Assembly: GCA_963805975.1 (NCBI GenBank)
Contig: CAWDVR010000001.1
Coordinates: forward strand, 640,001 to 704,000
Reading direction: 5' to 3'
DNA from: an uncultured Acidobacteriota bacterium
GTDB lineage: Bacteria > Acidobacteriota > Thermoanaerobaculia > Multivoradales > SZUA-115
DNA length: 64,000 nucleotides
Positions within the stretch are counted from its first letter, which is position 1; each line of letters begins with the position of its first letter. The position numbers and the translations under genes were made by a program. Below, in pieces: positions 1 to 64,000 of this stretch. Under the pieces are notes generated by a model. The model was not told the DNA's origin, did not search any database, and saw nothing but the letters and a program-made list of their open reading frames with translations.

Positions 1-717
1 GTTGCGCCTTCCATCACTGGACCTTCGACGGCGCCGGCCGCTGCGCCGCGGCACCGGGCTACGATCCGCCGCCCGATCGCCAGACGACGTCGCTGCCGGT
101 GGCCGAGCGCTTCGGGCTGGTCTGGGTGTGGGCCGGGCCCATCGCCCTCTCGGACCCGCCGGCCTTTCCCGAGGGCGACGCGGAGCGGCGGTACCTGCGG
201 CTGCCGGCGCCGTCCAGACGGCTCGCCTGCCACCCCCACCTGATCATCGCCAACGGCCTCGACACCGCCCATTTCGAGACCCTCCACGGCATGCGCTACA
301 CGCGCCAGCCGGCGGTGGAGCGCGGCGGGCCGCACCCGCTCTCGGTGACGCTCGAGGGCCGGCCCCGCTCGGCGCTGCTCGCCGCGCTCACCGGCACCGG
401 CTCGCGGCCGCTTCGAGCCCGCTTCACCGCGCTGGGGCCGGGGGTGGCGTGGTCGACCGTCGAGTTCGCCCGTCGCCTTCCATACCCTCTACACCGCCCG
501 CCCGCTGCCGGAGGGCGGCGCCCTCACCCGCCTGGTGCTCTTCCTGCCCCGGCGGCCGGGGCTCGCCCTGCCCCGCGCCCTGCTGCTCATGGCGCTGCTC
601 CTGCACCGCGACCGCCAGATCCTCGAACGACTGCGCTTCCACCGCGGTTTCGCCGCCCGCGACCAGGCGCTCGCCCGTTTCGCCGAGCTGGTGGATGGGA
701 TGGAGGTGTTCTCGTGA
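1..717 (+). pseudogene. Rieske [2Fe-2S] non-heme iron oxygenase alpha subunit, 5'-truncated by the window, apparent +1 frameshift at ~465
   Basis: The frame starting at 3 reads CAFHHWTFDGAGRC (second Rieske CxxH half-site), then ERFGLVWVW and NGLDTAHFETLH (mononuclear Fe DxxH-x4-H). Removing one T at 465-466 joins it to ESPVAFHTLY...GMEVFS*, ending at 717 and overlapping the next GTG. Confidence 0.75.
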
Positions 718-2084
718 GCCGCCCCTTCCGGCTCACCCTGGTGCACCCCTGCGTGGGCCGCTATCCGGGCATGAAGCGCTACATCCGCACCTGGAAGATG
801 CAGCCCCTGCCCCCGGCGGTGATCGCGGCGCTGGCGCCCGCCGACGTCGAGAAGCGCTTCTACGACGACCGGCTGGAGGCCATCCCCTTCGACCAGCCCA
901 CCGACCTGGTGGCGCTCTCCGTCGAGACCTACACCGCCCGCCGCGCCTACCAGATCGCCAGCGAGTTCCGCCGCCGGGGCGTGCCGGTGGTGCTGGGCGG
1001 CTTTCACGCCACGCTCTGCCCGGAGGAGGTGGCGCGCTACGGGGACTCGGTGGTGGTGGGCGAGGCGGAGGAGACCTTCCCCGAGGTGATCGACGACTAC
1101 CGCCACGGCCGGCCACGGAAGCTCTACCGCGCCGCGGACCGGCCCCGCCTGGGCCGGGTGCTGCCGGACCGCTCGATCTTCCGCGGCAAGAGCTACCTTC
1201 CCATCGGCCTCGTGGAGTTCTCGCGCGGCTGCCGCTTCAAGTGCGACTTCTGCGCCATCCAGAGCTTCTTCGACGCCAGCCACAGCCACCACCCGATCGA
1301 CCGCGTGCTCGCCGACGTGGCGCGGGCCCGGCGCCGCGGGCAGATGCTGTTCTTCATCGACGACAACATGAGCTCCGACCTCGAGGCCGCCAAGGACCTG
1401 ATGCGCGCCCTCATTCCCTTGAAGCTGCGCTGGGTGAGCCAGTCGGCGATCAACGTGGCCTTCGACGAGGAGGCGCTGGCGCTGCTGGCGGCGAGCGGGT
1501 GCCAGGGCCTGCTTGTGGGTCTCGAGAGCCTGGATGCCGCGAGCCTCAAGGACATGAACAAGGGGTTCAACCTGATGCGGGGCGGCCCCCGCCAGGCGCT
1601 CGCCAACTTCCGGCGCCACGGGCTGCGCATCTACGGAACCTTCATCTTCGGCTACGACGGCGACGGCCCCGAGGCCTTCGACCGGGCGGTGGAGTTCGGG
1701 CGGGAGGAGGGGCTGTTCATCGCCGCCTTCAACCACATCACGCCGTTTCCCGGCACTCCGCTCTACCAGCGCCTGGCCGCGGAAGGGCGGCTGCTCTACG
1801 ACGCCTGGTGGCTCGACTCCCGCTATCGCTACAACATGGTGCCGTTCACTCCACGCCGGATGAGCGCCGAGGAGCTGGCGGACCGCTGCCTCGACGCCCG
1901 GCGACGCTTCTACGCCTGGGGGAGCATCCTCGAGCGGGCGGCCCGGCGGGTGAACCGCCACAGCCCCTTCATGCTCGCCAACTTCCTCGCCATCAACGCC
2001 ATGCACCAGCGCGACGTGGAGGGGCGAAGCGGCCTGCCGCTGGGAGATCCGGGCTTCGCGGGTCCGCTGCTCGAGGCCGGCTGA
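714..2084 (+). CDS. B12-binding domain radical SAM protein
   Basis: GGAGG at 702-706, GTG at 714 overlapping the upstream TGA; CRFKCDFC (CxxxCxxC); N-terminal cobalamin-binding-like segment VVLGGFHAT...VVGEAE; FFIDDN; TPFPGTPLY. Confidence 0.88.
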   Translation: MSRPFRLTLVHPCVGRYPGMKRYIRTWKMQPLPPAVIAALAPADVEKRFYDDRLEAIPFDQPTDLVALSVETYTARRAYQIASEFRRRGVPVVLGGFHATLCPEEVARYGDSVVVGEAEETFPEVIDDYRHGRPRKLYRAADRPRLGRVLPDRSIFRGKSYLPIGLVEFSRGCRFKCDFCAIQSFFDASHSHHPIDRVLADVARARRRGQMLFFIDDNMSSDLEAAKDLMRALIPLKLRWVSQSAINVAFDEEALALLAASGCQGLLVGLESLDAASLKDMNKGFNLMRGGPRQALANFRRHGLRIYGTFIFGYDGDGPEAFDRAVEFGREEGLFIAAFNHITPFPGTPLYQRLAAEGRLLYDAWWLDSRYRYNMVPFTPRRMSAEELADRCLDARRRFYAWGSILERAARRVNRHSPFMLANFLAINAMHQRDVEGRSGLPLGDPGFAGPLLEAG

Positions 2085-2086
2085 CG

Positions 2087-3211
2087 ATGAGCGGAGCTCC
2101 GGCGGCGGCCCGCTTCCACGCCCGCCTCGCGACCGCGGAAGACGAGGCCGGAGCTCGCGCTCTCCTGGCCTCGCAGGCGATGGGCGGCGCGGTGCGGCTG
2201 GCCTTCGCCCGCGAGCCGGAGATCTCGCGTGCGGCCGGCATCGAGGGCGAGCCGCATCACGGCCTGGTGGTGTGCGAGGAGGGGTCGGGTCGGGTGGTGG
2301 GCTACGGCAGCCGGGCGGTGAAGACGGTGTGGGTGAACGGCGAGCGGGCACGGATCGGTTACCTGGCGCAGCTACGCCGGGCGCCGGACGCGGCGGGCAG
2401 GATCGGCCACCTGGCCATGGGCTTTCGGCTCCTGGCCCAAACCCGCCGCGACGGCGAGCTGCCCTTCGACGTCACCACCATCCTGGCCGACAACCGGGAG
2501 GCCCGCCGGCTGCTCGAAAAGGGTTTCGCCCGGCTGCCCGTCTACCGGCCGCTCGGCACGCTGGCGACGACCACGCTGGCGGTGGCCCGGCGGGCGCCCC
2601 GGCCGGGCGGCGCGGCGCGGGCCGCCACCGCCGCCGATCTGGCGGGCATCGCCGCCTGCCTCGAACGCAACGGCCGCCGCTTCCAGCTCGCCTCGGTCTG
2701 GACGGCCCAGGATCTGGCATCGCCCGTCCGCTGCCGGGGCCTCGCCCCGGCTGATTTTCAGATCGTCGAGCATGCGGGCACAGTGGTGGGCTGCGTCGCC
2801 CTTTGGGACCAACGGGCCTTCAAACAGACCCTCATCGCGGGCTATGCGCGGCCCCTGGCGCTCTCGCGTCCGCTCCTGAATCTGGGCTTTTGGGCCAGCG
2901 GCCGGCCTCTCCTGCCCCGGCCCGGTTCCCTGCTGGCGCTCGCCCACCTCTCGCACCTGGCCGTCGACGGCGACGACCCGGAGGTGGCCGCCGCGCTGGT
3001 GGCCGCCGCCCTCGCCGAGGCGGCCCGCCGCGGGCTCTCCTACCTGGCCCTCGCCCTCGGCGAGCGGCACCCGTTGCGCGCGGCCCTCGCGGCCCGATTT
3101 CCCGGTCGCCGGCTGGAGAGCGTGGTCTACCTGGTCTACAGCCACGGCCGAGAAGGGTGCGAGCCCTGCCTCGACGACCGCCCCCTCCACCTCGAGGCCG
3201 CGACCCTATGA
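2087..3211 (+). CDS. Putative GNAT-fold acyltransferase-like protein
   Basis: ATG 2 bp after the radical SAM stop; VVGYGSRAVKTVWVNGERARIGYLAQLR and VVGCVALWDQ resemble tandem GNAT halves. Confidence 0.55.
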   Translation: MSGAPAAARFHARLATAEDEAGARALLASQAMGGAVRLAFAREPEISRAAGIEGEPHHGLVVCEEGSGRVVGYGSRAVKTVWVNGERARIGYLAQLRRAPDAAGRIGHLAMGFRLLAQTRRDGELPFDVTTILADNREARRLLEKGFARLPVYRPLGTLATTTLAVARRAPRPGGAARAATAADLAGIAACLERNGRRFQLASVWTAQDLASPVRCRGLAPADFQIVEHAGTVVGCVALWDQRAFKQTLIAGYARPLALSRPLLNLGFWASGRPLLPRPGSLLALAHLSHLAVDGDDPEVAAALVAAALAEAARRGLSYLALALGERHPLRAALAARFPGRRLESVVYLVYSHGREGCEPCLDDRPLHLEAATL

Positions 3212-3939
3212 AGGGCCGGCTGCTGGCGCGGTCCGAGATCTCGACGGAGCTGGCGGCCGAGATGTTCGGGTTGCTCGAACGGCACTTCGAGGGCGTGGCC
3301 AGGGCCCAGTTCCAGGCCGACCTCGAGGACAAGCACTGGGTGCTGCTGCTCGAGGGCCCGGCGGGCCGGCTCCAGGGCTTTTCCACGCTGAGGCTCGATC
3401 GCGAGGAGGTGGCAGGAGAGCCGGCGACGGTGGTCTATTCCGGGGACACGATCGTCGACCCCGAAGCCTGGGGCTCGTCGGTGCTGGCCCAGGCCTGGAT
3501 CGGTGCGGTGCTCTCGCTGCAGCAGAAACAGGGCGCGGGCCGTCTCTACTGGCTGCTCCTGGCGTCCGGTTTCCGCACCTACCGATTTCTGCCGGTCTTC
3601 TGGCGCGAGTTCTATCCCCGCTTCGACCGGCCCACGCCGGAGAGCCTGCGCGCCGAGGTCGATCGACTGGCGAGGCGGCGTTTCGGCGCCAGCTACGACC
3701 CGGCTGCGGGCGTGGTGCGCTTCCCGCGCCCGCAGCGGTTGCGGGGGGACCTCGCCGAAGTCCCGGCGGCGCGCCGCCACGACCCGCACGTGCGCTTCTT
3801 CGTCGAGGCCAACCCCGGCCACGCGTCGGGCGACGAGCTGGTGTGCTGGGCGGATCTCGATGCCACCAATCTCAGCCGCGCCGGCTGGCGGATGGTGAGG
3901 GCGGGGTCGCCTCTACACGGTGCACCGCCTGGAGGTTGA
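3208..3939 (+). CDS. Hypothetical protein, possibly GNAT-like
   Basis: ATGA overlap with the upstream gene; LQGFST, VVYSGDTIVDPEAWG, YWLLLASGFRTYRFLP. Confidence 0.55.
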   Translation: MKGRLLARSEISTELAAEMFGLLERHFEGVARAQFQADLEDKHWVLLLEGPAGRLQGFSTLRLDREEVAGEPATVVYSGDTIVDPEAWGSSVLAQAWIGAVLSLQQKQGAGRLYWLLLASGFRTYRFLPVFWREFYPRFDRPTPESLRAEVDRLARRRFGASYDPAAGVVRFPRPQRLRGDLAEVPAARRHDPHVRFFVEANPGHASGDELVCWADLDATNLSRAGWRMVRAGSPLHGAPPGG

Positions 3940-3945
3940 TTCGAG

Positions 3946-5472
3946 ATGGGGCGCCTGGGCGCAGCGCTCGCCAACCGCTCGTGGGAGCTCGCCAACGGTG
4001 GCCACGAGCGGGCCTTCCGCGCCGCGCTCGCCGATCCCGCCGCCGCGCAGTGGCGGCTGCTCACCGCCAACCTCCGCGCCAACGCGGGCACCTGGTTCGG
4101 CCGGCGCCATGGCTTCGGGCAGGTCCGCTCGCTGGAACAGTTCCGCCGCCAGGTGCCGATCTCCGCCTACGAGGACTATGAGGAAGCCCTCGGGCGCGTC
4201 CGCCGGGGCGAGCGGGGCGTGCTCACCGCGGAGCCCGTCCTCCGCCTGCAACCGACCAGCGGCTCGACCGCCGGAACGAAGTGGATCGCCTACACGAGGA
4301 GCCTCCGAGGGGAGCTCCACCGCGCCGTGGGAGCCTGGGTCGTCGATCTCTTCCGGCGCCATCCGGCGCTTCGCGACGGTCGCGCCTACTGGTCGATCTC
4401 CCCGGCCACGCCCGCACCCGAAGAGACCTCGGCCGTGCCGCTGGGCTTCGCGGACGACAGCGAGTACCTGGGCGGCGTCGCGGGCTGGCTCGCTCGCCGG
4501 ACCTTCGCCGTGCCCCCGGAGACCGCCAGGCTCCCGGACGTGGACGCGTTCCGCCGCGCCACCCTGTTCCACCTGCTGGCCGCCGCGGACCTGGCGCTGG
4601 TCTCGGTGTGGCATCCGTCCTTCCTCGCGCTGCTCCTCGACGCGTTGCCTCCCGCCTGGGAGTCGCTGCTCCAGAAGCTCGCTGGGCTCCATCCGGCACG
4701 GGCGCGACAGCTCGGCGACCTCGACCCGCGGGCCTGGACGGCGATCTGGCCGCGCCTCGCCGTGGTGAGCTGCTGGGCCGACGCTCAGGCCGCGGCCCCG
4801 GCCGCCGAGCTCGCGGCGCGGCTGCCGGGCGTGACGGTCCAGCCCAAGGGCCTGATGGCCACCGAAGGGGTGCTCTCGATTCCCTTCGCCGGCCGGCGCC
4901 CGGTGGCCGTCACCAGCCATTTTCTCGAGCTTCTCGATGACCAGGATCGCTGCCACGGCGTCGAGGAGGTGGAACCGGGCGGGGAGTACACGCTGGCCCT
5001 CACCACCGGCGGCGGGCTCTACCGCTACCGCCTGGGGGACCGGGTCCGGGTCACCGGCTTTCTCGAGCGGGCTCCCTGCCTCGAGCTCCTGGGCCGCGAC
5101 GATCTGGTTTCGGACCTCGCGGGTGAAAAGCTCTCGGAGGCGTTCGTGGCTCGGGCCCTGGCCGACATCTTCGGTGCCTTCGCCCCGCAGGTCGCCTTCG
5201 CCCAGCTCGCGGCGGAGCAGGGCGCTCCACCGCGCTACAGGCTCCTCCTCGAATGCCGTGCGGATCCGCCCGCCGAGCTCGCCCAGCGGCTCGACCGAGC
5301 TCTCTGTGCCAACCCGCACTATGCCTACTGCCGGCGGTTGGGCCAGCTCGGCGAGATCGAGGTCCGCCGCCTCGCGGCCGGCGCTCACGCTGATTACCTC
5401 GAACGCCACCGCCGGATGGGCCGGCGGCTGGGCGAGATCAAGCCGGCCGCCCTCGAAGGGGTCCCCAGATGA
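3946..5472 (+). CDS. GH3 (auxin-responsive promoter) family acyl-acid amido synthetase
   Basis: PTSGSTAGTKWI, LMATEG, LTTGGGLYRYRLGDRVRV, AGEKLSE: adenylate-forming GH3 motifs. Confidence 0.85.
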   Translation: MGRLGAALANRSWELANGGHERAFRAALADPAAAQWRLLTANLRANAGTWFGRRHGFGQVRSLEQFRRQVPISAYEDYEEALGRVRRGERGVLTAEPVLRLQPTSGSTAGTKWIAYTRSLRGELHRAVGAWVVDLFRRHPALRDGRAYWSISPATPAPEETSAVPLGFADDSEYLGGVAGWLARRTFAVPPETARLPDVDAFRRATLFHLLAAADLALVSVWHPSFLALLLDALPPAWESLLQKLAGLHPARARQLGDLDPRAWTAIWPRLAVVSCWADAQAAAPAAELAARLPGVTVQPKGLMATEGVLSIPFAGRRPVAVTSHFLELLDDQDRCHGVEEVEPGGEYTLALTTGGGLYRYRLGDRVRVTGFLERAPCLELLGRDDLVSDLAGEKLSEAFVARALADIFGAFAPQVAFAQLAAEQGAPPRYRLLLECRADPPAELAQRLDRALCANPHYAYCRRLGQLGEIEVRRLAAGAHADYLERHRRMGRRLGEIKPAALEGVPR

Positions 5473-5491
5473 CCGCGTGGCCCGCCGCGGC

Positions 5492-7108
5492 TCAGTCCTG
5501 GATCGAGCGGTCCTTGGTCTCGCGCAGGAACAGCGTGCCGACCACTACGGTCATCAGCGCGACCGCGATCGGGTACCAGAGGCCGTAGTAGATGTTTCCC
5601 GCTCTCGCCACCATCGCCGTGGCGAGGAGCGGCAGCATGCCCCCGAACCAGCCGTTGCCGATGTGGTAGGGAAGCGACATCGAGGTGTAGCGGATGCGGG
5701 TGGGGAAGAGCTCCACCAGGAAGGCGGCGATCGGGCCGTAGACCATGGTGACGTAGAGCACCATGACCACCAGGACGAGGAGCGCCGGCAGGTAGCGGAT
5801 GCGGGCCTTGTCCGCCGCGGGCGGGTAGCCCGTCGCCTCGAGCGCCTCCTTGTACTTCGCCTCGTCCCAGCCCCGCAGCTCGAGCCCGCCGATCCGCGTC
5901 ACCACCTCCTCGCCGGCCGCTGCCGGCAGCGAGGTGAAGGAGAGGCCGGACTTGGTGAGGAAGTCCTTGGCGCGGTCGCAGGCGGAGAACTCGGTGCCCG
6001 GCAGGACAAAGATGTGGAAGCTGCACTCCGACGCCGCGACACTGACCGGGTGGCTCGCCTGGTACTCCTCGAGCGCCGGGTTCACGAAGTGGGTCAGGCC
6101 CTTGAACAGCGGAATGTAGGTGCAGGCCGCCAGCAGGCAGCCGGCGAGGATGATCTTGAGGCGCCCGATGCGGTCCGAGAGGCGGCCGAAGAAGATGAAG
6201 AACGGCGTGCCGATCAGGAGCGACAGGGCGATCAGCGTGTAGGCGGTGACGTAGTCCGCCTTGAGCGTGATGGTCAGAAAGAAGAGGGCGTAGAACTGCC
6301 CCGTGTACCAGACGACGCCCTGGCCAGCCGTGGCGCCCAGCAGGGCGAGCAGCACGAATTTGTTATTTGGGTAGCGCAGGAAGCTGTCGGTGAGCGGCGA
6401 CTTCGAGCCCTTGCCGCTCGCTTTCATGCGCTGGAAGACCGGCGACTCGTGGAGCTTCAGCCGGATGTAGACCGAGAACGCCAGCAGCACGAGCGAGAGC
6501 AGGAACGGGATGCGCCAGCCCCAGGACTTGAAGGTCTCGGGGCTGATCTGCGAACGGCAGAGGCCGATCACCAGCAGCGAGAGGAAGAAGCCGAGGGTGG
6601 CGGTGGTCTGGATCCAGCTCGTGGCACGGCCGCGCTCGCCATCCGGGGCGTGCTCGGCCACGTAGGTCGCGGCGCCACCGTACTCGCCGCCCAGCGCCAG
6701 GCCCTGGAGCAGCCGCAGGCCGACGAGCAGGACCGGCGCCGCGATGCCGATCGTCGCGTAGGTGGGCAGCAGGCCCACCGCGAAGGTCGAGGCGCCCATC
6801 ACCACGATGGTCAGGAGGAAGGTGTGCTTGCGGCCGACCAGGTCCCCCAGCCGGCCGAAGACCAGGGCGCCGAAGGGCCGCACCAGGAACCCCGCTGCGT
6901 AGGTCGCAAAGGCCGAGAGCAGCGCCGCGGTCTCGTTGCCCGGCGGGAAGAAGAGCGCGGCGAAAAACGGCGCCAGGGTGGCGTAGAGATAGAAGTCGTA
7001 CCACTCGAAGACGGTACCGAGCGAGGAAGCGAAAATGACCCGCCGCTCCTCCCTCTTCGAGACCAGGCCGCCGGCGGGGACGGCAGATGCCACGGGTTCG
7101 ACGCTCAT
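5492..7108 (-). CDS. MFS transporter, MHS metabolite:H+ symporter family
   Basis: GTVFEWYDFYLY, FGRLGDLVGRK, QGLALGGEYGGA, ELFPTRIRYT. Confidence 0.92.
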   Translation of the reverse strand: MSVEPVASAVPAGGLVSKREERRVIFASSLGTVFEWYDFYLYATLAPFFAALFFPPGNETAALLSAFATYAAGFLVRPFGALVFGRLGDLVGRKHTFLLTIVVMGASTFAVGLLPTYATIGIAAPVLLVGLRLLQGLALGGEYGGAATYVAEHAPDGERGRATSWIQTTATLGFFLSLLVIGLCRSQISPETFKSWGWRIPFLLSLVLLAFSVYIRLKLHESPVFQRMKASGKGSKSPLTDSFLRYPNNKFVLLALLGATAGQGVVWYTGQFYALFFLTITLKADYVTAYTLIALSLLIGTPFFIFFGRLSDRIGRLKIILAGCLLAACTYIPLFKGLTHFVNPALEEYQASHPVSVAASECSFHIFVLPGTEFSACDRAKDFLTKSGLSFTSLPAAAGEEVVTRIGGLELRGWDEAKYKEALEATGYPPAADKARIRYLPALLVLVVMVLYVTMVYGPIAAFLVELFPTRIRYTSMSLPYHIGNGWFGGMLPLLATAMVARAGNIYYGLWYPIAVALMTVVVGTLFLRETKDRSIQD

Positions 7109-7207
7109 CCAGTCCCTTCCTCGAGGCGGCCGTGGGTCCGTGGGTTCAACCTGCTGCTGCGTGGAAGCGGCATGCTATCCTTTTGAGGCCAAAATCGAGA
7201 TGCCGCC

Positions 7208-7480
7208 ATGACCAAGACGATCGCCCTCGAAGACCTGGAGCACGAGCTGAGGGGCGTTCTCGACGACATTGCCTCCGATCACACGGCCTACGTCGTGACG
7301 CGTGGTGACCGCCCCGCGGCGGCGCTCGTCTCCTATGGCGAGTTCCGGAAGCTCGCCGAGCTGGAAGAGACGAGAGTGCTCGCCCAGTTCGATGCGCTGA
7401 TGGCCAGGATGGAGCGCCGGAATACCGGCATCTCCGAGGACGAGATCGCGAGCGACGTGGCGGTCGAGACCGCGCGCTGA
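7208..7480 (+). CDS. Phd/YefM family antitoxin
   Basis: 90 aa; AYVVTRGDRPAAALVSYGEF is typical of the Phd N-domain; directly upstream of a PIN gene. Confidence 0.75.
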   Translation: MTKTIALEDLEHELRGVLDDIASDHTAYVVTRGDRPAAALVSYGEFRKLAELEETRVLAQFDALMARMERRNTGISEDEIASDVAVETAR

Positions 7481-7481
7481 C

Positions 7482-7901
7482 GCCGCAGCGGTTGTCGACA
7501 CCAACATCCTGGTCCGCGCGCTCATCAAGCCTCAAGGCACCGTCGGTCCTGTTCTGAGTCGTCTCAGGAACCGCGAGTACGTCGCCCTCTACTCGGCTCA
7601 GATCCTGGAGGAGCTCGTGGACGTACTCAACCGGCCTCGCCTCCGAGCCAAGTACGGCCTGAGACCCGAGGACGCGGCGGCTGTCCTCAAGCTGATCCTG
7701 CTGCGCGGCGCGGAAGTACGGCCGACGCGGCGAATCACTGTCTGCCGAGATCCCAAGGACGACAAGTTTCTCGAGGTGGCTGTCGCCGGGCGTGCCGACG
7801 CCATCGTCAGCGGCGATCTCGATCTCCTGGTGCTGAGCCCGTTCGAAGGGATTCCTATCCTCGAGCCGGCAGAGTTTCTGGCTCGGTTGGCGGAGTCCTG
7901 A
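7482..7901 (+). CDS. PIN-domain (VapC-like) toxin; start codon not identified
   Basis: Open frame reads AAAVVDTNILVRAL...ILEEL...CRDPKDDKFLEVAVAGRADAIVSGDLDLL (PIN acidic residues); no in-frame ATG/GTG/TTG before VVDTN. Confidence 0.75.
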   Translation, partial: AAAVVDTNILVRALIKPQGTVGPVLSRLRNREYVALYSAQILEELVDVLNRPRLRAKYGLRPEDAAAVLKLILLRGAEVRPTRRITVCRDPKDDKFLEVAVAGRADAIVSGDLDLLVLSPFEGIPILEPAEFLARLAES

Positions 7902-7978
7902 AACAGTTGCCCCCCTCTCCTCGTTAGGCAGGGAGGAGCCGGCGTCGGGCCGGCCCATGGACCGACAGGAGACGCCCC

Positions 7979-10444
7979 GTGGCAGCCCTTGGCAAAGAGA
8001 TCCGGCAGACCTGGCGGCGGCTGGCCCGCGCGCCGCTCTTCACCACCGTCGCGGTCCTCACCCTGGCGATCGGCATCGGCGCCAACACCGCCGTCTTCAG
8101 CGTGATCAACGGCGTGCTCCTGAAGCCGCTGCCGTTCCCCGAGCCCGACCGGCTGGTCGGCGTCTGGCACAAGGCCCCGGGCATGGGCATCGAAGCCCTC
8201 AATCAGGGTCCGGCCCTGTACTACACCTACCGTGAGGAGAACCGCGCCTTCAGCGAGAGTGGCCTCTGGAACGGCGACCGCGTGGCGGTGACCGGGTTGG
8301 AAAAGCCGGAGCAGTTGCGGGTGGTGCGGGTGACCGACGGCGTGCTGCCGCTGCTCGGGGTCACGCCGCAGCTCGGCCGGCTCTTCTCGGCCGAGGACGA
8401 CTCTCCGGAGAGCCCCGAGACCGTGATCCTCGCTCACGGATACTGGAAGAGCCGCTTCGGAGGCGAGCCTGGCATTCTCGGCAAGAGCCTGACGATCGAC
8501 GGCAAGCCGCACGAGGTGATCGGCGTGATGCGGCCCGAGCTGGTGTTCCTGGACCGCGACCCCAGCCTCTATCTGCCCTATCGCCTGGACCGCTCCAAGG
8601 TCTTCTTCGGCAACTTCAGCCACCGGGGCATCGCACGCCTGGCGCCGGGGGCCACGCTCGAGCAGGCCAACGCCGAAGTGGCGAGGCTGATCCCGATCGC
8701 CGTGGAGCGCTACCCCATGCCGCCGGGCTTCAACAAAGGCATGATCGAGGATGCGAAGCTCGGCCCCAACGTGCGGCCGCTGAAGATCGACGTGATCGGC
8801 AACATCCACCAGGCGCTGTGGGTGATCTTCGGCACCGTCGGCCTGGTGCTCCTGGTGGCCTGCGCCAACGTCGCCAACCTCTTCCTGGTGCGCGCCGAGA
8901 GCCGCCAGCACGAGCTGGCCGTGAGGAGCGCCCTGGGGGCGAGCCGCGGCCAGGTGGCGCGGGATCTCCTGGGCGAGAGCCTGTGGCTCGGCCTCCTGGG
9001 GGGCGTCGCCGGTCTCGGCCTCGCCTGGCTCGGGATCGAGCTCCTGGTGGCCCTCGGCCCCGAAGCGCTGCCGCGGCTGAACGAGATCACGATCGATCCC
9101 TTGGTGCTCGCCTTCACCCTCGGGATCTCGATTTTCACCGCCCTGCTCTTCGGCGCGGTGGCGGCGCTCAAGCTGGGCGGCGCCAGCCTGGTCGACTCGA
9201 TGAAGGACGAGGGCCGCGGGGCGAGTGCGGGGGCGGGGCGGCGCCGGGCGCGGAACCTGCTGGTCGTGTCCCAGATCTCGCTCGCCCTGGTGCTGCTGGT
9301 CGGCTCGGGCCTCCTGTTGCGCAGCTTCCAGGCCCTGAACCGCGTCCATCCCGGCTTCGAGAAGCCGGAGGACGTGCTGACCTTCCGGCTCTCGATCCCG
9401 AGCGCCGAGGTCGAGGGCGCCGCCCAGGTGGCGCAGACTTACGAGACCCTCGCCCAGCGCCTGGCCCAGGTCCCCGGCGTCAGCTCGGTCGGCCTGTCGT
9501 CCTCGATCACCATGGACGGCTGGGACAGCAACGACCCGATCTTCGTCGAGGAGCGGCCCACCGCCAGCGACGAGCTGCCGCCGATGCGGCGCATGAAGTG
9601 GATCGGGCCTGGTTACTTCGAGACCATGCAGAACCCGCTGCTCGCCGGCCGCGCCATCACCTGGGCCGACATCCACACCCAGGCACCGGTGGCGGTGGTG
9701 ACCGAGAGCTTGGCCAAGGCCTACTGGCCGGACCCGCGACAGGCCCTGGGCAAGCGGCTGCGCGGCAGCCCGACGGGCATCTGGCGGGAGATCGTCGGCG
9801 TCGCCGCCGACGTGCGCGACGACGGCGTGGACCGGGCGCCGACCGCGATCGTCTACTGGCCGATGCGGATGGAGAAGTGGTGGGAGGCCGACGACTACGT
9901 GGAGCGCTCCATGGCGATCGCGCTGCGCAGCTCGCGGGCCGGCTCGCCGGAGCTCCTGACCGAGGTGCAGCAGGCGGTGTGGGCGGTCAACGGCAACCTG
10001 CCGCTCGCCAACGTGCGCACGCTCGAGGAGATCCTCGAGAGTTCGATGGCCCGCACCTCGTTCACCGTGGTGATGCTGGCGATCGCCTCCTTGACCGCGC
10101 TGCTCCTCGGCGCGGTGGGCACCTACGGCGTCACCTCCTACGCCGCGGCCCAGCGCCGGCGGGAGATCGGCGTGCGCATGGCGCTCGGCGCCGGGCGCGA
10201 GGACGTGACCCGCCTGGTTCTGCGCCACGGCCTGTCGCTGGCGGCCATCGGCGTGGTGGTGGGCCTCGCCGCCGCCGCCGGCTTCACGCGGCTGCTGTCG
10301 AAGCTCCTCTTCGGCGTCAGCCCGCTCGACCCCATGACCTACGCCGGGGTCGCGCTGGGAGTGGTGGTGGTGGCGTTGCTCGCGAGCTACGCGCCGGCCC
10401 GGAGGGCGGCGTCGATCGACCCCGTGGAGACGCTCAAGGCGTAG
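7979..10444 (+). CDS. ADOP-family duplicated ABC permease (MacB/FtsX-like)
   Basis: LTLAIGIGANTAVFSVINGVLLKPLP, ACANVANLFLVRAESRQHELAVRSALGA, RRREIGVRMALGA, PARRAASIDP; two FtsX-like halves, no adjacent ATPase. Confidence 0.9.
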   Translation: MAALGKEIRQTWRRLARAPLFTTVAVLTLAIGIGANTAVFSVINGVLLKPLPFPEPDRLVGVWHKAPGMGIEALNQGPALYYTYREENRAFSESGLWNGDRVAVTGLEKPEQLRVVRVTDGVLPLLGVTPQLGRLFSAEDDSPESPETVILAHGYWKSRFGGEPGILGKSLTIDGKPHEVIGVMRPELVFLDRDPSLYLPYRLDRSKVFFGNFSHRGIARLAPGATLEQANAEVARLIPIAVERYPMPPGFNKGMIEDAKLGPNVRPLKIDVIGNIHQALWVIFGTVGLVLLVACANVANLFLVRAESRQHELAVRSALGASRGQVARDLLGESLWLGLLGGVAGLGLAWLGIELLVALGPEALPRLNEITIDPLVLAFTLGISIFTALLFGAVAALKLGGASLVDSMKDEGRGASAGAGRRRARNLLVVSQISLALVLLVGSGLLLRSFQALNRVHPGFEKPEDVLTFRLSIPSAEVEGAAQVAQTYETLAQRLAQVPGVSSVGLSSSITMDGWDSNDPIFVEERPTASDELPPMRRMKWIGPGYFETMQNPLLAGRAITWADIHTQAPVAVVTESLAKAYWPDPRQALGKRLRGSPTGIWREIVGVAADVRDDGVDRAPTAIVYWPMRMEKWWEADDYVERSMAIALRSSRAGSPELLTEVQQAVWAVNGNLPLANVRTLEEILESSMARTSFTVVMLAIASLTALLLGAVGTYGVTSYAAAQRRREIGVRMALGAGREDVTRLVLRHGLSLAAIGVVVGLAAAAGFTRLLSKLLFGVSPLDPMTYAGVALGVVVVALLASYAPARRAASIDPVETLKA

Positions 10445-10449
10445 CCGCC

Positions 10450-10818
10450 ATGGATGCCCACGAGCTCGGCGTCATCCTGAAGCGGTTCGAGGCGCCCGAC
10501 GAGACGCGCGTCCTCCAGAAGGGGAAGTTCGAGCTGGTCCGGCTCGGCGGCATGACCATCGGCCGCGCCACCTACGAGCCGGGATGGCGCTGGAGCGAGC
10601 ACGTCGGCCCCGGCGTGGGGGCCACCCGCTGCTCGGTCGAGCACGTCGGCATGGTGCTCTCCGGCGCGGCCACGGCCGCCTTCGACGACGGACGGGTGTT
10701 CGAGCTGCGCGCGGGGGAGCTGTTCTACATCCCGCCGGTGCCGCACGATAGCTGGGTCCTGGGCGACGAGCCCTACGTGTCGCTGCACTTCCTCGGCGCC
10801 GACCACTACGCCAAGTAG
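10450..10818 (+). CDS. Cupin domain protein
   Basis: YEPGWRWSEHV, CSVEHVG, GELFYIPPVPHDSWV. Confidence 0.8.
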   Translation: MDAHELGVILKRFEAPDETRVLQKGKFELVRLGGMTIGRATYEPGWRWSEHVGPGVGATRCSVEHVGMVLSGAATAAFDDGRVFELRAGELFYIPPVPHDSWVLGDEPYVSLHFLGADHYAK

Positions 10819-10857
10819 TGGTTCGCCGTGTGGTCCACTGGTGATTCTCACTCTCGC

Positions 10858-11688
10858 CTAGAGTGCGTCACGATCTGCAGTCTCCGACTGCTCTCCCCAC
10901 GCGAATAGCTGAATGCACAGTGAGATCATGTAGCTGATCTGCTTCCGACGAGCAAGGATTGCGTACCGGAACGCAGCCAGCAAAATAAGAAGCGAGGCGG
11001 CGATCAGCATCCATTTGGCTAGCGGGGACATGCCCCCTTTTAAGGTGAGAGTCACGGGGATGCAGAGGATGCTCGCTGCCGCATAGCCAAACGCGAGCAC
11101 GACCTCTGCTTGCAAAGCGTCTATCTCGCGACGCTCCTGGGTAAGTTGGTGGGCGTAGATTACATGCCAAAGTAGGTCAGCGTTGCCCTCACGAGAAAGC
11201 AGCGTAATCGTCTTCTCAAACGATGCCGCTTCATCATGGGTCAGCTTCGGGCCCCTATCCTTCCCGATGTTGGCAATGGACACGAACTGCAGAAACTCGA
11301 GGAGCATTGCTTTGTGAGCCTGGAGGGTCGCTCTAAAAAGCGCGCCTACAGGAAAAACCAGGATTGCCATTGACGACCAGCCCCATCCTCTGGACCTCGG
11401 AAGCCTAAGAAGAGTAGCTGCTGCGGGCAGCCGTCCGAGGAAGCCGAGAAGGCCGGAGAACAAGCAGAGAAGCAGCTCTAAAGAAGTCGATCCGACGACC
11501 GAGACAAACACAATAGCCAAAAGTACCAGGAAGGTATTTACTTCTTGCCCGAGTAGGACTGGCGTAAAACGCTTCATCTGCTGCAACGCCGACTCCCCGT
11601 AGAGCAGGAGGTATAGCTCAATCACGACCACTAGGCCGAGCATGTATTTATGCAGGTATCGCCACGCTCGTATGATGTCCAAGTTCAT
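10858..11688 (-). CDS. Hypothetical integral membrane protein in a lower-GC segment
   Basis: 276-aa ORF from ATG 11688 with several hydrophobic stretches; visibly more A/T-rich than the flanks. Confidence 0.55.
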   Translation of the reverse strand: MNLDIIRAWRYLHKYMLGLVVVIELYLLLYGESALQQMKRFTPVLLGQEVNTFLVLLAIVFVSVVGSTSLELLLCLFSGLLGFLGRLPAAATLLRLPRSRGWGWSSMAILVFPVGALFRATLQAHKAMLLEFLQFVSIANIGKDRGPKLTHDEAASFEKTITLLSREGNADLLWHVIYAHQLTQERREIDALQAEVVLAFGYAAASILCIPVTLTLKGGMSPLAKWMLIAASLLILLAAFRYAILARRKQISYMISLCIQLFAWGEQSETADRDAL

Positions 11689-11949
11689 CGGTTGTCTCTG
11701 TGACTCAGAGCTGAGAGAAGGTTGGGCGCCTCTTGCCACTTCGGCTTGGTCGGAAGACGCAATTCCCCACCAGTGAAGCAGCTCCCGCTAAAATTATAGC
11801 TGTGGCTCTGAAGCTTCTCCTTAGAAAAGGCTCGCAGGTTTTCAAGTTGAGAAGATAAGCCAAAGCATCCGCCGGTGCTCGGCTCGCTATGAGAGGTAGC
11901 TCAACCGTGCCGTAGATTCCGCCAGGTGGGCGAGGGCGCAATCACTCGC

Positions 11950-12420
11950 TCAGTACTCGACCTTGTCCGGCTTCGCGGCCCACTCTCGGAAGCCGGACTG
12001 GGCTTCGTCGCGCAGCAGCGGGCGCATCTCGAGGCGGCGGCCCGCGATCGGCAGCGGGATCTCGCGGTAGATGAAGTCGTCGTCGAAGCCGATGGCGGCG
12101 GCGTCCTCGCGAGTGTTGGCGAAGTAGAGGCGCGGGATGCGCGCCCAGTAGACCGCCGCCAGGCACATGGGGCAGGGCTCACAGCTCGTGTAGAGCTCGC
12201 AGTCCGACAGCTCGAAAGTACCCAGCGCCCGGCAGGCCTCGCGGATGGCCACGATCTCGGCGTGGGCCGTGGGGTCGTTCGTCGAGGTCACGCGGTTGCT
12301 GCCGCGGCCCACGATCTCGCCGCCGCGCACCACCACGCAGCCGAAAGGCCCGCCGTCGCCGGAGCGCAGGCCCTCCTCCGCCAGCCGGATCGCCTCGCGC
12401 ATGAACCGCTCGTCGCTCAT
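11950..12420 (-). CDS. guaD: Guanine deaminase (cytidine deaminase-like fold)
   Basis: GGPFG, DPTAHAE, SCEPCPMC, AAAIGFDD; adjacent to uricase. Confidence 0.85.
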   Translation of the reverse strand: MSDERFMREAIRLAEEGLRSGDGGPFGCVVVRGGEIVGRGSNRVTSTNDPTAHAEIVAIREACRALGTFELSDCELYTSCEPCPMCLAAVYWARIPRLYFANTREDAAAIGFDDDFIYREIPLPIAGRRLEMRPLLRDEAQSGFREWAAKPDKVEY

Positions 12421-12422
12421 CG

Positions 12423-13277
12423 TCAGCTCCGGCTGAGCGTGGCCTCGATCAGGCCGTAGGGCTCGTCGGTAGGCACGAAGGAGACGCCGGTCGAGTCGAG
12501 GCCGAACGGGCCCAGGTTGGCGGGGAGGTAGTGCTTGTTGGGGAGCGCCAAGCTCACCTCGCGGATCTCCGGGCAGGCCTGGAGCGCGGCGCCCGCCATC
12601 TCGTAGAGCGTGGTCTGCACCGAAGGGCTGAAGCTCCGGGCGAAGACCCCGAGCATGGCGTCGAGCACTGTGGCGTTGGCGGCTTCGAAGCTCGCGGGGT
12701 ACGCCTGCCAGCGCCAGCGGGCCCGGACCTCGGTCGAGAGGATGCGGTCGTCCGTCTCGGGCAGCGTGGTGTAGGCGTCCCGCGGAAAACCGGCGAAGCC
12801 CGAACCGGTCGACTTGAGCACCAGCAGCTCTTCGATGCCCGAGTCGAGCGCCACCTCGCCGCCGCGTGCCTCCACGGCACGCGCCACCGGCCGCCCGTGG
12901 CTGCCCGTGAAAGCGTGCTCGTGTGGCTTCCCTTCCACCTCGAGCCGGCGCCAGGCGCGCTCACCGGCGTCGACGGTCACGCGCGCCACCTGCGGGTAGC
13001 TGTCCAGGAAATGGCGGGCGAGGAGCAGCAGGAAGGGCTCGGTCTCACGGCCGAGATGCCGGTGGGCCAGCACCTGCACGGTGTTCTTCACGGTGTCCGT
13101 GGCCACCACCTTGCCGTTGTCGCCCGAGGTGTAGGATGATTCGAAGTCACCTTCGAGCCGCACGCCGACCTCGAGCTCCTTCACCTCATGGCCCTGCGAT
13201 CCCACGCCCGGCGGCGTCCGCAGCACCTTCAGCACGCGGACGCGCTGCTTGCCATAGCTGTGGGCCACGAGGTTCAT
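12423..13277 (-). CDS. pucL: Urate oxidase (factor-independent uricase)
   Basis: SYGK, VVATDTVKNTV, LKSTGSGF, TTLPETDDRILST, SPSVQ, LPNKHY; AGGGGA RBS upstream; alternative start 13283. Confidence 0.92.
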   Translation of the reverse strand: MNLVAHSYGKQRVRVLKVLRTPPGVGSQGHEVKELEVGVRLEGDFESSYTSGDNGKVVATDTVKNTVQVLAHRHLGRETEPFLLLLARHFLDSYPQVARVTVDAGERAWRRLEVEGKPHEHAFTGSHGRPVARAVEARGGEVALDSGIEELLVLKSTGSGFAGFPRDAYTTLPETDDRILSTEVRARWRWQAYPASFEAANATVLDAMLGVFARSFSPSVQTTLYEMAGAALQACPEIREVSLALPNKHYLPANLGPFGLDSTGVSFVPTDEPYGLIEATLSRS

Positions 13278-13303
13278 CCGCATCGATCCCCTACGAGAAA
13301 ATC

Positions 13304-14893
<1,590 letters not shown>

Positions 14894-14899
14894 GCGATA

Positions 14900-15461
14900 G
14901 TGCGGATCCCCGACCTCAACACCTGCGACCGCGAAGACGTTCGTCGGCGCCCTCGGCCATCTCTTCGAACATTCGCCCTGGGTGGCCGAGGCCGCCTTCG
15001 AGCGCCGGCCGTTCCGCGACGCCCGCCACCTGCACGAGGAGCTGTGCGGCGCGATGTACGATGCAGCCGCGGAGGAGCAGCTCGAATTGCTCCGAGCTCA
15101 TCCGGATCTCGGCGGGAGGCTGGCACGGCAGAGCGCGCTCACGGCTGACTCGGCGCGCGAGCAGGCGAGCGCCGGTCTCGACATGCTGTCGAGCGCAACG
15201 CTCGCCGAGCTCGGCAGCTTAGGCTCCGTCTACCGCGAGCGCTTCGGCTTTCCGTTCATTCTCTGCGCCCGGCTCAACAACTTGGAGACGATCCTCGCCG
15301 CGCTCCGCTCGCGGCTCGGGAACACGCCCGAGGAGGAGCAGGCCACGGCGCTCGCCGAGATCGAGAAGATCGCCTGGCTCAGGCTCCAGGACACCTTGAC
15401 CCAGGACAAGCTAACCCAGGACAAGCCAACCCAGGGACAAGCCAACGGAGTGACGCGATGA
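14900..15461 (+). pseudogene. uraD: OHCU decarboxylase, apparent +1 frameshift at ~14934
   Basis: Removing one A at 14934-14935 gives MRIPDLNTCDRETFVGALGHLFEHSPWVAE...LLRAHPDLG...[10 protein letters not shown]...[10 protein letters not shown]. Confidence 0.8.
15384..15444 (+). repeat. 15-bp tandem repeat, ~4 degenerate units (acccaggacaagcYa)
   Basis: ctccaggacaccttg / acccaggacaagcta / acccaggacaagcca / acccagggacaagcca, encoding the [15 protein letters not shown] tail. Confidence 0.8.
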
Positions 15462-15799
15462 CCGGAAAGCTCTCCACACACGTCCTGGACCTCACCCGCG
15501 GCGGCCCTGCCGCCGGGATGAGGATCGAGCTGTGGCGGCTGGACACCGCGCCCGTCCTGGTCAAGGCCGTTGCCACCAACGCCGACGGCCGCACCGACGA
15601 GCCCATGCTCGGCCCGGCGGAGATCACAGCCGGCGCTTACGAGCTGGTGTTCTTCGTCCGGGACTACTTCACGGCCCGCGGCATCGACTCGCCGTTCCTC
15701 GACCGCGTTCCCGTGCGCTTCGAGCTGGCGGCGAATGGCACGTACCACGTGCCACTGCTGGTCACACCGTGGGCGTACAGCACGTACCGGGGGAGCTGA
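15458..15799 (+). CDS. uraH: 5-hydroxyisourate hydrolase (transthyretin-like)
   Basis: [21 protein letters not shown]-terminal YRGS signature. Confidence 0.95.
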
Positions 15800-15818
15800 G
15801 GGGCGAGGGCTCCCACTC

Positions 15819-15855
15819 TTGACGCAGGCCCTGGATGCGCATAAGATATGCGCAT
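15819..15855 (+). promoter_or_regulatory. sigma70-type promoter with two palindromes (putative CcdAB operator)
   Basis: TTGACG (15819-15824), 17 bp, TAAGAT (15842-15847); ATGCGCAT palindromes at 15835-15842 and 15848-15855. Confidence 0.7.
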
Positions 15856-15873
15856 TAGCTCGGGAGGCCTCGG

Positions 15874-16119
15874 ATGTTGCCGCTCTACGAACAGCGCGCT
15901 GCCAAGAAACCCACCAACCTCAGCCTCAACAGCGATCTGCTCCGCCAAGCCCGTGACTTGGATATCAACCTCTCTTCGGTTCTGGAAGAGGCGCTGGAAG
16001 TAGTCGTCAGGCGCCGACTCGGCGAGCAATGGCTGGCCGAGAACCAGAAGGCCATCGCTGCCTACAACGAGCACGTCGAAACGCATGGCCTGTGGAGCGA
16101 CGGCCTCCGGACGTTCTGA
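15874..16119 (+). CDS. ccdA: CcdA family antitoxin
   Basis: KKPTNLSLNSDLLRQARDLDINLS, WLAENQKAIAAYNEHVE; GGAGG RBS. Confidence 0.88.
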   Translation: MLPLYEQRAAKKPTNLSLNSDLLRQARDLDINLSSVLEEALEVVVRRRLGEQWLAENQKAIAAYNEHVETHGLWSDGLRTF

Positions 16120-16436
16120 TGCCGCAGTTCACGGTCTACCGCAACAAGAGCGCGCAATCCAGAGGGGGAATTCCTTTTCTGCTCGACGTGCAGAACGACC
16201 TGCTGAGCGACCTCAAGACTCGCGTAGTGATTCCTCTCTACTCGAAGACCTTGCTCGGCACCAAGCCGATCACCAGACTGGTGCCCGAGGTCCAGGTCGA
16301 GGGTAAGAAGCTCGTCCTGATGACGCCTCAACTCGCCGGCGTCGCGGTCAAGGATCTCGGTGAGCCGGTGGCGAGCCTCGTTGAGCGCCGGGCGGACATC
16401 GTCGCTGCGCTGGATCTGCTGATCACGGGGTTTTGA
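16119..16436 (+). CDS. ccdB: CcdB family toxin
   Basis: MPQFTVYRN, FLLDVQNDLLSDLKTRVVIPL, C-terminal ALDLLITGF; TGATG overlap with ccdA. Confidence 0.88.
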   Translation: MPQFTVYRNKSAQSRGGIPFLLDVQNDLLSDLKTRVVIPLYSKTLLGTKPITRLVPEVQVEGKKLVLMTPQLAGVAVKDLGEPVASLVERRADIVAALDLLITGF

Positions 16437-16492
16437 CGCTTCGCTCGCAGCCGCCACCGACCTCGGCTGGGTGCCTGGTAGGCTTCGGGCCC

Positions 16493-17752
16493 ATGTCGCC
16501 GCCACGGGTTCGCGCTAGCTCACTCGCCTCCCGCCTCGACGAGCTGGGCCGGGTCTCCGAGGAGCCCGGCCGGCTGACCCGTACATTCCTCTCGCCGGCC
16601 ATGCGCCGGGTCCACGAGCGGGTCGGTGGCTGGATGGCGGAGGCGGGCCTCGCGGTGCGCGAGGACGCGGTGGGCAACCTGATCGGCCGGCTCGAGTCCC
16701 CGTGGCGCGGTGCCAAGACCCTGCTCCTGGGCTCGCACCTGGACACGGTGCGCGACGCCGGGCGCTTCGACGGCGCGCTCGGCGTGCTGCTGCCGATCGC
16801 CGCCGTGGAGGAGCTTCGCCGCCGCGGCCGGGTGCTGCCGTTCCATGTCGAGGTGCTGGGGTTCTCCGAAGAAGAGGGCGTGCGCTTCGCCAGCGCCTAC
16901 CTCGGGAGCAAGGGCTACACGGGCGCGTTGCGGGCCGCGGACCTGAAGCTCGCGGACGGCGACGGCGTCACCGTGCGCCAGGCGCTCGAAGCGCACGCTT
17001 TGGCGGTTGGAGGGGGCGCTCCCTTCCGCCGCCCCAGGGCCGCGCACCGCTCGCGGGACCTCCTGGGCTACCTCGAGGTCCACATCGAGCAGGGGCCGGT
17101 GCTCGAAGCCGAAGGCCTGGCCGTGGGTGTGGTCTCGGCGATCGCCGGACAGAGCCGCGTGAAGCTCACGTGGACGGGCAAGGCCGGCCATGCCGGCACC
17201 ACGCCGATGCACCTGCGCCGTGACGCCCTGGCCGGCGCCGCGGAGCTGGTGCTGGCGGCCGAGGAGCTGGCGCGAGGATCCGCTCCGCTGGTGGCCACCG
17301 TCGGCGCGCTGTCGGTGGCACCCGGCGCCGGCAACGTCATCCCCGGCGAGGTAACCCACACTCTCGACGTGCGCCATCCGCAGGATCGCGCCCATGCCGC
17401 CGCGCTCGCATGCCTGCATCGCACGGCGGAGCGGATCGCCCGCCGCCGCAGGCTCGGTCTCGACTGGCTCCTCACCCAGGACCACGGCGCAGTGGCCTGC
17501 TCGAAGGCGCTCGCCGCGCTGCTCGACGAGAGCGTGCGCCAGGTACAGGGCAAGAGCCTCACGCTCGCGAGCGGCGCCGGCCACGACGCGGTGATCCTCT
17601 CGCGGCTCGCGCCGGTCGCCATGCTCTTCGTGCGCTGCCGCGACGGGCTCTCGCACCACCCGGACGAGCACGCCTCGCCCGCGGACCTCGCGACGGCGCT
17701 CGCGGTCACGGTGGACTTCCTGGAGCGCCTGGCGGCCCGGGTCGAGGCATGA
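16493..17752 (+). CDS. allC: Allantoate amidohydrolase (M20 family)
   Basis: GSHLDTV, GRFDGALGV, EEEGVRF, EVHIEQGPVLE, GHAGTTPM, SGAGHDA; purine cluster context. Confidence 0.85.
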   Translation: MSPPRVRASSLASRLDELGRVSEEPGRLTRTFLSPAMRRVHERVGGWMAEAGLAVREDAVGNLIGRLESPWRGAKTLLLGSHLDTVRDAGRFDGALGVLLPIAAVEELRRRGRVLPFHVEVLGFSEEEGVRFASAYLGSKGYTGALRAADLKLADGDGVTVRQALEAHALAVGGGAPFRRPRAAHRSRDLLGYLEVHIEQGPVLEAEGLAVGVVSAIAGQSRVKLTWTGKAGHAGTTPMHLRRDALAGAAELVLAAEELARGSAPLVATVGALSVAPGAGNVIPGEVTHTLDVRHPQDRAHAAALACLHRTAERIARRRRLGLDWLLTQDHGAVACSKALAALLDESVRQVQGKSLTLASGAGHDAVILSRLAPVAMLFVRCRDGLSHHPDEHASPADLATALAVTVDFLERLAARVEA

Positions 17753-19119
17753 GCAGCCGGCTCGACCTGGTGATCCGCGGCGGCGAGGTGGTGACGCCGG
17801 AGGGTGTGGCCCGCGCCGATCTCGGCATTACAGAGGGCCGCATCGTGGTGGTGTCGCCGGAGATCGTCGAGCGAGCCTCCGAGGTGCTCGACGCCCGCGG
17901 TCTCTACGTCTTTCCCGGCATTCTCGACGCCCACGTCCACTTCAACGAGCCGGGACGCACGGACTGGGAGGGGCTGGCGAGCGGCTCGGCCGCGCTCGCC
18001 GCCGGCGGCGGTACGTGCTTTTTCGACATGCCGCTGAACTCGCTGCCGCCGGTGCTCGACGCCGCGAGCTTCGCTCTCAAGCGCACCGCGGCGGAGCGTG
18101 CCTCGCGCCTCGACTTCGGCCTCTGGGGCGGCCTGGTGCCGGGCAACCTCGACCACCTGGGCGAGCTGGCCGAGGCGGGCGCCGTGGGCTTCAAGGCGTT
18201 CCTCTGCGCGAGCGGGGTCGAGGAGTTCGAGGCGGTCACCGAGACCGCGGTCCTGGGGGAGGGAATGAGGCGCGCCGCCGCCCTGGGCTTGCCCGTGGCC
18301 GTCCATGCCGAGGACGACGCCTTGGTGAGCTCGCTCACCGACGCCGCGCGCCGGCGTGGGGCGACCGACGTGCGGTCCTGGCTCTCGACCCGGCCGGTGG
18401 CGGCGGAGGTGGAGGCGATTCGCCTCGCCTGCGAGCTGGCCGGCGAGACCGGCTGCGCCCTGCACGTGGTGCACGTGAGCAGCCCCGAGGGTGTTCTCGA
18501 GATCGCCGAGGCGAAGCGCCGTGGGGTCGACGTGAGCGCCGAGACCTGCCCGCACTACCTGCTGCTCACCGAAGACGAGGTGGTCCGCCTGGGCGCAGCG
18601 GCGAAATGCGCACCGCCGCTGCGCAGCGAAGCGCGGCGCCAGGCCCTCTGGGACGCGCTCCTCGCGGACAGCCTCGACACGCTCGGCTCGGACCACTCGC
18701 CCGCGCCGCCGTCGATGAAGACCGCGCTAGACTTCTTCGCCGTCTGGGGAGGCATCTCGGGCTGTCAGCACGGGTTCCCGCTCCTGCTGAGCGAGGCGCT
18801 CGCGAGGCATCCGGCGCCCGTGATCCTGCCGAGGCTCGCCGAGCTTCTGGCTGCGAACGTGGCACGGCGCTTCCGGGTCGGTCGCCGTAAGGGCCGTCTG
18901 GCCGAGGGCTTCGACGCGGACCTCGCGCTGCTCCAAGTAGGGGAGGAGCACACGCTGGCCAACTCCGACCTCCTCTACCGCCATCGGCAAGGGCCGTACG
19001 AAGGCCGCCGCTGCCGGGTCCGCGTGGTGCGCACCCTGGCGCGGGGCCGCACGGTGTTCGCGGCCGGCGAAACGTCATCCAACCCACCGGCCGGGGCTTT
19101 CCTCCGGCCGGAGACCTGA
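17749..19119 (+). CDS. allB: Allantoinase
   Basis: DAHVHFNEPGRTDWEG, DMPLNSLPP, VHAE, ETCPHYL, KCAPPLR, SDHSP, WGGISG. Confidence 0.92.
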   Translation: MSSRLDLVIRGGEVVTPEGVARADLGITEGRIVVVSPEIVERASEVLDARGLYVFPGILDAHVHFNEPGRTDWEGLASGSAALAAGGGTCFFDMPLNSLPPVLDAASFALKRTAAERASRLDFGLWGGLVPGNLDHLGELAEAGAVGFKAFLCASGVEEFEAVTETAVLGEGMRRAAALGLPVAVHAEDDALVSSLTDAARRRGATDVRSWLSTRPVAAEVEAIRLACELAGETGCALHVVHVSSPEGVLEIAEAKRRGVDVSAETCPHYLLLTEDEVVRLGAAAKCAPPLRSEARRQALWDALLADSLDTLGSDHSPAPPSMKTALDFFAVWGGISGCQHGFPLLLSEALARHPAPVILPRLAELLAANVARRFRVGRRKGRLAEGFDADLALLQVGEEHTLANSDLLYRHRQGPYEGRRCRVRVVRTLARGRTVFAAGETSSNPPAGAFLRPET

Positions 19120-19128
19120 GGCCTCTAC

Positions 19129-19872
19129 ATGATCGAGCTATTCGGTCACACCCGCGCGCGCATCGCCGGCCGGCATGCGCTCATCACCCCGCACAACCAC
19201 GTCAACAGCGTGCTGCCCGGCGTCACCGGCGCCGCCTCGGTGGTGCTCATCAACCAGGCCATGGGCGCGGGCTTCGCGCAGACCTCGCTGACCTTCCAGG
19301 AGGGCGGCGCAGCCACTCTCCCGGCCGGCGAGCTCGAAACCTTCGGCTACGTGATGAGCGGCGGCGCGTCGGTTGCCGCGGGCGATCTCGGCGGCCGGCT
19401 CGCGGCCGGCGGGTATTTCTTCGCACCGCCGGGCTCGGGGTGGAGCTTGCGCGAGCCGGAGGAAGGCACGCGGTTGATGCTTTTCGAGAAGCGCTACGTG
19501 CCGCTGGCCGGTGCCCTGCCTCCGGGTGCCGTGATCAGCCGTGCGGACGCGGTGGAAGGCGCACCCTTCCTCGGCGACCCCGCCGCCGACCTCAAGGTCC
19601 TGCTGCCGGACCAGCCTTCCTACGACATGGCCGTGAACCTCTTCTCCTACCAGCCCGGCGGGCACCTGCCCTTCGTCGAGGTCCACGTCATGGAGCACGG
19701 GCTCGTCATGCTCGAAGGCACCGGCGTCTACCGGCTGGAGGACTCCTGGTACCCGGTGCAGGCGGGTGACGTGATCTGGATGGCGCCCTACTGCGCGCAG
19801 TGGTTCGTTGCCATGGGCAAGACACCCGCGAAGTACCTGTACTACAAGGACGTGAACCGGGCGGCGATCTAG
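19129..19872 (+). CDS. allE: (S)-ureidoglycine aminohydrolase (bicupin)
   Basis: PFVEVHVMEHGL, GDVIWMAPYCAQWF, YLYYKDVNR. Confidence 0.9.
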   Translation: MIELFGHTRARIAGRHALITPHNHVNSVLPGVTGAASVVLINQAMGAGFAQTSLTFQEGGAATLPAGELETFGYVMSGGASVAAGDLGGRLAAGGYFFAPPGSGWSLREPEEGTRLMLFEKRYVPLAGALPPGAVISRADAVEGAPFLGDPAADLKVLLPDQPSYDMAVNLFSYQPGGHLPFVEVHVMEHGLVMLEGTGVYRLEDSWYPVQAGDVIWMAPYCAQWFVAMGKTPAKYLYYKDVNRAAI

Positions 19873-19891
19873 GCCTGATAATCTGGCGGCC

Positions 19892-22800
19892 ATGGCTTTT
19901 TCCTTCCATCTCAACGGCCGGCGGATCGAGGTGGATGGGCCGGCGCCTACCACCACGCTGGCGGATTTCCTGCGTTCCGAAGGCCTCACCGGCACCAAGA
20001 TCGGCTGCGCTGAAGGGGACTGCGGCGCTTGCACGGTGGCGCTCCTGGAGAACGACGCGGCCGGCCGGCCTACGTACCGCGCGATCAACAGTTGCATCGC
20101 GCTCCTGCCCATGGTCGCCGGCCGCGAGGTGGTGACGGTCGAGGGCCTGGCGGACGGCGAGCGGCTGCACCCGGTGCAGGCGGCGATGGTCGAGCAGTAC
20201 GGGTCGCAGTGCGGCTACTGCACTCCCGGCTTCGTGGTCTCGCTTTTCGAGGCCTTCTATCGCGAGGGCTGCCGCACCTCCCGCGACCTTTCCGACCAGC
20301 TCTGCGGCAACCTCTGCCGCTGCACCGGCTATCGGCCGATCCGCGACGCGGCGCTCGACGCGCTGGCAAAGCGGGACGAGCCGGCGAACGGCGAAGACCC
20401 GTTCCGCGCCCGCCTCGAAGCCGCAGTTCCGGTCCTCGACTCACTCGCCTACGAGGCGGCGGGAGAGCGGTTCTTCCGCCCTACCTCGCTCGCCGAGCTC
20501 TTCGCGCTCTGGTCCGCCCACCGGGAGGCACGCCTGGTGGCCGGTGCCACGGAGATCGGCGTCGATCTCAACAAGAAGTTCCAGGCGTTTCCGCTCCTGA
20601 TCTCGACCGAGGGCGTTCCGGAGCTGACGCGGATCACCTCGACCCCGGCCGCCTGGCGGATCGGCGGCGCGGCCACGCTCACCGCGGTCGAGGAGGCCTT
20701 GGCGGGAGAGTATCCGTCGTTCGCCAAGATGCTCCGCGTCTTCGCCTCGCGGCAGATCCGCAGCCGCGCGACGCTCGGCGGCAACCTCGCCACGGCCTCG
20801 CCGATCGGCGACACCGCGCCCGTGCTGATGACGCTCGACGCCGAGCTGGTGCTCGCCTCGGCCGCGGGCGAGCGCACGGTGCCGATCGCGGACTTCTTCA
20901 CCGCGTACCGCAAGACCGTGCTCGGGCCGGGAGAGCTGATCCGCGAGATCGTCGTGCCCCGTTTCCCCGCCGTGGGCCCGGGCGCGACGCGCCGGGTCGA
21001 CTTCCTCAAGGTCTCGAAGCGCCGAGAGCTCGACATCTCGATCGTGGCCGGCGCCTTCGCCCTGGACCTCGACGCCGCCGGCGTGGTGTGCCAGGCGCGG
21101 CTGGCCTACGGCGGGGTGGCCGCGACGCCGCTCCGTGCGCGGAGGGCGGAGGCGGCGCTCGAAGGCCGTACGCTTGCCGCCGCGGCGGAAGAGGTCGAGC
21201 GCATCCTCGCCGCGGACCTTCATCCCATCGACGACGTGCGCGGCGGTGCCGCCTACCGGCGTGGCCTGGTGGTCAGCCTGTGGCGAAAGTTCGTGACCGG
21301 GGAGGCGAGCGAGGCCCAGGATGGTGCGCTCGACTTCGAGCACGGGGAGCGCTGGCCGGGCTCCGACGCCTCGCGTGCCCTCCGCCACGAGAGTGGCGTG
21401 GGCCACGTCACGGGCCGCGCGCTCTACGCGGACGATCTCGCGCAGCGCCGGCCCATGCTCGACGTGTGGCCCGTGGTCTCGCCGCACGCGCGGGCGAGGG
21501 TCCTGCGCCGCGACGCCAGCCGGGCAGCGGCCGCGCCCGGCGTGGTCGCGGTGCTGCTGGCCGAGGACATCCCCGGCGAGAACAACGTCGGCGTGGCGCG
21601 CCACGACGAGCCGCTGCTGGCGGTGGACGAGGTCTCCTACCACGGCCAGCTCGTGGCGCTGGTGGTGGGGGAGTCGCAGCGCGCCTGCCGTGCCGCCGCG
21701 GCGCTGGTGGAGGTGGAGTACGAGCCGCTGCCGCCGGTGCTGACCCTCGCCGAAGCGATGGCGCAGGGGAGCTACCACACCGAGCCGCACGTGTTGGCGC
21801 GTGGCGACGTAGCCGCGGCGCTGGCCGCCGCGCCCTGCCGGCTGGACGGTAGCTTCGAGATGGGCGGCCAGGAGCACTTCTACCTCGAGACCCACGCCGC
21901 CTGGGCCGAGCCGGGCGAGAACGGCACGGTGCTGGTCTGCTCCTCGACGCAGCACCCCTCCGAGATCCAGGCCATGGTGGCCGAGGTGCTGGGCCTGCCG
22001 CGCAACAAAGTGGTGACCCGCGTGCCGCGCATGGGCGGCGGCTTCGGCGGCAAGGAGACGCAGGGCAACATGTTTGCGGCGCTCACCGCGCTGGCGGCCA
22101 CCAAGACCGGCCGGCCGGTGCGCGTGCAGCTCGACCGCGACCTCGACCTCGCCATCACCGGCAAGCGGCACCCGTTCCACGCCAGTTTCTCCGTGGGTCA
22201 CGACCGCGACGGCCGGCTGCTCGCGGCCGGGGTCGAGCTGGTGTCGAACGGCGGCTGGTCGCTCGACCTCTCGCAGGCCATCCTCGACCGCGCGCTCTTC
22301 CACCTCGACAACGCCTACTACCTGCCGGCGGTCCGCTTCTCGGGGCGCGTGGCGAAGACCAACCTCGCCTCCAACACCGCCTTCCGCGGCTTCGGCGGGC
22401 CCCAGGGCATGCTGGTGATGGAAGAGATCCTCGACCGCGTGGCGCGCCGGCTGGGTCTCGCACCCGAGGTGGTGCGCGAGCGGAACCTCTACCGTGGCTC
22501 GGGCGAGACCAACACCACGCACTACAACATGGAGATCGGCGACCAGCGGCTGCTGGAGGTCTGGCGGCGGGTGTTGGAGGAGTCGAGCTTCGCCGAGCGA
22601 AGGCTCGCGGTCGCGGCCTGGAACCGCGAGCACCGGACCGTCAAGCGCGGCCTCGCCGTGACGCCGGTCAAGTTCGGCATCTCCTTCACCCTCACGCACT
22701 ACAACCAGGCGGGCGCGCTCGTCCTGCTCTACCAGGACGGCAGCGCGCAGGTGAACCACGGCGGCACCGAGATGGGGCAGGGCCTGCACACCAAGGTGCT

Positions 22801-23704
22801 CGGCATCGCCATGCGGGAGCTGGGCCTCCCGGCCGAGCGCATCCGGCTGATGACCACTTCGACGGACAAGGTGCCCAACACCTCCGCCACCGCGGCCTCG
22901 GCCGGCGCGGACTTGAACGGCGCGGCCGTCGCCGCGGCGTGCAAGACGCTCCGCGAGCGGCTGGCGCCGGTGGCGGCCCGGCTGCTGGCCCAGCAGACGG
23001 GCATTGCCGTCGAGCCGGATGAGCTGGTGTTCGCGGACGGGGGCGTCCAAGCGGGCGAGGCACGGCTTTCCTTCGCGGCCGTCTGCAAGCAGGCGTACGT
23101 GGAGCGCGTCAGCCTCGCCGCCACCGGCTACTACGCGACGCCGGGGATCTCCTGGGACTGGTCCACGGCCACGGGCCGGCCCTTCTACTACTTCGTCTCC
23201 GCCGCCGCCGTGGCCGAGGTGGAGGTGGACGGCTCCACGGGCATGCACCGCGTGCTGCGAGTCGACATCGTGGAGGACGCGGGCGACTCGCTCAACCCCG
23301 GTGTCGATCGCGGGCAGATCGAAGGCGGCTTCGTGCAGGGCATGGGCTGGCTGACGCGGGAGGAGCTGCTGTGGGACGGCGAGGGCCGCCTCCTCACCCA
23401 CAGCGCCAGCACCTACGCCATCCCGGCGGTCAGCGACGCGCCGCTCGAGATGCACGTCACGCTGCTGACCAACGCACCGCAGGAGGGCGTGATCCACGGC
23501 AGCAAGGCGGTGGGCGAGCCGCCGCTGATGCTCGCCTTCTCGGTGCGCGAGGCGATCCGCGACGCCATCGCCGCCTTCGGCGAGACGGGCGGCGAGATCA
23601 CCCTACCTTCGCCGGCCACCTGCGAGGCGATCTTCCACGCGGTCCGGGCGCGGGAGGGGAGCCGAATCGAAGAAGCGCAAGCGGTGGAGGTGGTGGGGGC
23701 GTAG
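19892..23704 (+). CDS. xdh: Xanthine dehydrogenase, single-chain 2Fe-2S/FAD/molybdopterin fusion (XdhA+XdhB)
   Basis: GCAEGDCGAC, QCGYC, NLCRC, ATLGGNLATASPIGD, RMGGGFGGKE, AFRGFGGPQG, SKAVGEPP in one 1270-aa ORF. Confidence 0.93.
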   Translation: MAFSFHLNGRRIEVDGPAPTTTLADFLRSEGLTGTKIGCAEGDCGACTVALLENDAAGRPTYRAINSCIALLPMVAGREVVTVEGLADGERLHPVQAAMVEQYGSQCGYCTPGFVVSLFEAFYREGCRTSRDLSDQLCGNLCRCTGYRPIRDAALDALAKRDEPANGEDPFRARLEAAVPVLDSLAYEAAGERFFRPTSLAELFALWSAHREARLVAGATEIGVDLNKKFQAFPLLISTEGVPELTRITSTPAAWRIGGAATLTAVEEALAGEYPSFAKMLRVFASRQIRSRATLGGNLATASPIGDTAPVLMTLDAELVLASAAGERTVPIADFFTAYRKTVLGPGELIREIVVPRFPAVGPGATRRVDFLKVSKRRELDISIVAGAFALDLDAAGVVCQARLAYGGVAATPLRARRAEAALEGRTLAAAAEEVERILAADLHPIDDVRGGAAYRRGLVVSLWRKFVTGEASEAQDGALDFEHGERWPGSDASRALRHESGVGHVTGRALYADDLAQRRPMLDVWPVVSPHARARVLRRDASRAAAAPGVVAVLLAEDIPGENNVGVARHDEPLLAVDEVSYHGQLVALVVGESQRACRAAAALVEVEYEPLPPVLTLAEAMAQGSYHTEPHVLARGDVAAALAAAPCRLDGSFEMGGQEHFYLETHAAWAEPGENGTVLVCSSTQHPSEIQAMVAEVLGLPRNKVVTRVPRMGGGFGGKETQGNMFAALTALAATKTGRPVRVQLDRDLDLAITGKRHPFHASFSVGHDRDGRLLAAGVELVSNGGWSLDLSQAILDRALFHLDNAYYLPAVRFSGRVAKTNLASNTAFRGFGGPQGMLVMEEILDRVARRLGLAPEVVRERNLYRGSGETNTTHYNMEIGDQRLLEVWRRVLEESSFAERRLAVAAWNREHRTVKRGLAVTPVKFGISFTLTHYNQAGALVLLYQDGSAQVNHGGTEMGQGLHTKVLGIAMRELGLPAERIRLMTTSTDKVPNTSATAASAGADLNGAAVAAACKTLRERLAPVAARLLAQQTGIAVEPDELVFADGGVQAGEARLSFAAVCKQAYVERVSLAATGYYATPGISWDWSTATGRPFYYFVSAAAVAEVEVDGSTGMHRVLRVDIVEDAGDSLNPGVDRGQIEGGFVQGMGWLTREELLWDGEGRLLTHSASTYAIPAVSDAPLEMHVTLLTNAPQEGVIHGSKAVGEPPLMLAFSVREAIRDAIAAFGETGGEITLPSPATCEAIFHAVRAREGSRIEEAQAVEVVGA

Positions 23705-23791
23705 ATCCAGCCTGGGGAGAGTTTCGGAGAAGGAACCGGAAAGGGTTTGCTTCAGCCTGCGTGCTAAGTTACCAGCGGAGCGGGGAGACAT

Positions 23792-23998
23792 ATGAGCTTC
23801 ACGATCGAGATCGAGCGCGAGGAGGACGGCCGCTGGCTGGCGGAGGTGCCCGCCCTGCCAGGCGTGCTTTGTTACGCCGCTACGCGTGAAGAAGGGATCG
23901 CTCGGGCGCAAGCTCTCGCTTTGCGGGTGATCGCCGAACGGCTCGAACACGGCGAGGTGCCCGCCGAGCTTCTTCAGGTGTCCTTCCAAGCAGCGTGA
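23792..23998 (+). CDS. hicB: HicB family antitoxin (short form)
   Basis: IEIEREEDGRWLAEVPALPGVLCYAATREE. Confidence 0.85.
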   Translation: MSFTIEIEREEDGRWLAEVPALPGVLCYAATREEGIARAQALALRVIAERLEHGEVPAELLQVSFQAA

Positions 23999-24207
23999 GC
24001 CACTTCTCGGCGACCCGGGCGAGGCGCGTCCTGGCTGCGCTTCTGCGTCTCGGTTGGGTGGTCAAGCGTCAGAGCGGCTCGCACCGCACCCTCGCGAGGC
24101 CGGGATGGCCCGACTTTGTCTTCGCCTTCCACGAGAACGAGGAGATCGGACCTCGAATGCTGTCGAGGATCGCTCGCCACACCGGCCTGCGACCTACGGA
24201 TCTCTGA
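23995..24207 (+). CDS. hicA: HicA family mRNA interferase toxin
   Basis: LGWVVKRQSGSHRTL, FAFHENEEIGP; GTGA overlap. Confidence 0.85.
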   Translation: MSHFSATRARRVLAALLRLGWVVKRQSGSHRTLARPGWPDFVFAFHENEEIGPRMLSRIARHTGLRPTDL

Positions 24208-24266
24208 TCCAGGGCCAGCGGGTTTCTCGAAGGACAAGTTGCGCTAACGGGTAGGGGGTGCCGCCT

Positions 24267-24301
24267 AAACCAACGAGGGCGGCCGGACCGGGCCGCCCTC
24301 G
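24267..24301 (-). terminator. Putative intrinsic terminator of the four-gene array
   Basis: 11-bp stem cgagggcggcc / ggccgccctcg, followed on the minus strand by TTGGTTT; 25 bp downstream of the copy 4 stop. Confidence 0.55.
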
Positions 24302-24326
24302 CCGTTGTCCACTCACACCTGAATCT

Positions 24327-25147
24327 CTACGGGCAGTCGTAGGGGTAGCACACCTCGCCGCCGCTGCAGTGCTGTTTGCTCTCGCCCTCGTACTCGTGGC
24401 AGGTCATCGGCCCGCAGGGGAGCAGAGGCCGGGTTCCCACTGGTAGCCCGCAGGGTCCCAGCCTGCCGCGAAGTTGGAGGTCCCGGCGAGGTGGGTGTCG
24501 GGGATGCCGTCGCCGTTGGTATCGGCGAAGGTGGGCCCGACGACCTTGCCGCCCGGGCCGGGCGTAAAGGACCAGGGCAGCGACTGCGCGGGGAAGGTGA
24601 AGCTGCCCGCGAGCTCGAGCGGGCGCGCCGCGCGGCCGGAGACCGGCACGAAGGTCAGGCGCACATCGACCGCCAGCGGGGCGACGAAGGTGCCGCCGCG
24701 CTCGTGGCTGCGGTAGATGTGCATCGTGGTCACACGCTGGGTGCCGGCGAGGCTGACGTGGACGTGGAAAGCGCCGCACGGCGTCTCGAGCGGGGCGGAG
24801 CTGACCATCGACAGGGCCTGGAACTGGACGCGCGTCACGGCACGGCCGCTCTCGTCGAAGGCGGCGTCGTCGAGGCGGGCGATCACCGTGTCGGTGCCGC
24901 GAAGCTGGCCGGGGACCGCGGTCTCGATCGGCAGGCCCTTGAAGGTGACGCGGCCGGTGAAGGCCGGCGAGCTCCGGCAGAAGAAGCCGGCGGGGATGGG
25001 GTCGTCGGCGAAGTCGTAGAACGTCTTGCCGTTGTCGAGGGTGACGAACACGTCGCTGCCGCGCTCGATCACCGGTGCGGCGTTTGCGGGGAAGGCACTG
25101 ATCGCGATGGTAACGGCGAGCGCGATCAGAAGTGCGGTCCTCTTCAT
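24327..25147 (-). CDS. Secreted paralog copy 4 (conserved core + six-Cys tail), apparent 1-bp deletion at 24417-24420
   Basis: Signal peptide, shared core; adding one G to the GGGG run gives the tail GLCSPCGPMTCHEYEGESKQHCSGGEVCYPYDCP*. Confidence 0.8.
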
Positions 25148-25175
25148 TTCGATCTCCTTGAGTTCCGGTGCGGTC

Positions 25176-25997
25176 TTAGGGACAGAGGACGTTCTCGCAG
25201 CCGGGTGGGGTGTACGGGAAGGAGCAGTGCATCTTGCCCGATCCGTCGTCGTGGCAGGTCACGCCCTGGCACGGGTTGCAGTCGTACCACTGGTAGACGG
25301 CAGGGTCCCAGCCCGCCGCGAAGTTGGAGGTCCCGGCGAGGTGGGTGTCGGGGACGCGGTCGCCGTTGGTGTCGGCGAAGGTAGGGCCGATGCCCTTGGC
25401 GTCCGAGGAGGGCGGGAAGGACCAAGGCAGCGCCTCCGCCGGGAAGGTGAAGCTGCCGTTGAGCTCGAGCGGACGCGCGGCGCGGCCGGAGACCGGTACG
25501 AAGCGCAGGCGAACGTCCACCGCCAGCGGAGCGACGAAGGTGCCGCCGCGCTCTTCGGTGCGGTAGATGCTCATAGAGGTCACGCGCTGGGTGCCGGCGA
25601 GGCTGACGTGGACATGGAAAGCGCCGCAGGTTGTCTCGAGCGGCTTGGAGCTGACCAGGGACAGGGCCTGGAACTGGACCCGGGTCACGGCGCGGCCGGT
25701 TTCGTCGAAGGTGGCGTCGTCGAGGCGGGCGACCACGGTGTCGGCGCCGTGGAGCTGCCCGGGGACGGCGGTCTCGAGCGGCAGGCCCTTGAAGGTGACG
25801 CGGCCGGTGAAGGCCGGGGAGCCCTGGCAGAAGAAGCCGGCCGGGATGGGGTCGTCGGCGAAGTCGTAGAACGTCCTGCCGTTGTCATGGGTGGTGAACA
25901 CGTCGCTTCCGCGCTCGATGACCGGCGCCGCGTTCGCGGGCAGGGTGCCGAGCGCGATTGCGAGGGCCAGTACCGTCAACAGTGCGATTCTTCTCAT
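25176..25997 (-). CDS. Secreted paralog copy 3 (conserved core + six-Cys tail)
   Basis: AAGGAG RBS; MRRIALLTVLALAIALGTLPANA signal; tail YDCNPCQGVTCHDDGSGKMHCSFPYTPPGCENVLCP. Confidence 0.88.
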   Translation of the reverse strand: MRRIALLTVLALAIALGTLPANAAPVIERGSDVFTTHDNGRTFYDFADDPIPAGFFCQGSPAFTGRVTFKGLPLETAVPGQLHGADTVVARLDDATFDETGRAVTRVQFQALSLVSSKPLETTCGAFHVHVSLAGTQRVTSMSIYRTEERGGTFVAPLAVDVRLRFVPVSGRAARPLELNGSFTFPAEALPWSFPPSSDAKGIGPTFADTNGDRVPDTHLAGTSNFAAGWDPAVYQWYDCNPCQGVTCHDDGSGKMHCSFPYTPPGCENVLCP

Positions 25998-26025
25998 GGC
26001 GATCTCCTTGGTTACAGGTGCGTTC

Positions 26026-26841
26026 CTAGGGACAGACAATCTCTTGGCAGTGGGGCGGAGTGGGCGGCAAGGAGCAGTGCCACTTGCCCGTTCCGTCGTC
26101 GTGGCAGGTTTCCTGGCACTGGTTGCATTCGCCCCACCAGTTGACCTCGCTCGGGCGCCAGCCCGCCGCGAAGTTGGAGGTCCCGGCGAGGTGGGTGTCG
26201 GGGATACGGTCGCCATTGGTGTCGGCGAAGGCGGGGCCGGGGCCCTTGGCGCCAGATCCGGGAACGAAGGCCCAGGGCAGCGCCTGCGCGCCGAAGGTGA
26301 AGCTGCCGGTGAGCTCGAGCGGGCGTGAGGCGCGGCCGGAGACGGGCACGAAGCGCAGGCGCACGTCGACCGCCAGCGGGGCGACGAAGGTGCCGCCGCG
26401 CTCCTCGCTGCGGTAGATATTCATGGTGGTCACGCGCTGGGTGCCGGCCAGGCTGACGTGGACGTGGAAAGCGCCGCACGGCGTCCTGAGGGGGCTGGAG
26501 CTGACCAGGGACAACGCCTGGAACTGGACGCGAGTCACGGCACGGCCGCTCTCGTCGAAGGTGGCGTCGTCGAGGCGCGCGACCACGGTGTCGGCGCCGT
26601 GGAGCTGGCCGGGGGTCGCAGTCTCGAGCGGCAGGCCCTTGAAGATGACGCGGCCGGTGAAGGCCGGGGAGCCCTGGCAGAAAAAGCCGGCCGGGATGGG
26701 GTCGTCGGCGAAGTCGTAGAACGTCCTGCCGTTGTCATGGGTGGTGAACACATCGCTTCCGCGCTCGATCACCGGCGCCGCGCCCACGGGGAGGGCGGTG
26801 ATCGCGAGCGCCAGCACTACCAGCAGAACCGTTCTCCTCAT
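26026..26841 (-). CDS. Secreted paralog copy 2 (conserved core + six-Cys tail)
   Basis: AAGGAG RBS; signal peptide; tail GECNQCQETCHDDGTGKWHCSLPPTPPHCQEIVCP. Confidence 0.88.
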   Translation of the reverse strand: MRRTVLLVVLALAITALPVGAAPVIERGSDVFTTHDNGRTFYDFADDPIPAGFFCQGSPAFTGRVIFKGLPLETATPGQLHGADTVVARLDDATFDESGRAVTRVQFQALSLVSSSPLRTPCGAFHVHVSLAGTQRVTTMNIYRSEERGGTFVAPLAVDVRLRFVPVSGRASRPLELTGSFTFGAQALPWAFVPGSGAKGPGPAFADTNGDRIPDTHLAGTSNFAAGWRPSEVNWWGECNQCQETCHDDGTGKWHCSLPPTPPHCQEIVCP

Positions 26842-26865
26842 GGCAGTCTCCTTTCCTGGAAGTGA

Positions 26866-26895
26866 CGCCGGGAGCTGGAACGCGGGCTCCCGGCG
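26866..26895. other. Intergenic stem-loop between copies 1 and 2
   Basis: 10-bp perfect arms cgccgggagc / gctcccggcg with no U-tract; possible mRNA stability or attenuation element. Confidence 0.45.
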
Positions 26896-26924
26896 CGAAG
26901 ATCAGTCACCGCCATCCCGCTGCA

Positions 26925-27740
26925 TCACGGGCACACGGCGGGCTGGCAGACGACCAACGGGCCGGAGCAGTGCTCCTTGCCTCCGTCCATGTGGCATTGC
27001 CGCGGCTCGCAGGTGAAGCAGCCGGTTTCCACCTGGTAACCGTTGGGGTCCCAGCCCGCCGCGAAATTGGAGGTGCCGGCGAGGCGCGTGTCGGGAATGC
27101 GGTCGCCGTTGGTGTCGGCCAGCGAGGGCCCGACCACCTTGCCGCCCGGGCCGGGCGCGAAGGACCACGGCAGGGACTGTGCGGGGAAGGTGAAGCTGCC
27201 GCTGAGCTCGAGCGGGCGCGAGGCGCGGCCGGCGACCGGCACGAAGCGCAGGCGCACGTCGACCGCCAGCGGGGCGACGAAGGTGCCGCCGCGCTCGTGG
27301 CTGCGGTAGATGCTCATCGTGGTCACGCGCTGGGTGCCGGCGAGGCTGACGTGCACGTGGAAGGCGCCGCAGGGCGTCTGGAGGGGGCTGGAGCTGACCA
27401 GTGACAGGGCCTGGAACTGGACCCGCGTCACGGCACGGCCGCTCTCGTCGAAGGTGGCGTCGTCGAGGCGGGCGATCACCGTGTCGGCGCCGCGGAGCTG
27501 GCCGGGGACCGCAGTCTCGAGCGGCAGGCCCTTGAAGGTGACGCGGCCGGTGAAAGCCGGCGAGTTTCTACAGAAGAAGCCGGCCGGGATGGGGTCGTCG
27601 GCGAAGTCGTAGAACGAGGTTCCGTTGTCGACAGTGGTGAACACGTCGCTGCCGCGCTCGATCACCGGCGCGGCGGTCAGGGGAGCAGATCCGAGCACCA
27701 ACGCGACGGCGAGCACTACCCAAAGGCTTCGGTTCCTCAC
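26925..27740 (-). CDS. Secreted paralog copy 1 (conserved core + six-Cys tail)
   Basis: AAAGGAGG RBS, GTG start; signal peptide; tail TGCFTCEPRQCHMDGGKEHCSGPLVVCQPAVCP. Confidence 0.88.
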   Translation of the reverse strand: MRNRSLWVVLAVALVLGSAPLTAAPVIERGSDVFTTVDNGTSFYDFADDPIPAGFFCRNSPAFTGRVTFKGLPLETAVPGQLRGADTVIARLDDATFDESGRAVTRVQFQALSLVSSSPLQTPCGAFHVHVSLAGTQRVTTMSIYRSHERGGTFVAPLAVDVRLRFVPVAGRASRPLELSGSFTFPAQSLPWSFAPGPGGKVVGPSLADTNGDRIPDTRLAGTSNFAAGWDPNGYQVETGCFTCEPRQCHMDGGKEHCSGPLVVCQPAVCP

Positions 27741-27893
27741 GTCTTGCCTCCTTTCGAGAGACAGGGACGCCGGACGTAGGCCCGCCCGGCTAGGGGTGAC
27801 AAGGAGATTCGATGGAACATATGCGCAAAGCGCTCTAATTCTCTATATCTTCAGGTGACTCTGCTTCTCCGGAATTGCTTCAGTCGAAGAAGC

Positions 27894-28349
27894 TTAGTAG
27901 TCGAAGCGCGCGGCGATGTAGCCGCTGTAATGCCAGTTCTCTGCGTAGCAGGTGGGGGAGCCGACGTAGATCTTGAAGTAGTTGCCCACACCGGCCGCCT
28001 GGGAGAGGCCGTAGGCCTTGCCCACGCAGGAGGCGCAGCGCAGCGAGCCGTTGCGGTACACGTCCCAAAGGCCGATGATCTCGTCGTTGTCGCTCGAGCC
28101 CACGGAGATCAGGCGGAACTCGTACTGCGTGGCGCCCACGAAGCCGATGGCGTTCGAGAACGCCTGGAGCGTTTTCTCCTGCCAGCTCGAAACGGAGTTG
28201 CCGCTGGTCGGGCTGTACCAGGCGCCGGTGTCGCCGTCGGCGATGGCGATCGGCTTGTCCGACCACACGCTGTGGACCGGCTGGGCGGCGAGCGGAGCGG
28301 CGGCGAGCAAGGCGATCAGGACGAAGGCGAGGCGGAGCGAAGCGCGCAT
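27894..28349 (-). CDS. Small secreted hypothetical protein
   Basis: MRASLRLAFVLIALLAAAPLAA signal peptide; aromatic-rich beta-type body with CASC and a third Cys. Confidence 0.7.
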   Translation of the reverse strand: MRASLRLAFVLIALLAAAPLAAQPVHSVWSDKPIAIADGDTGAWYSPTSGNSVSSWQEKTLQAFSNAIGFVGATQYEFRLISVGSSDNDEIIGLWDVYRNGSLRCASCVGKAYGLSQAAGVGNYFKIYVGSPTCYAENWHYSGYIAARFDY

Positions 28350-28590
28350 GAAGGGGTCTCCTTCTCTCCGAGCAAAGGTGGGGAGGGGAATGCCTCCGCC
28401 ATGATTCGGAGCTTCTGTTGTCTCTGTGCATTTCTGCACTGAAGTGTAGACAATTATAAGTCCGAAATGCTCGCTCTGGTTCGTCGCACCTCTCGCCTAA
28501 TACCCGGCTTCGACCTCTTCGTCTCTACCACTGACCAAGCCACGCTATGAGCCGATCCCGGCTCGAGCGACCGTTCAGAGGAGAGGTCCC

Positions 28591-30255
28591 ATGCGATCCG
28601 CAGTCCAGAGCTGGCAGTGCTTTGCCGTGATCTTCGCCCTGCTCGCCGCGCCGAGCAGTGCCGCCACCATCAGTGACGAAGCCGGGCGCCTGATCGACCG
28701 CGCCGGGTTCACCGAGCTCCTGGATCTCGAGCTCCACCTCACGCCCGCGGCGGAGGTCGAGACCCTGGGCCAGGAAGTGACGGCCAGCTTCGCGGTCGGT
28801 GAGCGAGGTGAGAGGTCTTACACTCTGAACGGCGAGCGGGTCGGAGAGGCGGAGCTCGCGGCCCACTCCGAGCGTACCAAGCGGGAGTTGCTGGCCAGGG
28901 CGGAGGCACGCGCGCGCCGCGACCAGTCGCGGTTCGAGGCGGCGATCCGGCGAGCCGGGCTCGAGGGCAAGGTCTCGGCCACTGTCGGGCGGGTGCTGCG
29001 AGTGCGGCTCAACCGCGACGAGGCCCGCCGTGCGATCGAGGCGCTCGGCGGCGAGCTGTCCCTGGTCGACCTGCCGCAGGTCCCGCGACTGACGCTCACC
29101 CAGGCGACCACGACCAACACCCAGGGCGCCTTCGAGGCGACCGGCATCGTGCCCTACGCGCACAGCTACGGTTTGAAGGGCTCAGGAGTCGGCGTGTGGC
29201 TCGAGGAGGGCAACTCGCCGGACTCGAGCGACCCGGCGATCAACACCGCCAACCTGCGCTACCTGACCAGCGACCCGGTGCTGGGAGACCACGCGACGCT
29301 CACCACCGTCACGCTCCAGAAGGCGGCCCCGCAAGCGGTGGTCTACTACGGCCACCAGCCGGCCGGCTGTCACCTCTTGTCGAGCATCCTTACCCAAACC
29401 AACCCGCCGATCTACCTCGGTTCGCACTCCTGGAACTGGGGGGACGTGGCCTCGGCCACCTACACCAACTGCTGCGCGGAGTGGGACGACTTCGTCTACG
29501 AGAACCGGCTGCCCATGTTCGTGCCCTCGGGCGGTAGCGCGCCGGACGTCTACACCACCAGCCCCGGCAAAGCGTTCAACGTGGTGGCGGTGGGCGGCGC
29601 GGACACCGATGCCGGCATCATCGACGGCTACTCCGGCTACCTCAACCCCGAGACCGGCGCCATCAAGCCGGACGTCGTCACCCCGGGCACCTGCCTGGCG
29701 ATCAAGCCGGGCCACGACTGCGTAAGCGGCGTCTCGATCGCCACGCCGATCGCCGCCGGCTTCGCGGCCGACATGATCGGCGGCTCCGCCTTCTTCCGCA
29801 ACCAGCCGCAGGTGGTGAAGGCATACCTGGTGGCCGGCGCCACCACCGACATCGAGCCCGGCATCGCCATGGACGGGCCCGGCATGGCCAACTTCCTCCA
29901 CACCTGGTTCTACCGCTGGGGCAAGTGGTGGAACGGCAGCAATGCCTCGTACTTCAACTCCAACCAGGAGATCATCGAGACCACCAACCTAACGGCCGGT
30001 AAGCGCTACCGGGTCGCGATCTCCTGGCTGGTGCCGGGCTCCTACGCGCTGGCCAACAAGAAGCCGAACATGGAGATGTCGCTGACCGTCACCCGCGGCA
30101 CGTCGACCTTCACCAGCAACTACTCGCGGAGCATCTTCCAGTGGGTGGACTTCGTGGCCCCCACCTCTGGCAGCTACACCATCAAGATCAAGCGTACGTT
30201 CAACGCCGGGGTGGGCGACCTGGCCCTGGCGCTGACCGTGGGGGAGGTGGTGTAG
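28591..30255 (+). CDS. Secreted S8 (subtilisin-like) serine peptidase with atypical motifs and a C-terminal PPC-like domain
   Basis: Signal peptide and prodomain; GSGVGVWLEEG, DHATLTT, SPGKAFNVVAVGG, IKPDVVTPG, SGVSIATPIAAG. Confidence 0.7.
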   Translation: MRSAVQSWQCFAVIFALLAAPSSAATISDEAGRLIDRAGFTELLDLELHLTPAAEVETLGQEVTASFAVGERGERSYTLNGERVGEAELAAHSERTKRELLARAEARARRDQSRFEAAIRRAGLEGKVSATVGRVLRVRLNRDEARRAIEALGGELSLVDLPQVPRLTLTQATTTNTQGAFEATGIVPYAHSYGLKGSGVGVWLEEGNSPDSSDPAINTANLRYLTSDPVLGDHATLTTVTLQKAAPQAVVYYGHQPAGCHLLSSILTQTNPPIYLGSHSWNWGDVASATYTNCCAEWDDFVYENRLPMFVPSGGSAPDVYTTSPGKAFNVVAVGGADTDAGIIDGYSGYLNPETGAIKPDVVTPGTCLAIKPGHDCVSGVSIATPIAAGFAADMIGGSAFFRNQPQVVKAYLVAGATTDIEPGIAMDGPGMANFLHTWFYRWGKWWNGSNASYFNSNQEIIETTNLTAGKRYRVAISWLVPGSYALANKKPNMEMSLTVTRGTSTFTSNYSRSIFQWVDFVAPTSGSYTIKIKRTFNAGVGDLALALTVGEVV

Positions 30256-30284
30256 CCACCGGAGGCGCGCGGTGAGCCCGAGGC

Positions 30285-30797
30285 CTACGGCGAGTCCACG
30301 GTCACCTGGCCGCGGATCTCGCCGCTGGAGTAGCGGTCGGTGTGAACGTTCACATAGGCCACGCCCTGGCGCAGGGCGCGCTGGAACCGGAAGAAGTTGC
30401 CGGCCGGCACGCCCTGGGGCCCGGCAGTGGCGACGATATCCGCCGCCGTGATCGTGCCCGAGACAGCGCCGGCCTCGGGGCAGGCTTGCGTACCGGCCGG
30501 GCCGTTGCCCAGGTTCGAGCACAGGAAAGCCATGATGCCGCCATTGACGCCGCGTTGCGCGAAGTGGATGTGGGCCTGGGTGACGGTGCCGCTGGTGCTC
30601 GAGAAGTCGAGCTCCCAGGTCAGTTCGGTGAGGTCTTCGTTCAGAGTGGCCCTGAAGCTGCCTTCGCCAAAGCTCATGATCGCAGGCACCTCTTCGAAGG
30701 AGCGTAGTGCTGCACTGAGCGAGATCGGTTCCTGGGCTCTGGCGGTTCCGGCAGAGGCCAGCAGGCCGACGAGGATGAAGAGGATCGAGCGTCGCAT
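30285..30797 (-). CDS. Secreted CHRD domain protein
   Basis: EEVP, VTQAHIHFAQRGVNGGI, YVNVHT, GEIRGQ. Confidence 0.88.
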   Translation of the reverse strand: MRRSILFILVGLLASAGTARAQEPISLSAALRSFEEVPAIMSFGEGSFRATLNEDLTELTWELDFSSTSGTVTQAHIHFAQRGVNGGIMAFLCSNLGNGPAGTQACPEAGAVSGTITAADIVATAGPQGVPAGNFFRFQRALRQGVAYVNVHTDRYSSGEIRGQVTVDSP

Positions 30798-30884
30798 GGA
30801 ATGCTCCTCCAGTAGTTTGAGAGGCGAGGATGAGCCGCGCCATTGCGGTCGATCTCAGCCGTACCGGCTTAAGATGCACCCCAC

Positions 30885-32381
<1,497 letters not shown>

Positions 32382-32406
32382 CCATTCTCGGCGGGAGCGG
32401 GCAGGG

Positions 32407-33642
32407 TCAGACCTCGCCGACGTCGACGGTGCGCGCGTAGTACCCGGTGTCGAGCCGGCGGGTGCGCACGCGGGGCTCGTCCACGCGCAGCCGGATCTCG
32501 ACCTGCCCAGGAGTGGGCGTGCGCCAGACGTAGCGCCACAACCTCCAGGTGGCGGGAGAGCCCGGTTCGAGGTGATCGACCGGCAGCCAGGGACCCTGCG
32601 CTCCGCAGCGCACGGCGAGCCGCTTCACGGGCCGGTCGCCTCCCCAGAGGATACCCAGCACGCGCAGCTCGAGGCCCCGCGCGGTCTGCCACTTCTCGAC
32701 CCACACCGGCATTGCGGCCGGGTCGATCGCGGCGGGCGCGAAGTCCAGGGCACGCTCGGGCACTCCCTGCTGATGGGTGCGGGCCGCGAACTCGCGCATC
32801 TGGCTGCTCGCCAGCGCATCCGGCCCGACCCAGCGGATGGACCGTACCCACTTGATCGAGGTGCAGCCGTACCAGCCGGGCACGATCAGCCGGACCGGCA
32901 CGCCGTGGTCGGCGGGCAGCGGCCGGCCATCGAGCTCGGTGGCGAAAAACGCCTTCGTGGCAGCGAGTTGCTCGCGGGTGAAGATCCAGCTCGCCCCCGG
33001 GGTCGAGCTGATCGCCGTTGCCGGGTGGAGGTCGAAACCTACGACCTCCACCGCCGCCGCCCGGCGCAACGGGTGCGCACGGTCGAGCACCGCGACGACT
33101 GGCACGCCGCTCCAGCGCGCCGCGCTGAGCAGCCCGAAGCTGTGCTCGGCCGAGTTGCCCGAGCACTCGACGAGATGGGTCCCTCGGGGCCGGGCTCGGC
33201 GCTGTAGCTCCTGGATCCGGACCGTGACCGGCCGGCGGACCAGGCCCACGAGATCGATCTTCCAGCGGCGAGCGTCCTCCAGGCCGTCCGGCTTGAAGGT
33301 GCGGATGAAGAAGCGGTCCGCGGGCACGGCCAGCGACTGCCGATCGAGGGTCGAGAGATCGAAGATCTTCCGCCCCCCGAGGCCCGAGCCGAAGCGCCGC
33401 TCGAGGCTCTCTTGGGGCCCGTCGTTACGCCAGCTCCCCTCGCCGACGAAAGGCAGCATGCCCAGCAGCTCACCCTGGTCGACCGCGGCCGGCGTGCGTG
33501 CGGCACCAGGGGATGACTCTGCGGCAAGCGGCGGCGGGCCGCTCCACTGCCGAGCTGCGGCCAGCACCCCGGCCGCGAGGCAGCCGGCCACGAGCTCGCG
33601 GCGGTTCAGGTGGGCGGTGCCGGGCTCCTCGTCTCGAGGCAC
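32407..33642 (-). CDS. Tat-exported sulfite oxidase family molybdopterin oxidoreductase
   Basis: NRRELVAG Tat-like signal; FFIR, VECSGN (Moco Cys), PLPADHGVPVRLIVPGWYGCTSIKWV. Confidence 0.8.
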   Translation of the reverse strand: MPRDEEPGTAHLNRRELVAGCLAAGVLAAARQWSGPPPLAAESSPGAARTPAAVDQGELLGMLPFVGEGSWRNDGPQESLERRFGSGLGGRKIFDLSTLDRQSLAVPADRFFIRTFKPDGLEDARRWKIDLVGLVRRPVTVRIQELQRRARPRGTHLVECSGNSAEHSFGLLSAARWSGVPVVAVLDRAHPLRRAAAVEVVGFDLHPATAISSTPGASWIFTREQLAATKAFFATELDGRPLPADHGVPVRLIVPGWYGCTSIKWVRSIRWVGPDALASSQMREFAARTHQQGVPERALDFAPAAIDPAAMPVWVEKWQTARGLELRVLGILWGGDRPVKRLAVRCGAQGPWLPVDHLEPGSPATWRLWRYVWRTPTPGQVEIRLRVDEPRVRTRRLDTGYYARTVDVGEV

Positions 33643-33699
33643 GCCCGGCCGCGCTGCAAGCTACGTTCCACGTACGGGATCTGCGCCCGGCATCTCCTC

Positions 33700-36600
33700 C
33701 TAGAGCGGCTCCGAGTTCGGCGTCGGCGTGGCCTGGACCTGCCAGGCGCCGGCGAGGGTGGTGCGCTCGATCGAGGAGCCGCCGGAAGCGTCGCTCACGT
33801 CGGGTGAGTTGGCGCCGCCGGTCTCGTCGATCAGGTTGCTCGAGTTGCTGGTGCCGTAGATCACCGCATCGACCGGCACGGTGGTCGAGGTGAAGAAGGC
33901 GGCGCGCATGTTGAAGAGCGCCACTCCATCGGCCACCGCTCCGCTGTTCTGGAGGTCCGGGTCGAAATCGTAGGACTGGCCGTAGCTCGGGTTGCCGTTG
34001 GCCGAGCTCGAGGTCGGGCCGCCGACCACGAACGTGGCGCCGGAGGCGATCGAGCCGGAGAGCTGCACCCTGCCGCCGTCGGTGTAGTCGTCACCGGCCA
34101 TTCCGAGGCTCATGCTCGACAGATCGACCGTGGCGCCCGAGGCGTTGTAGAGCTCGATCCACTCGACGCCGCCGTCCGCGCCCGTGGGGTCGTACAGCAC
34201 CTCGGAGAGCAGGATCGCGCCCTTCGGAACGGTGAAGGCCGTGCCGTTGACCCGCTTGCCGGGGGAGTAGCGCGTCCCGCCCGAGCCGGAGGCCAGCGTG
34301 TGCTTGACGAGCGGGGTGTGGGTCGAGTCCGGGCTGCGGGTCAGCGACTGGTCGTTGTTGGCGGCCGAGTTGTAGGTCACGGCGTGCACCACCGTGCCGC
34401 CGCCGGTCTTGAGCGTGATGGTGTCGCCGGCGTTGTTGAGCGCCAGGGTGCCGGTGCTGGCGATGAACACCAGGCCGTTGGCCGCCGCGTTGCCGAAGGC
34501 GCCGGTGGGCGTGCCGGCGCCGAACACCACCACCGCCTCGCGCGGCGGCACCACCGTGCTCGCGGCGAAGGTGTGCCGCACTCCCACGAGGTCGGAGATG
34601 GTGTAGCCCGAGATGTCCATGGGCACGTAGCCGGTGTTGACGATCTCGAGGAACTCGTCGTCCTCCACGTCGAGCGCGCTGTCGCCGTTGGCGTCGCCCA
34701 GCGTGGCGTGCGGATCGGCGTGGATCTCGTGGATGAGGAGCGCCGGGTGGTTCACCTCGTCGCTCACGAAGTCGGCCTTGGCGCGGGGCGTCAACTGGTA
34801 GCCGGAGCTGAACGGCGCCCAGGAATCGAACTGCGTCACCAGCGCGATGAGGTCGAAGGTCTGGGTGGGGGAGTCGGCGCCGGGAATGTCCGTGTCCTCG
34901 TCGATCCGCACCGTGACCTGGGTGGCGCCGCCGTTGTCCGTGACCAGCAGATTGCCGCCCCCGCCCTCGGGGATCGTGCCCGAGACCACCGTCAGCCCGT
35001 TGACCCGCACCAGCTTGCCCTCGCGGGCCTCTCCGACCTGCGAGAGGGTGATGACCTCGGGCGACGGCGCGCTGCCGGAGGAGATGAGGGTGTGACCGAA
35101 GTTTCCCCAGTCCTCGGCCGTGTTGAGCTCGGTCTGGCCGGAGAACTGCTCGAGCTCGCCCACGAACTGCACCAGGTCGCCGCGCGCGAGCGTCAGCAGG
35201 TCGCCGTCGAAGATCTGGATGCCGCCCGTCGCGTCCTGCACGAAGGCCTGGGTGACGAAGGTGTGGAAGAGGCCGGGCTCGGCCGTGAGGTTGCCCTCGA
35301 CCCGCGCGCCGTAGCGCTTGGGCACCAGCACGCCGTCGCCGTCGTTCACCTTGAGATCGGCGATGTCCGTCACCCCGGAGTAGTAGCCGTGGGCCGGCGA
35401 CAACGTCACTTGCGTGGCCGAGTCCGTGGCCTCGACGCGGAAGCGCACCTGCGTGCCGTCCGCCTGCGCGGGGATGGTCGCCGAGTAGGTGCCGGAGGAG
35501 AGGCTCATGGTGAGCGCCGTCTGCTCGACGCCGTCCAGCCAGTAGCGCAGGCGGACCGTTACCGCGCCCGCGTCCGCGACGCGGGCCTCGACCTCGACTG
35601 CTTCGCTGTCCTCCGGCACCAGCGGGTCGCGGCCCACTTCGAGGATGGCCGGCGGGAAGTCGCCCGGCGTGCCGGCGCCCGCATCGGCGGGGAAGGCCTG
35701 GCGGCCGAAGCCGCAGGCCGAGAGCTCATAGGAGTCGCCGTCCGAGATCAGCAGCATGGTGCCGGGCTTGCCGAAGGCGCCGTCCACGTCGTCGCAGTCC
35801 GCGATGCCGGCGGCGAGCGTGTCGTCCGAGCGCGCGTCGCCGGGCTTGCTGGCGTTCTGCTGGAAGAAGAGCGGCTCGTTGCCGTCCGTGTCCAGCGTGT
35901 CGAGGAAGCGCTCCACCACCACGGCGCGGGGATGGCCGAAGTCGTTCCCCGCCGAGTTCTGGTTGATCGCGATCTCGGCCTTGAGGCCGGCGAGGAACGT
36001 AGCGTTCGAGCTGGTGTGGCTGCCGTGGTGGTTCACGGTGTAGACGTCCACGTCGCCCACGAACGGCACGACCTCGCTCTCGACATCGGTCACGTCCTCG
36101 GCCGGGTTGCCGGTCAGGTCGCCGCCGATCCACACCTGCACCTCGCCGTACTCGACCACTACCGCGACCGACGCCGAGTTCTCGAACTGCGCCGAGCCCG
36201 AGATGTCCACGTCGCTCGAGTCCGGCAGGTCGCCGTTGACCACGTAGCAGCGCACCGTCACGCCGCCGCCGAGGTCGATCGAGGTCGTCGCCGTGATCGT
36301 GGTGCGGTCGTGGAAGCTCGCGCCGTAGGCGTAGTCCGAATAAGCGAAGCTCCCCGGCGTACCGCCCGTGGTGCCACGGTCGTAGGTGATGGCGCCCCCG
36401 GCCAGCGGCACGAGCTGGAAGACGTGGTCCAGCCGACCGATGTGGTCCTCGTCGTAGTGAGTGGCCACCACGTAGTCGACGCTCGCGGCCACGCCGGCGT
36501 CGATCAGGTCGTTGATGAAGTCCTCGACCACGTCGTCGGCCAGCTTGAGCTCGGTGCCGGCGTCTACCAGCAGCGCCTTGCCGGTGGGCGACACCACCAG

Positions 36601-36729
36601 CGTCGAGCTTCCCTGCTCGATGTCCGGGTAGTAGATGCGCAGATAGTCCGCGGCGGCCGGCGCCGCGGCGAGAGAAAGCGCGAGCACTGCAACCAAGTGA
36701 GTCAGAGATCGGTGGAGTGTTGAGAGCAT
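33700..36729 (-). CDS. Secreted ComEC/Rec2-like MBL-fold hydrolase with Ig-like, OB-like and two lamin-tail domains
   Basis: Signal peptide; DIEQGSSTL, LLVDAG, THYDEDHIG, GGDL, NHHGS, FGHP; LTD motifs LLIHEIHADP...EFLEIVN and LLSEVLYDP...EWIELYN. Confidence 0.78.
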   Translation of the reverse strand: MLSTLHRSLTHLVAVLALSLAAAPAAADYLRIYYPDIEQGSSTLVVSPTGKALLVDAGTELKLADDVVEDFINDLIDAGVAASVDYVVATHYDEDHIGRLDHVFQLVPLAGGAITYDRGTTGGTPGSFAYSDYAYGASFHDRTTITATTSIDLGGGVTVRCYVVNGDLPDSSDVDISGSAQFENSASVAVVVEYGEVQVWIGGDLTGNPAEDVTDVESEVVPFVGDVDVYTVNHHGSHTSSNATFLAGLKAEIAINQNSAGNDFGHPRAVVVERFLDTLDTDGNEPLFFQQNASKPGDARSDDTLAAGIADCDDVDGAFGKPGTMLLISDGDSYELSACGFGRQAFPADAGAGTPGDFPPAILEVGRDPLVPEDSEAVEVEARVADAGAVTVRLRYWLDGVEQTALTMSLSSGTYSATIPAQADGTQVRFRVEATDSATQVTLSPAHGYYSGVTDIADLKVNDGDGVLVPKRYGARVEGNLTAEPGLFHTFVTQAFVQDATGGIQIFDGDLLTLARGDLVQFVGELEQFSGQTELNTAEDWGNFGHTLISSGSAPSPEVITLSQVGEAREGKLVRVNGLTVVSGTIPEGGGGNLLVTDNGGATQVTVRIDEDTDIPGADSPTQTFDLIALVTQFDSWAPFSSGYQLTPRAKADFVSDEVNHPALLIHEIHADPHATLGDANGDSALDVEDDEFLEIVNTGYVPMDISGYTISDLVGVRHTFAASTVVPPREAVVVFGAGTPTGAFGNAAANGLVFIASTGTLALNNAGDTITLKTGGGTVVHAVTYNSAANNDQSLTRSPDSTHTPLVKHTLASGSGGTRYSPGKRVNGTAFTVPKGAILLSEVLYDPTGADGGVEWIELYNASGATVDLSSMSLGMAGDDYTDGGRVQLSGSIASGATFVVGGPTSSSANGNPSYGQSYDFDPDLQNSGAVADGVALFNMRAAFFTSTTVPVDAVIYGTSNSSNLIDETGGANSPDVSDASGGSSIERTTLAGAWQVQATPTPNSEPL

Positions 36730-36744
36730 AGTCGTCACCTCGTG

Positions 36745-36760
36745 TAGTGAAAGTTCACTA
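36745..36760. promoter_or_regulatory. Perfect inverted repeat, putative repressor operator
   Basis: TAGTGAA-AG-TTCACTA, AT-rich in a ~70% GC context, immediately upstream of the RBS of the 36729 gene. Confidence 0.55.
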
Positions 36761-36856
36761 TCCAAGGTGAAGCTGGATGGGGCGAGTGGGACGGCGAAGG
36801 CGTGAGGGGGAAGAGGCGAGGCCACCGAGCGCCTCGGCTCTTCAGGCCGAAACCAG

Positions 36857-37792
36857 CTAGGTCCCGGCCGTCGTTTGCCGGCGGTAGGTTCGCGGGCTGA
36901 CGCCGAACTCGCCGCGGAAGGCGCGGTTGAAGTTCGACAGGTCGCCGAAGCCGCAGTCGAGGGCGACGTCGGTGATCCGCGCCGGTTCGTCCGCCAGCCG
37001 CATCGCCGCTTCCCGCAGCCGCGCCCGCAGGACGTACTGGTGGGGCGTCACGCCGGTCGCGCGCTCGAAGGTGCGGAGGAAGTGATACGGGCTCAAGGCC
37101 GCCTCGCGCGCCAAGCTGCCCAGGGTGAGCGCGGCGTCGGGCCGGCGCTCGATCGCCCGCACGATCCGGGTCACCCGCGCCTCGGCACCGGAGGGAGCGC
37201 CCCTCGGGTCGGGGCCACGGCCGCTCGCGAGCTGCACGGCCTGCGCCGCCAGCCGGACGCCGAGCTCCTCCCAGGGCACGCCGCCGCCTGTCGCCAGGCC
37301 GGCACAGGCCCGCGCCACGAGCGGCGCCAGCCCGCGCAAGGGCGGCAGCCGGAGCGCCCGAAAGCCCGGCGTGCCGGCCGGGGCCCCGGCATCGGCGGCG
37401 AGGCGCTCGAAGTAGGCCGGGGAGTAGCGAAACGAGAGGCAGCGGTCTCCCGCGCCGTGCCGGTGCCCGCACTCGAAGGAGTGGCCCAGGCTGCCGAGCA
37501 GGAGAGATCCGGGCGTCATCAGCTCGCGGCCGGCGGCGGATCGGTACTCGAAGCTCCCCACCGCGACGATGGCGATGGCGACGTCCGCGTGGTGCTCCTC
37601 GAAGGGGCGATCCTCCGGGCCGGAGGTGCAGATCACGTCCTCGACCGCCCAGCTGTCGCCCTGGGCGAGCACCCGCCCCTCGGCCTTGCCCGCGGCGCCG
37701 TCCGCGGCTCGCCGCGCCAGGGCCCGTTCGAGATCGACCGCAATTTTTGCCAAGTAACCGCCTCCGGTGGCGCTGTACCGTGCTTCTAGCAC
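36857..37792 (-). CDS. AraC family transcriptional regulator
   Basis: LSPYHFLRTFERATGVTPHQY, ITDVALDCGFGDLSNFNRAFRGEFGVSP; exact start uncertain. Confidence 0.92.
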   Translation of the reverse strand: MLEARYSATGGGYLAKIAVDLERALARRAADGAAGKAEGRVLAQGDSWAVEDVICTSGPEDRPFEEHHADVAIAIVAVGSFEYRSAAGRELMTPGSLLLGSLGHSFECGHRHGAGDRCLSFRYSPAYFERLAADAGAPAGTPGFRALRLPPLRGLAPLVARACAGLATGGGVPWEELGVRLAAQAVQLASGRGPDPRGAPSGAEARVTRIVRAIERRPDAALTLGSLAREAALSPYHFLRTFERATGVTPHQYVLRARLREAAMRLADEPARITDVALDCGFGDLSNFNRAFRGEFGVSPRTYRRQTTAGT

Positions 37793-37828
37793 GAATGCCC
37801 GGAACCCTCAACCACGTCAACGGAGGTC

Positions 37829-38335
37829 ATGATGAGCACGGCCCTGAGCACCAAGACCGAGATTCCCAACCACCTGGACGTCAGTGTGTACGCGCGGCTC
37901 CTCGAGGAGGGGTACGGACCGGGGGCCTGGCACGGCGCCGATCTGCGGGCCGCTCTCGCCGACGTGACGCCGGAGCTCGCCTTCTGGCGGCCCGCCCCCG
38001 GACGCCACAACATTGCGGAGATCGCCCTCCACCACGCCTACTGCGCGCGCTCCGTCCGCGCCCGGCTCTCGGGCAAGACGCCGGAGCCGTTCGTGATGGA
38101 GGGCGATGACTGGTTCGAGATTGCCGACGCGGCCACTCTCTCCTGGCCCAAGATCCTCGGCGTGGTGGATGCGGAGCAGGAGCGCCTGGCCGCCGTGATC
38201 GCGGGCCTCGGCAAGGACCGGAAAGAGGGCGGCCTGCCGGAGGCCGAGCGCTTCGACCTCGTGCTCGGCATCACCTGCCACGCCGTCTACCACGCTGGCC
38301 AGGTGCAGCTCACGAAGCGACTGGGGGTGGAATAG
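37829..38335 (+). CDS. DinB family protein
   Basis: AWHG, RHNIAEIALH, HAVYHAGQV; divergent from the AraC gene; GGAGG RBS. Confidence 0.8.
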   Translation: MMSTALSTKTEIPNHLDVSVYARLLEEGYGPGAWHGADLRAALADVTPELAFWRPAPGRHNIAEIALHHAYCARSVRARLSGKTPEPFVMEGDDWFEIADAATLSWPKILGVVDAEQERLAAVIAGLGKDRKEGGLPEAERFDLVLGITCHAVYHAGQVQLTKRLGVE

Positions 38336-38350
38336 CCCGGTGAGGCCTGT

Positions 38351-39013
38351 TTACCCCGGGCCTGCTTCCTGGCCCTCTTCCGAGGGCCCGATCGGCTTGC
38401 TCTCCTCGATCGTGACCCGTGTGCCATAGAGCTGGGCCACGGCCGAGCCGGTCGGCTTGCCCGACGAGTCGGTCAGGAAGAAGTCGATGTTGCCCGTCGT
38501 CGCCTGATAGACCGATCCGATCTCGGGCCACTCGTCGATGTCCGCTTCGATCACGATCGGATTGCTGTTCACCATCGTCAGCCCCATGGCGGTGACTTGC
38601 AGGAACAGGCGGATCTTGCTGTGCACGGGAAAGACCGCGGCGCTCGAGGTCGTCTCGTGCACGCCGATGATCGGCAGGTTCGGGTTCTTGACGATCACCA
38701 CCGTGCCCACCGAGGTGCCGGTGAACGTACCCTGCAGGAAGTCGAACGAGTTGGTGAACTCCCAGGTGCCAGAGCTGTCGACGGGCAACTGGGTCTCGCA
38801 CTGGGCGTGCGCCTTGGAATGGGTGACGAGCTGGATCGGCGCCGCGTCCCCACCGAGCACCACCAGATTGGTTTCGATCAAGGCGTCGATCTCGGTCACC
38901 GTGCCGCCGGCCGGGAGCGGATCGTTCACCGCCGCCACCGAGGGCAGCGCCACGGAAACGAGCAAGGCAAGAGAGAAAACAAGGCTCAACCTCTGTCGAA
39001 CACGATCCATCAC
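38351..39013 (-). CDS. Secreted hypothetical beta-rich protein
   Basis: Signal peptide; AAGGAGG RBS; FPVHSKIRLFLQV...NSNPIVIEADIDEWPEIG. Confidence 0.65.
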   Translation of the reverse strand: MMDRVRQRLSLVFSLALLVSVALPSVAAVNDPLPAGGTVTEIDALIETNLVVLGGDAAPIQLVTHSKAHAQCETQLPVDSSGTWEFTNSFDFLQGTFTGTSVGTVVIVKNPNLPIIGVHETTSSAAVFPVHSKIRLFLQVTAMGLTMVNSNPIVIEADIDEWPEIGSVYQATTGNIDFFLTDSSGKPTGSAVAQLYGTRVTIEESKPIGPSEEGQEAGPG

Positions 39014-39221
39014 TGCGTTCCTCCTTGATTGCGGCCGGGCCAGAGGAAGACTGGCCGTCGCGAAATACCACCAACAGAGGTGTTCCCTGCTCTCAGGGAG
39101 GGGACACTCGGGTGCTCGGCCTGCGACAAGTGCTGGTCGGCCTGCCGAAACGCCTGGCGGATGGAACTTTCAGACCGGACGACTCGTCTCTCCAGAGTCG
39201 CAGGCTGGAAGGAGGATGCGC

Positions 39222-40658
39222 ATGATCTCGACCTTTCTTCGCTCCGTGTGTGTTGCCGTGGCCCTGGTCTCCCTGGTGTGGGTCGCCCGGGGAAGGGCGG
39301 TGGAGGGCACGCGCACGATCGCTCTGCCGTCGGATGCCGAGATTCGCCAGATGCTCGCCGAAAGGCTTGGTCCAGAGGACCGGGGAATCGGCGTCGTGGT
39401 CGGGGTGATCTCGCCGCAGGGTCGCAGGGTGGTCTCGTACGGCCGCCGCGGCCAGGGCGATCCGCGGCCTCTGGATGGCGATACCGCCTTCGAGATCGGC
39501 TCGGTGACCAAGGTGCTGACCGCGCTCCTCCTCGCCGACATGGTGCGCCAGGGCGAGGCAGCGCTCGTGGACCCGGTGGCGAAGTACCTGCCTGCCGGCA
39601 CCAGGGTCCCCCAGCGGAACGGGCACTCGATCAACCTGCTGGACCTCGCGACCCATACCTCGGGCCTGCCGTTCATGCCCGGCGGCGCGTTCGACGATTC
39701 GACCACCGCCAGCGCCTCGACGGCCCGCCTCTACCAGTTCCTCGCCGGCTCTGAGCTGCCGCGAGAGATCGGCGCGGAGTGGGAGTACTCGAACCTCGGC
39801 TACTGGCTGCTGGGCGAGGCGCTCGCGGCCCGCGCCGGCACCGGCTACGAGGCCCTTCTGCAGTCGCGTGTGCTGGGCCCGCTCGGGATGGCCCACACCA
39901 CGACGCGGCCGGATTCGAAGCTCGAAGCGAACCTTGCCGTGGGCCACGATGCCAGCTTCGAGCGAGCGCCGTACACTTCCTCGATCCCGATCTTCGCGGC
40001 CATGCCGGCTGCGGGCGGTATCTTCTCCACGGCCAACGACCTGCTGAAACTGCTCGGCGTGGCCATGGGCTACGAGCACTCGACCCTGAAGCCTTCGCTG
40101 GAGGCCCTGCTGCATCCACGCCGGCCGATGCCGGGAGCCGGGGCGGAGCAGGCTCTGGGCTGGGTGGTGATGGGGAAGGGGAGTGACCCGTGGGTCGTCC
40201 ACGACGGCGGCACCTTCGGGTTCTCGAGCTCCGTGGCCTGGGACCCCGAGGCCCGCGTCGGGATCGTCGTGCTCTCGAACCAGGTGACCGGCGTGGGTGA
40301 CATCGCGCGCCACCTGCTCCGGCCGGAGATCCCGCTGGCGAAGCCGCTGCTCGCGAAGCGCACCGAGATCGCGCTCGACGGCGCGGTGCTCGACACCTAC
40401 GTTGGCCAGTACGAGGCGCGGGGCGAAGGAGCCTTCCACATCGCCCGCGAAGGCGATTTTCTAACCTTCGTGGCACCGGAGAGCTGGGGCCTGCCGAAGC
40501 TCCGGCTGCGACCGGAGAGCCGGCGGGGCTTCTTCACCGCCGAGCTGCCGTTGCGGGTCGTCTTCGAGGCGGACGCGTCCGGCCGCGTGACCGGCGTGCT
40601 GATCCATCCGCCGCGCGGCCAGAAGGCGGTCCCCGCCGGCAGAGTCCCTCCGGGATAA
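39222..40658 (+). CDS. Serine hydrolase, beta-lactamase/AmpC-like family, with a C-terminal DUF3471-like domain
   Basis: FEIGSVTK (SxxK), LATHTSGLP, YSNLG (YxN), HDGGTFGF; AAGGAGG RBS. Confidence 0.88.
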   Translation: MISTFLRSVCVAVALVSLVWVARGRAVEGTRTIALPSDAEIRQMLAERLGPEDRGIGVVVGVISPQGRRVVSYGRRGQGDPRPLDGDTAFEIGSVTKVLTALLLADMVRQGEAALVDPVAKYLPAGTRVPQRNGHSINLLDLATHTSGLPFMPGGAFDDSTTASASTARLYQFLAGSELPREIGAEWEYSNLGYWLLGEALAARAGTGYEALLQSRVLGPLGMAHTTTRPDSKLEANLAVGHDASFERAPYTSSIPIFAAMPAAGGIFSTANDLLKLLGVAMGYEHSTLKPSLEALLHPRRPMPGAGAEQALGWVVMGKGSDPWVVHDGGTFGFSSSVAWDPEARVGIVVLSNQVTGVGDIARHLLRPEIPLAKPLLAKRTEIALDGAVLDTYVGQYEARGEGAFHIAREGDFLTFVAPESWGLPKLRLRPESRRGFFTAELPLRVVFEADASGRVTGVLIHPPRGQKAVPAGRVPPG

Positions 40659-40711
40659 GGCGCTCCGCGGGCCGGGTGCTAGGCTGATCGTGCAGGCCGG
40701 CGGAGCCAAAC

Positions 40712-41578
40712 GTGACGCGAGAGCCCCTTCATCGTCTGCCAGCTTCCCGCCAGGCGGCCCCCCACGGCCTCGCCGCCCCGCTCGCGGTGCTGCGGATGGG
40801 CTTCGTCCTCGCGTGGCTGTCGGTGCCCGGGCAAGCGGTCGCCGGGCAGCCGCCGCCCACTTCTCCTGCCGAGGCCACGCCCCCTGCGCCTCCGGCCGCA
40901 GCGCGGGCGCCCCTGCCACCGCCGGGGGAGATGGCGCGGTGCAAGCGGCTGATCGATGCGGGTCACTACGAGGCAGCGCGCGCACGACTTCAACCCATCG
41001 TGGACCAGCACCCGGCGTGGGCGCGGGCGGTGTCGCTCCTCGCGCTGACCTACTACCGGGAGAGCCGCTTCGAGCTGGCCAAGCCGCTCTTCGAGAGGGC
41101 CCTGGCGACAGGCCCTGACGAGGTCGCCAGCTTGCCGCTCTACGGCTGGAGCCTCTACTCGCTGGGGGAGCTCGACGCGGCGGAGAAGGCGTTCGAAACG
41201 CTCCTGGAACGGAGGCCCGACTACGCTCCGGCCCACTACGCGCTCGGTGTGATCCGCCTCGATCGAGACGAGATCGAGCCCGCGCGCCAGCGGTTCGAAG
41301 CGACGGTCGAGCTGGCTTCGCGGCAGGCCGACCCGCCGATGGAGGGCAGGGCACGGGCGCGGCTCGGCGACCTTTACGTACGTCTGGACGATCTCGCGGC
41401 AGCTAGAAAGGAGCTCGAAGCGGCGGTCGGTCTCTTCCCGGACGAGGTCGAGGCGCACTTCAAGCTGTCGCGCGTCCTCCAGCGCCTGGGCGACAGCGCG
41501 GGAGCGGAGGCATCCCGCCGACGCTTCGAGGAAGCGAAGGCCAGGGCGCGCCCCGGAACCATCCCTCCGCCGAGCTGA
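40712..41578 (+). CDS. Tetratricopeptide repeat protein (exported)
   Basis: Repeated TPR helices (PDYAPAHYALG, PDEVEAHFKLSRVLQRLG); start uncertain. Confidence 0.8.
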   Translation: MTREPLHRLPASRQAAPHGLAAPLAVLRMGFVLAWLSVPGQAVAGQPPPTSPAEATPPAPPAAARAPLPPPGEMARCKRLIDAGHYEAARARLQPIVDQHPAWARAVSLLALTYYRESRFELAKPLFERALATGPDEVASLPLYGWSLYSLGELDAAEKAFETLLERRPDYAPAHYALGVIRLDRDEIEPARQRFEATVELASRQADPPMEGRARARLGDLYVRLDDLAAARKELEAAVGLFPDEVEAHFKLSRVLQRLGDSAGAEASRRRFEEAKARARPGTIPPPS

Positions 41579-41584
41579 GAGCGC

Positions 41585-43291
41585 GTGACGAGTCGAGACC
41601 TCGCCCGGCTCCTGGCCGCTCTGTCGGTGTTCGTCTGCATCGAGCCGCCGCCGGTGAAGTGCGCCGAAGCGATGCCGCTCCGCTTCACGCCGGTGCCGGA
41701 GTCCGCAGGGATCGACCTGGTGATGACCAGCGGAGGCATGCCGAGCCGGGAGATCCTGGAGGTCAACGGCGGCGGCATCGCGCTGTTCGACTATGACAAC
41801 GACGGCGACCTCGACGTCTTCCTGGCCAATGGCGCGACGCTCGGCGACCCGGAGCGCGGCCCCGGTTCGCGTCTCTATGCCAACCGCGGGGACGGGACCT
41901 TCGAGGATGTGACGAATCGCGTGGGCCTCCGGCTCCGTCGCTGGGCCATGGGTGCGGCGGTGGGCGACTACGACGGCGACGGCTGGGACGACCTCTACGT
42001 CACCTGCTACGGCCCGGACGTGCTGCTGCGCAACGAGGCCGAAGGCGGGGGTGGGCGGCGATTCCGTGACGTGTCGCGCGAGGTGGGCGTGGCGGACGAG
42101 GCGTGGTCCACCAGCGCCGCCTTCGCCGACCTGGACCTGGACGGCGACCTCGACCTGTACGTGGTCAACTACCTCGAGCTCGATCCGGCGCACCCGCCCA
42201 GCCGCGCGGGCAAGGAGTTCAAGGGCGTGCCGGTGATGGCCGGGCCGCGCGGGCTCGAGGCTCAGGCAGACGTGCTCTACGAGAACCTCGGCAACGGCAG
42301 GTTCCGGGACGTGACCCGCGCGGCCGGGTGCCGCGTGGACACGGGTTTGGACTACGGGCTCAGCGTGCGGATCTTCGACTTCGACCGCGACGGCAGGCCC
42401 GACATCTTCGTCGGCAACGACTCGACGGCGAACCAGCTCTTCCGCAACCGCGGCGGGCTCTCGTTCGAGGAGGTCGCGGTGGTCGCGGGGATCGCCGCGA
42501 ACGGCATGGGGGTCACGCAGGCCACCATGGGCGTCGGGCAGGTGGATGCGGACGGCAACGGGGCCCTGGACCTCTTCCTCACCGTGTTCTCGGACGACAC
42601 CAACACCCTCCAGCTCAATCTCGGCAACGGCCTGTTCGACGACCGCTCGGCCCAGTACGGGCTGGCGGCGGTCAGCCGGCCGTACCTGGGGTGGGGTTGC
42701 GGGTTCTACGACTTCGATCTCGATGGCGACGAAGATCTCTTCATCGCCAACGGGCACGTGTACCCGGAGATGGACGGGCCCCAGATCGGCAGCTCCTGGG
42801 CCCAGAGACCGCTGCTCTTCGAGCGCCGCGGTGCTCGCTTCGAGGCGGCGAGCTGCGCCGGAGGGTGGTGCGACGAGCGCTTCCACGGCCGCGCCACCGC
42901 CTTCGGCGATCTCGACGGCGATCGAGACGTCGACGTGCTGATGACCACCCTGAATGGCCCGGTGCTGGCGCTGCGGAACGACGTGCCTGCCGGGCGCTCC
43001 CTCGTCGTGCGGCTCGCGGGACCGCCGGGCGACCTCGCTGCGATCGGCAGCCTGGTGGAGGTCGAGACCCCCGCCGGGACCCAGCGGCGCTGGCTCACCG
43101 GCGGCGGCAGCTTTCAATCGGTCGATGCACCGGATGCCTACTTCGGCCTGGGCGAGGGAGCGAAGAGCGGGAGGGTCACTCTCCGCGTGCGCTGGCCGGA
43201 CGGCACGGTCCGCCGGTTCGAGGGCGTCGCCGTCGATCAGGTCGTGGTGGTCGGGAACCCGGCGCGACCCGCGAGCGACGCCGGGGACTGA
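41585..43291 (+). CDS. CRTAC1/ASPIC-UnbV family FG-GAP repeat protein
   Basis: Multiple DxDxDGxxDL repeats; C-terminal AIGSLVEV...GGSFQS...YFGLG...VRWPDG. Confidence 0.9.
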   Translation: MTSRDLARLLAALSVFVCIEPPPVKCAEAMPLRFTPVPESAGIDLVMTSGGMPSREILEVNGGGIALFDYDNDGDLDVFLANGATLGDPERGPGSRLYANRGDGTFEDVTNRVGLRLRRWAMGAAVGDYDGDGWDDLYVTCYGPDVLLRNEAEGGGGRRFRDVSREVGVADEAWSTSAAFADLDLDGDLDLYVVNYLELDPAHPPSRAGKEFKGVPVMAGPRGLEAQADVLYENLGNGRFRDVTRAAGCRVDTGLDYGLSVRIFDFDRDGRPDIFVGNDSTANQLFRNRGGLSFEEVAVVAGIAANGMGVTQATMGVGQVDADGNGALDLFLTVFSDDTNTLQLNLGNGLFDDRSAQYGLAAVSRPYLGWGCGFYDFDLDGDEDLFIANGHVYPEMDGPQIGSSWAQRPLLFERRGARFEAASCAGGWCDERFHGRATAFGDLDGDRDVDVLMTTLNGPVLALRNDVPAGRSLVVRLAGPPGDLAAIGSLVEVETPAGTQRRWLTGGGSFQSVDAPDAYFGLGEGAKSGRVTLRVRWPDGTVRRFEGVAVDQVVVVGNPARPASDAGD

Positions 43292-43306
43292 GCGAGACGA
43301 GCGAAG

Positions 43307-45064
43307 CTACTGGATCGTCGCCGTCCAGGCAGCGGTGTTCCCCGACTCGAACCCGTCCGCGAACACGGCGCTCTCGACCACGGTGCCGAAGGTCTCGAAG
43401 CGGAACACTTTGCTGACCGCGGCCGGCGAGCCGCCGCCGGTGTCGAAGACGTACCAGCGGCCGAACCACTCGCTCCCGGCGAGCTCCGGGTCGTCGTCGA
43501 TCGCCACAGTGACCGAGCCGAAGCCGGCCCCGGCGCCCGTGCCCTGGAGCACGACGTCCTCGAACGCGAAGCTGCCGCTCGCGGGCACGGCGAGCCCGGG
43601 GTCCTGGTCGTCGATCACCAGCCGCGCGCTGGCGCCTCCCAGGGCATTCCACACTCCCACCGTGAACCTCGGGTTGCCGATCAAAGGCGGCTCGAGGGCC
43701 ACGACCACGGGGACCAGGGCGCCGGTGCCCGGGAGCCCTGCGCCCTCGATCTTGGGCACGCGCGACGACTCGGTGTAGAGCGTCGGCCGGTCGAACGGCG
43801 GCCGCTCCGGGGCGAGCCGCGGGTCGGTGAGCGGCCGGCCGAGGAACGCCAGGAGGTCGCTCTTCTGCTGCGCCGTGAGGTTCAGCACCGCGAGCTCGGG
43901 GGTGGGGAAGTGCCCGCCCTGGTCGTAGAAGTCGACCACTTCGGTAAGGGTCGCGAAGCGCCCGTTATGCATGAAGGGCGGGCGCAGCTCGAGATTGCGC
44001 AGGCTGGGGGTACGGGTCTTCCCCTCGTCGGCAGAATTGCCGGTCACTTCCATGCGTGCCTGGTCGTCGCTCTTGGGCCTCACTCCCGTGTAGTGGAACT
44101 GGTGATCGCTCAGGATCGCCGCCTGGTGGCAGTTGTCGCACTGCCCGACGCCGGCGAACACCGAGCGCCCCGCGAGCTCCGGCGCAGTGAGGCCCTGGCC
44201 GGTGGCGAGAAAGGTGTCGAAGGGCGTCTGGTTGGTGAACTGCGTGCGCTCGTAGCTGGCGAGGGCCATGGCGATCCGCGCGGGGGTGATCTCCGCCGTG
44301 CCGAACGCCTCCTGGAACAGCGCGGCATAGCCGCGTCCGGCGATCCAGGCACGCAGCGGGGTCGGGACCTCCGGCGACAGCGCGAGCGGGACGGATTCGT
44401 CGATGCGGTCCACGACCTCCTGCCAGACCCGCCCGACGTGCGCCATCTCGTCGGCGGCGAGCGGCGGCCCCACGGCCTGGCTCTCGAGCGCGCCGCGGTT
44501 CGGCAGGATCACCGCCAGCGTCAGGGGATCGACGAACTGGGCCGGCGCCCGGCCGTCCCAGAACAGCTCGGGGGAATAGCCGGCGTTGATCGAAGAGGTG
44601 GTCCGCCGGCGCGTCACCTGCTCGATCAGGCCGAAGTGAGTGCTCCATTCGTAGAGGCCGTCGGCCTGGCTGCGCGGAACTCCGGGAGAGCCGAACACGT
44701 CATCGGCCCCTCCGAAGAGGCCATCCGGGCCCGGGTGCGCGGCGAGCGGGCTGAGCCCGGAGCGCGGGTCTCCGCCGCCGGCGGCCGGGATGTGGCAGGT
44801 CCCGCAAGCCACGGTGCGGGTGGAGGAGATCTGCTCGTCCCAGAAGAGCACTTTGCCGAGGTTCGCCTTGGCGACTGTCAGCGAGTTCCCTGCCGGCTGT
44901 GGTGGAGCCAGGAGCTGGGCTTGTACGGCTACGCAGAAGAGGAGGAGGGCCGTGGCCAGAGTCGGCGGGCCGAGGCGCCCGACCCGGCCGGCGAGCGCGC
45001 TCGTGCAGGGAGTTGCCGTGCGGTTGGGAGGCGCCTCCAGGGGTGTTCTCATCGAATCATTCAT
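43307..45064 (-). CDS. Diheme cytochrome c peroxidase/MauG superfamily protein with a C-terminal extension
   Basis: LGKVLFWD, CGTCH, LFWDGRA, CDNCH, RTPSLRN, PFMHNG; ends VFADGFESGNTAAW. Confidence 0.88.
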   Translation of the reverse strand: MNDSMRTPLEAPPNRTATPCTSALAGRVGRLGPPTLATALLLFCVAVQAQLLAPPQPAGNSLTVAKANLGKVLFWDEQISSTRTVACGTCHIPAAGGGDPRSGLSPLAAHPGPDGLFGGADDVFGSPGVPRSQADGLYEWSTHFGLIEQVTRRRTTSSINAGYSPELFWDGRAPAQFVDPLTLAVILPNRGALESQAVGPPLAADEMAHVGRVWQEVVDRIDESVPLALSPEVPTPLRAWIAGRGYAALFQEAFGTAEITPARIAMALASYERTQFTNQTPFDTFLATGQGLTAPELAGRSVFAGVGQCDNCHQAAILSDHQFHYTGVRPKSDDQARMEVTGNSADEGKTRTPSLRNLELRPPFMHNGRFATLTEVVDFYDQGGHFPTPELAVLNLTAQQKSDLLAFLGRPLTDPRLAPERPPFDRPTLYTESSRVPKIEGAGLPGTGALVPVVVALEPPLIGNPRFTVGVWNALGGASARLVIDDQDPGLAVPASGSFAFEDVVLQGTGAGAGFGSVTVAIDDDPELAGSEWFGRWYVFDTGGGSPAAVSKVFRFETFGTVVESAVFADGFESGNTAAWTATIQ

Positions 45065-45190
45065 TCCTTCGCTTCCCTTTGATTCTTGACGCGCTGCTGC
45101 TCCGGCGCGGCGCGTTTCCGCACTCTGCGGTGCTCTCGATCAAGCTGCCGGTGAACTATAGTACGACCTACGCCAGTAGGAGATGACACC

Positions 45191-46597
45191 GTGACCTCAC
45201 GCCGGACCAGTCTTACGAACTCCAGTCTCGCCACCGTTTTTCCGCTCGCCTGCGCCTTCCTGGTGGGGGGCTCGCTGCTCGTGTCGCGGGTGGCCGTCGC
45301 CGGCGACTGGCTGATCTACGTCGACGAGACGAGCAGCCGCATCGCGGCCGATCCCAGCGTCGGTATCAACGACGTGCAGGAGAAGGACTTCGTCACCGGG
45401 GACGTGGACAAGGATGGCGACACCGATCTGATCGTCGTGCGCAAGACGCCCTTCACCAACCCCGGCGGTTTCCGCAACGTGCTGTTCCTCAACGAGAAGG
45501 GGGTGATGACGGACCGCACCTCCACTCTCGCTCCGGATTTTCTCGATCCGACCGACGACCGCGACGTGAAGCTGACCGACGTCGACGGGGACACCTGGCT
45601 CGACATCGTCACCGCCGGCACCTTTGGCGAGCAGCCGCGGGTGCTGATGAACCTGGGCACCAGCGCCGGGGCGTGGCAGGGCTTCGACTACCAGCCGGCG
45701 CGGTTGCCGGTCCTCATCTCTCCGCTGGGCAACGGGCCGAAGTTCTGCGGCCTGGGCGTCGGCGACGTCACCGGCGACGGGCGCCCCGAGCTCTACTTCT
45801 CCGACTACGAGAACGACATGGAGGACCGCCTGCTGGTCAACAACGGCGCCGGGTTCTTCACCGATCAGACCACCAGCCGCATGACGCCGACGATGGTGAG
45901 CTCGGTCTTCGGCACCGATGCAGACATCGTGGACATGAACGGCGACGGCTTCAACGACATCATCAAGGACAACGCCACCGGCAGCGGCGGCTCCGCGGGC
46001 GGCGGCGCGCCGGCGGTCTCGATCCTCTACAACAACGGCACCGGCAACTTCACGGTCATGGACACGATCTACGACGACGCGCCCTACATGGTGGCGCCGG
46101 CAGACTTCACCCAGGACGGCAGGCTCGACCTCTTCATCGTGGACGACGGCCAGGACGTCTATCTCATCAACACCGGCAACAACGGTCAGGGTCGCGCGCA
46201 GTTCACCACCCACATGTCGAACCCGAGCCCGAACACCAACTTCTTCGGTGGCAACGTCCAGTTCGCCGACCTCGACAACGACGGCGTGCTCGACGTGCTG
46301 ATCTCCGATGTGGACACCGATGCCCCCGGCTGCGACCGCCAGCTCGTCGTGCTGAAGGGGCAGGGTGTGCCCCCGGCCATCACCTACTCCGACCCCCTGC
46401 TGGGCGACAGCCGCCCCTGGACGCCGCTGGGAACCTTCGACGTCGCGCCCATGCACATCAACGACGACGGCATGCTCGATCTCTGGATCGGCACCTGCGA
46501 CGGCACCCTGGTCTTCATGGGCGTGGACCCCGCCTTCGTCTTCGCGGACGGCTTCGAGGCTGGCAACACCTCGGCGTGGTCTCTGACCGTGCCCTGA
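45191..46597 (+). CDS. Secreted FG-GAP/VCBS repeat beta-propeller
   Basis: About seven DxDxDG-type repeats; ends VFADGFEAGNTSAWS. Confidence 0.85.
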   Translation: MTSRRTSLTNSSLATVFPLACAFLVGGSLLVSRVAVAGDWLIYVDETSSRIAADPSVGINDVQEKDFVTGDVDKDGDTDLIVVRKTPFTNPGGFRNVLFLNEKGVMTDRTSTLAPDFLDPTDDRDVKLTDVDGDTWLDIVTAGTFGEQPRVLMNLGTSAGAWQGFDYQPARLPVLISPLGNGPKFCGLGVGDVTGDGRPELYFSDYENDMEDRLLVNNGAGFFTDQTTSRMTPTMVSSVFGTDADIVDMNGDGFNDIIKDNATGSGGSAGGGAPAVSILYNNGTGNFTVMDTIYDDAPYMVAPADFTQDGRLDLFIVDDGQDVYLINTGNNGQGRAQFTTHMSNPSPNTNFFGGNVQFADLDNDGVLDVLISDVDTDAPGCDRQLVVLKGQGVPPAITYSDPLLGDSRPWTPLGTFDVAPMHINDDGMLDLWIGTCDGTLVFMGVDPAFVFADGFEAGNTSAWSLTVP

Positions 46598-46939
46598 GGG
46601 CGAGGCCGGAGGCCCGGGACCACCGTCGCAGGTGATCGAGGAAACCTGGGCGTGGAGTGCAGTTTCGAGGCCGGCCGCCACTTCGCGAACGCATCGAGAC
46701 CGAGGCCGAGAGCGGCAGCTCGAGCGCCGACGAGGTGAGCGGCCTCGCCACCGGCGTGGCCCTTAAGAGGAAGGCCCTACTGAGCCGCACCGTGACCCCT
46801 GCGGGTGAGTTCTAGGTTCCTGCAGGCAGGCAGCCGCGCTCATAGATCTCACGATCGACCTCTTGGGAAAGGCGCAGTTCCGGCCCGAGCCACCTGCCGA
46901 GTCCCTTTGTTTTGAGCAGGTTGCGCATATCACATGGAA

Positions 46940-46955
46940 TGGCCTGAGGCTTGCT
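46940..46955 (+). promoter_or_regulatory. Putative sigma54 (-24/-12) promoter
   Basis: TGGCCTGAGGCTTGCT has exact GG-N10-GC spacing; an AT-rich, weak IHF-like tract lies at ~46903-46923; long intergenic region. Confidence 0.55.
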
Positions 46956-47175
46956 CAGGCCCGTGGCGAACGGTCGAAGACCATGACCACCGTCACGACG
47001 CGAAGGGAGCGTGGCACTCTTACATGCAGACCCTTGGTGAGTCGGGTGCTAGAGGGGCGCGTGCGGGTTGACCCTGCGGGGTCGGTCGATCACAATGACT
47101 GTCAACGCGGTTGGGGACGCGGGTGTGAGCCTCGGTCGCCCTCCAGCCACAACGATGTTTGCAGAGGTGCTCGCC

Positions 47176-47769
47176 ATGCAGAGTCTCGCTGCCCCCGCGA
47201 TTTCGGCGCCCGTCCAGGGCGGGTTGGTGCGCCGGCTCAACACCGAGTGGCACAAGCCGGCCCTGATCACGTTCGGGATCATCGTTCTCGCCCACTGGGC
47301 GGAGCACCTGGCCCAGGCGTTCCAGATCTACGCCCTCGGCTGGCCGGTGCCGGAGTCGCGCGGCGTGCTCGGCCTGTGGTTCCCCTGGCTGGTCAAGTCG
47401 GAGCTGCTGCACTACAGCTACGCGCTGGTGATGCTGGCCGGCCTGTGGGTGTTCCGCAGCGGGTTCAAGGGCCGCGGCTACGTCTGGTGGATGATCGCGT
47501 TCTGGATCCAGTTCTGGCACCACATCGAGCACGCGCTGTTGCAGGGCCAGGCCCTGGTCGGCAAGAACCTCTTCGACTCCCCGGTACCGACCAGCATCGT
47601 GCAGCTCTGGGTGCCGCGGGTCGAGCTGCATCTCTTCTACAACGCGATCGTGTTCATACCGATGGTGGTGGCGATGTACTACCACATGTTTCCGTCGCCT
47701 CAGGACGAGGCCCAGCACCAGTGCTCCTGCTCGCTGCACGGCCACAGTCACGCTCGTAGCCACTCCTGA
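47176..47769 (+). CDS. His-rich integral membrane protein of unknown function
   Basis: GAGGTG RBS; helices carrying HWAEH, ELLHY, FWHHIEH, ELHLFYN; C-terminal CSCSLHGHSH. Confidence 0.75.
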   Translation: MQSLAAPAISAPVQGGLVRRLNTEWHKPALITFGIIVLAHWAEHLAQAFQIYALGWPVPESRGVLGLWFPWLVKSELLHYSYALVMLAGLWVFRSGFKGRGYVWWMIAFWIQFWHHIEHALLQGQALVGKNLFDSPVPTSIVQLWVPRVELHLFYNAIVFIPMVVAMYYHMFPSPQDEAQHQCSCSLHGHSHARSHS

Positions 47770-47792
47770 GGCAGGCGCCGCCGGTCGCACGC

Positions 47793-48173
47793 GTGCTCCG
47801 TCGCCTCGTCGCCGTTCTCCTGTTGGCGCTGGCAGTAGGCTGCTCGCGCCCCGGCGCCGAGGATGACGGCGTGCGTATGGAGATGAGCGTTACGCCGCAG
47901 CCGCCGGTCACAGGCCTGGCCCGGCTCGAGATCCGCATTCGTGATGCGCAGGGCCGGGCGCTGGCGGCGACCGCCGTCGGGCTGGAAGCCAACATGACGC
48001 ACCCGGGCATGAAGCCCAGCTTCGCCACCGCCCGGCGTGAGCGGCCGGACCGCTGGCTGGCCGAGGTCGAGCTGACGATGGCCGGCGACTGGGTCGTGCT
48101 GGTCGACGCCCGGCTCGAGGATGGCCGCACGGTCCGCCGCTCCCTTCCGCTGCCGGGCGTGGAGCCGCGGTGA
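47793..48173 (+). CDS. YtkA/FixH-like lipoprotein
   Basis: LAVGC lipobox; EANMTHPGM; LTMAGDWVV. Confidence 0.78.
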   Translation: MLRRLVAVLLLALAVGCSRPGAEDDGVRMEMSVTPQPPVTGLARLEIRIRDAQGRALAATAVGLEANMTHPGMKPSFATARRERPDRWLAEVELTMAGDWVVLVDARLEDGRTVRRSLPLPGVEPR

Positions 48174-49651
48174 GCGCGGCCCCGGCTCGGGATGAAGCCC
48201 AGGCGCCGGCATTCGATCTGCTGCGCCTGCCGGTGGTCGGTACGCTCCTACGCCGGCCGGCGACGCGGACCGCGGCTCGGTTGTTCCTCCTGGCCTTGGC
48301 CCTCCTCATGGTCCTGCAGGGTTGGTTCGGCTCGCAACTGGGGCCCAAGAACCTGTCGACACTATTGACCTGGGTGCACTACCGGGGGCTGCTGGTCCTG
48401 GCACTGCTGATTGCCGGCAACGTGTTCTGCTACTCCTGTCCCATGGTTCTGTTCCGCGACCTGCTGCGCCGTTTTTTTCACCCGGCGCTGGCCTGGCCAC
48501 GGCGGCTGCGCAACAAGTGGACGGCGGTCGCGCTCTTCGCCGGCGTGCTCTACCTGTACGAGCTGTTCGACCTGTGGGGCGACCCGTGGCTCACGGCGTG
48601 GCTGATCGCCGGCTACTTCGTGGTGGCATCGGTGGTCGACGTGCTGTTCCGCGGCGCGTCGTTCTGCAAGTACCTGTGCCCGGTCGGCCAGTTCAACTTC
48701 CTGTCCTCGACCGTCTCGCCGCTCGAGGTCACGGTCCGCGATCGCGACGTGTGCGCCGGCTGCAAGGGCAAGGAGTGCATCGCCGGCGCCGCGGCGACGC
48801 TCGCACGCCCCGCCCAACGGGGCTGCGAGCTGGCCCTGTTCCAGCCCCGCAAGGTGGGCAACCTCGACTGCACGTTCTGCCTCGACTGCGTCTATGCCTG
48901 CCCCTACGAGAACGTCGGGATCTTCACCCGCGTCCCCGGCGCCGAGCTGGCAGAACCGGGCCCGCGCTCGGGTGTGGGGCGGCCGGCGGAGCGGCCCGAC
49001 CTCGCGTTCCTCGCCACGCTCTTCGCCTTCGGTGCGCTGCTCAACGTCTTCGGCATGGTCAGCCCGGTGCACGCGGTGGAGCAGTGGCTGTTCGCCCTGC
49101 TCGGCGTCCGCCACGAGGCGCCGGTCCTCGGCCTGGTGTTCGGGACGGTGCTGGTGCTCGAGCCGCTGTTGTTGCTCGGTGCGGCGGCGTGGATCTTCCG
49201 CCAGCTCACCGGCAGTGGCGAGACGATGCTGCGCATCGCTATGCGGTACGCCTACTCGCTGGTGCCGCTCGGCTTCGGCGTCTGGCTGTCCCACTACCTC
49301 TTCCACCTGGCGACCGGAGCCCTCACCTTCGTGCCGGTTGTGCAGTCGTTGCTCGAGAGAGCCGGGGTGGGGCTGCTCGGGCCGCCGGACTGGACCCTCG
49401 GCGGTCTGCCCGCGCCGTCGGTGCTGCCCTTCGAGCTCGGCTTCCTCGGTCTCGGCTTCGTGGTGACGCTGGCGGTGACCTGGCGGCTCGCCCTGGTCGA
49501 CGCGCCGAGCCGGGTGGGACGGGCGTTCCTGCCATGGGCGTGCCTGCACTCGCTGCTGCTGGCCACGGCCACATGGCTGCTCTTCCAGCCCATGGAGATG
49601 CGCGGGACATTCCTTTCTATGACGGGCCTCTCTATGACGGGCCTCTCTTGA
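48170..49651 (+). CDS. Membrane-bound 4Fe-4S protein (NapH/MauN/FixG-like)
   Basis: FCYSCP, FCKYLCP, CAGCKGKEC, CTFCLDCVYACP; many TM helices. Confidence 0.82.
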   Translation: MSAAPARDEAQAPAFDLLRLPVVGTLLRRPATRTAARLFLLALALLMVLQGWFGSQLGPKNLSTLLTWVHYRGLLVLALLIAGNVFCYSCPMVLFRDLLRRFFHPALAWPRRLRNKWTAVALFAGVLYLYELFDLWGDPWLTAWLIAGYFVVASVVDVLFRGASFCKYLCPVGQFNFLSSTVSPLEVTVRDRDVCAGCKGKECIAGAAATLARPAQRGCELALFQPRKVGNLDCTFCLDCVYACPYENVGIFTRVPGAELAEPGPRSGVGRPAERPDLAFLATLFAFGALLNVFGMVSPVHAVEQWLFALLGVRHEAPVLGLVFGTVLVLEPLLLLGAAAWIFRQLTGSGETMLRIAMRYAYSLVPLGFGVWLSHYLFHLATGALTFVPVVQSLLERAGVGLLGPPDWTLGGLPAPSVLPFELGFLGLGFVVTLAVTWRLALVDAPSRVGRAFLPWACLHSLLLATATWLLFQPMEMRGTFLSMTGLSMTGLS

Positions 49652-49653
49652 CG
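49616..49653 (+). repeat. 15-bp tandem duplication (tctatgacgggcctc x2 + partial) at a gene junction
   Basis: Directly visible; encodes SMTGL-SMTGL. Confidence 0.8.
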
Positions 49654-50175
49654 ACGCGTCGTTCGCGCCTTCGCTCCCGGCTGGCGGTCCTCGCCTGGCT
49701 CTGCTTGGCTTGCCCCGCGGCGGCGCACGACGGCCCGCCCTACGCGATCATCGTCGATCGCGCGACCGGCCCCGTGCTGCTCTCGGTGTGGGCGGACCCC
49801 GACGTCGGCACCGGCACCTATCACGTCTACCTGGAGCCGCTCGCCGACGATCGCGCGCTTCCCGACGACTGCGCGGTTCAGGTTTTCGTGCGACCGGCCG
49901 GCGACCGCCTGCCCGAGCGCGGCTACCCGGCCGAGCCGCTGCGCATCGCCGAGGATCGCCATCACCACCTCGCCGAGGTGCAGTTCGACGCCGAGGGAGA
50001 GTGGCGGACGCGGATCGTCGTGCGCTGCGGGGAACTGGAAGGAGAAGCGGAGGCCCTGGTCGAGGTCACACCGCCGGGGCAGGGCCCGGTGCTCGACTTC
50101 GTCCTCTATCTGTTTCCCTTCGCGGCGGTGGCGGTGCTCATCGTCCGTGCGCTCATCGTGCGGCGGCGACGGTAG
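49648..50175 (+). CDS. Exported protein with predicted N-terminal His and a C-terminal membrane anchor
   Basis: TTGA overlap; signal ...CPAAA then HDGPPY; WADPDVGTG; C-terminal TM helix followed by RRRR. Confidence 0.7.
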   Translation: MTTRRSRLRSRLAVLAWLCLACPAAAHDGPPYAIIVDRATGPVLLSVWADPDVGTGTYHVYLEPLADDRALPDDCAVQVFVRPAGDRLPERGYPAEPLRIAEDRHHHLAEVQFDAEGEWRTRIVVRCGELEGEAEALVEVTPPGQGPVLDFVLYLFPFAAVAVLIVRALIVRRRR

Positions 50176-50998
50176 AGGCCGCCCGCGAGCGCAGCCACAT
50201 CTCGAGGAGCAGCGCCGCGGGCCCCACGAGGAAGAGCGCATAGAACGGCGCATAGATGACCTCGGCGAGACGCAGCAGCATCTCCACGAAAGCCACCACG
50301 ATCACCACCACGACTTGGCCCCAGCGCGGGCCGACCGTGGTCTTGGGATCGGTCACCATGAAGAAGATGAAGAGCTGGTACATCGGCCCGGTGATCGGCG
50401 ACAGGGTTGCGAGCCAGGGGTTGCCGGTGATGGCGCTGCGCAGCAGAGAGAACACCACGAAGGCGACGACATAGGCCGCGCTGATGTGCAGCCGGCCCAC
50501 CCGCCAGACGATGAAGAACCCCAGCACCCAGATCACCGCCATCGGCCAGATGTTGTTGCCCCACTGGATGCTGAGCAGCGACACCGTCTCCGGCGCCAGG
50601 AACAGCACCGCAGAGACGCCGAAGTTGGACGGGTTCCACAGGTGCCGGCCCTCGAACCGCAGGACGTACTTGGAGACGATCGAGATCAGGCTGGCGAGCG
50701 CATAGGCCCAGAGGAACGGCGAGCGGATCAGGATCCCCACGCTGATGCCGGTGATATACGCGCTTGCCGGGTGGGGCCAGCGGCCATACGAGATCCGGCC
50801 CAGGAGCATCTCCGCACCGATCGCGACCAGGATCGCCACGGCGGTCCGCTCGAACGACTCGAGAATGCCGAACGTGAAGTGCGCCGTGATCAGGATGCAG
50901 GTGATTAGGATCGGCGGCAGGAACCGATTGTCGAGCGCGAACCTCGAGGGTCGCCGGGGCATGGCCTCTCCCGGCGCGACGGTGATCTCAGTGCTCAT
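50153..50998 (-). CDS. UnbU-like / RnfD-NqrB family membrane protein
   Basis: SAYITG, SKYVLR, HLWNPSNFG, LFIFFMVTDPKT; coupled to an UnbV-like gene; no other rnf/nqr genes present. Confidence 0.8.
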   Translation of the reverse strand: MSTEITVAPGEAMPRRPSRFALDNRFLPPILITCILITAHFTFGILESFERTAVAILVAIGAEMLLGRISYGRWPHPASAYITGISVGILIRSPFLWAYALASLISIVSKYVLRFEGRHLWNPSNFGVSAVLFLAPETVSLLSIQWGNNIWPMAVIWVLGFFIVWRVGRLHISAAYVVAFVVFSLLRSAITGNPWLATLSPITGPMYQLFIFFMVTDPKTTVGPRWGQVVVVIVVAFVEMLLRLAEVIYAPFYALFLVGPAALLLEMWLRSRAASTVAAAR

Positions 50999-52797
50999 TG
51001 CGGTTCCCTCAGCCGGTGGAGGCGGTCGACTCCGGGACGCTCGAGCGTCTCGCTGCGGCCCGACGGCCAGCGGACCACGGCCCGATCCACCGCCGCGGCG
51101 GATCCCAGCCCGTAGTGCAATCGCCGCTGGTTCTGGGCGCTGAAGCCGCTGCCGCCGCTGACCTCCTGCACCTGGCGCTGGCGGTTCCAATGGACTTCCA
51201 CCCGCGCCCCGATGGCGCTGCGGTTGCTGGCCGTCCCTTCGAGCTCGAAGGCGATCCAGTGTCGTCCCGGCTCGACGGAGTTCCGGTACACCAGGAGCGG
51301 CCCGCGCTGGTTGGCGACGATCACGTCCAGCGCTCCGCGGTTCGAGAGGTCCGCGAGGGCGACCGCCCGGCCGTCGAAGGTGTCGGTGACCCCCACCTCC
51401 CGGGCCACCTCGGTGAAGCGGCCGACGCCGTCGTTGAGCCAGACGCGCGAGGGTTGGTAGCCCGAGAGGCTGCGGCCGCGCATCGCCGGCCAGTTGCGGG
51501 CGTCGCCGATGATCCGGCTGTGCCCCACCGCGATCTCCGCGAAGTCATACCAATAGCTAGTGCGCTCGCCGGCCGAGACGTAGCCGTTGGCGAGATAGAT
51601 GTCGAGCGTGCCGTCGTTGTTGAGGTCGCCGAACTGCGCCCCCCAGCTCCAGCCGCCGAGATCGACGCCGAGCGTCGCCGCGAGATCCTCGTACTCGAGC
51701 CCCGCCCCCGCGGTGCCCGCCTTCGGCACCCAGAGGTCGTTGGCCTGCACCAGCACGCCGGGCTCGGAGATGTTGGTCTTGTAGATCGACAGCCGCCCGT
51801 CGTTGAAGACGTCGCCGAACGAGCTGTTCATGCCGCTCTTCGGCGTGCGGCCCACACCGGTTTCGCGCCCGATCTCGACGAAGCCTTTGCCACCCCGATT
51901 GGAGTAGAGCTCGGCCACGCCATAGTCGTTGGCCAGGAAGAGGTCCGGATAGCCGGTCCCGAAGAGGTCCGCGGCGGAGGCGGCCAGCGTCCAGCGGCGC
52001 GAGCGGATCCCCAGCGCTTCGGAGGTCTCCTCGAAGGTACCGTCGCCTCGGTTCCGGAAGAGGTACTTGCGGCCCCCGTTCTGCGCGTACTCGAAGCTCT
52101 CCGGCATGATGCGGGTCGTCTCGAGCTTCCAGAGGTCGATGTCCTCGGCCCAGTAGCCGGCGAGGAAGAGGTCGAGCCATCCGTCTCGGTCGTAGTCCCA
52201 CCACAGGGCGGAGTTCGCGTTGACCCACGGCGGCAGGCCGGCCTGCTCGGAGATGCGCACGAAGGCCTGCCCGCGGTCGTTGCGGAAGAGCTCGGGCCGG
52301 CCGTACTTGTAGAGGAAGAGGTCCTCGTAGCCGTCGTTGTCGATGTCGCCCCAGAGCGCACCCATCGAGACGCCGGTGCCGGGGCGGTTGACGTCGGCCA
52401 GCCCGAGGGCGGGTGCCAGGTCCGTGAACGACCCGTCGTGGTTGTTGCGAAACAGGCGGTTCTGGCTGCCCTCCGCACTGTTCGTGACGTAGACGTCCTG
52501 CCATCCGTCGCGGTCGAAGTCGCCGACCGCCACCGCGGCACCCAGCGCCGCGATCTGCGGCATGATGTGATCGAGCTGCGCGTCGAACGTCGGCGCCTGG
52601 TGGACGAAGTCCATGCCCAGGCGCTTGGCGGATTCCTCGAATCGAAACCCGTGCCGCAAAGTGGCCGGATCGGCGCCGTCCGGCGCGCTGCCGGCGCGGC
52701 TGGCGGATCGGTTGATCGCCACCACGGCGACCAGCGCCAGCACGAACAGGGCCGTCCACAGCACCCTCAGCAACCCTTGGCGGCCGGCGTCGGTCAT
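50995..52797 (-). CDS. UnbV-like CRTAC1/ASPIC FG-GAP protein
   Basis: IMPESFEYAQNGG, RWTLA, ANDYG, GWSWGAQFGDLNNDG, NRSAIGARV, LHYGLG, VRWPSG. Confidence 0.88.
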   Translation of the reverse strand: MTDAGRQGLLRVLWTALFVLALVAVVAINRSASRAGSAPDGADPATLRHGFRFEESAKRLGMDFVHQAPTFDAQLDHIMPQIAALGAAVAVGDFDRDGWQDVYVTNSAEGSQNRLFRNNHDGSFTDLAPALGLADVNRPGTGVSMGALWGDIDNDGYEDLFLYKYGRPELFRNDRGQAFVRISEQAGLPPWVNANSALWWDYDRDGWLDLFLAGYWAEDIDLWKLETTRIMPESFEYAQNGGRKYLFRNRGDGTFEETSEALGIRSRRWTLAASAADLFGTGYPDLFLANDYGVAELYSNRGGKGFVEIGRETGVGRTPKSGMNSSFGDVFNDGRLSIYKTNISEPGVLVQANDLWVPKAGTAGAGLEYEDLAATLGVDLGGWSWGAQFGDLNNDGTLDIYLANGYVSAGERTSYWYDFAEIAVGHSRIIGDARNWPAMRGRSLSGYQPSRVWLNDGVGRFTEVAREVGVTDTFDGRAVALADLSNRGALDVIVANQRGPLLVYRNSVEPGRHWIAFELEGTASNRSAIGARVEVHWNRQRQVQEVSGGSGFSAQNQRRLHYGLGSAAAVDRAVVRWPSGRSETLERPGVDRLHRLREPQ

Positions 52798-55700
52798 GGC
52801 GATCTCGGGGCCTCCGCCAGCGCGAGCCCGTCGAGGAAGGCCTGCGGCGTCACGAAGCGAGTGTGGAAGGTCTGCCAATCCTCGTGGTGCCGCCGGTAGA
52901 CGGGATCCTCCTCCAGCGTTGGCGTCGGCGATGACGCTTCGTAGCGAGGATGGCCATGCTGCGGCAGCGGCAGCACGGTCTTGGAGTAGCTGGTGTTGTA
53001 GTCCCCGTCCTTCACCCAGCCGTCGCCGATGAGCACGAAGTCGCGTGCCTGCCCGGGCCCCGGCGGAGGGGGAGCCGGGAACGAAAGGAGTAGCTCGTCA
53101 CCCGCGTTCATGATCACGTACCGGTCCTCGACCTCGGCGAGCAGCGGTCGCACATCGCCGAAGCGCGTATGGTAGCCGACCAGGTCGCGCCACCGAGGCA
53201 CGGTGTTGGCGATCCGCTCGTAAACGGGGATCTCGGGCAGGTCGCGCCGGCCGCTCGAGGTTTCCGAGAACCCGCGATAACGAAGGTCCGCCCGCGAGAG
53301 GTTGATCCGGCGAGTCGCGAGCGGTGCGTCGGGCACGCCGACCGCATAGGCGAGAGAATCCCAGTAGACCTCCAGGTTGGTGCGCAACCGCAGCCGCCGC
53401 GCGGCGTGGACGCCGGCGCGCGAGACGAGGCCCAGGTCGATCAGGATCGTCTTGCTCTTGCCGGCGGGGAAGCCGAGATCGGTCGCCACCTGCACCCAGC
53501 GGCCCGTGGCGTCCCGGGCTTCGAGCGAGAGGCTTCGTGGCGGCGCATGCCCGCCCTGGCCGATCGCCACGTTGATGCTGCTGTCGGTCGGGTAGACCCA
53601 GCCGTGGGCCACCAGCCACATCGGCGTGTCACCGGGAATCTCGGTGCCCAGGTCGAGTTCCACGAAGTGGTCCTCGGCCACGCCCTGATAGCGGCCGCGC
53701 TGGAAGGTGGCGAGGAAGCGGCCGTCCTGCCGCGCGACGAGATCGGTCACCTCCGCACCGCTCTCGTCCCAGGCGCGCGCGACGGGCCGCGGCGCTCGCA
53801 TCGCGTGCACCGCCAGCGCGGGTGGCGCCACGGGGACGAACCGCTCGTCGACGAAGACCTCCACGTCCTCGGGCCGATCGACCACCAGCAGCGAGATGTG
53901 ATCGACGAAGTGCGTCTCCCAGAGCTCGGCGCTGATCCGTACGTCGTAGGCACCGTCGCGTGCCACGAGCTGATCGCCCCGGACCTTCACCCAGTCCTCG
54001 GTCTGGGTCACGCCGGCGGTGTCGTGCGCATTGATCCGCAGGCCGAGCGGCGAGCGCCACAGGAAGTCGGTCACGAAGCGCATGCCGGCGCCATCGTACG
54101 CGAAGATCCACGGGCACGATCCCTTGAGGCGTTGCTCGGCCACGACCGGCCGGTCGACCTCGGGATCGAACTCCGCCTGAGGCACGCCGTTCGGCCAGAC
54201 GATGCGGGTGACGTCGACGCTGGTCCGTGCGCCGAGCCCGAAGTGCACGGAGGGACCGGTGATCGCCTGCTTCTGCACCAGCCGGCCCGCGCGGGCTTCG
54301 ACCGTCCCGCCCACGCCGAAGGAGTTGATGCGCTGGTCGCCCGCCGCGCTCTGGGCGCGCGGGCGCACGACGTGGAAGTGGTAGCCCCGGGTGCCGCGCC
54401 CGCTGGAGCGGACGGCCCGCCCGCCCGCGAGGCCGACGAGGTCGAGCTGGCCGTCGCCGTCGAGATCGACGGCGGCCCCGGTCTCCGCCGCGAGCGTGGC
54501 CCCGAGCCGCCGCAGCACCCGGTCCTCGCCGGCCAGCCAGAGGGCGCTGGCGCCCGGCCCGGAAGCCACGAGGTCGAGCGCGCCGTTGTTGTCGAGGTCC
54601 GCGAGCAGCAGCCTCGCCGCTCCGGCCGGCATCTCGGGCCAGCTCGCCCAGGTCTCCTCGGTCCATCCGGCCGAGCCCCACGATGCGCGCCGTATCGTGC
54701 CTCCCCCGAGCGTCACGAGATCCAGCAGGCCGTCGGCATCGACGTCTCCCGCGGCGAGCGCGGTCATCCCGCTTCGGTTCTCCGGGCCCGGCACCGGCTC
54801 GAAGCGGCCTCCCTGCAGGTTGGCCAGCAGGTGCAGCGAGCCGCCGCCGTCGAGGAGCGCGGCGTCCGGATCTCCGTCGTCGTCGAAATCTCCCCAGGCG
54901 AACGCGTGGAGCCCCACGACGCCGGCCAGGGGCCGGGTAGGCTGCCAGGTCCCGTCGCCGTTGTTTCTCAGCACGACCGGCGCCGACGCGCGCACGCCGA
55001 CGACGAGGTCGAGGTCGCCGTCCATCTCGATGTCCGCGGCCCAGGCGCCGATCGCATCCAGCTCCTGGGGGCCGCTCTGGTCGCCGGCGCGAGCCGTCTC
55101 GTCCGTGAACGTGCCGTCGGCGGCTTGCAGGAACAGCCGCACACCAGCGGCCCCGGCCGCGACCAGGTCCATCCGGAAGTCGTGGTTCCAATCGAGGGCC
55201 AGGAGCCCGCTGGTCGGCGGCGGCGCGCCGGCCGCGCCACCGGGAAACGGTAAAGCGGCCCCCGGCACGTCCACGCGATGCACCTGGCGCGCGTCGGCGA
55301 CGAACACCGCCGGACGCTCTTGGCCGTCGAGCGAGACCGCGAGCAGTACGCTCGCCGGCGCCGGCGGTGCCTCACCGAGGGGCTCGAGCGAGAGCACCAG
55401 GGCCTCGTCCGCAGGCGCCGGCGCGGCCGACGGCACGGGCAGGCGCAGGAAGCGCTTGAACGGCTCGGCAACCAGCTCGTCGGGCTGCGTGACGAGGCGG
55501 CGGCTCTCGCGGAAGGCCGGCACCGGCGCGAGCAGGTTGCGCAAGAACGCCATCGCCCGCGCCGCGGCGGGGAAGTCAGAGGCGTCGCTGGCCTGCCGCG
55601 CCGAGCGATACTGGGCGACCACCTCGGGAGGCCACCCGGCGACGAATCGCTCGAGCCGGTCGAGCGAGTCCTTCAGCAATCCGGCGTCGCCACGCTTGGC

Positions 55701-56303
55701 GGAGAGCCGGGCGCGCTCGACCAGGACGGCCAGGTTGTTGGGCTGGAGCTCGACCAGATCCTCGAGCAGCCGTTGCGCTTCGGCGTTGGCATCGGGCCCG
55801 CCGGCGTTTTCGACCTCCTGGCTCAGGGCTGTCCTCGCCTGCAGGTTGCCGCCATCGAGCTCGACCGCCCGGCGCAGGTGGGCGATCCCTTCGTCACGAC
55901 TTCCACGTATCGCCGCGAAGCGAGCCTGGAGAAACGCCACCTCGCTGCTCCGCGGCGCCAGCGTGGCCGCCCGCTCGATCGCCGGGGCGGCGGTGTCGAA
56001 GGCTCCCAACCGGAGGTGCACCAGGCCCAGGTTGGCCCAGGCGGCAGGTTCCCCTGGCGCGAGCTCGGTGGCCTGCGTGAGCTCCTTGGCCGCGTCATCG
56101 AGGAGCCCGACCTCGAGCTTCGCCAGGCCCCGGAAGAACCGCCGGGTCGTCTGTTCGTACGCCTCGGACCCCGCCGCCGGCAGCCCTGCGTTGCGGCCCT
56201 TCGTCTGGTAGAGGTAGAGGCCGCCCGCCGCGAGGGCTGCGAGCACCAGCGCCCACGCGAGAGGGTGAACCATACGGCTTCCGGCCGGGGACTTGGGGAT
56301 CAC
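52794..56303 (-). CDS. TPR + FG-GAP + ASPIC/UnbV multidomain protein
   Basis: N-terminal TM helix and TPRs; DxDxDG repeats; VHFGLG...WPNG; KGSCP; GWVKDGD; start may be 56273. Confidence 0.85.
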   Translation of the reverse strand: MIPKSPAGSRMVHPLAWALVLAALAAGGLYLYQTKGRNAGLPAAGSEAYEQTTRRFFRGLAKLEVGLLDDAAKELTQATELAPGEPAAWANLGLVHLRLGAFDTAAPAIERAATLAPRSSEVAFLQARFAAIRGSRDEGIAHLRRAVELDGGNLQARTALSQEVENAGGPDANAEAQRLLEDLVELQPNNLAVLVERARLSAKRGDAGLLKDSLDRLERFVAGWPPEVVAQYRSARQASDASDFPAAARAMAFLRNLLAPVPAFRESRRLVTQPDELVAEPFKRFLRLPVPSAAPAPADEALVLSLEPLGEAPPAPASVLLAVSLDGQERPAVFVADARQVHRVDVPGAALPFPGGAAGAPPPTSGLLALDWNHDFRMDLVAAGAAGVRLFLQAADGTFTDETARAGDQSGPQELDAIGAWAADIEMDGDLDLVVGVRASAPVVLRNNGDGTWQPTRPLAGVVGLHAFAWGDFDDDGDPDAALLDGGGSLHLLANLQGGRFEPVPGPENRSGMTALAAGDVDADGLLDLVTLGGGTIRRASWGSAGWTEETWASWPEMPAGAARLLLADLDNNGALDLVASGPGASALWLAGEDRVLRRLGATLAAETGAAVDLDGDGQLDLVGLAGGRAVRSSGRGTRGYHFHVVRPRAQSAAGDQRINSFGVGGTVEARAGRLVQKQAITGPSVHFGLGARTSVDVTRIVWPNGVPQAEFDPEVDRPVVAEQRLKGSCPWIFAYDGAGMRFVTDFLWRSPLGLRINAHDTAGVTQTEDWVKVRGDQLVARDGAYDVRISAELWETHFVDHISLLVVDRPEDVEVFVDERFVPVAPPALAVHAMRAPRPVARAWDESGAEVTDLVARQDGRFLATFQRGRYQGVAEDHFVELDLGTEIPGDTPMWLVAHGWVYPTDSSINVAIGQGGHAPPRSLSLEARDATGRWVQVATDLGFPAGKSKTILIDLGLVSRAGVHAARRLRLRTNLEVYWDSLAYAVGVPDAPLATRRINLSRADLRYRGFSETSSGRRDLPEIPVYERIANTVPRWRDLVGYHTRFGDVRPLLAEVEDRYVIMNAGDELLLSFPAPPPPGPGQARDFVLIGDGWVKDGDYNTSYSKTVLPLPQHGHPRYEASSPTPTLEEDPVYRRHHEDWQTFHTRFVTPQAFLDGLALAEAPRSP

Positions 56304-56379
56304 TCGCGCTCCGTGGACCTGTCGTCTGGCCCCATTGTACCGACAGGCAGATCCCTGCGAGCCGATCGCTCGTGGTCCC

Positions 56380-58854
56380 TCAGAACTTCACGCGGGCGCT
56401 CACCCCGTAGGTGCGGGGCTGGTTGGTGAGGAAGCTCACCCGTGCGAGCGTGCCGCGCTCCTGCTCGAGGGCCAGGAGAGCGCGCTCGTCCGTGACGTTG
56501 TTGATGAAGAGCGCCGCGTCCCACTTCTCGTCGAGGAAGCCCAGCCGGAGGTTCACGAGGTCGTAGGCCGGCAGCTCGGCGGCGAACTGGAAGCTGCTCG
56601 CCGTCAGCGGGCCGCCGATGGTGTTGGGCAAGGCTTGCAGGTTCACCGTGCCGAAGCCGACGGCCTGGTCGCCGATCTGGGTGAAGCGCGAGCCCACGTG
56701 CTGGTAGGTCCCGGTGACGTACCCCAGCCAGTTGCTCCCGACCCGCCACTGGCCGGTAGTCGCCGCCACCACGTGCAGCTTGGGAACGGTGGGCAGGCGG
56801 TTGCCCTTCTGGAGGCCCGACACCACGCTGACGGTGCCCGCCGTGTCGGTGGAGGTCAGAGTCGACCGCAGCTCGGAATCGCTGTAGCTCGCAGAGAGGG
56901 CGAAGTCGAGGCTCTCGTTCGGCGCCGCCGTGAGCTCGAGCTCGATCCCCTGGCTCCGTGCCTTGGGCACGTTGAACACCACGCGGGACGAGCAGGAGCC
57001 CGCCGTCACCGTCGCCTGCAGATCCGAGATGTCCATGTAGTAGACCGCGGCGTTGATCGTGCCGCGACCGCCCATCACGGTGGACTTCGAGCCCACCTCG
57101 TAGTTCCAGAGCTCCTCGTCCTTCCAGGTGCCCCGGCCGCCGAAGGTTTCCAGATCCTGCGGCGTGCACAGCGGCCGGTTCAGCGGGTCGTTGATCCCGC
57201 CCAGCCGGAAGCCCTTCGAGACCTGGGCGTTGAGGCTGATCGTGTCGTTCAGGGCGTAGCTCGCGATGAGGCGCGGAGCAAAGCCGTCCGCCGAGGTCGA
57301 GCCCGGGTTCGACACCAGGGAGATGCCGTTGTTGTCGTTGCCGAAGGCGCCGTCGAAGACCTGGGTGCGATCCTCCTCGAAGTCGTAGTAGCGGAGCCCT
57401 CCGGTGAGGTCGAGGCGCTCGGTCGCCGCCCAGGTGACCTCCCCGAACAGCGCGATCTGCCGCAGGTCGTAGGAGAGATCGGAGAAGAACAGCACGTCCC
57501 GCGGTGCCAGCAGGCCCTGGGTTGGCATGCCGGTGGCTGCCTCGAAGCCCTCGGCCACTACTTGCTGGCCATAGTCGCGGGTCATGTCTGTGTAGAAGAT
57601 GCCGCTCAGCCAGGCCAGCGTGTCGGAACCGCCGGAGAGCCGCAGCTCCTGGGTCAGGACCTGGGCCTGGGTGGCGTCGTAGAGCGGGGAGTCGAGGGTG
57701 TAGATGCTCTCGGGCAGGCCGAGGTTGCCACCGGTGAAGCTGGCGGTGAGCATCGTCGTGTCCCGCACTACCAGCACGTCGCGGTCCGTGAACGAGGTGA
57801 TCGAGGTGAGGGTCATCTCGCCGAGGTCGTAGTCGAGGGTGAGATCGGCGAGCAGGAACTCGTCCGAGAAGGGCTCCTCGAGCTGCGAGAACTGCTCGCG
57901 CTCGCCCAGGTCGACCGCCGGCCGGGTCGTGGTGAAGGGGTTGCCGAGGAGGTTGTAGACGTCCTCGCGGTTCCAGCCGTCCATGTCCACTTCCTGATAG
58001 ACCAGGCGCGGCGTGATGGTCAGCCTCTCGTTGGGCTGCGCCCTGAAGGCCAGCCGCACGCCCGTACGGTCGCCGCCGTTCACGTCCTCCTGGACGCGCA
58101 GGCTCGGCTGCACGGCATCGACGAAGCCGCCGGACCGGGTGTGGTAGCCCACCACGCGCAGGGCCGCCTTCTCGCCGACCGGCACGTTGGCCCCCACCTT
58201 CACGCTGCCGCCGATCTCGCCGCCGCTGATGGCGCTCGCGGTCATCTCGCCGAACGACTCGGAGAGGCCGAGCTCGGGCTGCCGGGTGATGTAGCGCACG
58301 GTGCCGGAGAGCGAGCCCGAGCCGAAGAGGGTGCCCTGGGGGCCGCGCAGCACCTCGACGCGCGCCATGTCGACCAGGTCGAGGTCGGGCGTAAAGAGCG
58401 AGAGCGAGATCGGGGACTCGTCCAGATAGATGCCCACCTGCTCCTTGACGCCGGGCTGGTCGCGGACGATCTGGCCGGCCGAGACGCCGCGCATGGCCAC
58501 CTGGCTCTGGCCGGGGCCGAGGTTCTGCACGGTGAACCCGGGCACGTTCGCGGCCACGCCCTCGATGCTGTCCACCCCGCGCGCTCGGAGCACCTCCTCG
58601 CTGGGCGCGGCCACGGACAGCGGCACGTCCTGGAGGGATTCCTCGCGCTTTCTGGAGGTGACGGTGATCTCCTCGCTCACCGCCTGGGGCTCTGGCTCCT
58701 GCGCGATCGCCGGCTGCTCTGTCCCCGGCGATGGCTGATCCTGGGCCGCGAGTAGGCCCGGCAAGCCGGTGAGCCAGGCTGCCATGGCCAGAACAAGGGT
58801 CCATTCTGCGCTGCCGTGCCTTCGGCACACGTGCTCCGAGATCTCACCCATCAT
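56380..58854 (-). CDS. TonB-dependent receptor
   Basis: EEITVTSRKREESLQDVP, RVEVLRGPQGTLFG, NYEVG, NNVTDE, PRTYG, C-terminal F; start uncertain. Confidence 0.93.
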   Translation of the reverse strand: MMGEISEHVCRRHGSAEWTLVLAMAAWLTGLPGLLAAQDQPSPGTEQPAIAQEPEPQAVSEEITVTSRKREESLQDVPLSVAAPSEEVLRARGVDSIEGVAANVPGFTVQNLGPGQSQVAMRGVSAGQIVRDQPGVKEQVGIYLDESPISLSLFTPDLDLVDMARVEVLRGPQGTLFGSGSLSGTVRYITRQPELGLSESFGEMTASAISGGEIGGSVKVGANVPVGEKAALRVVGYHTRSGGFVDAVQPSLRVQEDVNGGDRTGVRLAFRAQPNERLTITPRLVYQEVDMDGWNREDVYNLLGNPFTTTRPAVDLGEREQFSQLEEPFSDEFLLADLTLDYDLGEMTLTSITSFTDRDVLVVRDTTMLTASFTGGNLGLPESIYTLDSPLYDATQAQVLTQELRLSGGSDTLAWLSGIFYTDMTRDYGQQVVAEGFEAATGMPTQGLLAPRDVLFFSDLSYDLRQIALFGEVTWAATERLDLTGGLRYYDFEEDRTQVFDGAFGNDNNGISLVSNPGSTSADGFAPRLIASYALNDTISLNAQVSKGFRLGGINDPLNRPLCTPQDLETFGGRGTWKDEELWNYEVGSKSTVMGGRGTINAAVYYMDISDLQATVTAGSCSSRVVFNVPKARSQGIELELTAAPNESLDFALSASYSDSELRSTLTSTDTAGTVSVVSGLQKGNRLPTVPKLHVVAATTGQWRVGSNWLGYVTGTYQHVGSRFTQIGDQAVGFGTVNLQALPNTIGGPLTASSFQFAAELPAYDLVNLRLGFLDEKWDAALFINNVTDERALLALEQERGTLARVSFLTNQPRTYGVSARVKF

Positions 58855-59059
58855 GTGGTCGACCACCTCGGGCGGGCCTAGAGCAAGCCTCGGACCATCC
58901 ACCTGGAGGCGGCTAACTGCTGATTTATCAGGGGTTCGGCAGGCGACTCGAACCGTGGACGCGGCGTTCCCACGAGGTCGAATCGTGGGATCTATGATCT
59001 CGGCCGCTTCGACTACAATCTGGGACTCGGCACACTGCGGAAATACGGCGAGACGCTTG

Positions 59060-59635
59060 GTGGAACACCCCCTCTCGACCTTGATCCTGTCCGCCGATCG
59101 CGGCGACGGCCAAGCCTCCGAGGCGCTCTTTGCGGCGCTCTATCGAGAGCTCCGCGGGCTCGCTCGCCGCGAGCTGGCGCGCTCGGGGCCAGGCGCCGCG
59201 CTCGGCGTGACCAGCCTGCTCCACGAGGCCTATCTCGACATCGCGAAGCGCGAAGGGATGGCCTTCCCCGACCGCGCCCGGTTCCTCACCTATGCGGCCC
59301 GGGTCATGCGCGGCCTGATCATCGACGGCCTCCGCAGCCGCCAGGCCAGGAAGCGTGGCGGTGACTTCGAGATCACCTCGATCGACGGCAAGGACGTGGG
59401 CGGCGCGGGCCCGTCGGGCGAGGCCGAAGAGATCGAGCGGCTCGGCCAGGCGCTCGACGAGCTCGCCGCCGTGGAGCCGGAGATCGCGCACGTCGTCGAC
59501 CTCAAGTTCTTCTGCGGTTTCACCTTCACCGAGATCGCGAACCTCCGCGGGCTGAGCGAGCGCACGGTGCAGCGGCAGTGGGACAAGGCGCGGATCTACC
59601 TTCGCCAGGCGCTGCGCACGGGGCTCCTCGAGTGA
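59060..59635 (+). CDS. ECF sigma factor of the kinase-associated type
   Basis: LYRELRGLA, TSLLHEAY, AARVMRGLIID, ARKRGG, VVDLKFFCG, SERTVQRQWDKAR. Confidence 0.88.
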   Translation: MEHPLSTLILSADRGDGQASEALFAALYRELRGLARRELARSGPGAALGVTSLLHEAYLDIAKREGMAFPDRARFLTYAARVMRGLIIDGLRSRQARKRGGDFEITSIDGKDVGGAGPSGEAEEIERLGQALDELAAVEPEIAHVVDLKFFCGFTFTEIANLRGLSERTVQRQWDKARIYLRQALRTGLLE

Positions 59636-62103
59636 AGAGCGAGCGCTGGCGGCTCGTCAGCCCCCACCTCGACCGGGTGCTCGAGCTGTCCGCGGACGAG
59701 CGGCTGCGCTACCTCACCGACCTGCTGAGCGAGGACTCCGCGCTCGCCGCGGACCTCGAGCTGCTGCTCGGTGAAGAACGGCTGGTGCGCGACGAGAAGT
59801 ACCTGGAGCACGACGCGCAGGAGCTGCTCGGCAAGCCCGCTCTCATCGGGCAGGTCTTCGGCGCCTATGCACTGGTTCGACCGCTCGGCGCCGGGGGCAT
59901 GGGTAGCGTCTGGCTGGCGCGGCGGAGCGACGGCCACTTCGAGGGGACGGCCGCGGTCAAGCTCCTCTCCGCCGCGCTCCTGGGCCCTCTGGGCGCCTCC
60001 CGCTTCCGCCGCGAGGCCACGATCCTCGCGCGCATGAAGCACCCCCACATCGCCCAGCTCATCGACGCCGGCGTCTCCGAGGTCGGCCAGCCGTACCTGG
60101 TTCTCGAGTACGTCGAGGGCGAGCCGATCGACCACTGGTGCGATCGCCTGGCCCTCGATGTCCGGTCCCGTGTGCGGCTCTTTCTCGACGTGCTCGCCGC
60201 CGCGGCGCACGCGCACTCGAACCTCGTCGTCCACGCCGACCTCAAACCGTCGAACGTCATGGTGTCGAAAGAGGGGCGGGTGAAGCTGCTCGACTTCGGC
60301 ATCGCCAAGCTCCTCGAGGGGGAGGCCGGAGGCCGGGCCTTGACTCAGTTGACACTGGAAGGGGGGCGTGCCTTCACGCCGTCTTTCGCCGCGCCCGAGC
60401 AGGTCACGGGCGAGAGCGTGACCACCGCCACCGACGTCTACGGCCTGGGCGCGCTGCTCTATCTCCTCCTCTCTGGCCGCTATCCGGCCGGAGAGCCGGA
60501 CGCCTCGCCCGTCGAGCTGCTCAAGGCGATCGTCGAGACCGAGCCCGACCGCCTGTCCGACGCGGTCCACGACCCGCGCCTGGGGCGCGAGCTCCGGGGC
60601 GATCTCGACACCATCGCCGCCAAGGCCTTGAAGAAGCGCCCCGAAGAGCGCTACGAGTCGGTCGCCGCGCTGGCCGAGGATCTGCGCCGCTATCTTGCCG
60701 AGGAGCCGATCCTCGCCCGGCCCGATTCCCTGGCCTACCGGACCCGGAAGTTCGTGCGCCGCCATGCGCGGAGCCTGGCGGCCGCCGCCGTGGCGGTCTT
60801 TGCCCTGGCCGCGGTCGTAGCGTTCTACGGCGCCCGGCTCGCCGACGAACGGGACCGCGCGACCCGGGTGAGCGGTTTCCTGACCGACCTCTTGAGCCAC
60901 GCGGACCCGTACGTGTCCGGCCGGGGCGAGCCCACGGTGCGGAGCCTGCTCGACGCCGGCGCGGCCCGGGCGCGGAAAGACCTGACCGCGGAGCCCGAGC
61001 TCCAGCGCCAGATGCTCACCCTCCTGGGCCGGATCTACGAGCGGCGCGGAGCCTACGAGCTGGCCCTGCCGCTGCTCGACGAAGCCGTCGCTCTCGGCCG
61101 CCGGACCCTGGGCCCGAGTCGCGAGCTGGCCCAGAGCTTGAACGACCTGGGCGTCGCCCAGCAGCAGCGGGCCGAGCTGGACGCCGCCCGCACCACGCTC
61201 GAAGAGGCGCTCGCGATGCGGCGGAAGGTTCTCGGCGAGGAGCACCCGGACGTCGCCGTGACCTACAGCGAGCTCGGTCGAGTGTTCTTCGACCAGGGTC
61301 GCCTGGACGAAGCCGAGACGCACTTCCGTACGGCGCTCGCGATCCGGCGCAAGACGCTCGGAGAGGCCGACCACGAGACGGCGACCAGCATGAGCGATCT
61401 GGGCCTCCTCCTGCGCCAGAAGGGCGACCGGGCCGGAGCCGAGGAATTGTTTCGGGAGACCTTGACGGTGACTCGGGCCTCGAGCGGCTTGCGGCATCCG
61501 GACACCGCCACGGCGCTCGCCAACCTGGCCATGACCGTCAACGAGGGCGGCAACCATGTGGCCGCCGAGGCGATGTATCGCGAGTCGCTGGCCATCAGCA
61601 ATGCCAGCTTGGGAAGAGAGCATCCCGACAACGCACAACGCCTCGCCAGCCTCGCGGGAGTCCTACGGCTCAGAGGCAAGCTCGCCGAGGCAGCGGCGAG
61701 AAACGAGGAGGCCCTGGCGATCTCCCGGCCGGCCCTGGGCCTGGACCACCCGGCCGTCGCCCGCCAGGAGGTGGGTCTGGCGCGCACCTACCTCGAACAG
61801 GGCCGACCCGCCGACGCGGAGCCGCTGCTCCGTCACGCGCTCGGGGTGCAGCAGGGCAGTTATGCCGCCGACGACTGGCGGCTGGGGGCGACCCAGAGCC
61901 TCCTCGGGGACACCTGCACGAGGCTCTCCCGCTTTGCCGAAGCCGAGCCCTACCTGCTCCGCGCCTCCGACCTGCTTCAGGTGACGCCCGGCTCCGACGG
62001 CCTCGAGACCCGCGAGGCCCAGGCCAATCTCGCTCGCCTCGTCGCGCTCTACGAGGCCTGGGGCCAGCCCGAGAAGGCGGCGCCGTACCGCTCGCCGCGG
62101 TAG
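59632..62103 (+). CDS. Membrane Ser/Thr protein kinase with TPR repeats
   Basis: LGAGGMGSVW, AVK, HADLKPSN, DFGIAK, APEQ, DVYGLG; TM helix then TPR array; GTGA overlap with the ECF gene. Confidence 0.92.
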   Translation: MKSERWRLVSPHLDRVLELSADERLRYLTDLLSEDSALAADLELLLGEERLVRDEKYLEHDAQELLGKPALIGQVFGAYALVRPLGAGGMGSVWLARRSDGHFEGTAAVKLLSAALLGPLGASRFRREATILARMKHPHIAQLIDAGVSEVGQPYLVLEYVEGEPIDHWCDRLALDVRSRVRLFLDVLAAAAHAHSNLVVHADLKPSNVMVSKEGRVKLLDFGIAKLLEGEAGGRALTQLTLEGGRAFTPSFAAPEQVTGESVTTATDVYGLGALLYLLLSGRYPAGEPDASPVELLKAIVETEPDRLSDAVHDPRLGRELRGDLDTIAAKALKKRPEERYESVAALAEDLRRYLAEEPILARPDSLAYRTRKFVRRHARSLAAAAVAVFALAAVVAFYGARLADERDRATRVSGFLTDLLSHADPYVSGRGEPTVRSLLDAGAARARKDLTAEPELQRQMLTLLGRIYERRGAYELALPLLDEAVALGRRTLGPSRELAQSLNDLGVAQQQRAELDAARTTLEEALAMRRKVLGEEHPDVAVTYSELGRVFFDQGRLDEAETHFRTALAIRRKTLGEADHETATSMSDLGLLLRQKGDRAGAEELFRETLTVTRASSGLRHPDTATALANLAMTVNEGGNHVAAEAMYRESLAISNASLGREHPDNAQRLASLAGVLRLRGKLAEAAARNEEALAISRPALGLDHPAVARQEVGLARTYLEQGRPADAEPLLRHALGVQQGSYAADDWRLGATQSLLGDTCTRLSRFAEAEPYLLRASDLLQVTPGSDGLETREAQANLARLVALYEAWGQPEKAAPYRSPR

Positions 62104-62268
62104 AGCGCCGCTCTTCATCGGCTCGATCGTCAGGCCCGCCAGAAAATCTCTCGTCCCCCTGTCGTCTTTTCTCCGCCGATCTCGATTCTCCATGTGTCCG
62201 GTTGCTGTCGACCCATTCCGGGCGCGGCGCCGGCAAAACAACCGACGAGACTCATGAGGAGAAAAGGT

Positions 62269-63000
62269 ATGAAACCGAACAAGAAGCTTTGGCAGAGTGG
62301 AGTGGCAATGATCGGGTTGATGGTAGCGACCGCGGCCGCGGCCGATCCGGCCAGCAAGGTCGTCGAGCCCGGTCAGGAATTCGCCGGCAAGTCGTACAGC
62401 GAGCTGGCCGGCGAGTGGACCAACTGGCTGGTCGCGGAGCCCGTCGCGACGAACCCGGCGTTCGATCCCGATGGCAGGTTCTGCGATTCGAACCAGCACG
62501 GGAAGGTGTGGTTCCTGGCGAGCACCTTCGACGGGGTCGTCGATCGGACCTGCGAAGTGCCTGGCGGCAAGGCCCTCTTCCTGTCCTTGGGGGGCGTGTT
62601 CGTGAGCTTCGCGCCCGACTTTCCCTCGGCGGGCGATTCCTGCCTGCAGATGACGACGGGAGTGGAGAAGGTGCGGTGCGATGTCAACAATGACGTCCCC
62701 GTGGCCCCCGGCATCTCCTTCGAGGTCACTCTCGACGGCAAGCGCATCAAGGATCTCTTCGCGTTCCGGGCCCAGAGCCAGCCCGGGGGCTTCACCCTGC
62801 GGGTCCCGAACCCCTCCTTCCTCACCGATCTCGGGCTCCCCGCGGGAAACCGCTCCCCCGCGGTGGCCGACGGATACTTCCTCTTCCTGAAGCCGCTGAA
62901 GGCCGGCGAGCACACACTCAACCTGCGCATGACCAATCCCGATCAGTCCGTGACGGGTGTCAACTACACCTTGATCATTCAGGACGGAGATGACGACTGA
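62269..63000 (+). CDS. Secreted hypothetical protein
   Basis: Signal peptide; ELAGEWTNW, VWFLA, RTCEVPGGKALF, AVADGYFLFLKPLKAGEHTL. Confidence 0.75.
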   Translation: MKPNKKLWQSGVAMIGLMVATAAAADPASKVVEPGQEFAGKSYSELAGEWTNWLVAEPVATNPAFDPDGRFCDSNQHGKVWFLASTFDGVVDRTCEVPGGKALFLSLGGVFVSFAPDFPSAGDSCLQMTTGVEKVRCDVNNDVPVAPGISFEVTLDGKRIKDLFAFRAQSQPGGFTLRVPNPSFLTDLGLPAGNRSPAVADGYFLFLKPLKAGEHTLNLRMTNPDQSVTGVNYTLIIQDGDDD

Positions 63001-63031
63001 GGCCTACTCCTGTATCACCACCGACCGCATG

Positions 63032-63057
63032 ACCCGCCGCCTCGCTGGCCGGCGGGT
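63032..63057. terminator. Stem-loop between convergent genes
   Basis: acccgccg / cggcgggt arms; weak U-tract. Confidence 0.3.
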
Positions 63058-63088
63058 TCGGCATTTGCAGCCGGCACAGACTCGGTGC

Positions 63089-64000
<912 letters not shown>

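Follow-up and report, generated by a model that had tools for sequence, protein, structure and literature searches.

A tandem array of putatively secreted proteins whose variable cysteine-rich tails are predicted to complete a beta-barrel

Results

Four adjoining copies with conserved cores and divergent tails

The window, by which we mean the whole 64,000-nt stretch of DNA analysed here, contains four adjoining gene copies on its minus strand, separated by spacers of 83, 28 and 28 nt. Three are intact: g1 (26925..27740, 271 aa, with a GTG start), g2 (P0001; 26026..26841, 271 aa), which is the copy we modelled and the source of all residue numbers below, and g3 (P0002; 25176..25997, 273 aa). 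Each of the three is preceded by a ribosome site of the GGAG/GGAGG type and ends in a tail built on a scaffold of six Cys and two His, of type A in g1 (CxxCEP...HCSG) and of type D, Pro-rich after HC, in g2 and g3. Judged by eye, their N-termini are basic and then hydrophobic and stop before APVIERG, making them putative signal peptides that differ among copies (in g2, residues 1-21, 26779..26841), and we infer that the proteins are exported. A promoter and terminator scan found no promoter-like site and a single terminator-like one, not above shuffled sequence.

The original prediction, of four co-oriented genes of 271-273 aa with their own ribosome sites and Sec signals and a six-Cys scaffold in every tail, holds for g1-g3, but its length and scaffold do not hold for g4 (24327..25147), which at 821 nt is indivisible by three and carries a one-base frameshift in its tail. 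As assembled, g4 encodes a 247-aa ORF (24404-25147) with one tail Cys and without the His hairpin described below; the frame breaks at a run of four C (24417..24420), beyond which the remainder of the Cys scaffold sits in a different frame. No same-strain contig over this break was found in the read data (four runs, each with 5-20% of words), in which the contigs of one RNA run are no evidence of expression, and a proxy measure places frameshift-like breaks at 2 in 133 other places of the assembly. An assembly error and a true mutation leaving a pseudogene fit these observations alike.

The g2 core spans residues 22-228 (26158..26778) and its tail residues 229-271 (26026..26157). Among copies the 207-aa cores are 85-90% identical (176-187/207), which is short of the near-identity first described; between the tails of g1-g3, 18-24 of 43 residues are identical (42-56%), and their signal peptides are as variable as the tails (7-14 of 23 residues shared, 30-61%). 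Likeness by chance is excluded by the paralog E-values, which are below 1e-120 among array copies, together with the recovery of 750 homologs from 2,445 candidates. Near the end of the core lies a DxNGDxxxD loop (residues 207-215, 26197..26223), a motif that we take to be of the calcium-binding type; it gives weak FG-GAP_3 matches below cut-off and likely binds calcium.

In tandem pairs the tail evolves about six-fold faster than the core (dN 0.32 vs 0.05, with the g4 downstream piece left out of dN/dS scoring), bearing out the expectation that it diversifies faster, but dN/dS is below or near 1. Pooled tail dN/dS is 0.71 for tandem pairs and 0.47 between genomes, or 1.01 and 0.65, respectively, when the shared Cys and His are excluded; positive selection on the tail is not supported, no value being clearly above 1. 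Tail types mostly track the core in a quick tree (6 type changes vs 33.9 shuffled), and the g1 tail shares 73% identity with the tail of the syntenic ortholog in a same-genus genome, where the locus is single-copy and also of type A, a partial conservation that tempers the initial picture of hypervariable tails. Both g2 and g3 combine a tail type that differs from that of g1 with a g1-like core, a pattern that suggests recombination.

An unnamed family carried by soil bacteria

The homologs belong to a soil-bacterial family whose members carry putative signal peptides; it comprises 1,798 clusters at 50% identity and is expanded in Thermoanaerobaculia, with up to 21 matches per genome. Neither the window proteins nor 51 diverse members have a sequence match in Pfam or NCBIfam, sequence searches against solved structures, started from g2 or from a 51-row profile, gave nothing below E 0.03, and Foldseek gave no match at E <= 0.001 with either of the two models described below; its weak rows included the copper proteins FtrA/P19 (E about 0.4), which were not used in our interpretation. 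Literature searches, with subscription papers and supplements outside their scope, found nothing on this family or on DUF6073/DUF6004/PF19550/PF19467. The family, which the original prediction likewise did not recognise, is without a Pfam or NCBIfam model and unnamed so far.

Large multidomain proteins carry the domain too: one chain can have as many as six repeats, accompanied by TSP3, dockerin and IPTL-CTERM parts. A search restricted to longer proteins matched 1 of 7,996 candidates, a figure that undercounts fusions, as the full-library search revealed. When the 633 genes of 79 regions were clustered, there was no recurring partner gene, no neighbour family exceeding 12 regions; the top 45 clusters, read by eye, yielded no recurring tailoring enzyme, dedicated protease or downstream immunity gene, extending to the wider family what had been remarked of modifying and immunity genes at this locus, where array copies abut at 28-83 nt.

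The tail is predicted to close the barrel

The AlphaFold2 model of g2 is an eight-stranded beta-barrel (pLDDT 86.4) in which the core provides predicted strands 1 to 7a, and the tail, comprising linker, hairpin and variable Cys-bonded cap, provides strands at 245-248 and 253-258. The predicted hairpin (residues 246-258, 26068..26106), which bears H247 and H255, would form strands 7b and 8; the six-Cys tail as a whole is modelled at pLDDT 58-71 only. In a structure search with this model, 44 of 50 rows align to residue 258 or further, and whole eight-stranded barrels map onto residues 22-260. P0201, a relative with a Cys-free tail, gives the same result in 47 of 50 rows, its strand 254-260 lying in a block at pLDDT 85, and in both models the tail His strand closes the barrel. 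Prediction of the core (22-230), the tail (231-271) and zinc as a complex returned 0.71, 0.01 and 0.01 in separate runs, with controls that did not fold, and carries no weight in our reading. On the two barrel models the tail is very probably integral to the barrel.

Across 206 diverse domains (under 62% identity), the residues conserved in the core are R89 (99%), D30 (96%), T34 (95%), D84 (93%) and Q135 (80%), the g2 core also holding T85, while in the tail H255 is kept in 177 of 190 filled rows (86% of the 206 domains). H247 is present in 64% and absent in about a third, and not every member could therefore form a metal site with two His. C246 occurs in 38% of the domains, both hairpin Cys in 72/206 only and H255 without C256 in 104; of the 55 domains that come from large multidomain proteins, 40 have H255 and 3 the Cys pair. 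The Cys pair flanking H255 is optional across the homologs.

Coevolution in an alignment of 521 sequences (effective 326) couples C246 to C256 (z 11.1) and C55 to C122 (z 5.8), both pairs likely forming disulfides. There are also tail-core couplings (F181-K253, z 5.2; Y42-K253, 4.3; T34-H255, 3.8) and cross-barrel couplings (L112-L156, z 5.0; F107-V158, 4.3), with several couplings ranked higher that look like phylogenetic noise. Side-chain directions, taken from strand alternation and weak couplings, place D30, T34, R89 and H255 on strand faces shared with hydrophobic residues, and the barrel interior would be hydrophobic with a polar His end.

Structural neighbours of the predicted barrel

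DynF (PDB 6ubl) is the top structural match of both models (g2: Z 9.1, rmsd 3.7, 148 aligned, 13% identity; P0201: Z 9.6, rmsd 3.2, 147 aligned), at a Z within 1 unit of outer-membrane barrels and on a scale where Z 7-8 is common for unrelated models. Both DynF and, as predicted, the array proteins are eight-stranded up-down barrels with interrupted strands. A DUF6073 protein of the same genome matches 6ubl (E 2.6e-15), so DynF is DUF6073-related, and the protein language-model neighbours of our family are DUF6073 clusters (0.80, 0.90). However, the DUF6073 HMM (PF19550) matches neither the window proteins nor 51 diverse members, finding instead two other genes in the same genome, and hhalign of the family profile with one DUF6073 sequence gives a probability of 1.5% over 31 columns. 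The array family differs from DynF and DUF6073 in having a PIPAGFF segment, an acidic loop (DxNGD), a His hairpin, a Cys cap and a long, variable linker ahead of the last strands; it is located outside any biosynthetic cluster, unlike DynF. Palmitate has been found inside the DynF barrel (PMC8725005).

YceI/BcnB (BcnB Z 5.7-6.4) and the avidins (zebavidin Z 6.4) are likewise soluble barrels of eight strands with small-molecule ligands, but lipocalin, YceI and avidin folds match our models at Z 3.9-6.4, which is the background range, and their Pfam families have no match among the window proteins and 51 diverse members. Lipocalins offer a precedent for multigene expansion of binders; to our knowledge, the His pair and disulfide cap have no counterpart in the YceI/BcnB, avidin or lipocalin families.

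Discussion

A candidate ligand-binding barrel

The reading to which we give slightly better than even weight is that each gene encodes a signal-peptide protein folding into a soluble eight-stranded barrel, the Cys/His tail supplying the last two strands, with a pocket for metal-assisted binding of a small ligand. His247 and His255 would there meet Asp30, Thr34 and Arg89, the pocket holding its ligand with the aid of a metal ion, and the variable linker and cap may tune access or specificity. A ligand pocket is probable, whereas a metal at the His site falls just short of an even call; a metal-assisted binding module is our best guess at function. We read the tail as most likely a hairpin integral to the barrel, together with a variable disulfide cap that covers an Asp/Arg/His pocket, and as neither cargo nor a heme-c site. 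Among the roles first proposed for it, a Cys/His metal-binding tip comes closest: its constant His stands, but the partners would be Asp and Arg of the core, and the cysteines look like disulfides.

Tandem duplication of a single gene produced the local array; recombination appears to homogenise the cores or to exchange them as the caps grow apart, yielding a repertoire of binders. Rather unlikely is a broader version of this idea: an antibody-like secreted repertoire in soil Thermoanaerobaculia, in which a new DynF-related scaffold homogenised by recombination would carry an inner His/Asp metal site and exchangeable disulfide-locked caps setting specificity (for metals, metallophores, antibiotics or signals), the cap perhaps being opened by a cut at the linker Lys in most members.

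A large extracellular domain family lacking a Pfam or NCBIfam model is here expanded up to about twenty-fold in an abundant, mostly uncultured soil lineage. If our reading is right, the DynF barrel, represented by the single solved structure found, extends to secreted proteins, and if caps set ligand specificity, the family would be a naturally occurring small scaffold for binding and would hint at the compounds that these bacteria scavenge or neutralise. Tempting as that reading is, a C-terminus that is variable and Cys-rich does not have to be a peptide toxin. Since the proteins are small and easily expressed, the main claims are directly testable.

Alternative functions

That the same barrel is instead a secreted enzyme, in which His255, Asp30 and Arg89, alone or together with a metal, would carry out acid-base or redox reactions on a small hydrophobic molecule chosen by the cap, we regard as unlikely. 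An enzymatic role has been attributed to TnmF, a DynF ortholog; it is absent from the literature checked and we do not rely on it. The near-invariant polar residues that line the predicted inner face would suit catalysis, and barrel enzymes are among the weaker fold matches (Cyc15 Z 5.4, dirigent 4.5, allene oxide cyclase 4.2), but these sit at background Z. Enediyne biosynthesis requires the DynF ortholog Sgd15 (PMC8725005), yet pathway genes do not recur as neighbours of our family in the 79 regions. Up to six repeats per chain in surface-type proteins, an arrangement probably more typical of binding modules, favour such a module over an enzyme.

The original prediction also raised a carrier or pro-domain delivering a library of three-disulfide peptides; in such a scheme an extracellular protease would cut after the linker Lys and free the peptide. 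The array does resemble conotoxin, defensin and RiPP precursors and polymorphic toxins in its constant N-terminal part, faster-evolving Cys-rich C-terminus and tandem paralogs; 197 of 231 tails of this type have a Lys ahead of their first Cys (about 39% expected), an enrichment that our integral-tail and pocket reading leaves unexplained; and 850 nt upstream, on the opposite strand, there is a gene for a secreted S8 peptidase. However, peptide release would take away a predicted barrel strand, and the His strand is retained in relatives without the Cys cap and in the repeats of large proteins. The linker Lys is missing from g1-g3 and from their four closest relatives among the matches listed, and the S8 peptidase gene is neither at the same-genus syntenic locus nor a recurring neighbour. 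Conotoxin precursors combine a conserved signal peptide with a variable mature peptide, whereas here the signal peptide is variable and the tail predicted to lie within the fold. Unlike those of polymorphic toxins, the tails are homologous (CH..HC in 289/323) and follow the core tree rather than being swapped for unrelated domains, and recurring tailoring or immunity genes of the RiPP or toxin kind are absent from the 79 regions. We consider the carrier improbable.

Still less credible is a heme protein, whether with covalent heme at Cx3CH/Cx4CH, as also suggested at the outset, or with non-covalent heme b on His255. Cx4CH occurs in 237 and Cx3CH in 11 of 323 tails (248/323 together, mostly close tails), a spacing like the atypical heme motifs of cytochrome c3. 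Nitrobindin and nitrophorin are heme-carrying barrels in which heme b is held by His, and by analogy the conserved last-strand His and buried Arg could suit it. Yet CxxCH is found in 8/323 tails and is absent from g1-g3, any earlier Cys is missing in 17 of 289 hairpin tails, and two His on neighbouring strands could hardly both serve as axial ligands. In contrast to multiheme cytochrome c3, the family has a single motif, dispensable Cys and a predicted all-beta fold, and its CH Cys is coupled to the HC Cys in a disulfide-like manner.

We give very little credence to a small outer-membrane barrel with its His/Asp site towards lipid as in PagL: NspA, OmpA and PagL match at Z 8.2-8.9, tied with DynF, but couplings of hydrophobic residues on non-adjacent strands (z 4-5 only) favour an inward position for these, and the domain is found in tandem in long secreted proteins. 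Outer-membrane barrels carry a C-terminal aromatic signal on the last strand, whereas the g1-g3 chains end in Cys-Pro with no aromatic, that of g2 ending 13 residues past its last predicted strand.

Array layout and gene copies

The array comprises four co-oriented minus-strand paralogs, of which g1 (26925-27740; 271 aa), g2 (26026-26841; 271 aa) and g3 (25176-25997; 273 aa) are intact and g4 (24327-25147) is frameshifted, its 821 nt encoding a 247-aa product; a secreted 181-aa ORF lies on one side of them and a hicAB-like pair on the other. The tail scaffold of six cysteines and two histidines, originally predicted for every copy, holds in g1-g3 but fails in g4, where the frame breaks within the tail at four consecutive C (24417-24420) and the remaining scaffold sits in another frame. 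A contig search of read data recovered no same-strain contig over this break, and frameshift-like breaks occur at 2 of 133 places elsewhere in the assembly (a proxy count), so that g4 may equally reflect an assembly error or be a pseudogene. Identity among copies is 176-187/207 in the core (g2 residues 22-228) and 7-14/23 in the signal peptide, and 18-24/43 in the tail (residues 229-271) among g1-g3. Strong GC hairpins without a T run lie in the g1-g2 spacer (26842-26924) and downstream of g4 (24208-24326), and may act in transcript stabilisation or termination.

Predicted fold and its probable relation to DynF

The AlphaFold2 model of g2 (119 rows) is all-beta (pLDDT 86.4, pTM 0.79), with tail strands at 245-248 and 253-258 (pLDDT about 70). 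Its best matches among 48,161 solved chains are eight-stranded barrels, namely DynF (PDB 6ubl; Z 9.1, rmsd 3.7, 148 aligned, model residues 23-263), NspA (Z 8.6), OmpA (Z 8.3) and PagL (Z 8.2). Alignments reach residue 258 or further in 44/50 rows and whole barrels superpose on residues 22-260, indicating that the closing strand of the predicted barrel comes from the tail. A control model of P0201, a relative whose tail has His and lacks Cys, behaves similarly (pLDDT 88.2; strands 246-250 and 254-260; DynF Z 9.6; 47/50 rows extending through 258). DynF and outer-membrane barrels are tied within 1 Z unit, so ancestry is not given by the fold alone.

A language-model search also indicated DUF6073 clusters (0.80 for g2; 0.90, among named clusters, for P0201). 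A DUF6073 protein of the window's own genome matches DynF at E 2.6e-15, and therefore the structural and language-model leads name one family. Although direct profile comparison with DUF6073 is weak (probability 1.5%) and the array family is not a member by HMM, its fold is probably related to that of DUF6073/DynF. DynF is reported to form a dimeric barrel of eight strands with palmitate bound inside, its role unconfirmed, and sungeidine biosynthesis requires its ortholog (PMC8725005). The literature searched (record listings, apart from the DynF paper) yielded no description of the array family. The window's genome also carries, at C1:990809-992308 and C1:819270-820232, two tandem near-identical DUF6073 genes plus a DUF6004 gene, each of which probably encodes a signal peptide; no counterparts were found in 200 other genomes of the phylum.

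Conserved residues and couplings

Across 206 domains under 62% identity, drawn from 521 extracted, the most strongly kept positions are G150 (100%), R89 (99%), D30 (96%), T34 (95%), T85 (94%) and D84 (93%), followed by H255 (86%; 177/190 filled rows), Q135 (80%) and H247 (64%). The hairpin cysteines are rarer (C246 38%, C256 36%): 104 domains have H255 without C256, and among 55 domains of multidomain proteins H255 occurs in 40 and the Cys pair in 3. Each strand has one hydrophobic face, on which D30, T34, R89 and H255 sit. In a shallow alignment of 521 sequences, the C246-C256 pair comes third by coevolution (z 11.1). There is also support for C55-C122 (z 5.8), for couplings between last strand and core (F181-K253 5.2, Y42-K253 4.3, T34-H255 3.8) and for hydrophobic cross-barrel pairs (L112-L156 5.0, F107-V158 4.3); several high-scoring tail-tail pairs look like phylogenetic noise. 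Our reading, with side-chain directions inferred from strand alternation and weak couplings, is that the barrel is soluble, hydrophobic inside and polar (His/Asp/Arg) at one end, and that a hairpin stapled by a disulfide closes it.

Tail variation and evolution

Among 323 distinct tails, mostly of close homologs, 322 contain His, 289 a CH..HC pair, 237 Cx4CH and 8 CxxCH, and tail identity increases with core identity. On a quick core tree (79 rows, 9 chosen and 70 random; 30 unclassified tails omitted), four tail types change 6 times vs 33.9 when shuffled, which argues that tails are inherited types rather than freely swapped cassettes. The window array is an exception: g2, g3 and P0003 bear type-D tails, Pro-rich after HC (D profile 39-43 bits, A profile 10-21), and their cores cluster at support 99 with g1, of type A (CxxCEP...HCSG), within type-A lineages. 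The g1 tail is 73% identical to that of its syntenic ortholog (core 79%) and 42-49% identical to those of g2 and g3 (core 86-88%). The ortholog's genome, of the same genus, has a single copy at this place, with neither hicAB nor an S8 gene.

dN/dS is 0.24 for core and 0.71 for tail in 11 hand-picked tandem pairs (tail 1.01 without shared Cys/His), and 0.29 and 0.47 in 14 between-genome pairs (tail 0.65), tail values that alignment error can inflate. Synonymous divergence is higher in tail than core in 10/11 and 12/14 pairs, respectively. The pattern agrees with selection on the cap being relaxed or mixed, together with recombination among cores; convergence is another option. One read run yielded two contigs that span a tail; their flanks match whereas a segment of the tail does not, in keeping with differences between close relatives.

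Family size and distribution

Searching with g2 returned 750 homologs from 2,445 candidates; the 7 of 120 listed homologs with an organism name are all Thermoanaerobaculia or Acidobacteriota. A species-genome scan confirmed 280 stretches; from the best 80 of these, 78 loci were retained, every one with a title from these groups. A second copy lies within 6 kb at 12/78 loci (one spurious hit removed). The family occurs in 13/41 related genomes, as many as 21 matches being present in one, and seven tandem copies with CHC..C..HC tails share one contig (G020:C53:668-7530). Phylum-wide, a broader profile matched 7/301 genomes, scoring being limited to 8 candidates in each. When the full library was searched, 1,798 clusters passed E <= 0.001, the best 150 including long proteins in which up to six domain copies are combined with TSP3, dockerin, galactose-binding and IPTL-CTERM parts. 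No covering match to the domain was found in Pfam, NCBIfam or PDB sequences.

Outside the array, the window's genome holds two distant paralogs (about 40% identity; C3:712808-713788 and C2:728985-729950), whose tails have at least 8 Cys and a long loop within the CH..HC pair, and one broken remnant (C1:1143667-1143828) in which only the core end is left; it is interrupted where core meets tail, and its Cys/His tail lies in a different frame.

Proposed function

Each array protein would most likely be exported and then oxidised into a disulfide form, the mature protein most likely serving as a binding module that takes a small ligand into the barrel. His247/His255 and Asp30 would likely hold a metal or the polar end of the ligand, and the variable linker and cap would most likely tune access. 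An enzyme on this scaffold is unlikely, binding being favoured over catalysis because domain repeats occur within long surface proteins. Release of the tails as a peptide library is more doubtful still. Linker Lys, the sole feature sustaining a cleavage step, is present in 197/231 Cys tails of this kind vs about 39% expected, but is absent from g1-g3. A heme protein is very improbable, and an outer-membrane barrel scarcely credible.

Genomic neighbourhood

When 633 genes from 79 regions were clustered, the commonest neighbour family, which by eye resembles a xanthine-dehydrogenase-type operon, reached at most 12 regions. Among them there is no recurrent tailoring enzyme, transporter or immunity gene, bearing out the original prediction, which saw no modifying enzyme or immunity gene. 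Upstream of g1 and co-oriented, the 181-aa ORF (27894-28439, minus strand) has a likely signal peptide, is syntenic in the same-genus genome and has no Pfam or NCBIfam match. A secreted S8 subtilase gene (28591-30255, plus strand; Pfam E 1.7e-8), transcribed away from the array, and the hicB-like/hicA toxin-antitoxin pair adjoining g4 (23792-24207, plus strand) are both missing at the same-genus locus. Plus-strand ORFs at 12923-23704 and 30885-32381 form, by eye, a purine-use region, which we take to encode malate synthase, OHCU decarboxylase, HIU hydrolase, allantoate amidohydrolase, allantoinase, a fused xanthine dehydrogenase and an NCS1-type permease, and presumably a ccdAB-like pair (15874-16436). 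Further along, 33700-36825 (minus strand) encodes a secreted protein of 1041 aa that combines a metallo-beta-lactamase fold with lamin-tail domains.

Follow-up and report, generated by a model that had tools for sequence, protein, structure and literature searches.

The UnbV-like and UnbU-like genes described here belong, together with a gene for a large TPR/FG-GAP/ASPIC protein, to a conserved, translationally coupled module that is widespread in soil bacteria. At the family level the module is independent of enediyne PKSE genes, and its propeller and membrane protein form clades of their own outside E4 and E5. We tentatively read it as a redox tailoring complex of the cell envelope. Searches of largely open-access literature turned up no account of such a PKS-free module or of its accessory gene block.

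Gene content and coupling

The window, by which we mean the whole 64,000-nucleotide stretch analysed, carries four minus-strand genes in the order TBDR, TPR/FG-GAP/ASPIC, UnbV-like and UnbU-like, and a plus-strand block of four accessory genes convergent to them:

56380-58854, minus strand: TonB-dependent receptor (TBDR), 824 aa from ATG, plug and TonB barrel
52794-56303, minus strand: core gene 1, TPR/FG-GAP/ASPIC protein (Pfam), 1169 aa from GTG; 73 of 80 loci
50995-52797, minus strand: core gene 2, UnbV-like (E4-related), 600 aa, six FG-GAP_3 matches and UnbV_ASPIC (9e-21); 79 of 80 loci
50153-50998, minus strand: core gene 3, UnbU/RnfD-like (E5-related), 281 aa, PF03116 (3.5e-8)
47155-47769, plus strand: accessory gene 1, SgcS-like, likely start ATG 47176; 46 of 80 loci
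47793-48173, plus strand: accessory gene 2, YtkA/CtaK-like exported protein, PF13115 (1.5e-7); 40 of 80 loci
48170-49651, plus strand: accessory gene 3, NapH/MauN-like membrane polyferredoxin, TIGR02163 (4e-10, below cut-off), weak Fer4_5; 48 of 80 loci
49648-50175, plus strand: accessory gene 4, His-rich exported protein with C-terminal TM, no Pfam match; 44 of 80 loci

ATGA overlaps couple the TPR gene to the UnbV-like gene and the UnbV-like gene to the UnbU-like gene, bearing out the overlaps given in a preliminary description of this DNA. The co-oriented TBDR of that description is correct as gene order; its stop lies 76 bp ahead of the GTG of the TPR gene, with no coupling. This adjacency is not an assembly join, because one contig from an independent soil run bridges the junction (467 nt, 15 differences, 56172-56638). 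Beyond the trio, accessory gene 4 and the UnbU-like gene converge, their 3' ends sharing 23 bp across the UnbU-like stop. A promoter and terminator scan stayed at chance level.

Four FG-GAP genes fall within 41585-56303 (14.7 kb), in line with the four within 15 kb reported at first. The propeller at 41.6 kb groups apart from the module's second propeller in a tree, and tblastn places 11 UnbV-like sequences in the whole genome. Searches of the window with E. coli RsxABCDGE and for thioesterase, DUF1702 and PKSE returned no match, which agrees with the earlier statement that PKS, thioesterase and other rnf genes are missing from it; none of the 12 ketosynthase matches in the genome lies within the window.

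Conservation and membership of the module

Our neighbourhood survey covered 80 orthologous loci, 56 of them full-length. The core trio is complete in 55 of the 56, and also in all 11 further loci from a phylum sample in which 12 of 201 genomes carry the module. Carriers are spread over the Acidobacteriota and include some Pseudomonadota. The TPR gene, first described as coupled to the pair, proves to be a true member, and six of the seven loci in which it is missed are short contigs. Gene order is strict, and the UnbU-like protein is 60-79% identical across classes.

The TBDR, by contrast, is likely a chance neighbour, and its place in the unit is not supported. Its type occurs in none of the 80 orthologous loci, where a test for a TonB-dependent uptake locus found the receptor not conserved with the downstream genes. 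Among the 11 further loci a single one has a counterpart, at 24% identity, on the opposite strand and downstream. A 76% identical paralogue on contig C2, broken by a frame change, has an unrelated context, and we rejected membership on this context and the locus counts. As a raw count, 21 of the 80 loci have a TBDR of some other type no more than 10 kb away. Between 40.7 and 46.6 kb, the MauG-like gene (0 of 80 loci) and the FG-GAP and CRTAC1 genes were likewise rejected as members, as was an ECF/kinase pair (1 and 5 of 80 loci, respectively).

Relation to enediyne cassettes

PKSE, E3 and TE are absent from all 80 orthologous loci, and a DUF1702 or PKSE-like match from all 11 other module-bearing genomes (99-100% complete), so the PKS independence first proposed for the pair stands at the family level. 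The implied absence of PKSE from this genome was mistaken: a full E3-E4-E5-PKSE-TE cassette lies on another contig (C3:326310-336438). Its E3, E4 and E5 are 39, 45 and 49% identical to the Sgc proteins, versus 28% (SgcE4) and 32% (SgcE5) for the window pair. The C3 E4 is frameshifted ahead of its ASPIC domain in the assembly, around C3:328860-328900; assembly indels are a plausible cause, because a frame change likewise breaks the TBDR on C2. This cassette lacks the four-gene block; cassette and block had both escaped the preliminary description. Of a minimal PKSE cassette the window holds the coupled UnbV-type gene followed by the UnbU-type gene, and lacks PKSE, thioesterase and an upstream DUF1702 (E3) gene.

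The UnbV-like protein comprises an N-terminal TM segment (residues 10-28), a propeller and an ASPIC domain. SgcE4 scores 154-182 bits against its clade versus 38-69 bits against generic CRTAC1 rows, and in a tree 15 generic CRTAC1 rows split from E4, the window clade and one C1 paralogue with an SH-aLRT of 99. By these sequence comparisons E4 has a nearer relative in the UnbV-like protein than in generic CRTAC1, and the grouping with generic CRTAC1 that had been raised as an alternative is not seen. In the E4/E5 placement trees (small, unrooted taxon samples, two of the three from quick searches) both members of the pair form separate, well-supported clades outside E4 and E5, the UnbU-like clade averaging 28% identity to E5 and 25% to a DUF2330-linked type. 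The pair is related to E4/E5, as first claimed, and judged on sequence is not orthologous to them, the UnbU-like protein included. Where a database labels such proteins 'enediyne biosynthesis protein E5' or 'RnfD/NqrB', the label is no sign of an enediyne cluster or of an Rnf complex.

An RnfD-like membrane protein and a TPR-propeller

The predicted model of the UnbU-like protein (pLDDT 79) matches RnfD 8rbq_D with a TMq of 0.72; the best 15 matches are RnfD/NqrB, followed by urea transporters at 0.42-0.47. A PDB sequence search with it found no match. In RnfD, one Asn and one Asp hold riboflavin, and a Thr holds FMN (PMC11889175, PMC9588780). Alignment to E. coli RsxD predicts that N122 and D217 of the UnbU-like protein correspond to the riboflavin-site Asn and Asp. 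Both are followed by proline, the motifs are present in 80 of 80 orthologues, and N122, P123, D217 and P218 are conserved in all three UnbU-like clades; the segment of about 74 aa that carries the FMN threonine is missing. RnfD and the urea/ammonium channels have the same topology (PMC9588780), so the protein could conceivably act as a channel. Across the whole genome, E. coli Rsx queries gave no RsxA, RsxB, RsxE or RsxG match, one partial RsxC match and a partial RsxD match on another UnbU-like gene. Searching the genome with PF03116 failed to recover even the gene in the window, and such a search is therefore insensitive for this clade.

The TPR protein (predicted model, pLDDT 84) consists of an N-terminal membrane anchor, TPR, an FG-GAP propeller, a weak ASPIC/UnbV domain and an all-beta C-terminal domain of about 450 aa; N-termini and hydropathy reveal a lipobox-like Cys in many Terriglobia orthologues. 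The C-terminal domain matches no named family: Foldseek against the PDB gave nothing above TMq 0.24, the weak matches all being jelly-roll or carbohydrate-binding pieces, and sequence searching gave weak RFC matches alone.

An optional, putative metal and redox block

The accessory block runs SgcS-like, YtkA, NapH-like and a fourth gene whose product is putatively YtkA-like on sequence features. It is present in 40 of the 56 full-length loci, upstream of, downstream of or convergent to the core, and, in the phylum sample, in 2 of the 12 genomes that carry the module. Among the 201 genomes the SgcS-like gene occurs three times, twice beside a window-type module and once in G072, where the same four-gene block immediately follows a pair belonging to the true E4/E5 clades. 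Metagenome loci of at least 7 kb anchored on the SgcS-like gene number 25; 2 carry a core gene, 5 generic CRTAC1 alone and 18 neither. In two protein clusters (P0408 and P0297) the SgcS-like domain is fused to an FG-GAP/ASPIC propeller, which falls with generic CRTAC1, apart from both E4 and the window clade.

The SgcS-like protein is a His/Glu-rich membrane protein with HWxEH, ExxH, HHxEH, ELH and CxC motifs whose residues are invariant in 42 rows. It is 57% identical (E 3e-61) to the C-1027 protein WP_010056327.1, which we identified as SgcS (AAL06705) by position and 187-aa length against rows in the supplement of PMC5181780, not by direct sequence match. A PDB sequence search found nothing significant. 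The window protein does not match PF19471 (DUF6008), 4 of 42 orthologues match weakly (best 0.017), and distant homologues reach at most 26.6 bits (cut-off 27). Accessory gene 2 carries an M-x-H-x-G-M motif that all 13 called orthologues share; YtkA domains aid copper loading in Bacillus (PMC13344008).

Proposed function and alternatives

We propose, with a little less than even confidence, that the module is a membrane-anchored, periplasm-facing and possibly copper-fed redox tailoring complex acting on a small molecule. The UnbU-like protein would hold riboflavin at the conserved Asn/Asp site and pass electrons across the inner membrane; with the FMN loop missing, the membrane-anchored UnbV-like propeller would serve its outer face, and aromatic loops invariant in that propeller (W223, F235, Y237, Y415-F419 and W436) may hold the substrate. 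The TPR-propeller protein, with a second propeller in most relatives, would act as scaffold or binding partner. Where present, the block could contribute copper via YtkA, quinol-derived electrons via the NapH-like protein and, in the SgcS-like protein, an added metal-binding membrane component. Against this proposal we count that the core trio fixes no electron donor or acceptor, that the block often stands alone, that the fused propellers group with generic CRTAC1 and that the C3 cassette lacks the block.

The loss of the FMN loop, the shared topology and the urea transporters next in the fold search would also suit a small-solute channel, for a halide for instance, with the propellers as periplasmic binding or scaffold proteins and no electron transfer. 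Iodide matters in enediyne biosynthesis (PMC8210685, PMC9992847), and halogenase-like genes occur in at least 16 and deiodinase-like genes in at least 4 of 80 loci, raw counts without background control that are lower bounds because the composition filter applied to neighbour families removes some real genes. We consider a channel unlikely: RnfD/NqrB fit much better, the predicted riboflavin site is retained, and such neighbours are confined to a small number of related lineages, with none in the window. Uptake and breakdown of a substrate brought in through outer-membrane receptors and permeases, in keeping with the handling of an imported substrate first suggested, is quite unlikely. In L028, L031 and L048 the TPR gene does have an Oar-type TBDR, an APC permease and an AhpD-like gene upstream of it in the same orientation, at least six loci have a sodium:solute symporter immediately upstream, and other TBDR types are found nearby, but the window TBDR type is in none of the 80 loci and every transporter family stays at or below 7 of 80.

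A non-redox envelope scaffold or adhesin of calcium-binding propellers, with a degenerate RnfD-like anchor and only shared ancestry behind the enediyne links, would accord with the eleven UnbV-like places, with human CRTAC1 as the sole solved relative and with the weak jelly-roll or carbohydrate-binding matches of the TPR protein's C-terminal domain; strict gene order, the high identity of the UnbU-like protein, repeated recruitment of the metal/redox block and the position of the propeller on the E4 side of the tree make it improbable. That the window pair or its SgcS-like gene acts in trans for the C3 cassette is very improbable. The C3 E4 is frameshifted and the window gene is the only SgcS homologue in the genome, yet C3 has its own, more Sgc-like E3, E4 and E5, and the 11 other carriers have no PKSE.

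Beyond the redox complex that we favour, E4/E5-type pairs in and outside enediyne clusters might be copper-dependent, flavin-wired periplasmic oxidation machines with SgcS as membrane metalloprotein partner, the PKS-free soil version applying the same chemistry (iodide or polyene oxidation, for example) to another substrate; we regard this extension as speculative and unlikely. Media for dynemicin, tiancimycin and yangpumicin all contain CuSO4 and NaI, which such a machine would explain. If true, the PKS-free module would be a simple model for studying the unsolved chemistry of the enediyne core. The diiodotetrayne work of Gui et al. (2024) reportedly bears on E3/E4/E5. Since a PKS-free sister module is common in the phylum sample, the E4/E5-type pair appears to have a broader job, and a genome with both versions allows side-by-side comparison. 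E4 and E5 are present in every enediyne cluster, and PMC9992847 describes their function as unknown.

Comparison with known systems

The UnbU-like protein resembles RnfD/NqrB in predicted fold and in its putative riboflavin-site Asn/Asp, and differs in the missing FMN-Thr loop, a TIGR01946 score of 19.5 bits against a cut-off of 207 and the lack of an RnfA/B/E/G homologue in a genome search with E. coli queries. Domain matches link the block to YtkA/CtaK and NapH/MauN-type membrane ferredoxins, whereas no oxidase or nitrate reductase genes stand beside it and the NapH score is below cut-off. With SgcS of C-1027-type clusters the SgcS-like protein has every His/Glu motif and the terminal CxC in common. 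In three of three Streptomyces plasmid loci the SgcS gene is divergent from E1-E2-E3-E4-E5-PKSE, whereas the window gene leads a four-gene block that also occurs alone, and its companions are YtkA and NapH-like genes instead of SgcT. SgcT has no match in the genome or the 80 loci, and we rejected it as a YtkA equivalent for lack of similarity. Unlike the C-1027 cassette, the window has no PKSE, TE or DUF1702 gene, its pair falls in separate clades, and it adds the 1169-aa TPR-propeller gene. What it has in common with SgcE4/SgcE5 of C-1027 is the order of propeller then membrane protein, their coupling, the same domains, the NP.N and DP.T motifs and, in both, an SgcS homologue near the pair.

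The module and its conservation

The preliminary description named four minus-strand genes, and all were recovered where it placed them. ATGA overlaps link the TPR/FG-GAP/ASPIC, UnbV-like and RnfD-like (UnbU-like) genes, and the TonB-dependent receptor (TBDR) is set off by 76 bp; one soil-run contig, 97% alike, spans the TBDR/TPR junction. Window searches bore out the claimed lack of an enediyne PKS (PKSE) and thioesterase, with no match to these, to DUF1702 or to E. coli RsxABCDGE. Four further genes, missed in that description, converge on the UnbU-like gene.

Genes of the locus (window positions)
56380-58854, minus: TBDR, 76 bp before the 1169-aa gene
minus, next after the TBDR: TPR/FG-GAP/ASPIC gene, 1169 aa
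minus, after the TPR gene: UnbV-like gene, 600 aa
minus, last of the run: RnfD-like (UnbU-like) gene, 281 aa
47155-50175, plus: four-gene block, with SgcS-like gene 1, then YtkA-like, NapH-like and His-rich exported protein genes

Divergent from the TBDR lie genes for an ECF sigma factor (TIGR02999 above cut-off) and a Ser/Thr kinase-TPR protein (58769-62103), a pair that may regulate the receptor. The divergent MauG-like di-haem and FG-GAP genes at 43307-46597, both ending in FADGFE(S/A)G, are not part of the module.

We analysed the best 80 of at least 539 confirmed GTDB loci (60–79% identity; closest relatives, not independent), whose hosts are mostly Acidobacteriota with a few Pseudomonadota. 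The UnbV-like gene is nearly universal among these best 80 (79 loci) and the TPR gene almost as common (73); 57 loci have a second propeller, and the NapH-like, SgcS-like, fourth block and YtkA genes occur in 48, 46, 44 and 40, respectively. PKSE, E3, thioesterase and DUF2330 were found in none. Only one of the 56 full-length loci lacks the complete trio (present in 55), and 40 of them have the SgcS-like gene. Within an evenly drawn sample of 201 phylum genomes, the window clade occurs in 12, and the 11 other carriers all keep the TPR-UnbV-UnbU order and lack DUF1702, their best matches to the PKSE N-terminus being partial (at most 204 bits versus 1145). The proposed PKS-independence of the pair thus holds at family level. 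Since only 1 of 40 nearer relatives has the window clade, its distribution is patchy. The TBDR did not hold up as a member: the window receptor recurs in 0 of the best 80 loci and is incidental to the module.

Relationship to enediyne cassettes

The idea that the source genome (G000) has no PKSE did not survive a search, which gave a complete-looking cassette (DUF1702, E4, E5, PKSE, thioesterase) on contig C3, so that both versions reside in one genome. E3, E4 and E5 reportedly act in diiodotetrayne formation.

Related loci in the source genome
G000:C3:325025-336438 (L001): AhpD/CMD-like gene, DUF1702, E4, E5, PKSE, thioesterase
G000:C1:400553-402757 (L003): third UnbU-like gene, upstream of a DUF2330 gene

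The C3 PKSE frame (1980 aa) is 50% identical to SgcE over 1956 columns, and identity to the C-1027 counterparts is 39/45/49% for C3 E3/E4/E5, versus 28/32% for the window pair. A frame change in C3 E4, ahead of the ASPIC domain, is plausibly an assembly indel because a TBDR on contig C2 is split likewise. No E2, SgcS or E8 homologues were found near this cassette.

The UnbU-like proteins split into the window type, the E5 group and a DUF2330-linked clade, with mean identities between groups of 28%, 25% and 25%, in a tree left unrooted by its single, long-branched RnfD outgroup. L020, which lacks the anchor motif, was dropped; the first tree used 16 of the 80 loci, and a later one left out RsxD and a Metabacillus row. 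A quick propeller tree of 30 rows placed 15 generic CRTAC1 proteins on one side of a split (SH-aLRT 99), with E4, the window clade and a single C1 paralogue on the other, and SgcE4 scored 154–182 bits on the E4-side rows, with the window clade, versus 38–69 on the generic rows. Judged from these sequence comparisons, the window pair is related to E4/E5 and not orthologous; the suggested kinship stands, with the UnbV-like protein apart from generic CRTAC1, and orthology fails on the separate clades.

The DUF2330-paired clade (L003; relatives L011-L023) is common in the host's order and keeps the Asn/Asp motifs of the window type. C1 also encodes a stand-alone propeller-ASPIC-TPR protein (L006:7638-10301) that shares 42% identity with the window UnbV-like protein, and a similar gene in genome G076 (L127) lies beside DUF1702 and PKS-like genes. 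A TPR-propeller paralogue sits near a nitrilase-family gene (L004, G000:C3:584000-593000), a pairing also seen beside the module in Pyrinomonadaceae-type loci L057, L072 and L082. On a Serratia plasmid (L107:1-11610, NZ_MT039191), DUF1702, E4 and E5 adjoin discrete ketosynthase genes, and that stretch contains no PKSE; Sinorhizobium meliloti pSymA (L105) carries a complete E3-E4-E5-PKSE-TE cassette.

An optional block with an SgcS-like gene

The first block gene is 57% identical to the C-1027 gene adjoining E1-E2-E3, a position that supplement rows of PMC5181780 assign to SgcS, of unknown function. Its homologue is placed likewise in 3 of 3 Streptomyces loci examined, out of 14 plasmid matches; a cyanobacterial match has no enediyne context. 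The invariant motifs HWxEH, ExxH, HHxEH, ELH and CxC suggest a membrane metal site, and YtkA domains help copper loading in Bacillus, according to excerpts of PMC13344008. The SgcS-like gene occurs three times in the 201 genomes. Besides the source genome, it accompanies the same module in G066; in G072 the whole four-gene block lies behind a true E4/E5-clade pair within a non-PKSE polyketide cluster. G072 also holds a separate PKSE cassette (L125).

Polyketide cluster of G072
G072:C4:31300-60900 (L123-L124): DUF1702, desaturase, halogenase-like, RoxA-like cytochrome, catalase-like, E4/E5-clade pair, four-gene block

The block is optional, being present in 2 of 12 module carriers in the phylum sample, and often stands alone, apart from the core module. 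Of 25 block-anchored metagenome loci of at least 7 kb (among the best 80 of 501), 2 had a core gene, 5 generic CRTAC1 only and 18 neither; their other neighbours had no common theme. Two clusters carry the SgcS-like domain fused to FG-GAP/ASPIC propellers, of generic type in the quick propeller tree; one of the clusters has six or more full-length members. In 11 of 24 longer homologues the fusion partner is a Phenol_MetA_deg barrel instead. These outer-membrane barrel fusions are P0393, P0395-P0401, P0403, P0405 and P0406; one is named Longimicrobium.

Near the module, deiodinase-like frames with an in-frame TGA at SYT*PP and AhpD-like frames with CPY* (L044, L050, L093, L092, L095, L102; after the second propeller in the first three) probably encode selenoproteins. 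A peroxidase-related gene close to the C-1027 cluster edge (L008:338-916) is 46–50% identical to the AhpD-like neighbours.

A candidate redox complex

One N-terminal hydrophobic segment in each propeller protein (TPR and UnbV-like) and a lipobox-like Cys in many TPR orthologues point to a periplasmic location. For the last 450 residues of the TPR protein, the model is all-beta (pLDDT 84); the PDB gave no good match, and the atlas matches were to unnamed clusters only. The UnbU-like model (pLDDT 79) matched RnfD/NqrB best (TMq 0.72).

We tentatively favour a periplasm-facing redox complex, a reading held at somewhat below even chances, over the alternatives. The UnbU-like membrane subunit would carry riboflavin, and the four-gene block, where present, would feed the complex copper and quinol electrons. 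A solute channel is unlikely, even with urea transporters as the next fold matches after RnfD/NqrB. Uptake draws on other TBDR types, present in 21 of the best 80 loci, a figure without a background rate, and on low counts of APC permeases (7), symporters (6) and ABC parts (3) in the same set; it is improbable, and the incidental nature of the window TBDR speaks against it. We consider a plain scaffold still more doubtful, and that the module serves the C3 synthase very improbable.

For a copper link to enediynes, one outside hint, and not proof of a copper enzyme, is that the dynemicin, tiancimycin and yangpumicin media in an extract of PMC8210685 all contain CuSO4 and NaI. Passages of PMC9992847 call the three cassette genes unknown in function, and the literature searched, in which subscription papers were mostly not covered, held no account of a PKS-free UnbV/UnbU module. 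RnfD uses an Asn and an Asp to bind riboflavin at its cytoplasmic face, and a Thr to bind FMN at its outer face (portions of PMC11889175 and PMC9588780). Aligned with E. coli RsxD, the window UnbU-like protein lacks the ~74-aa loop bearing this Thr but keeps N122-P and D217-P, and both Asn-P/Asp-P motifs are held in 80 of 80 UnbU-like orthologues.
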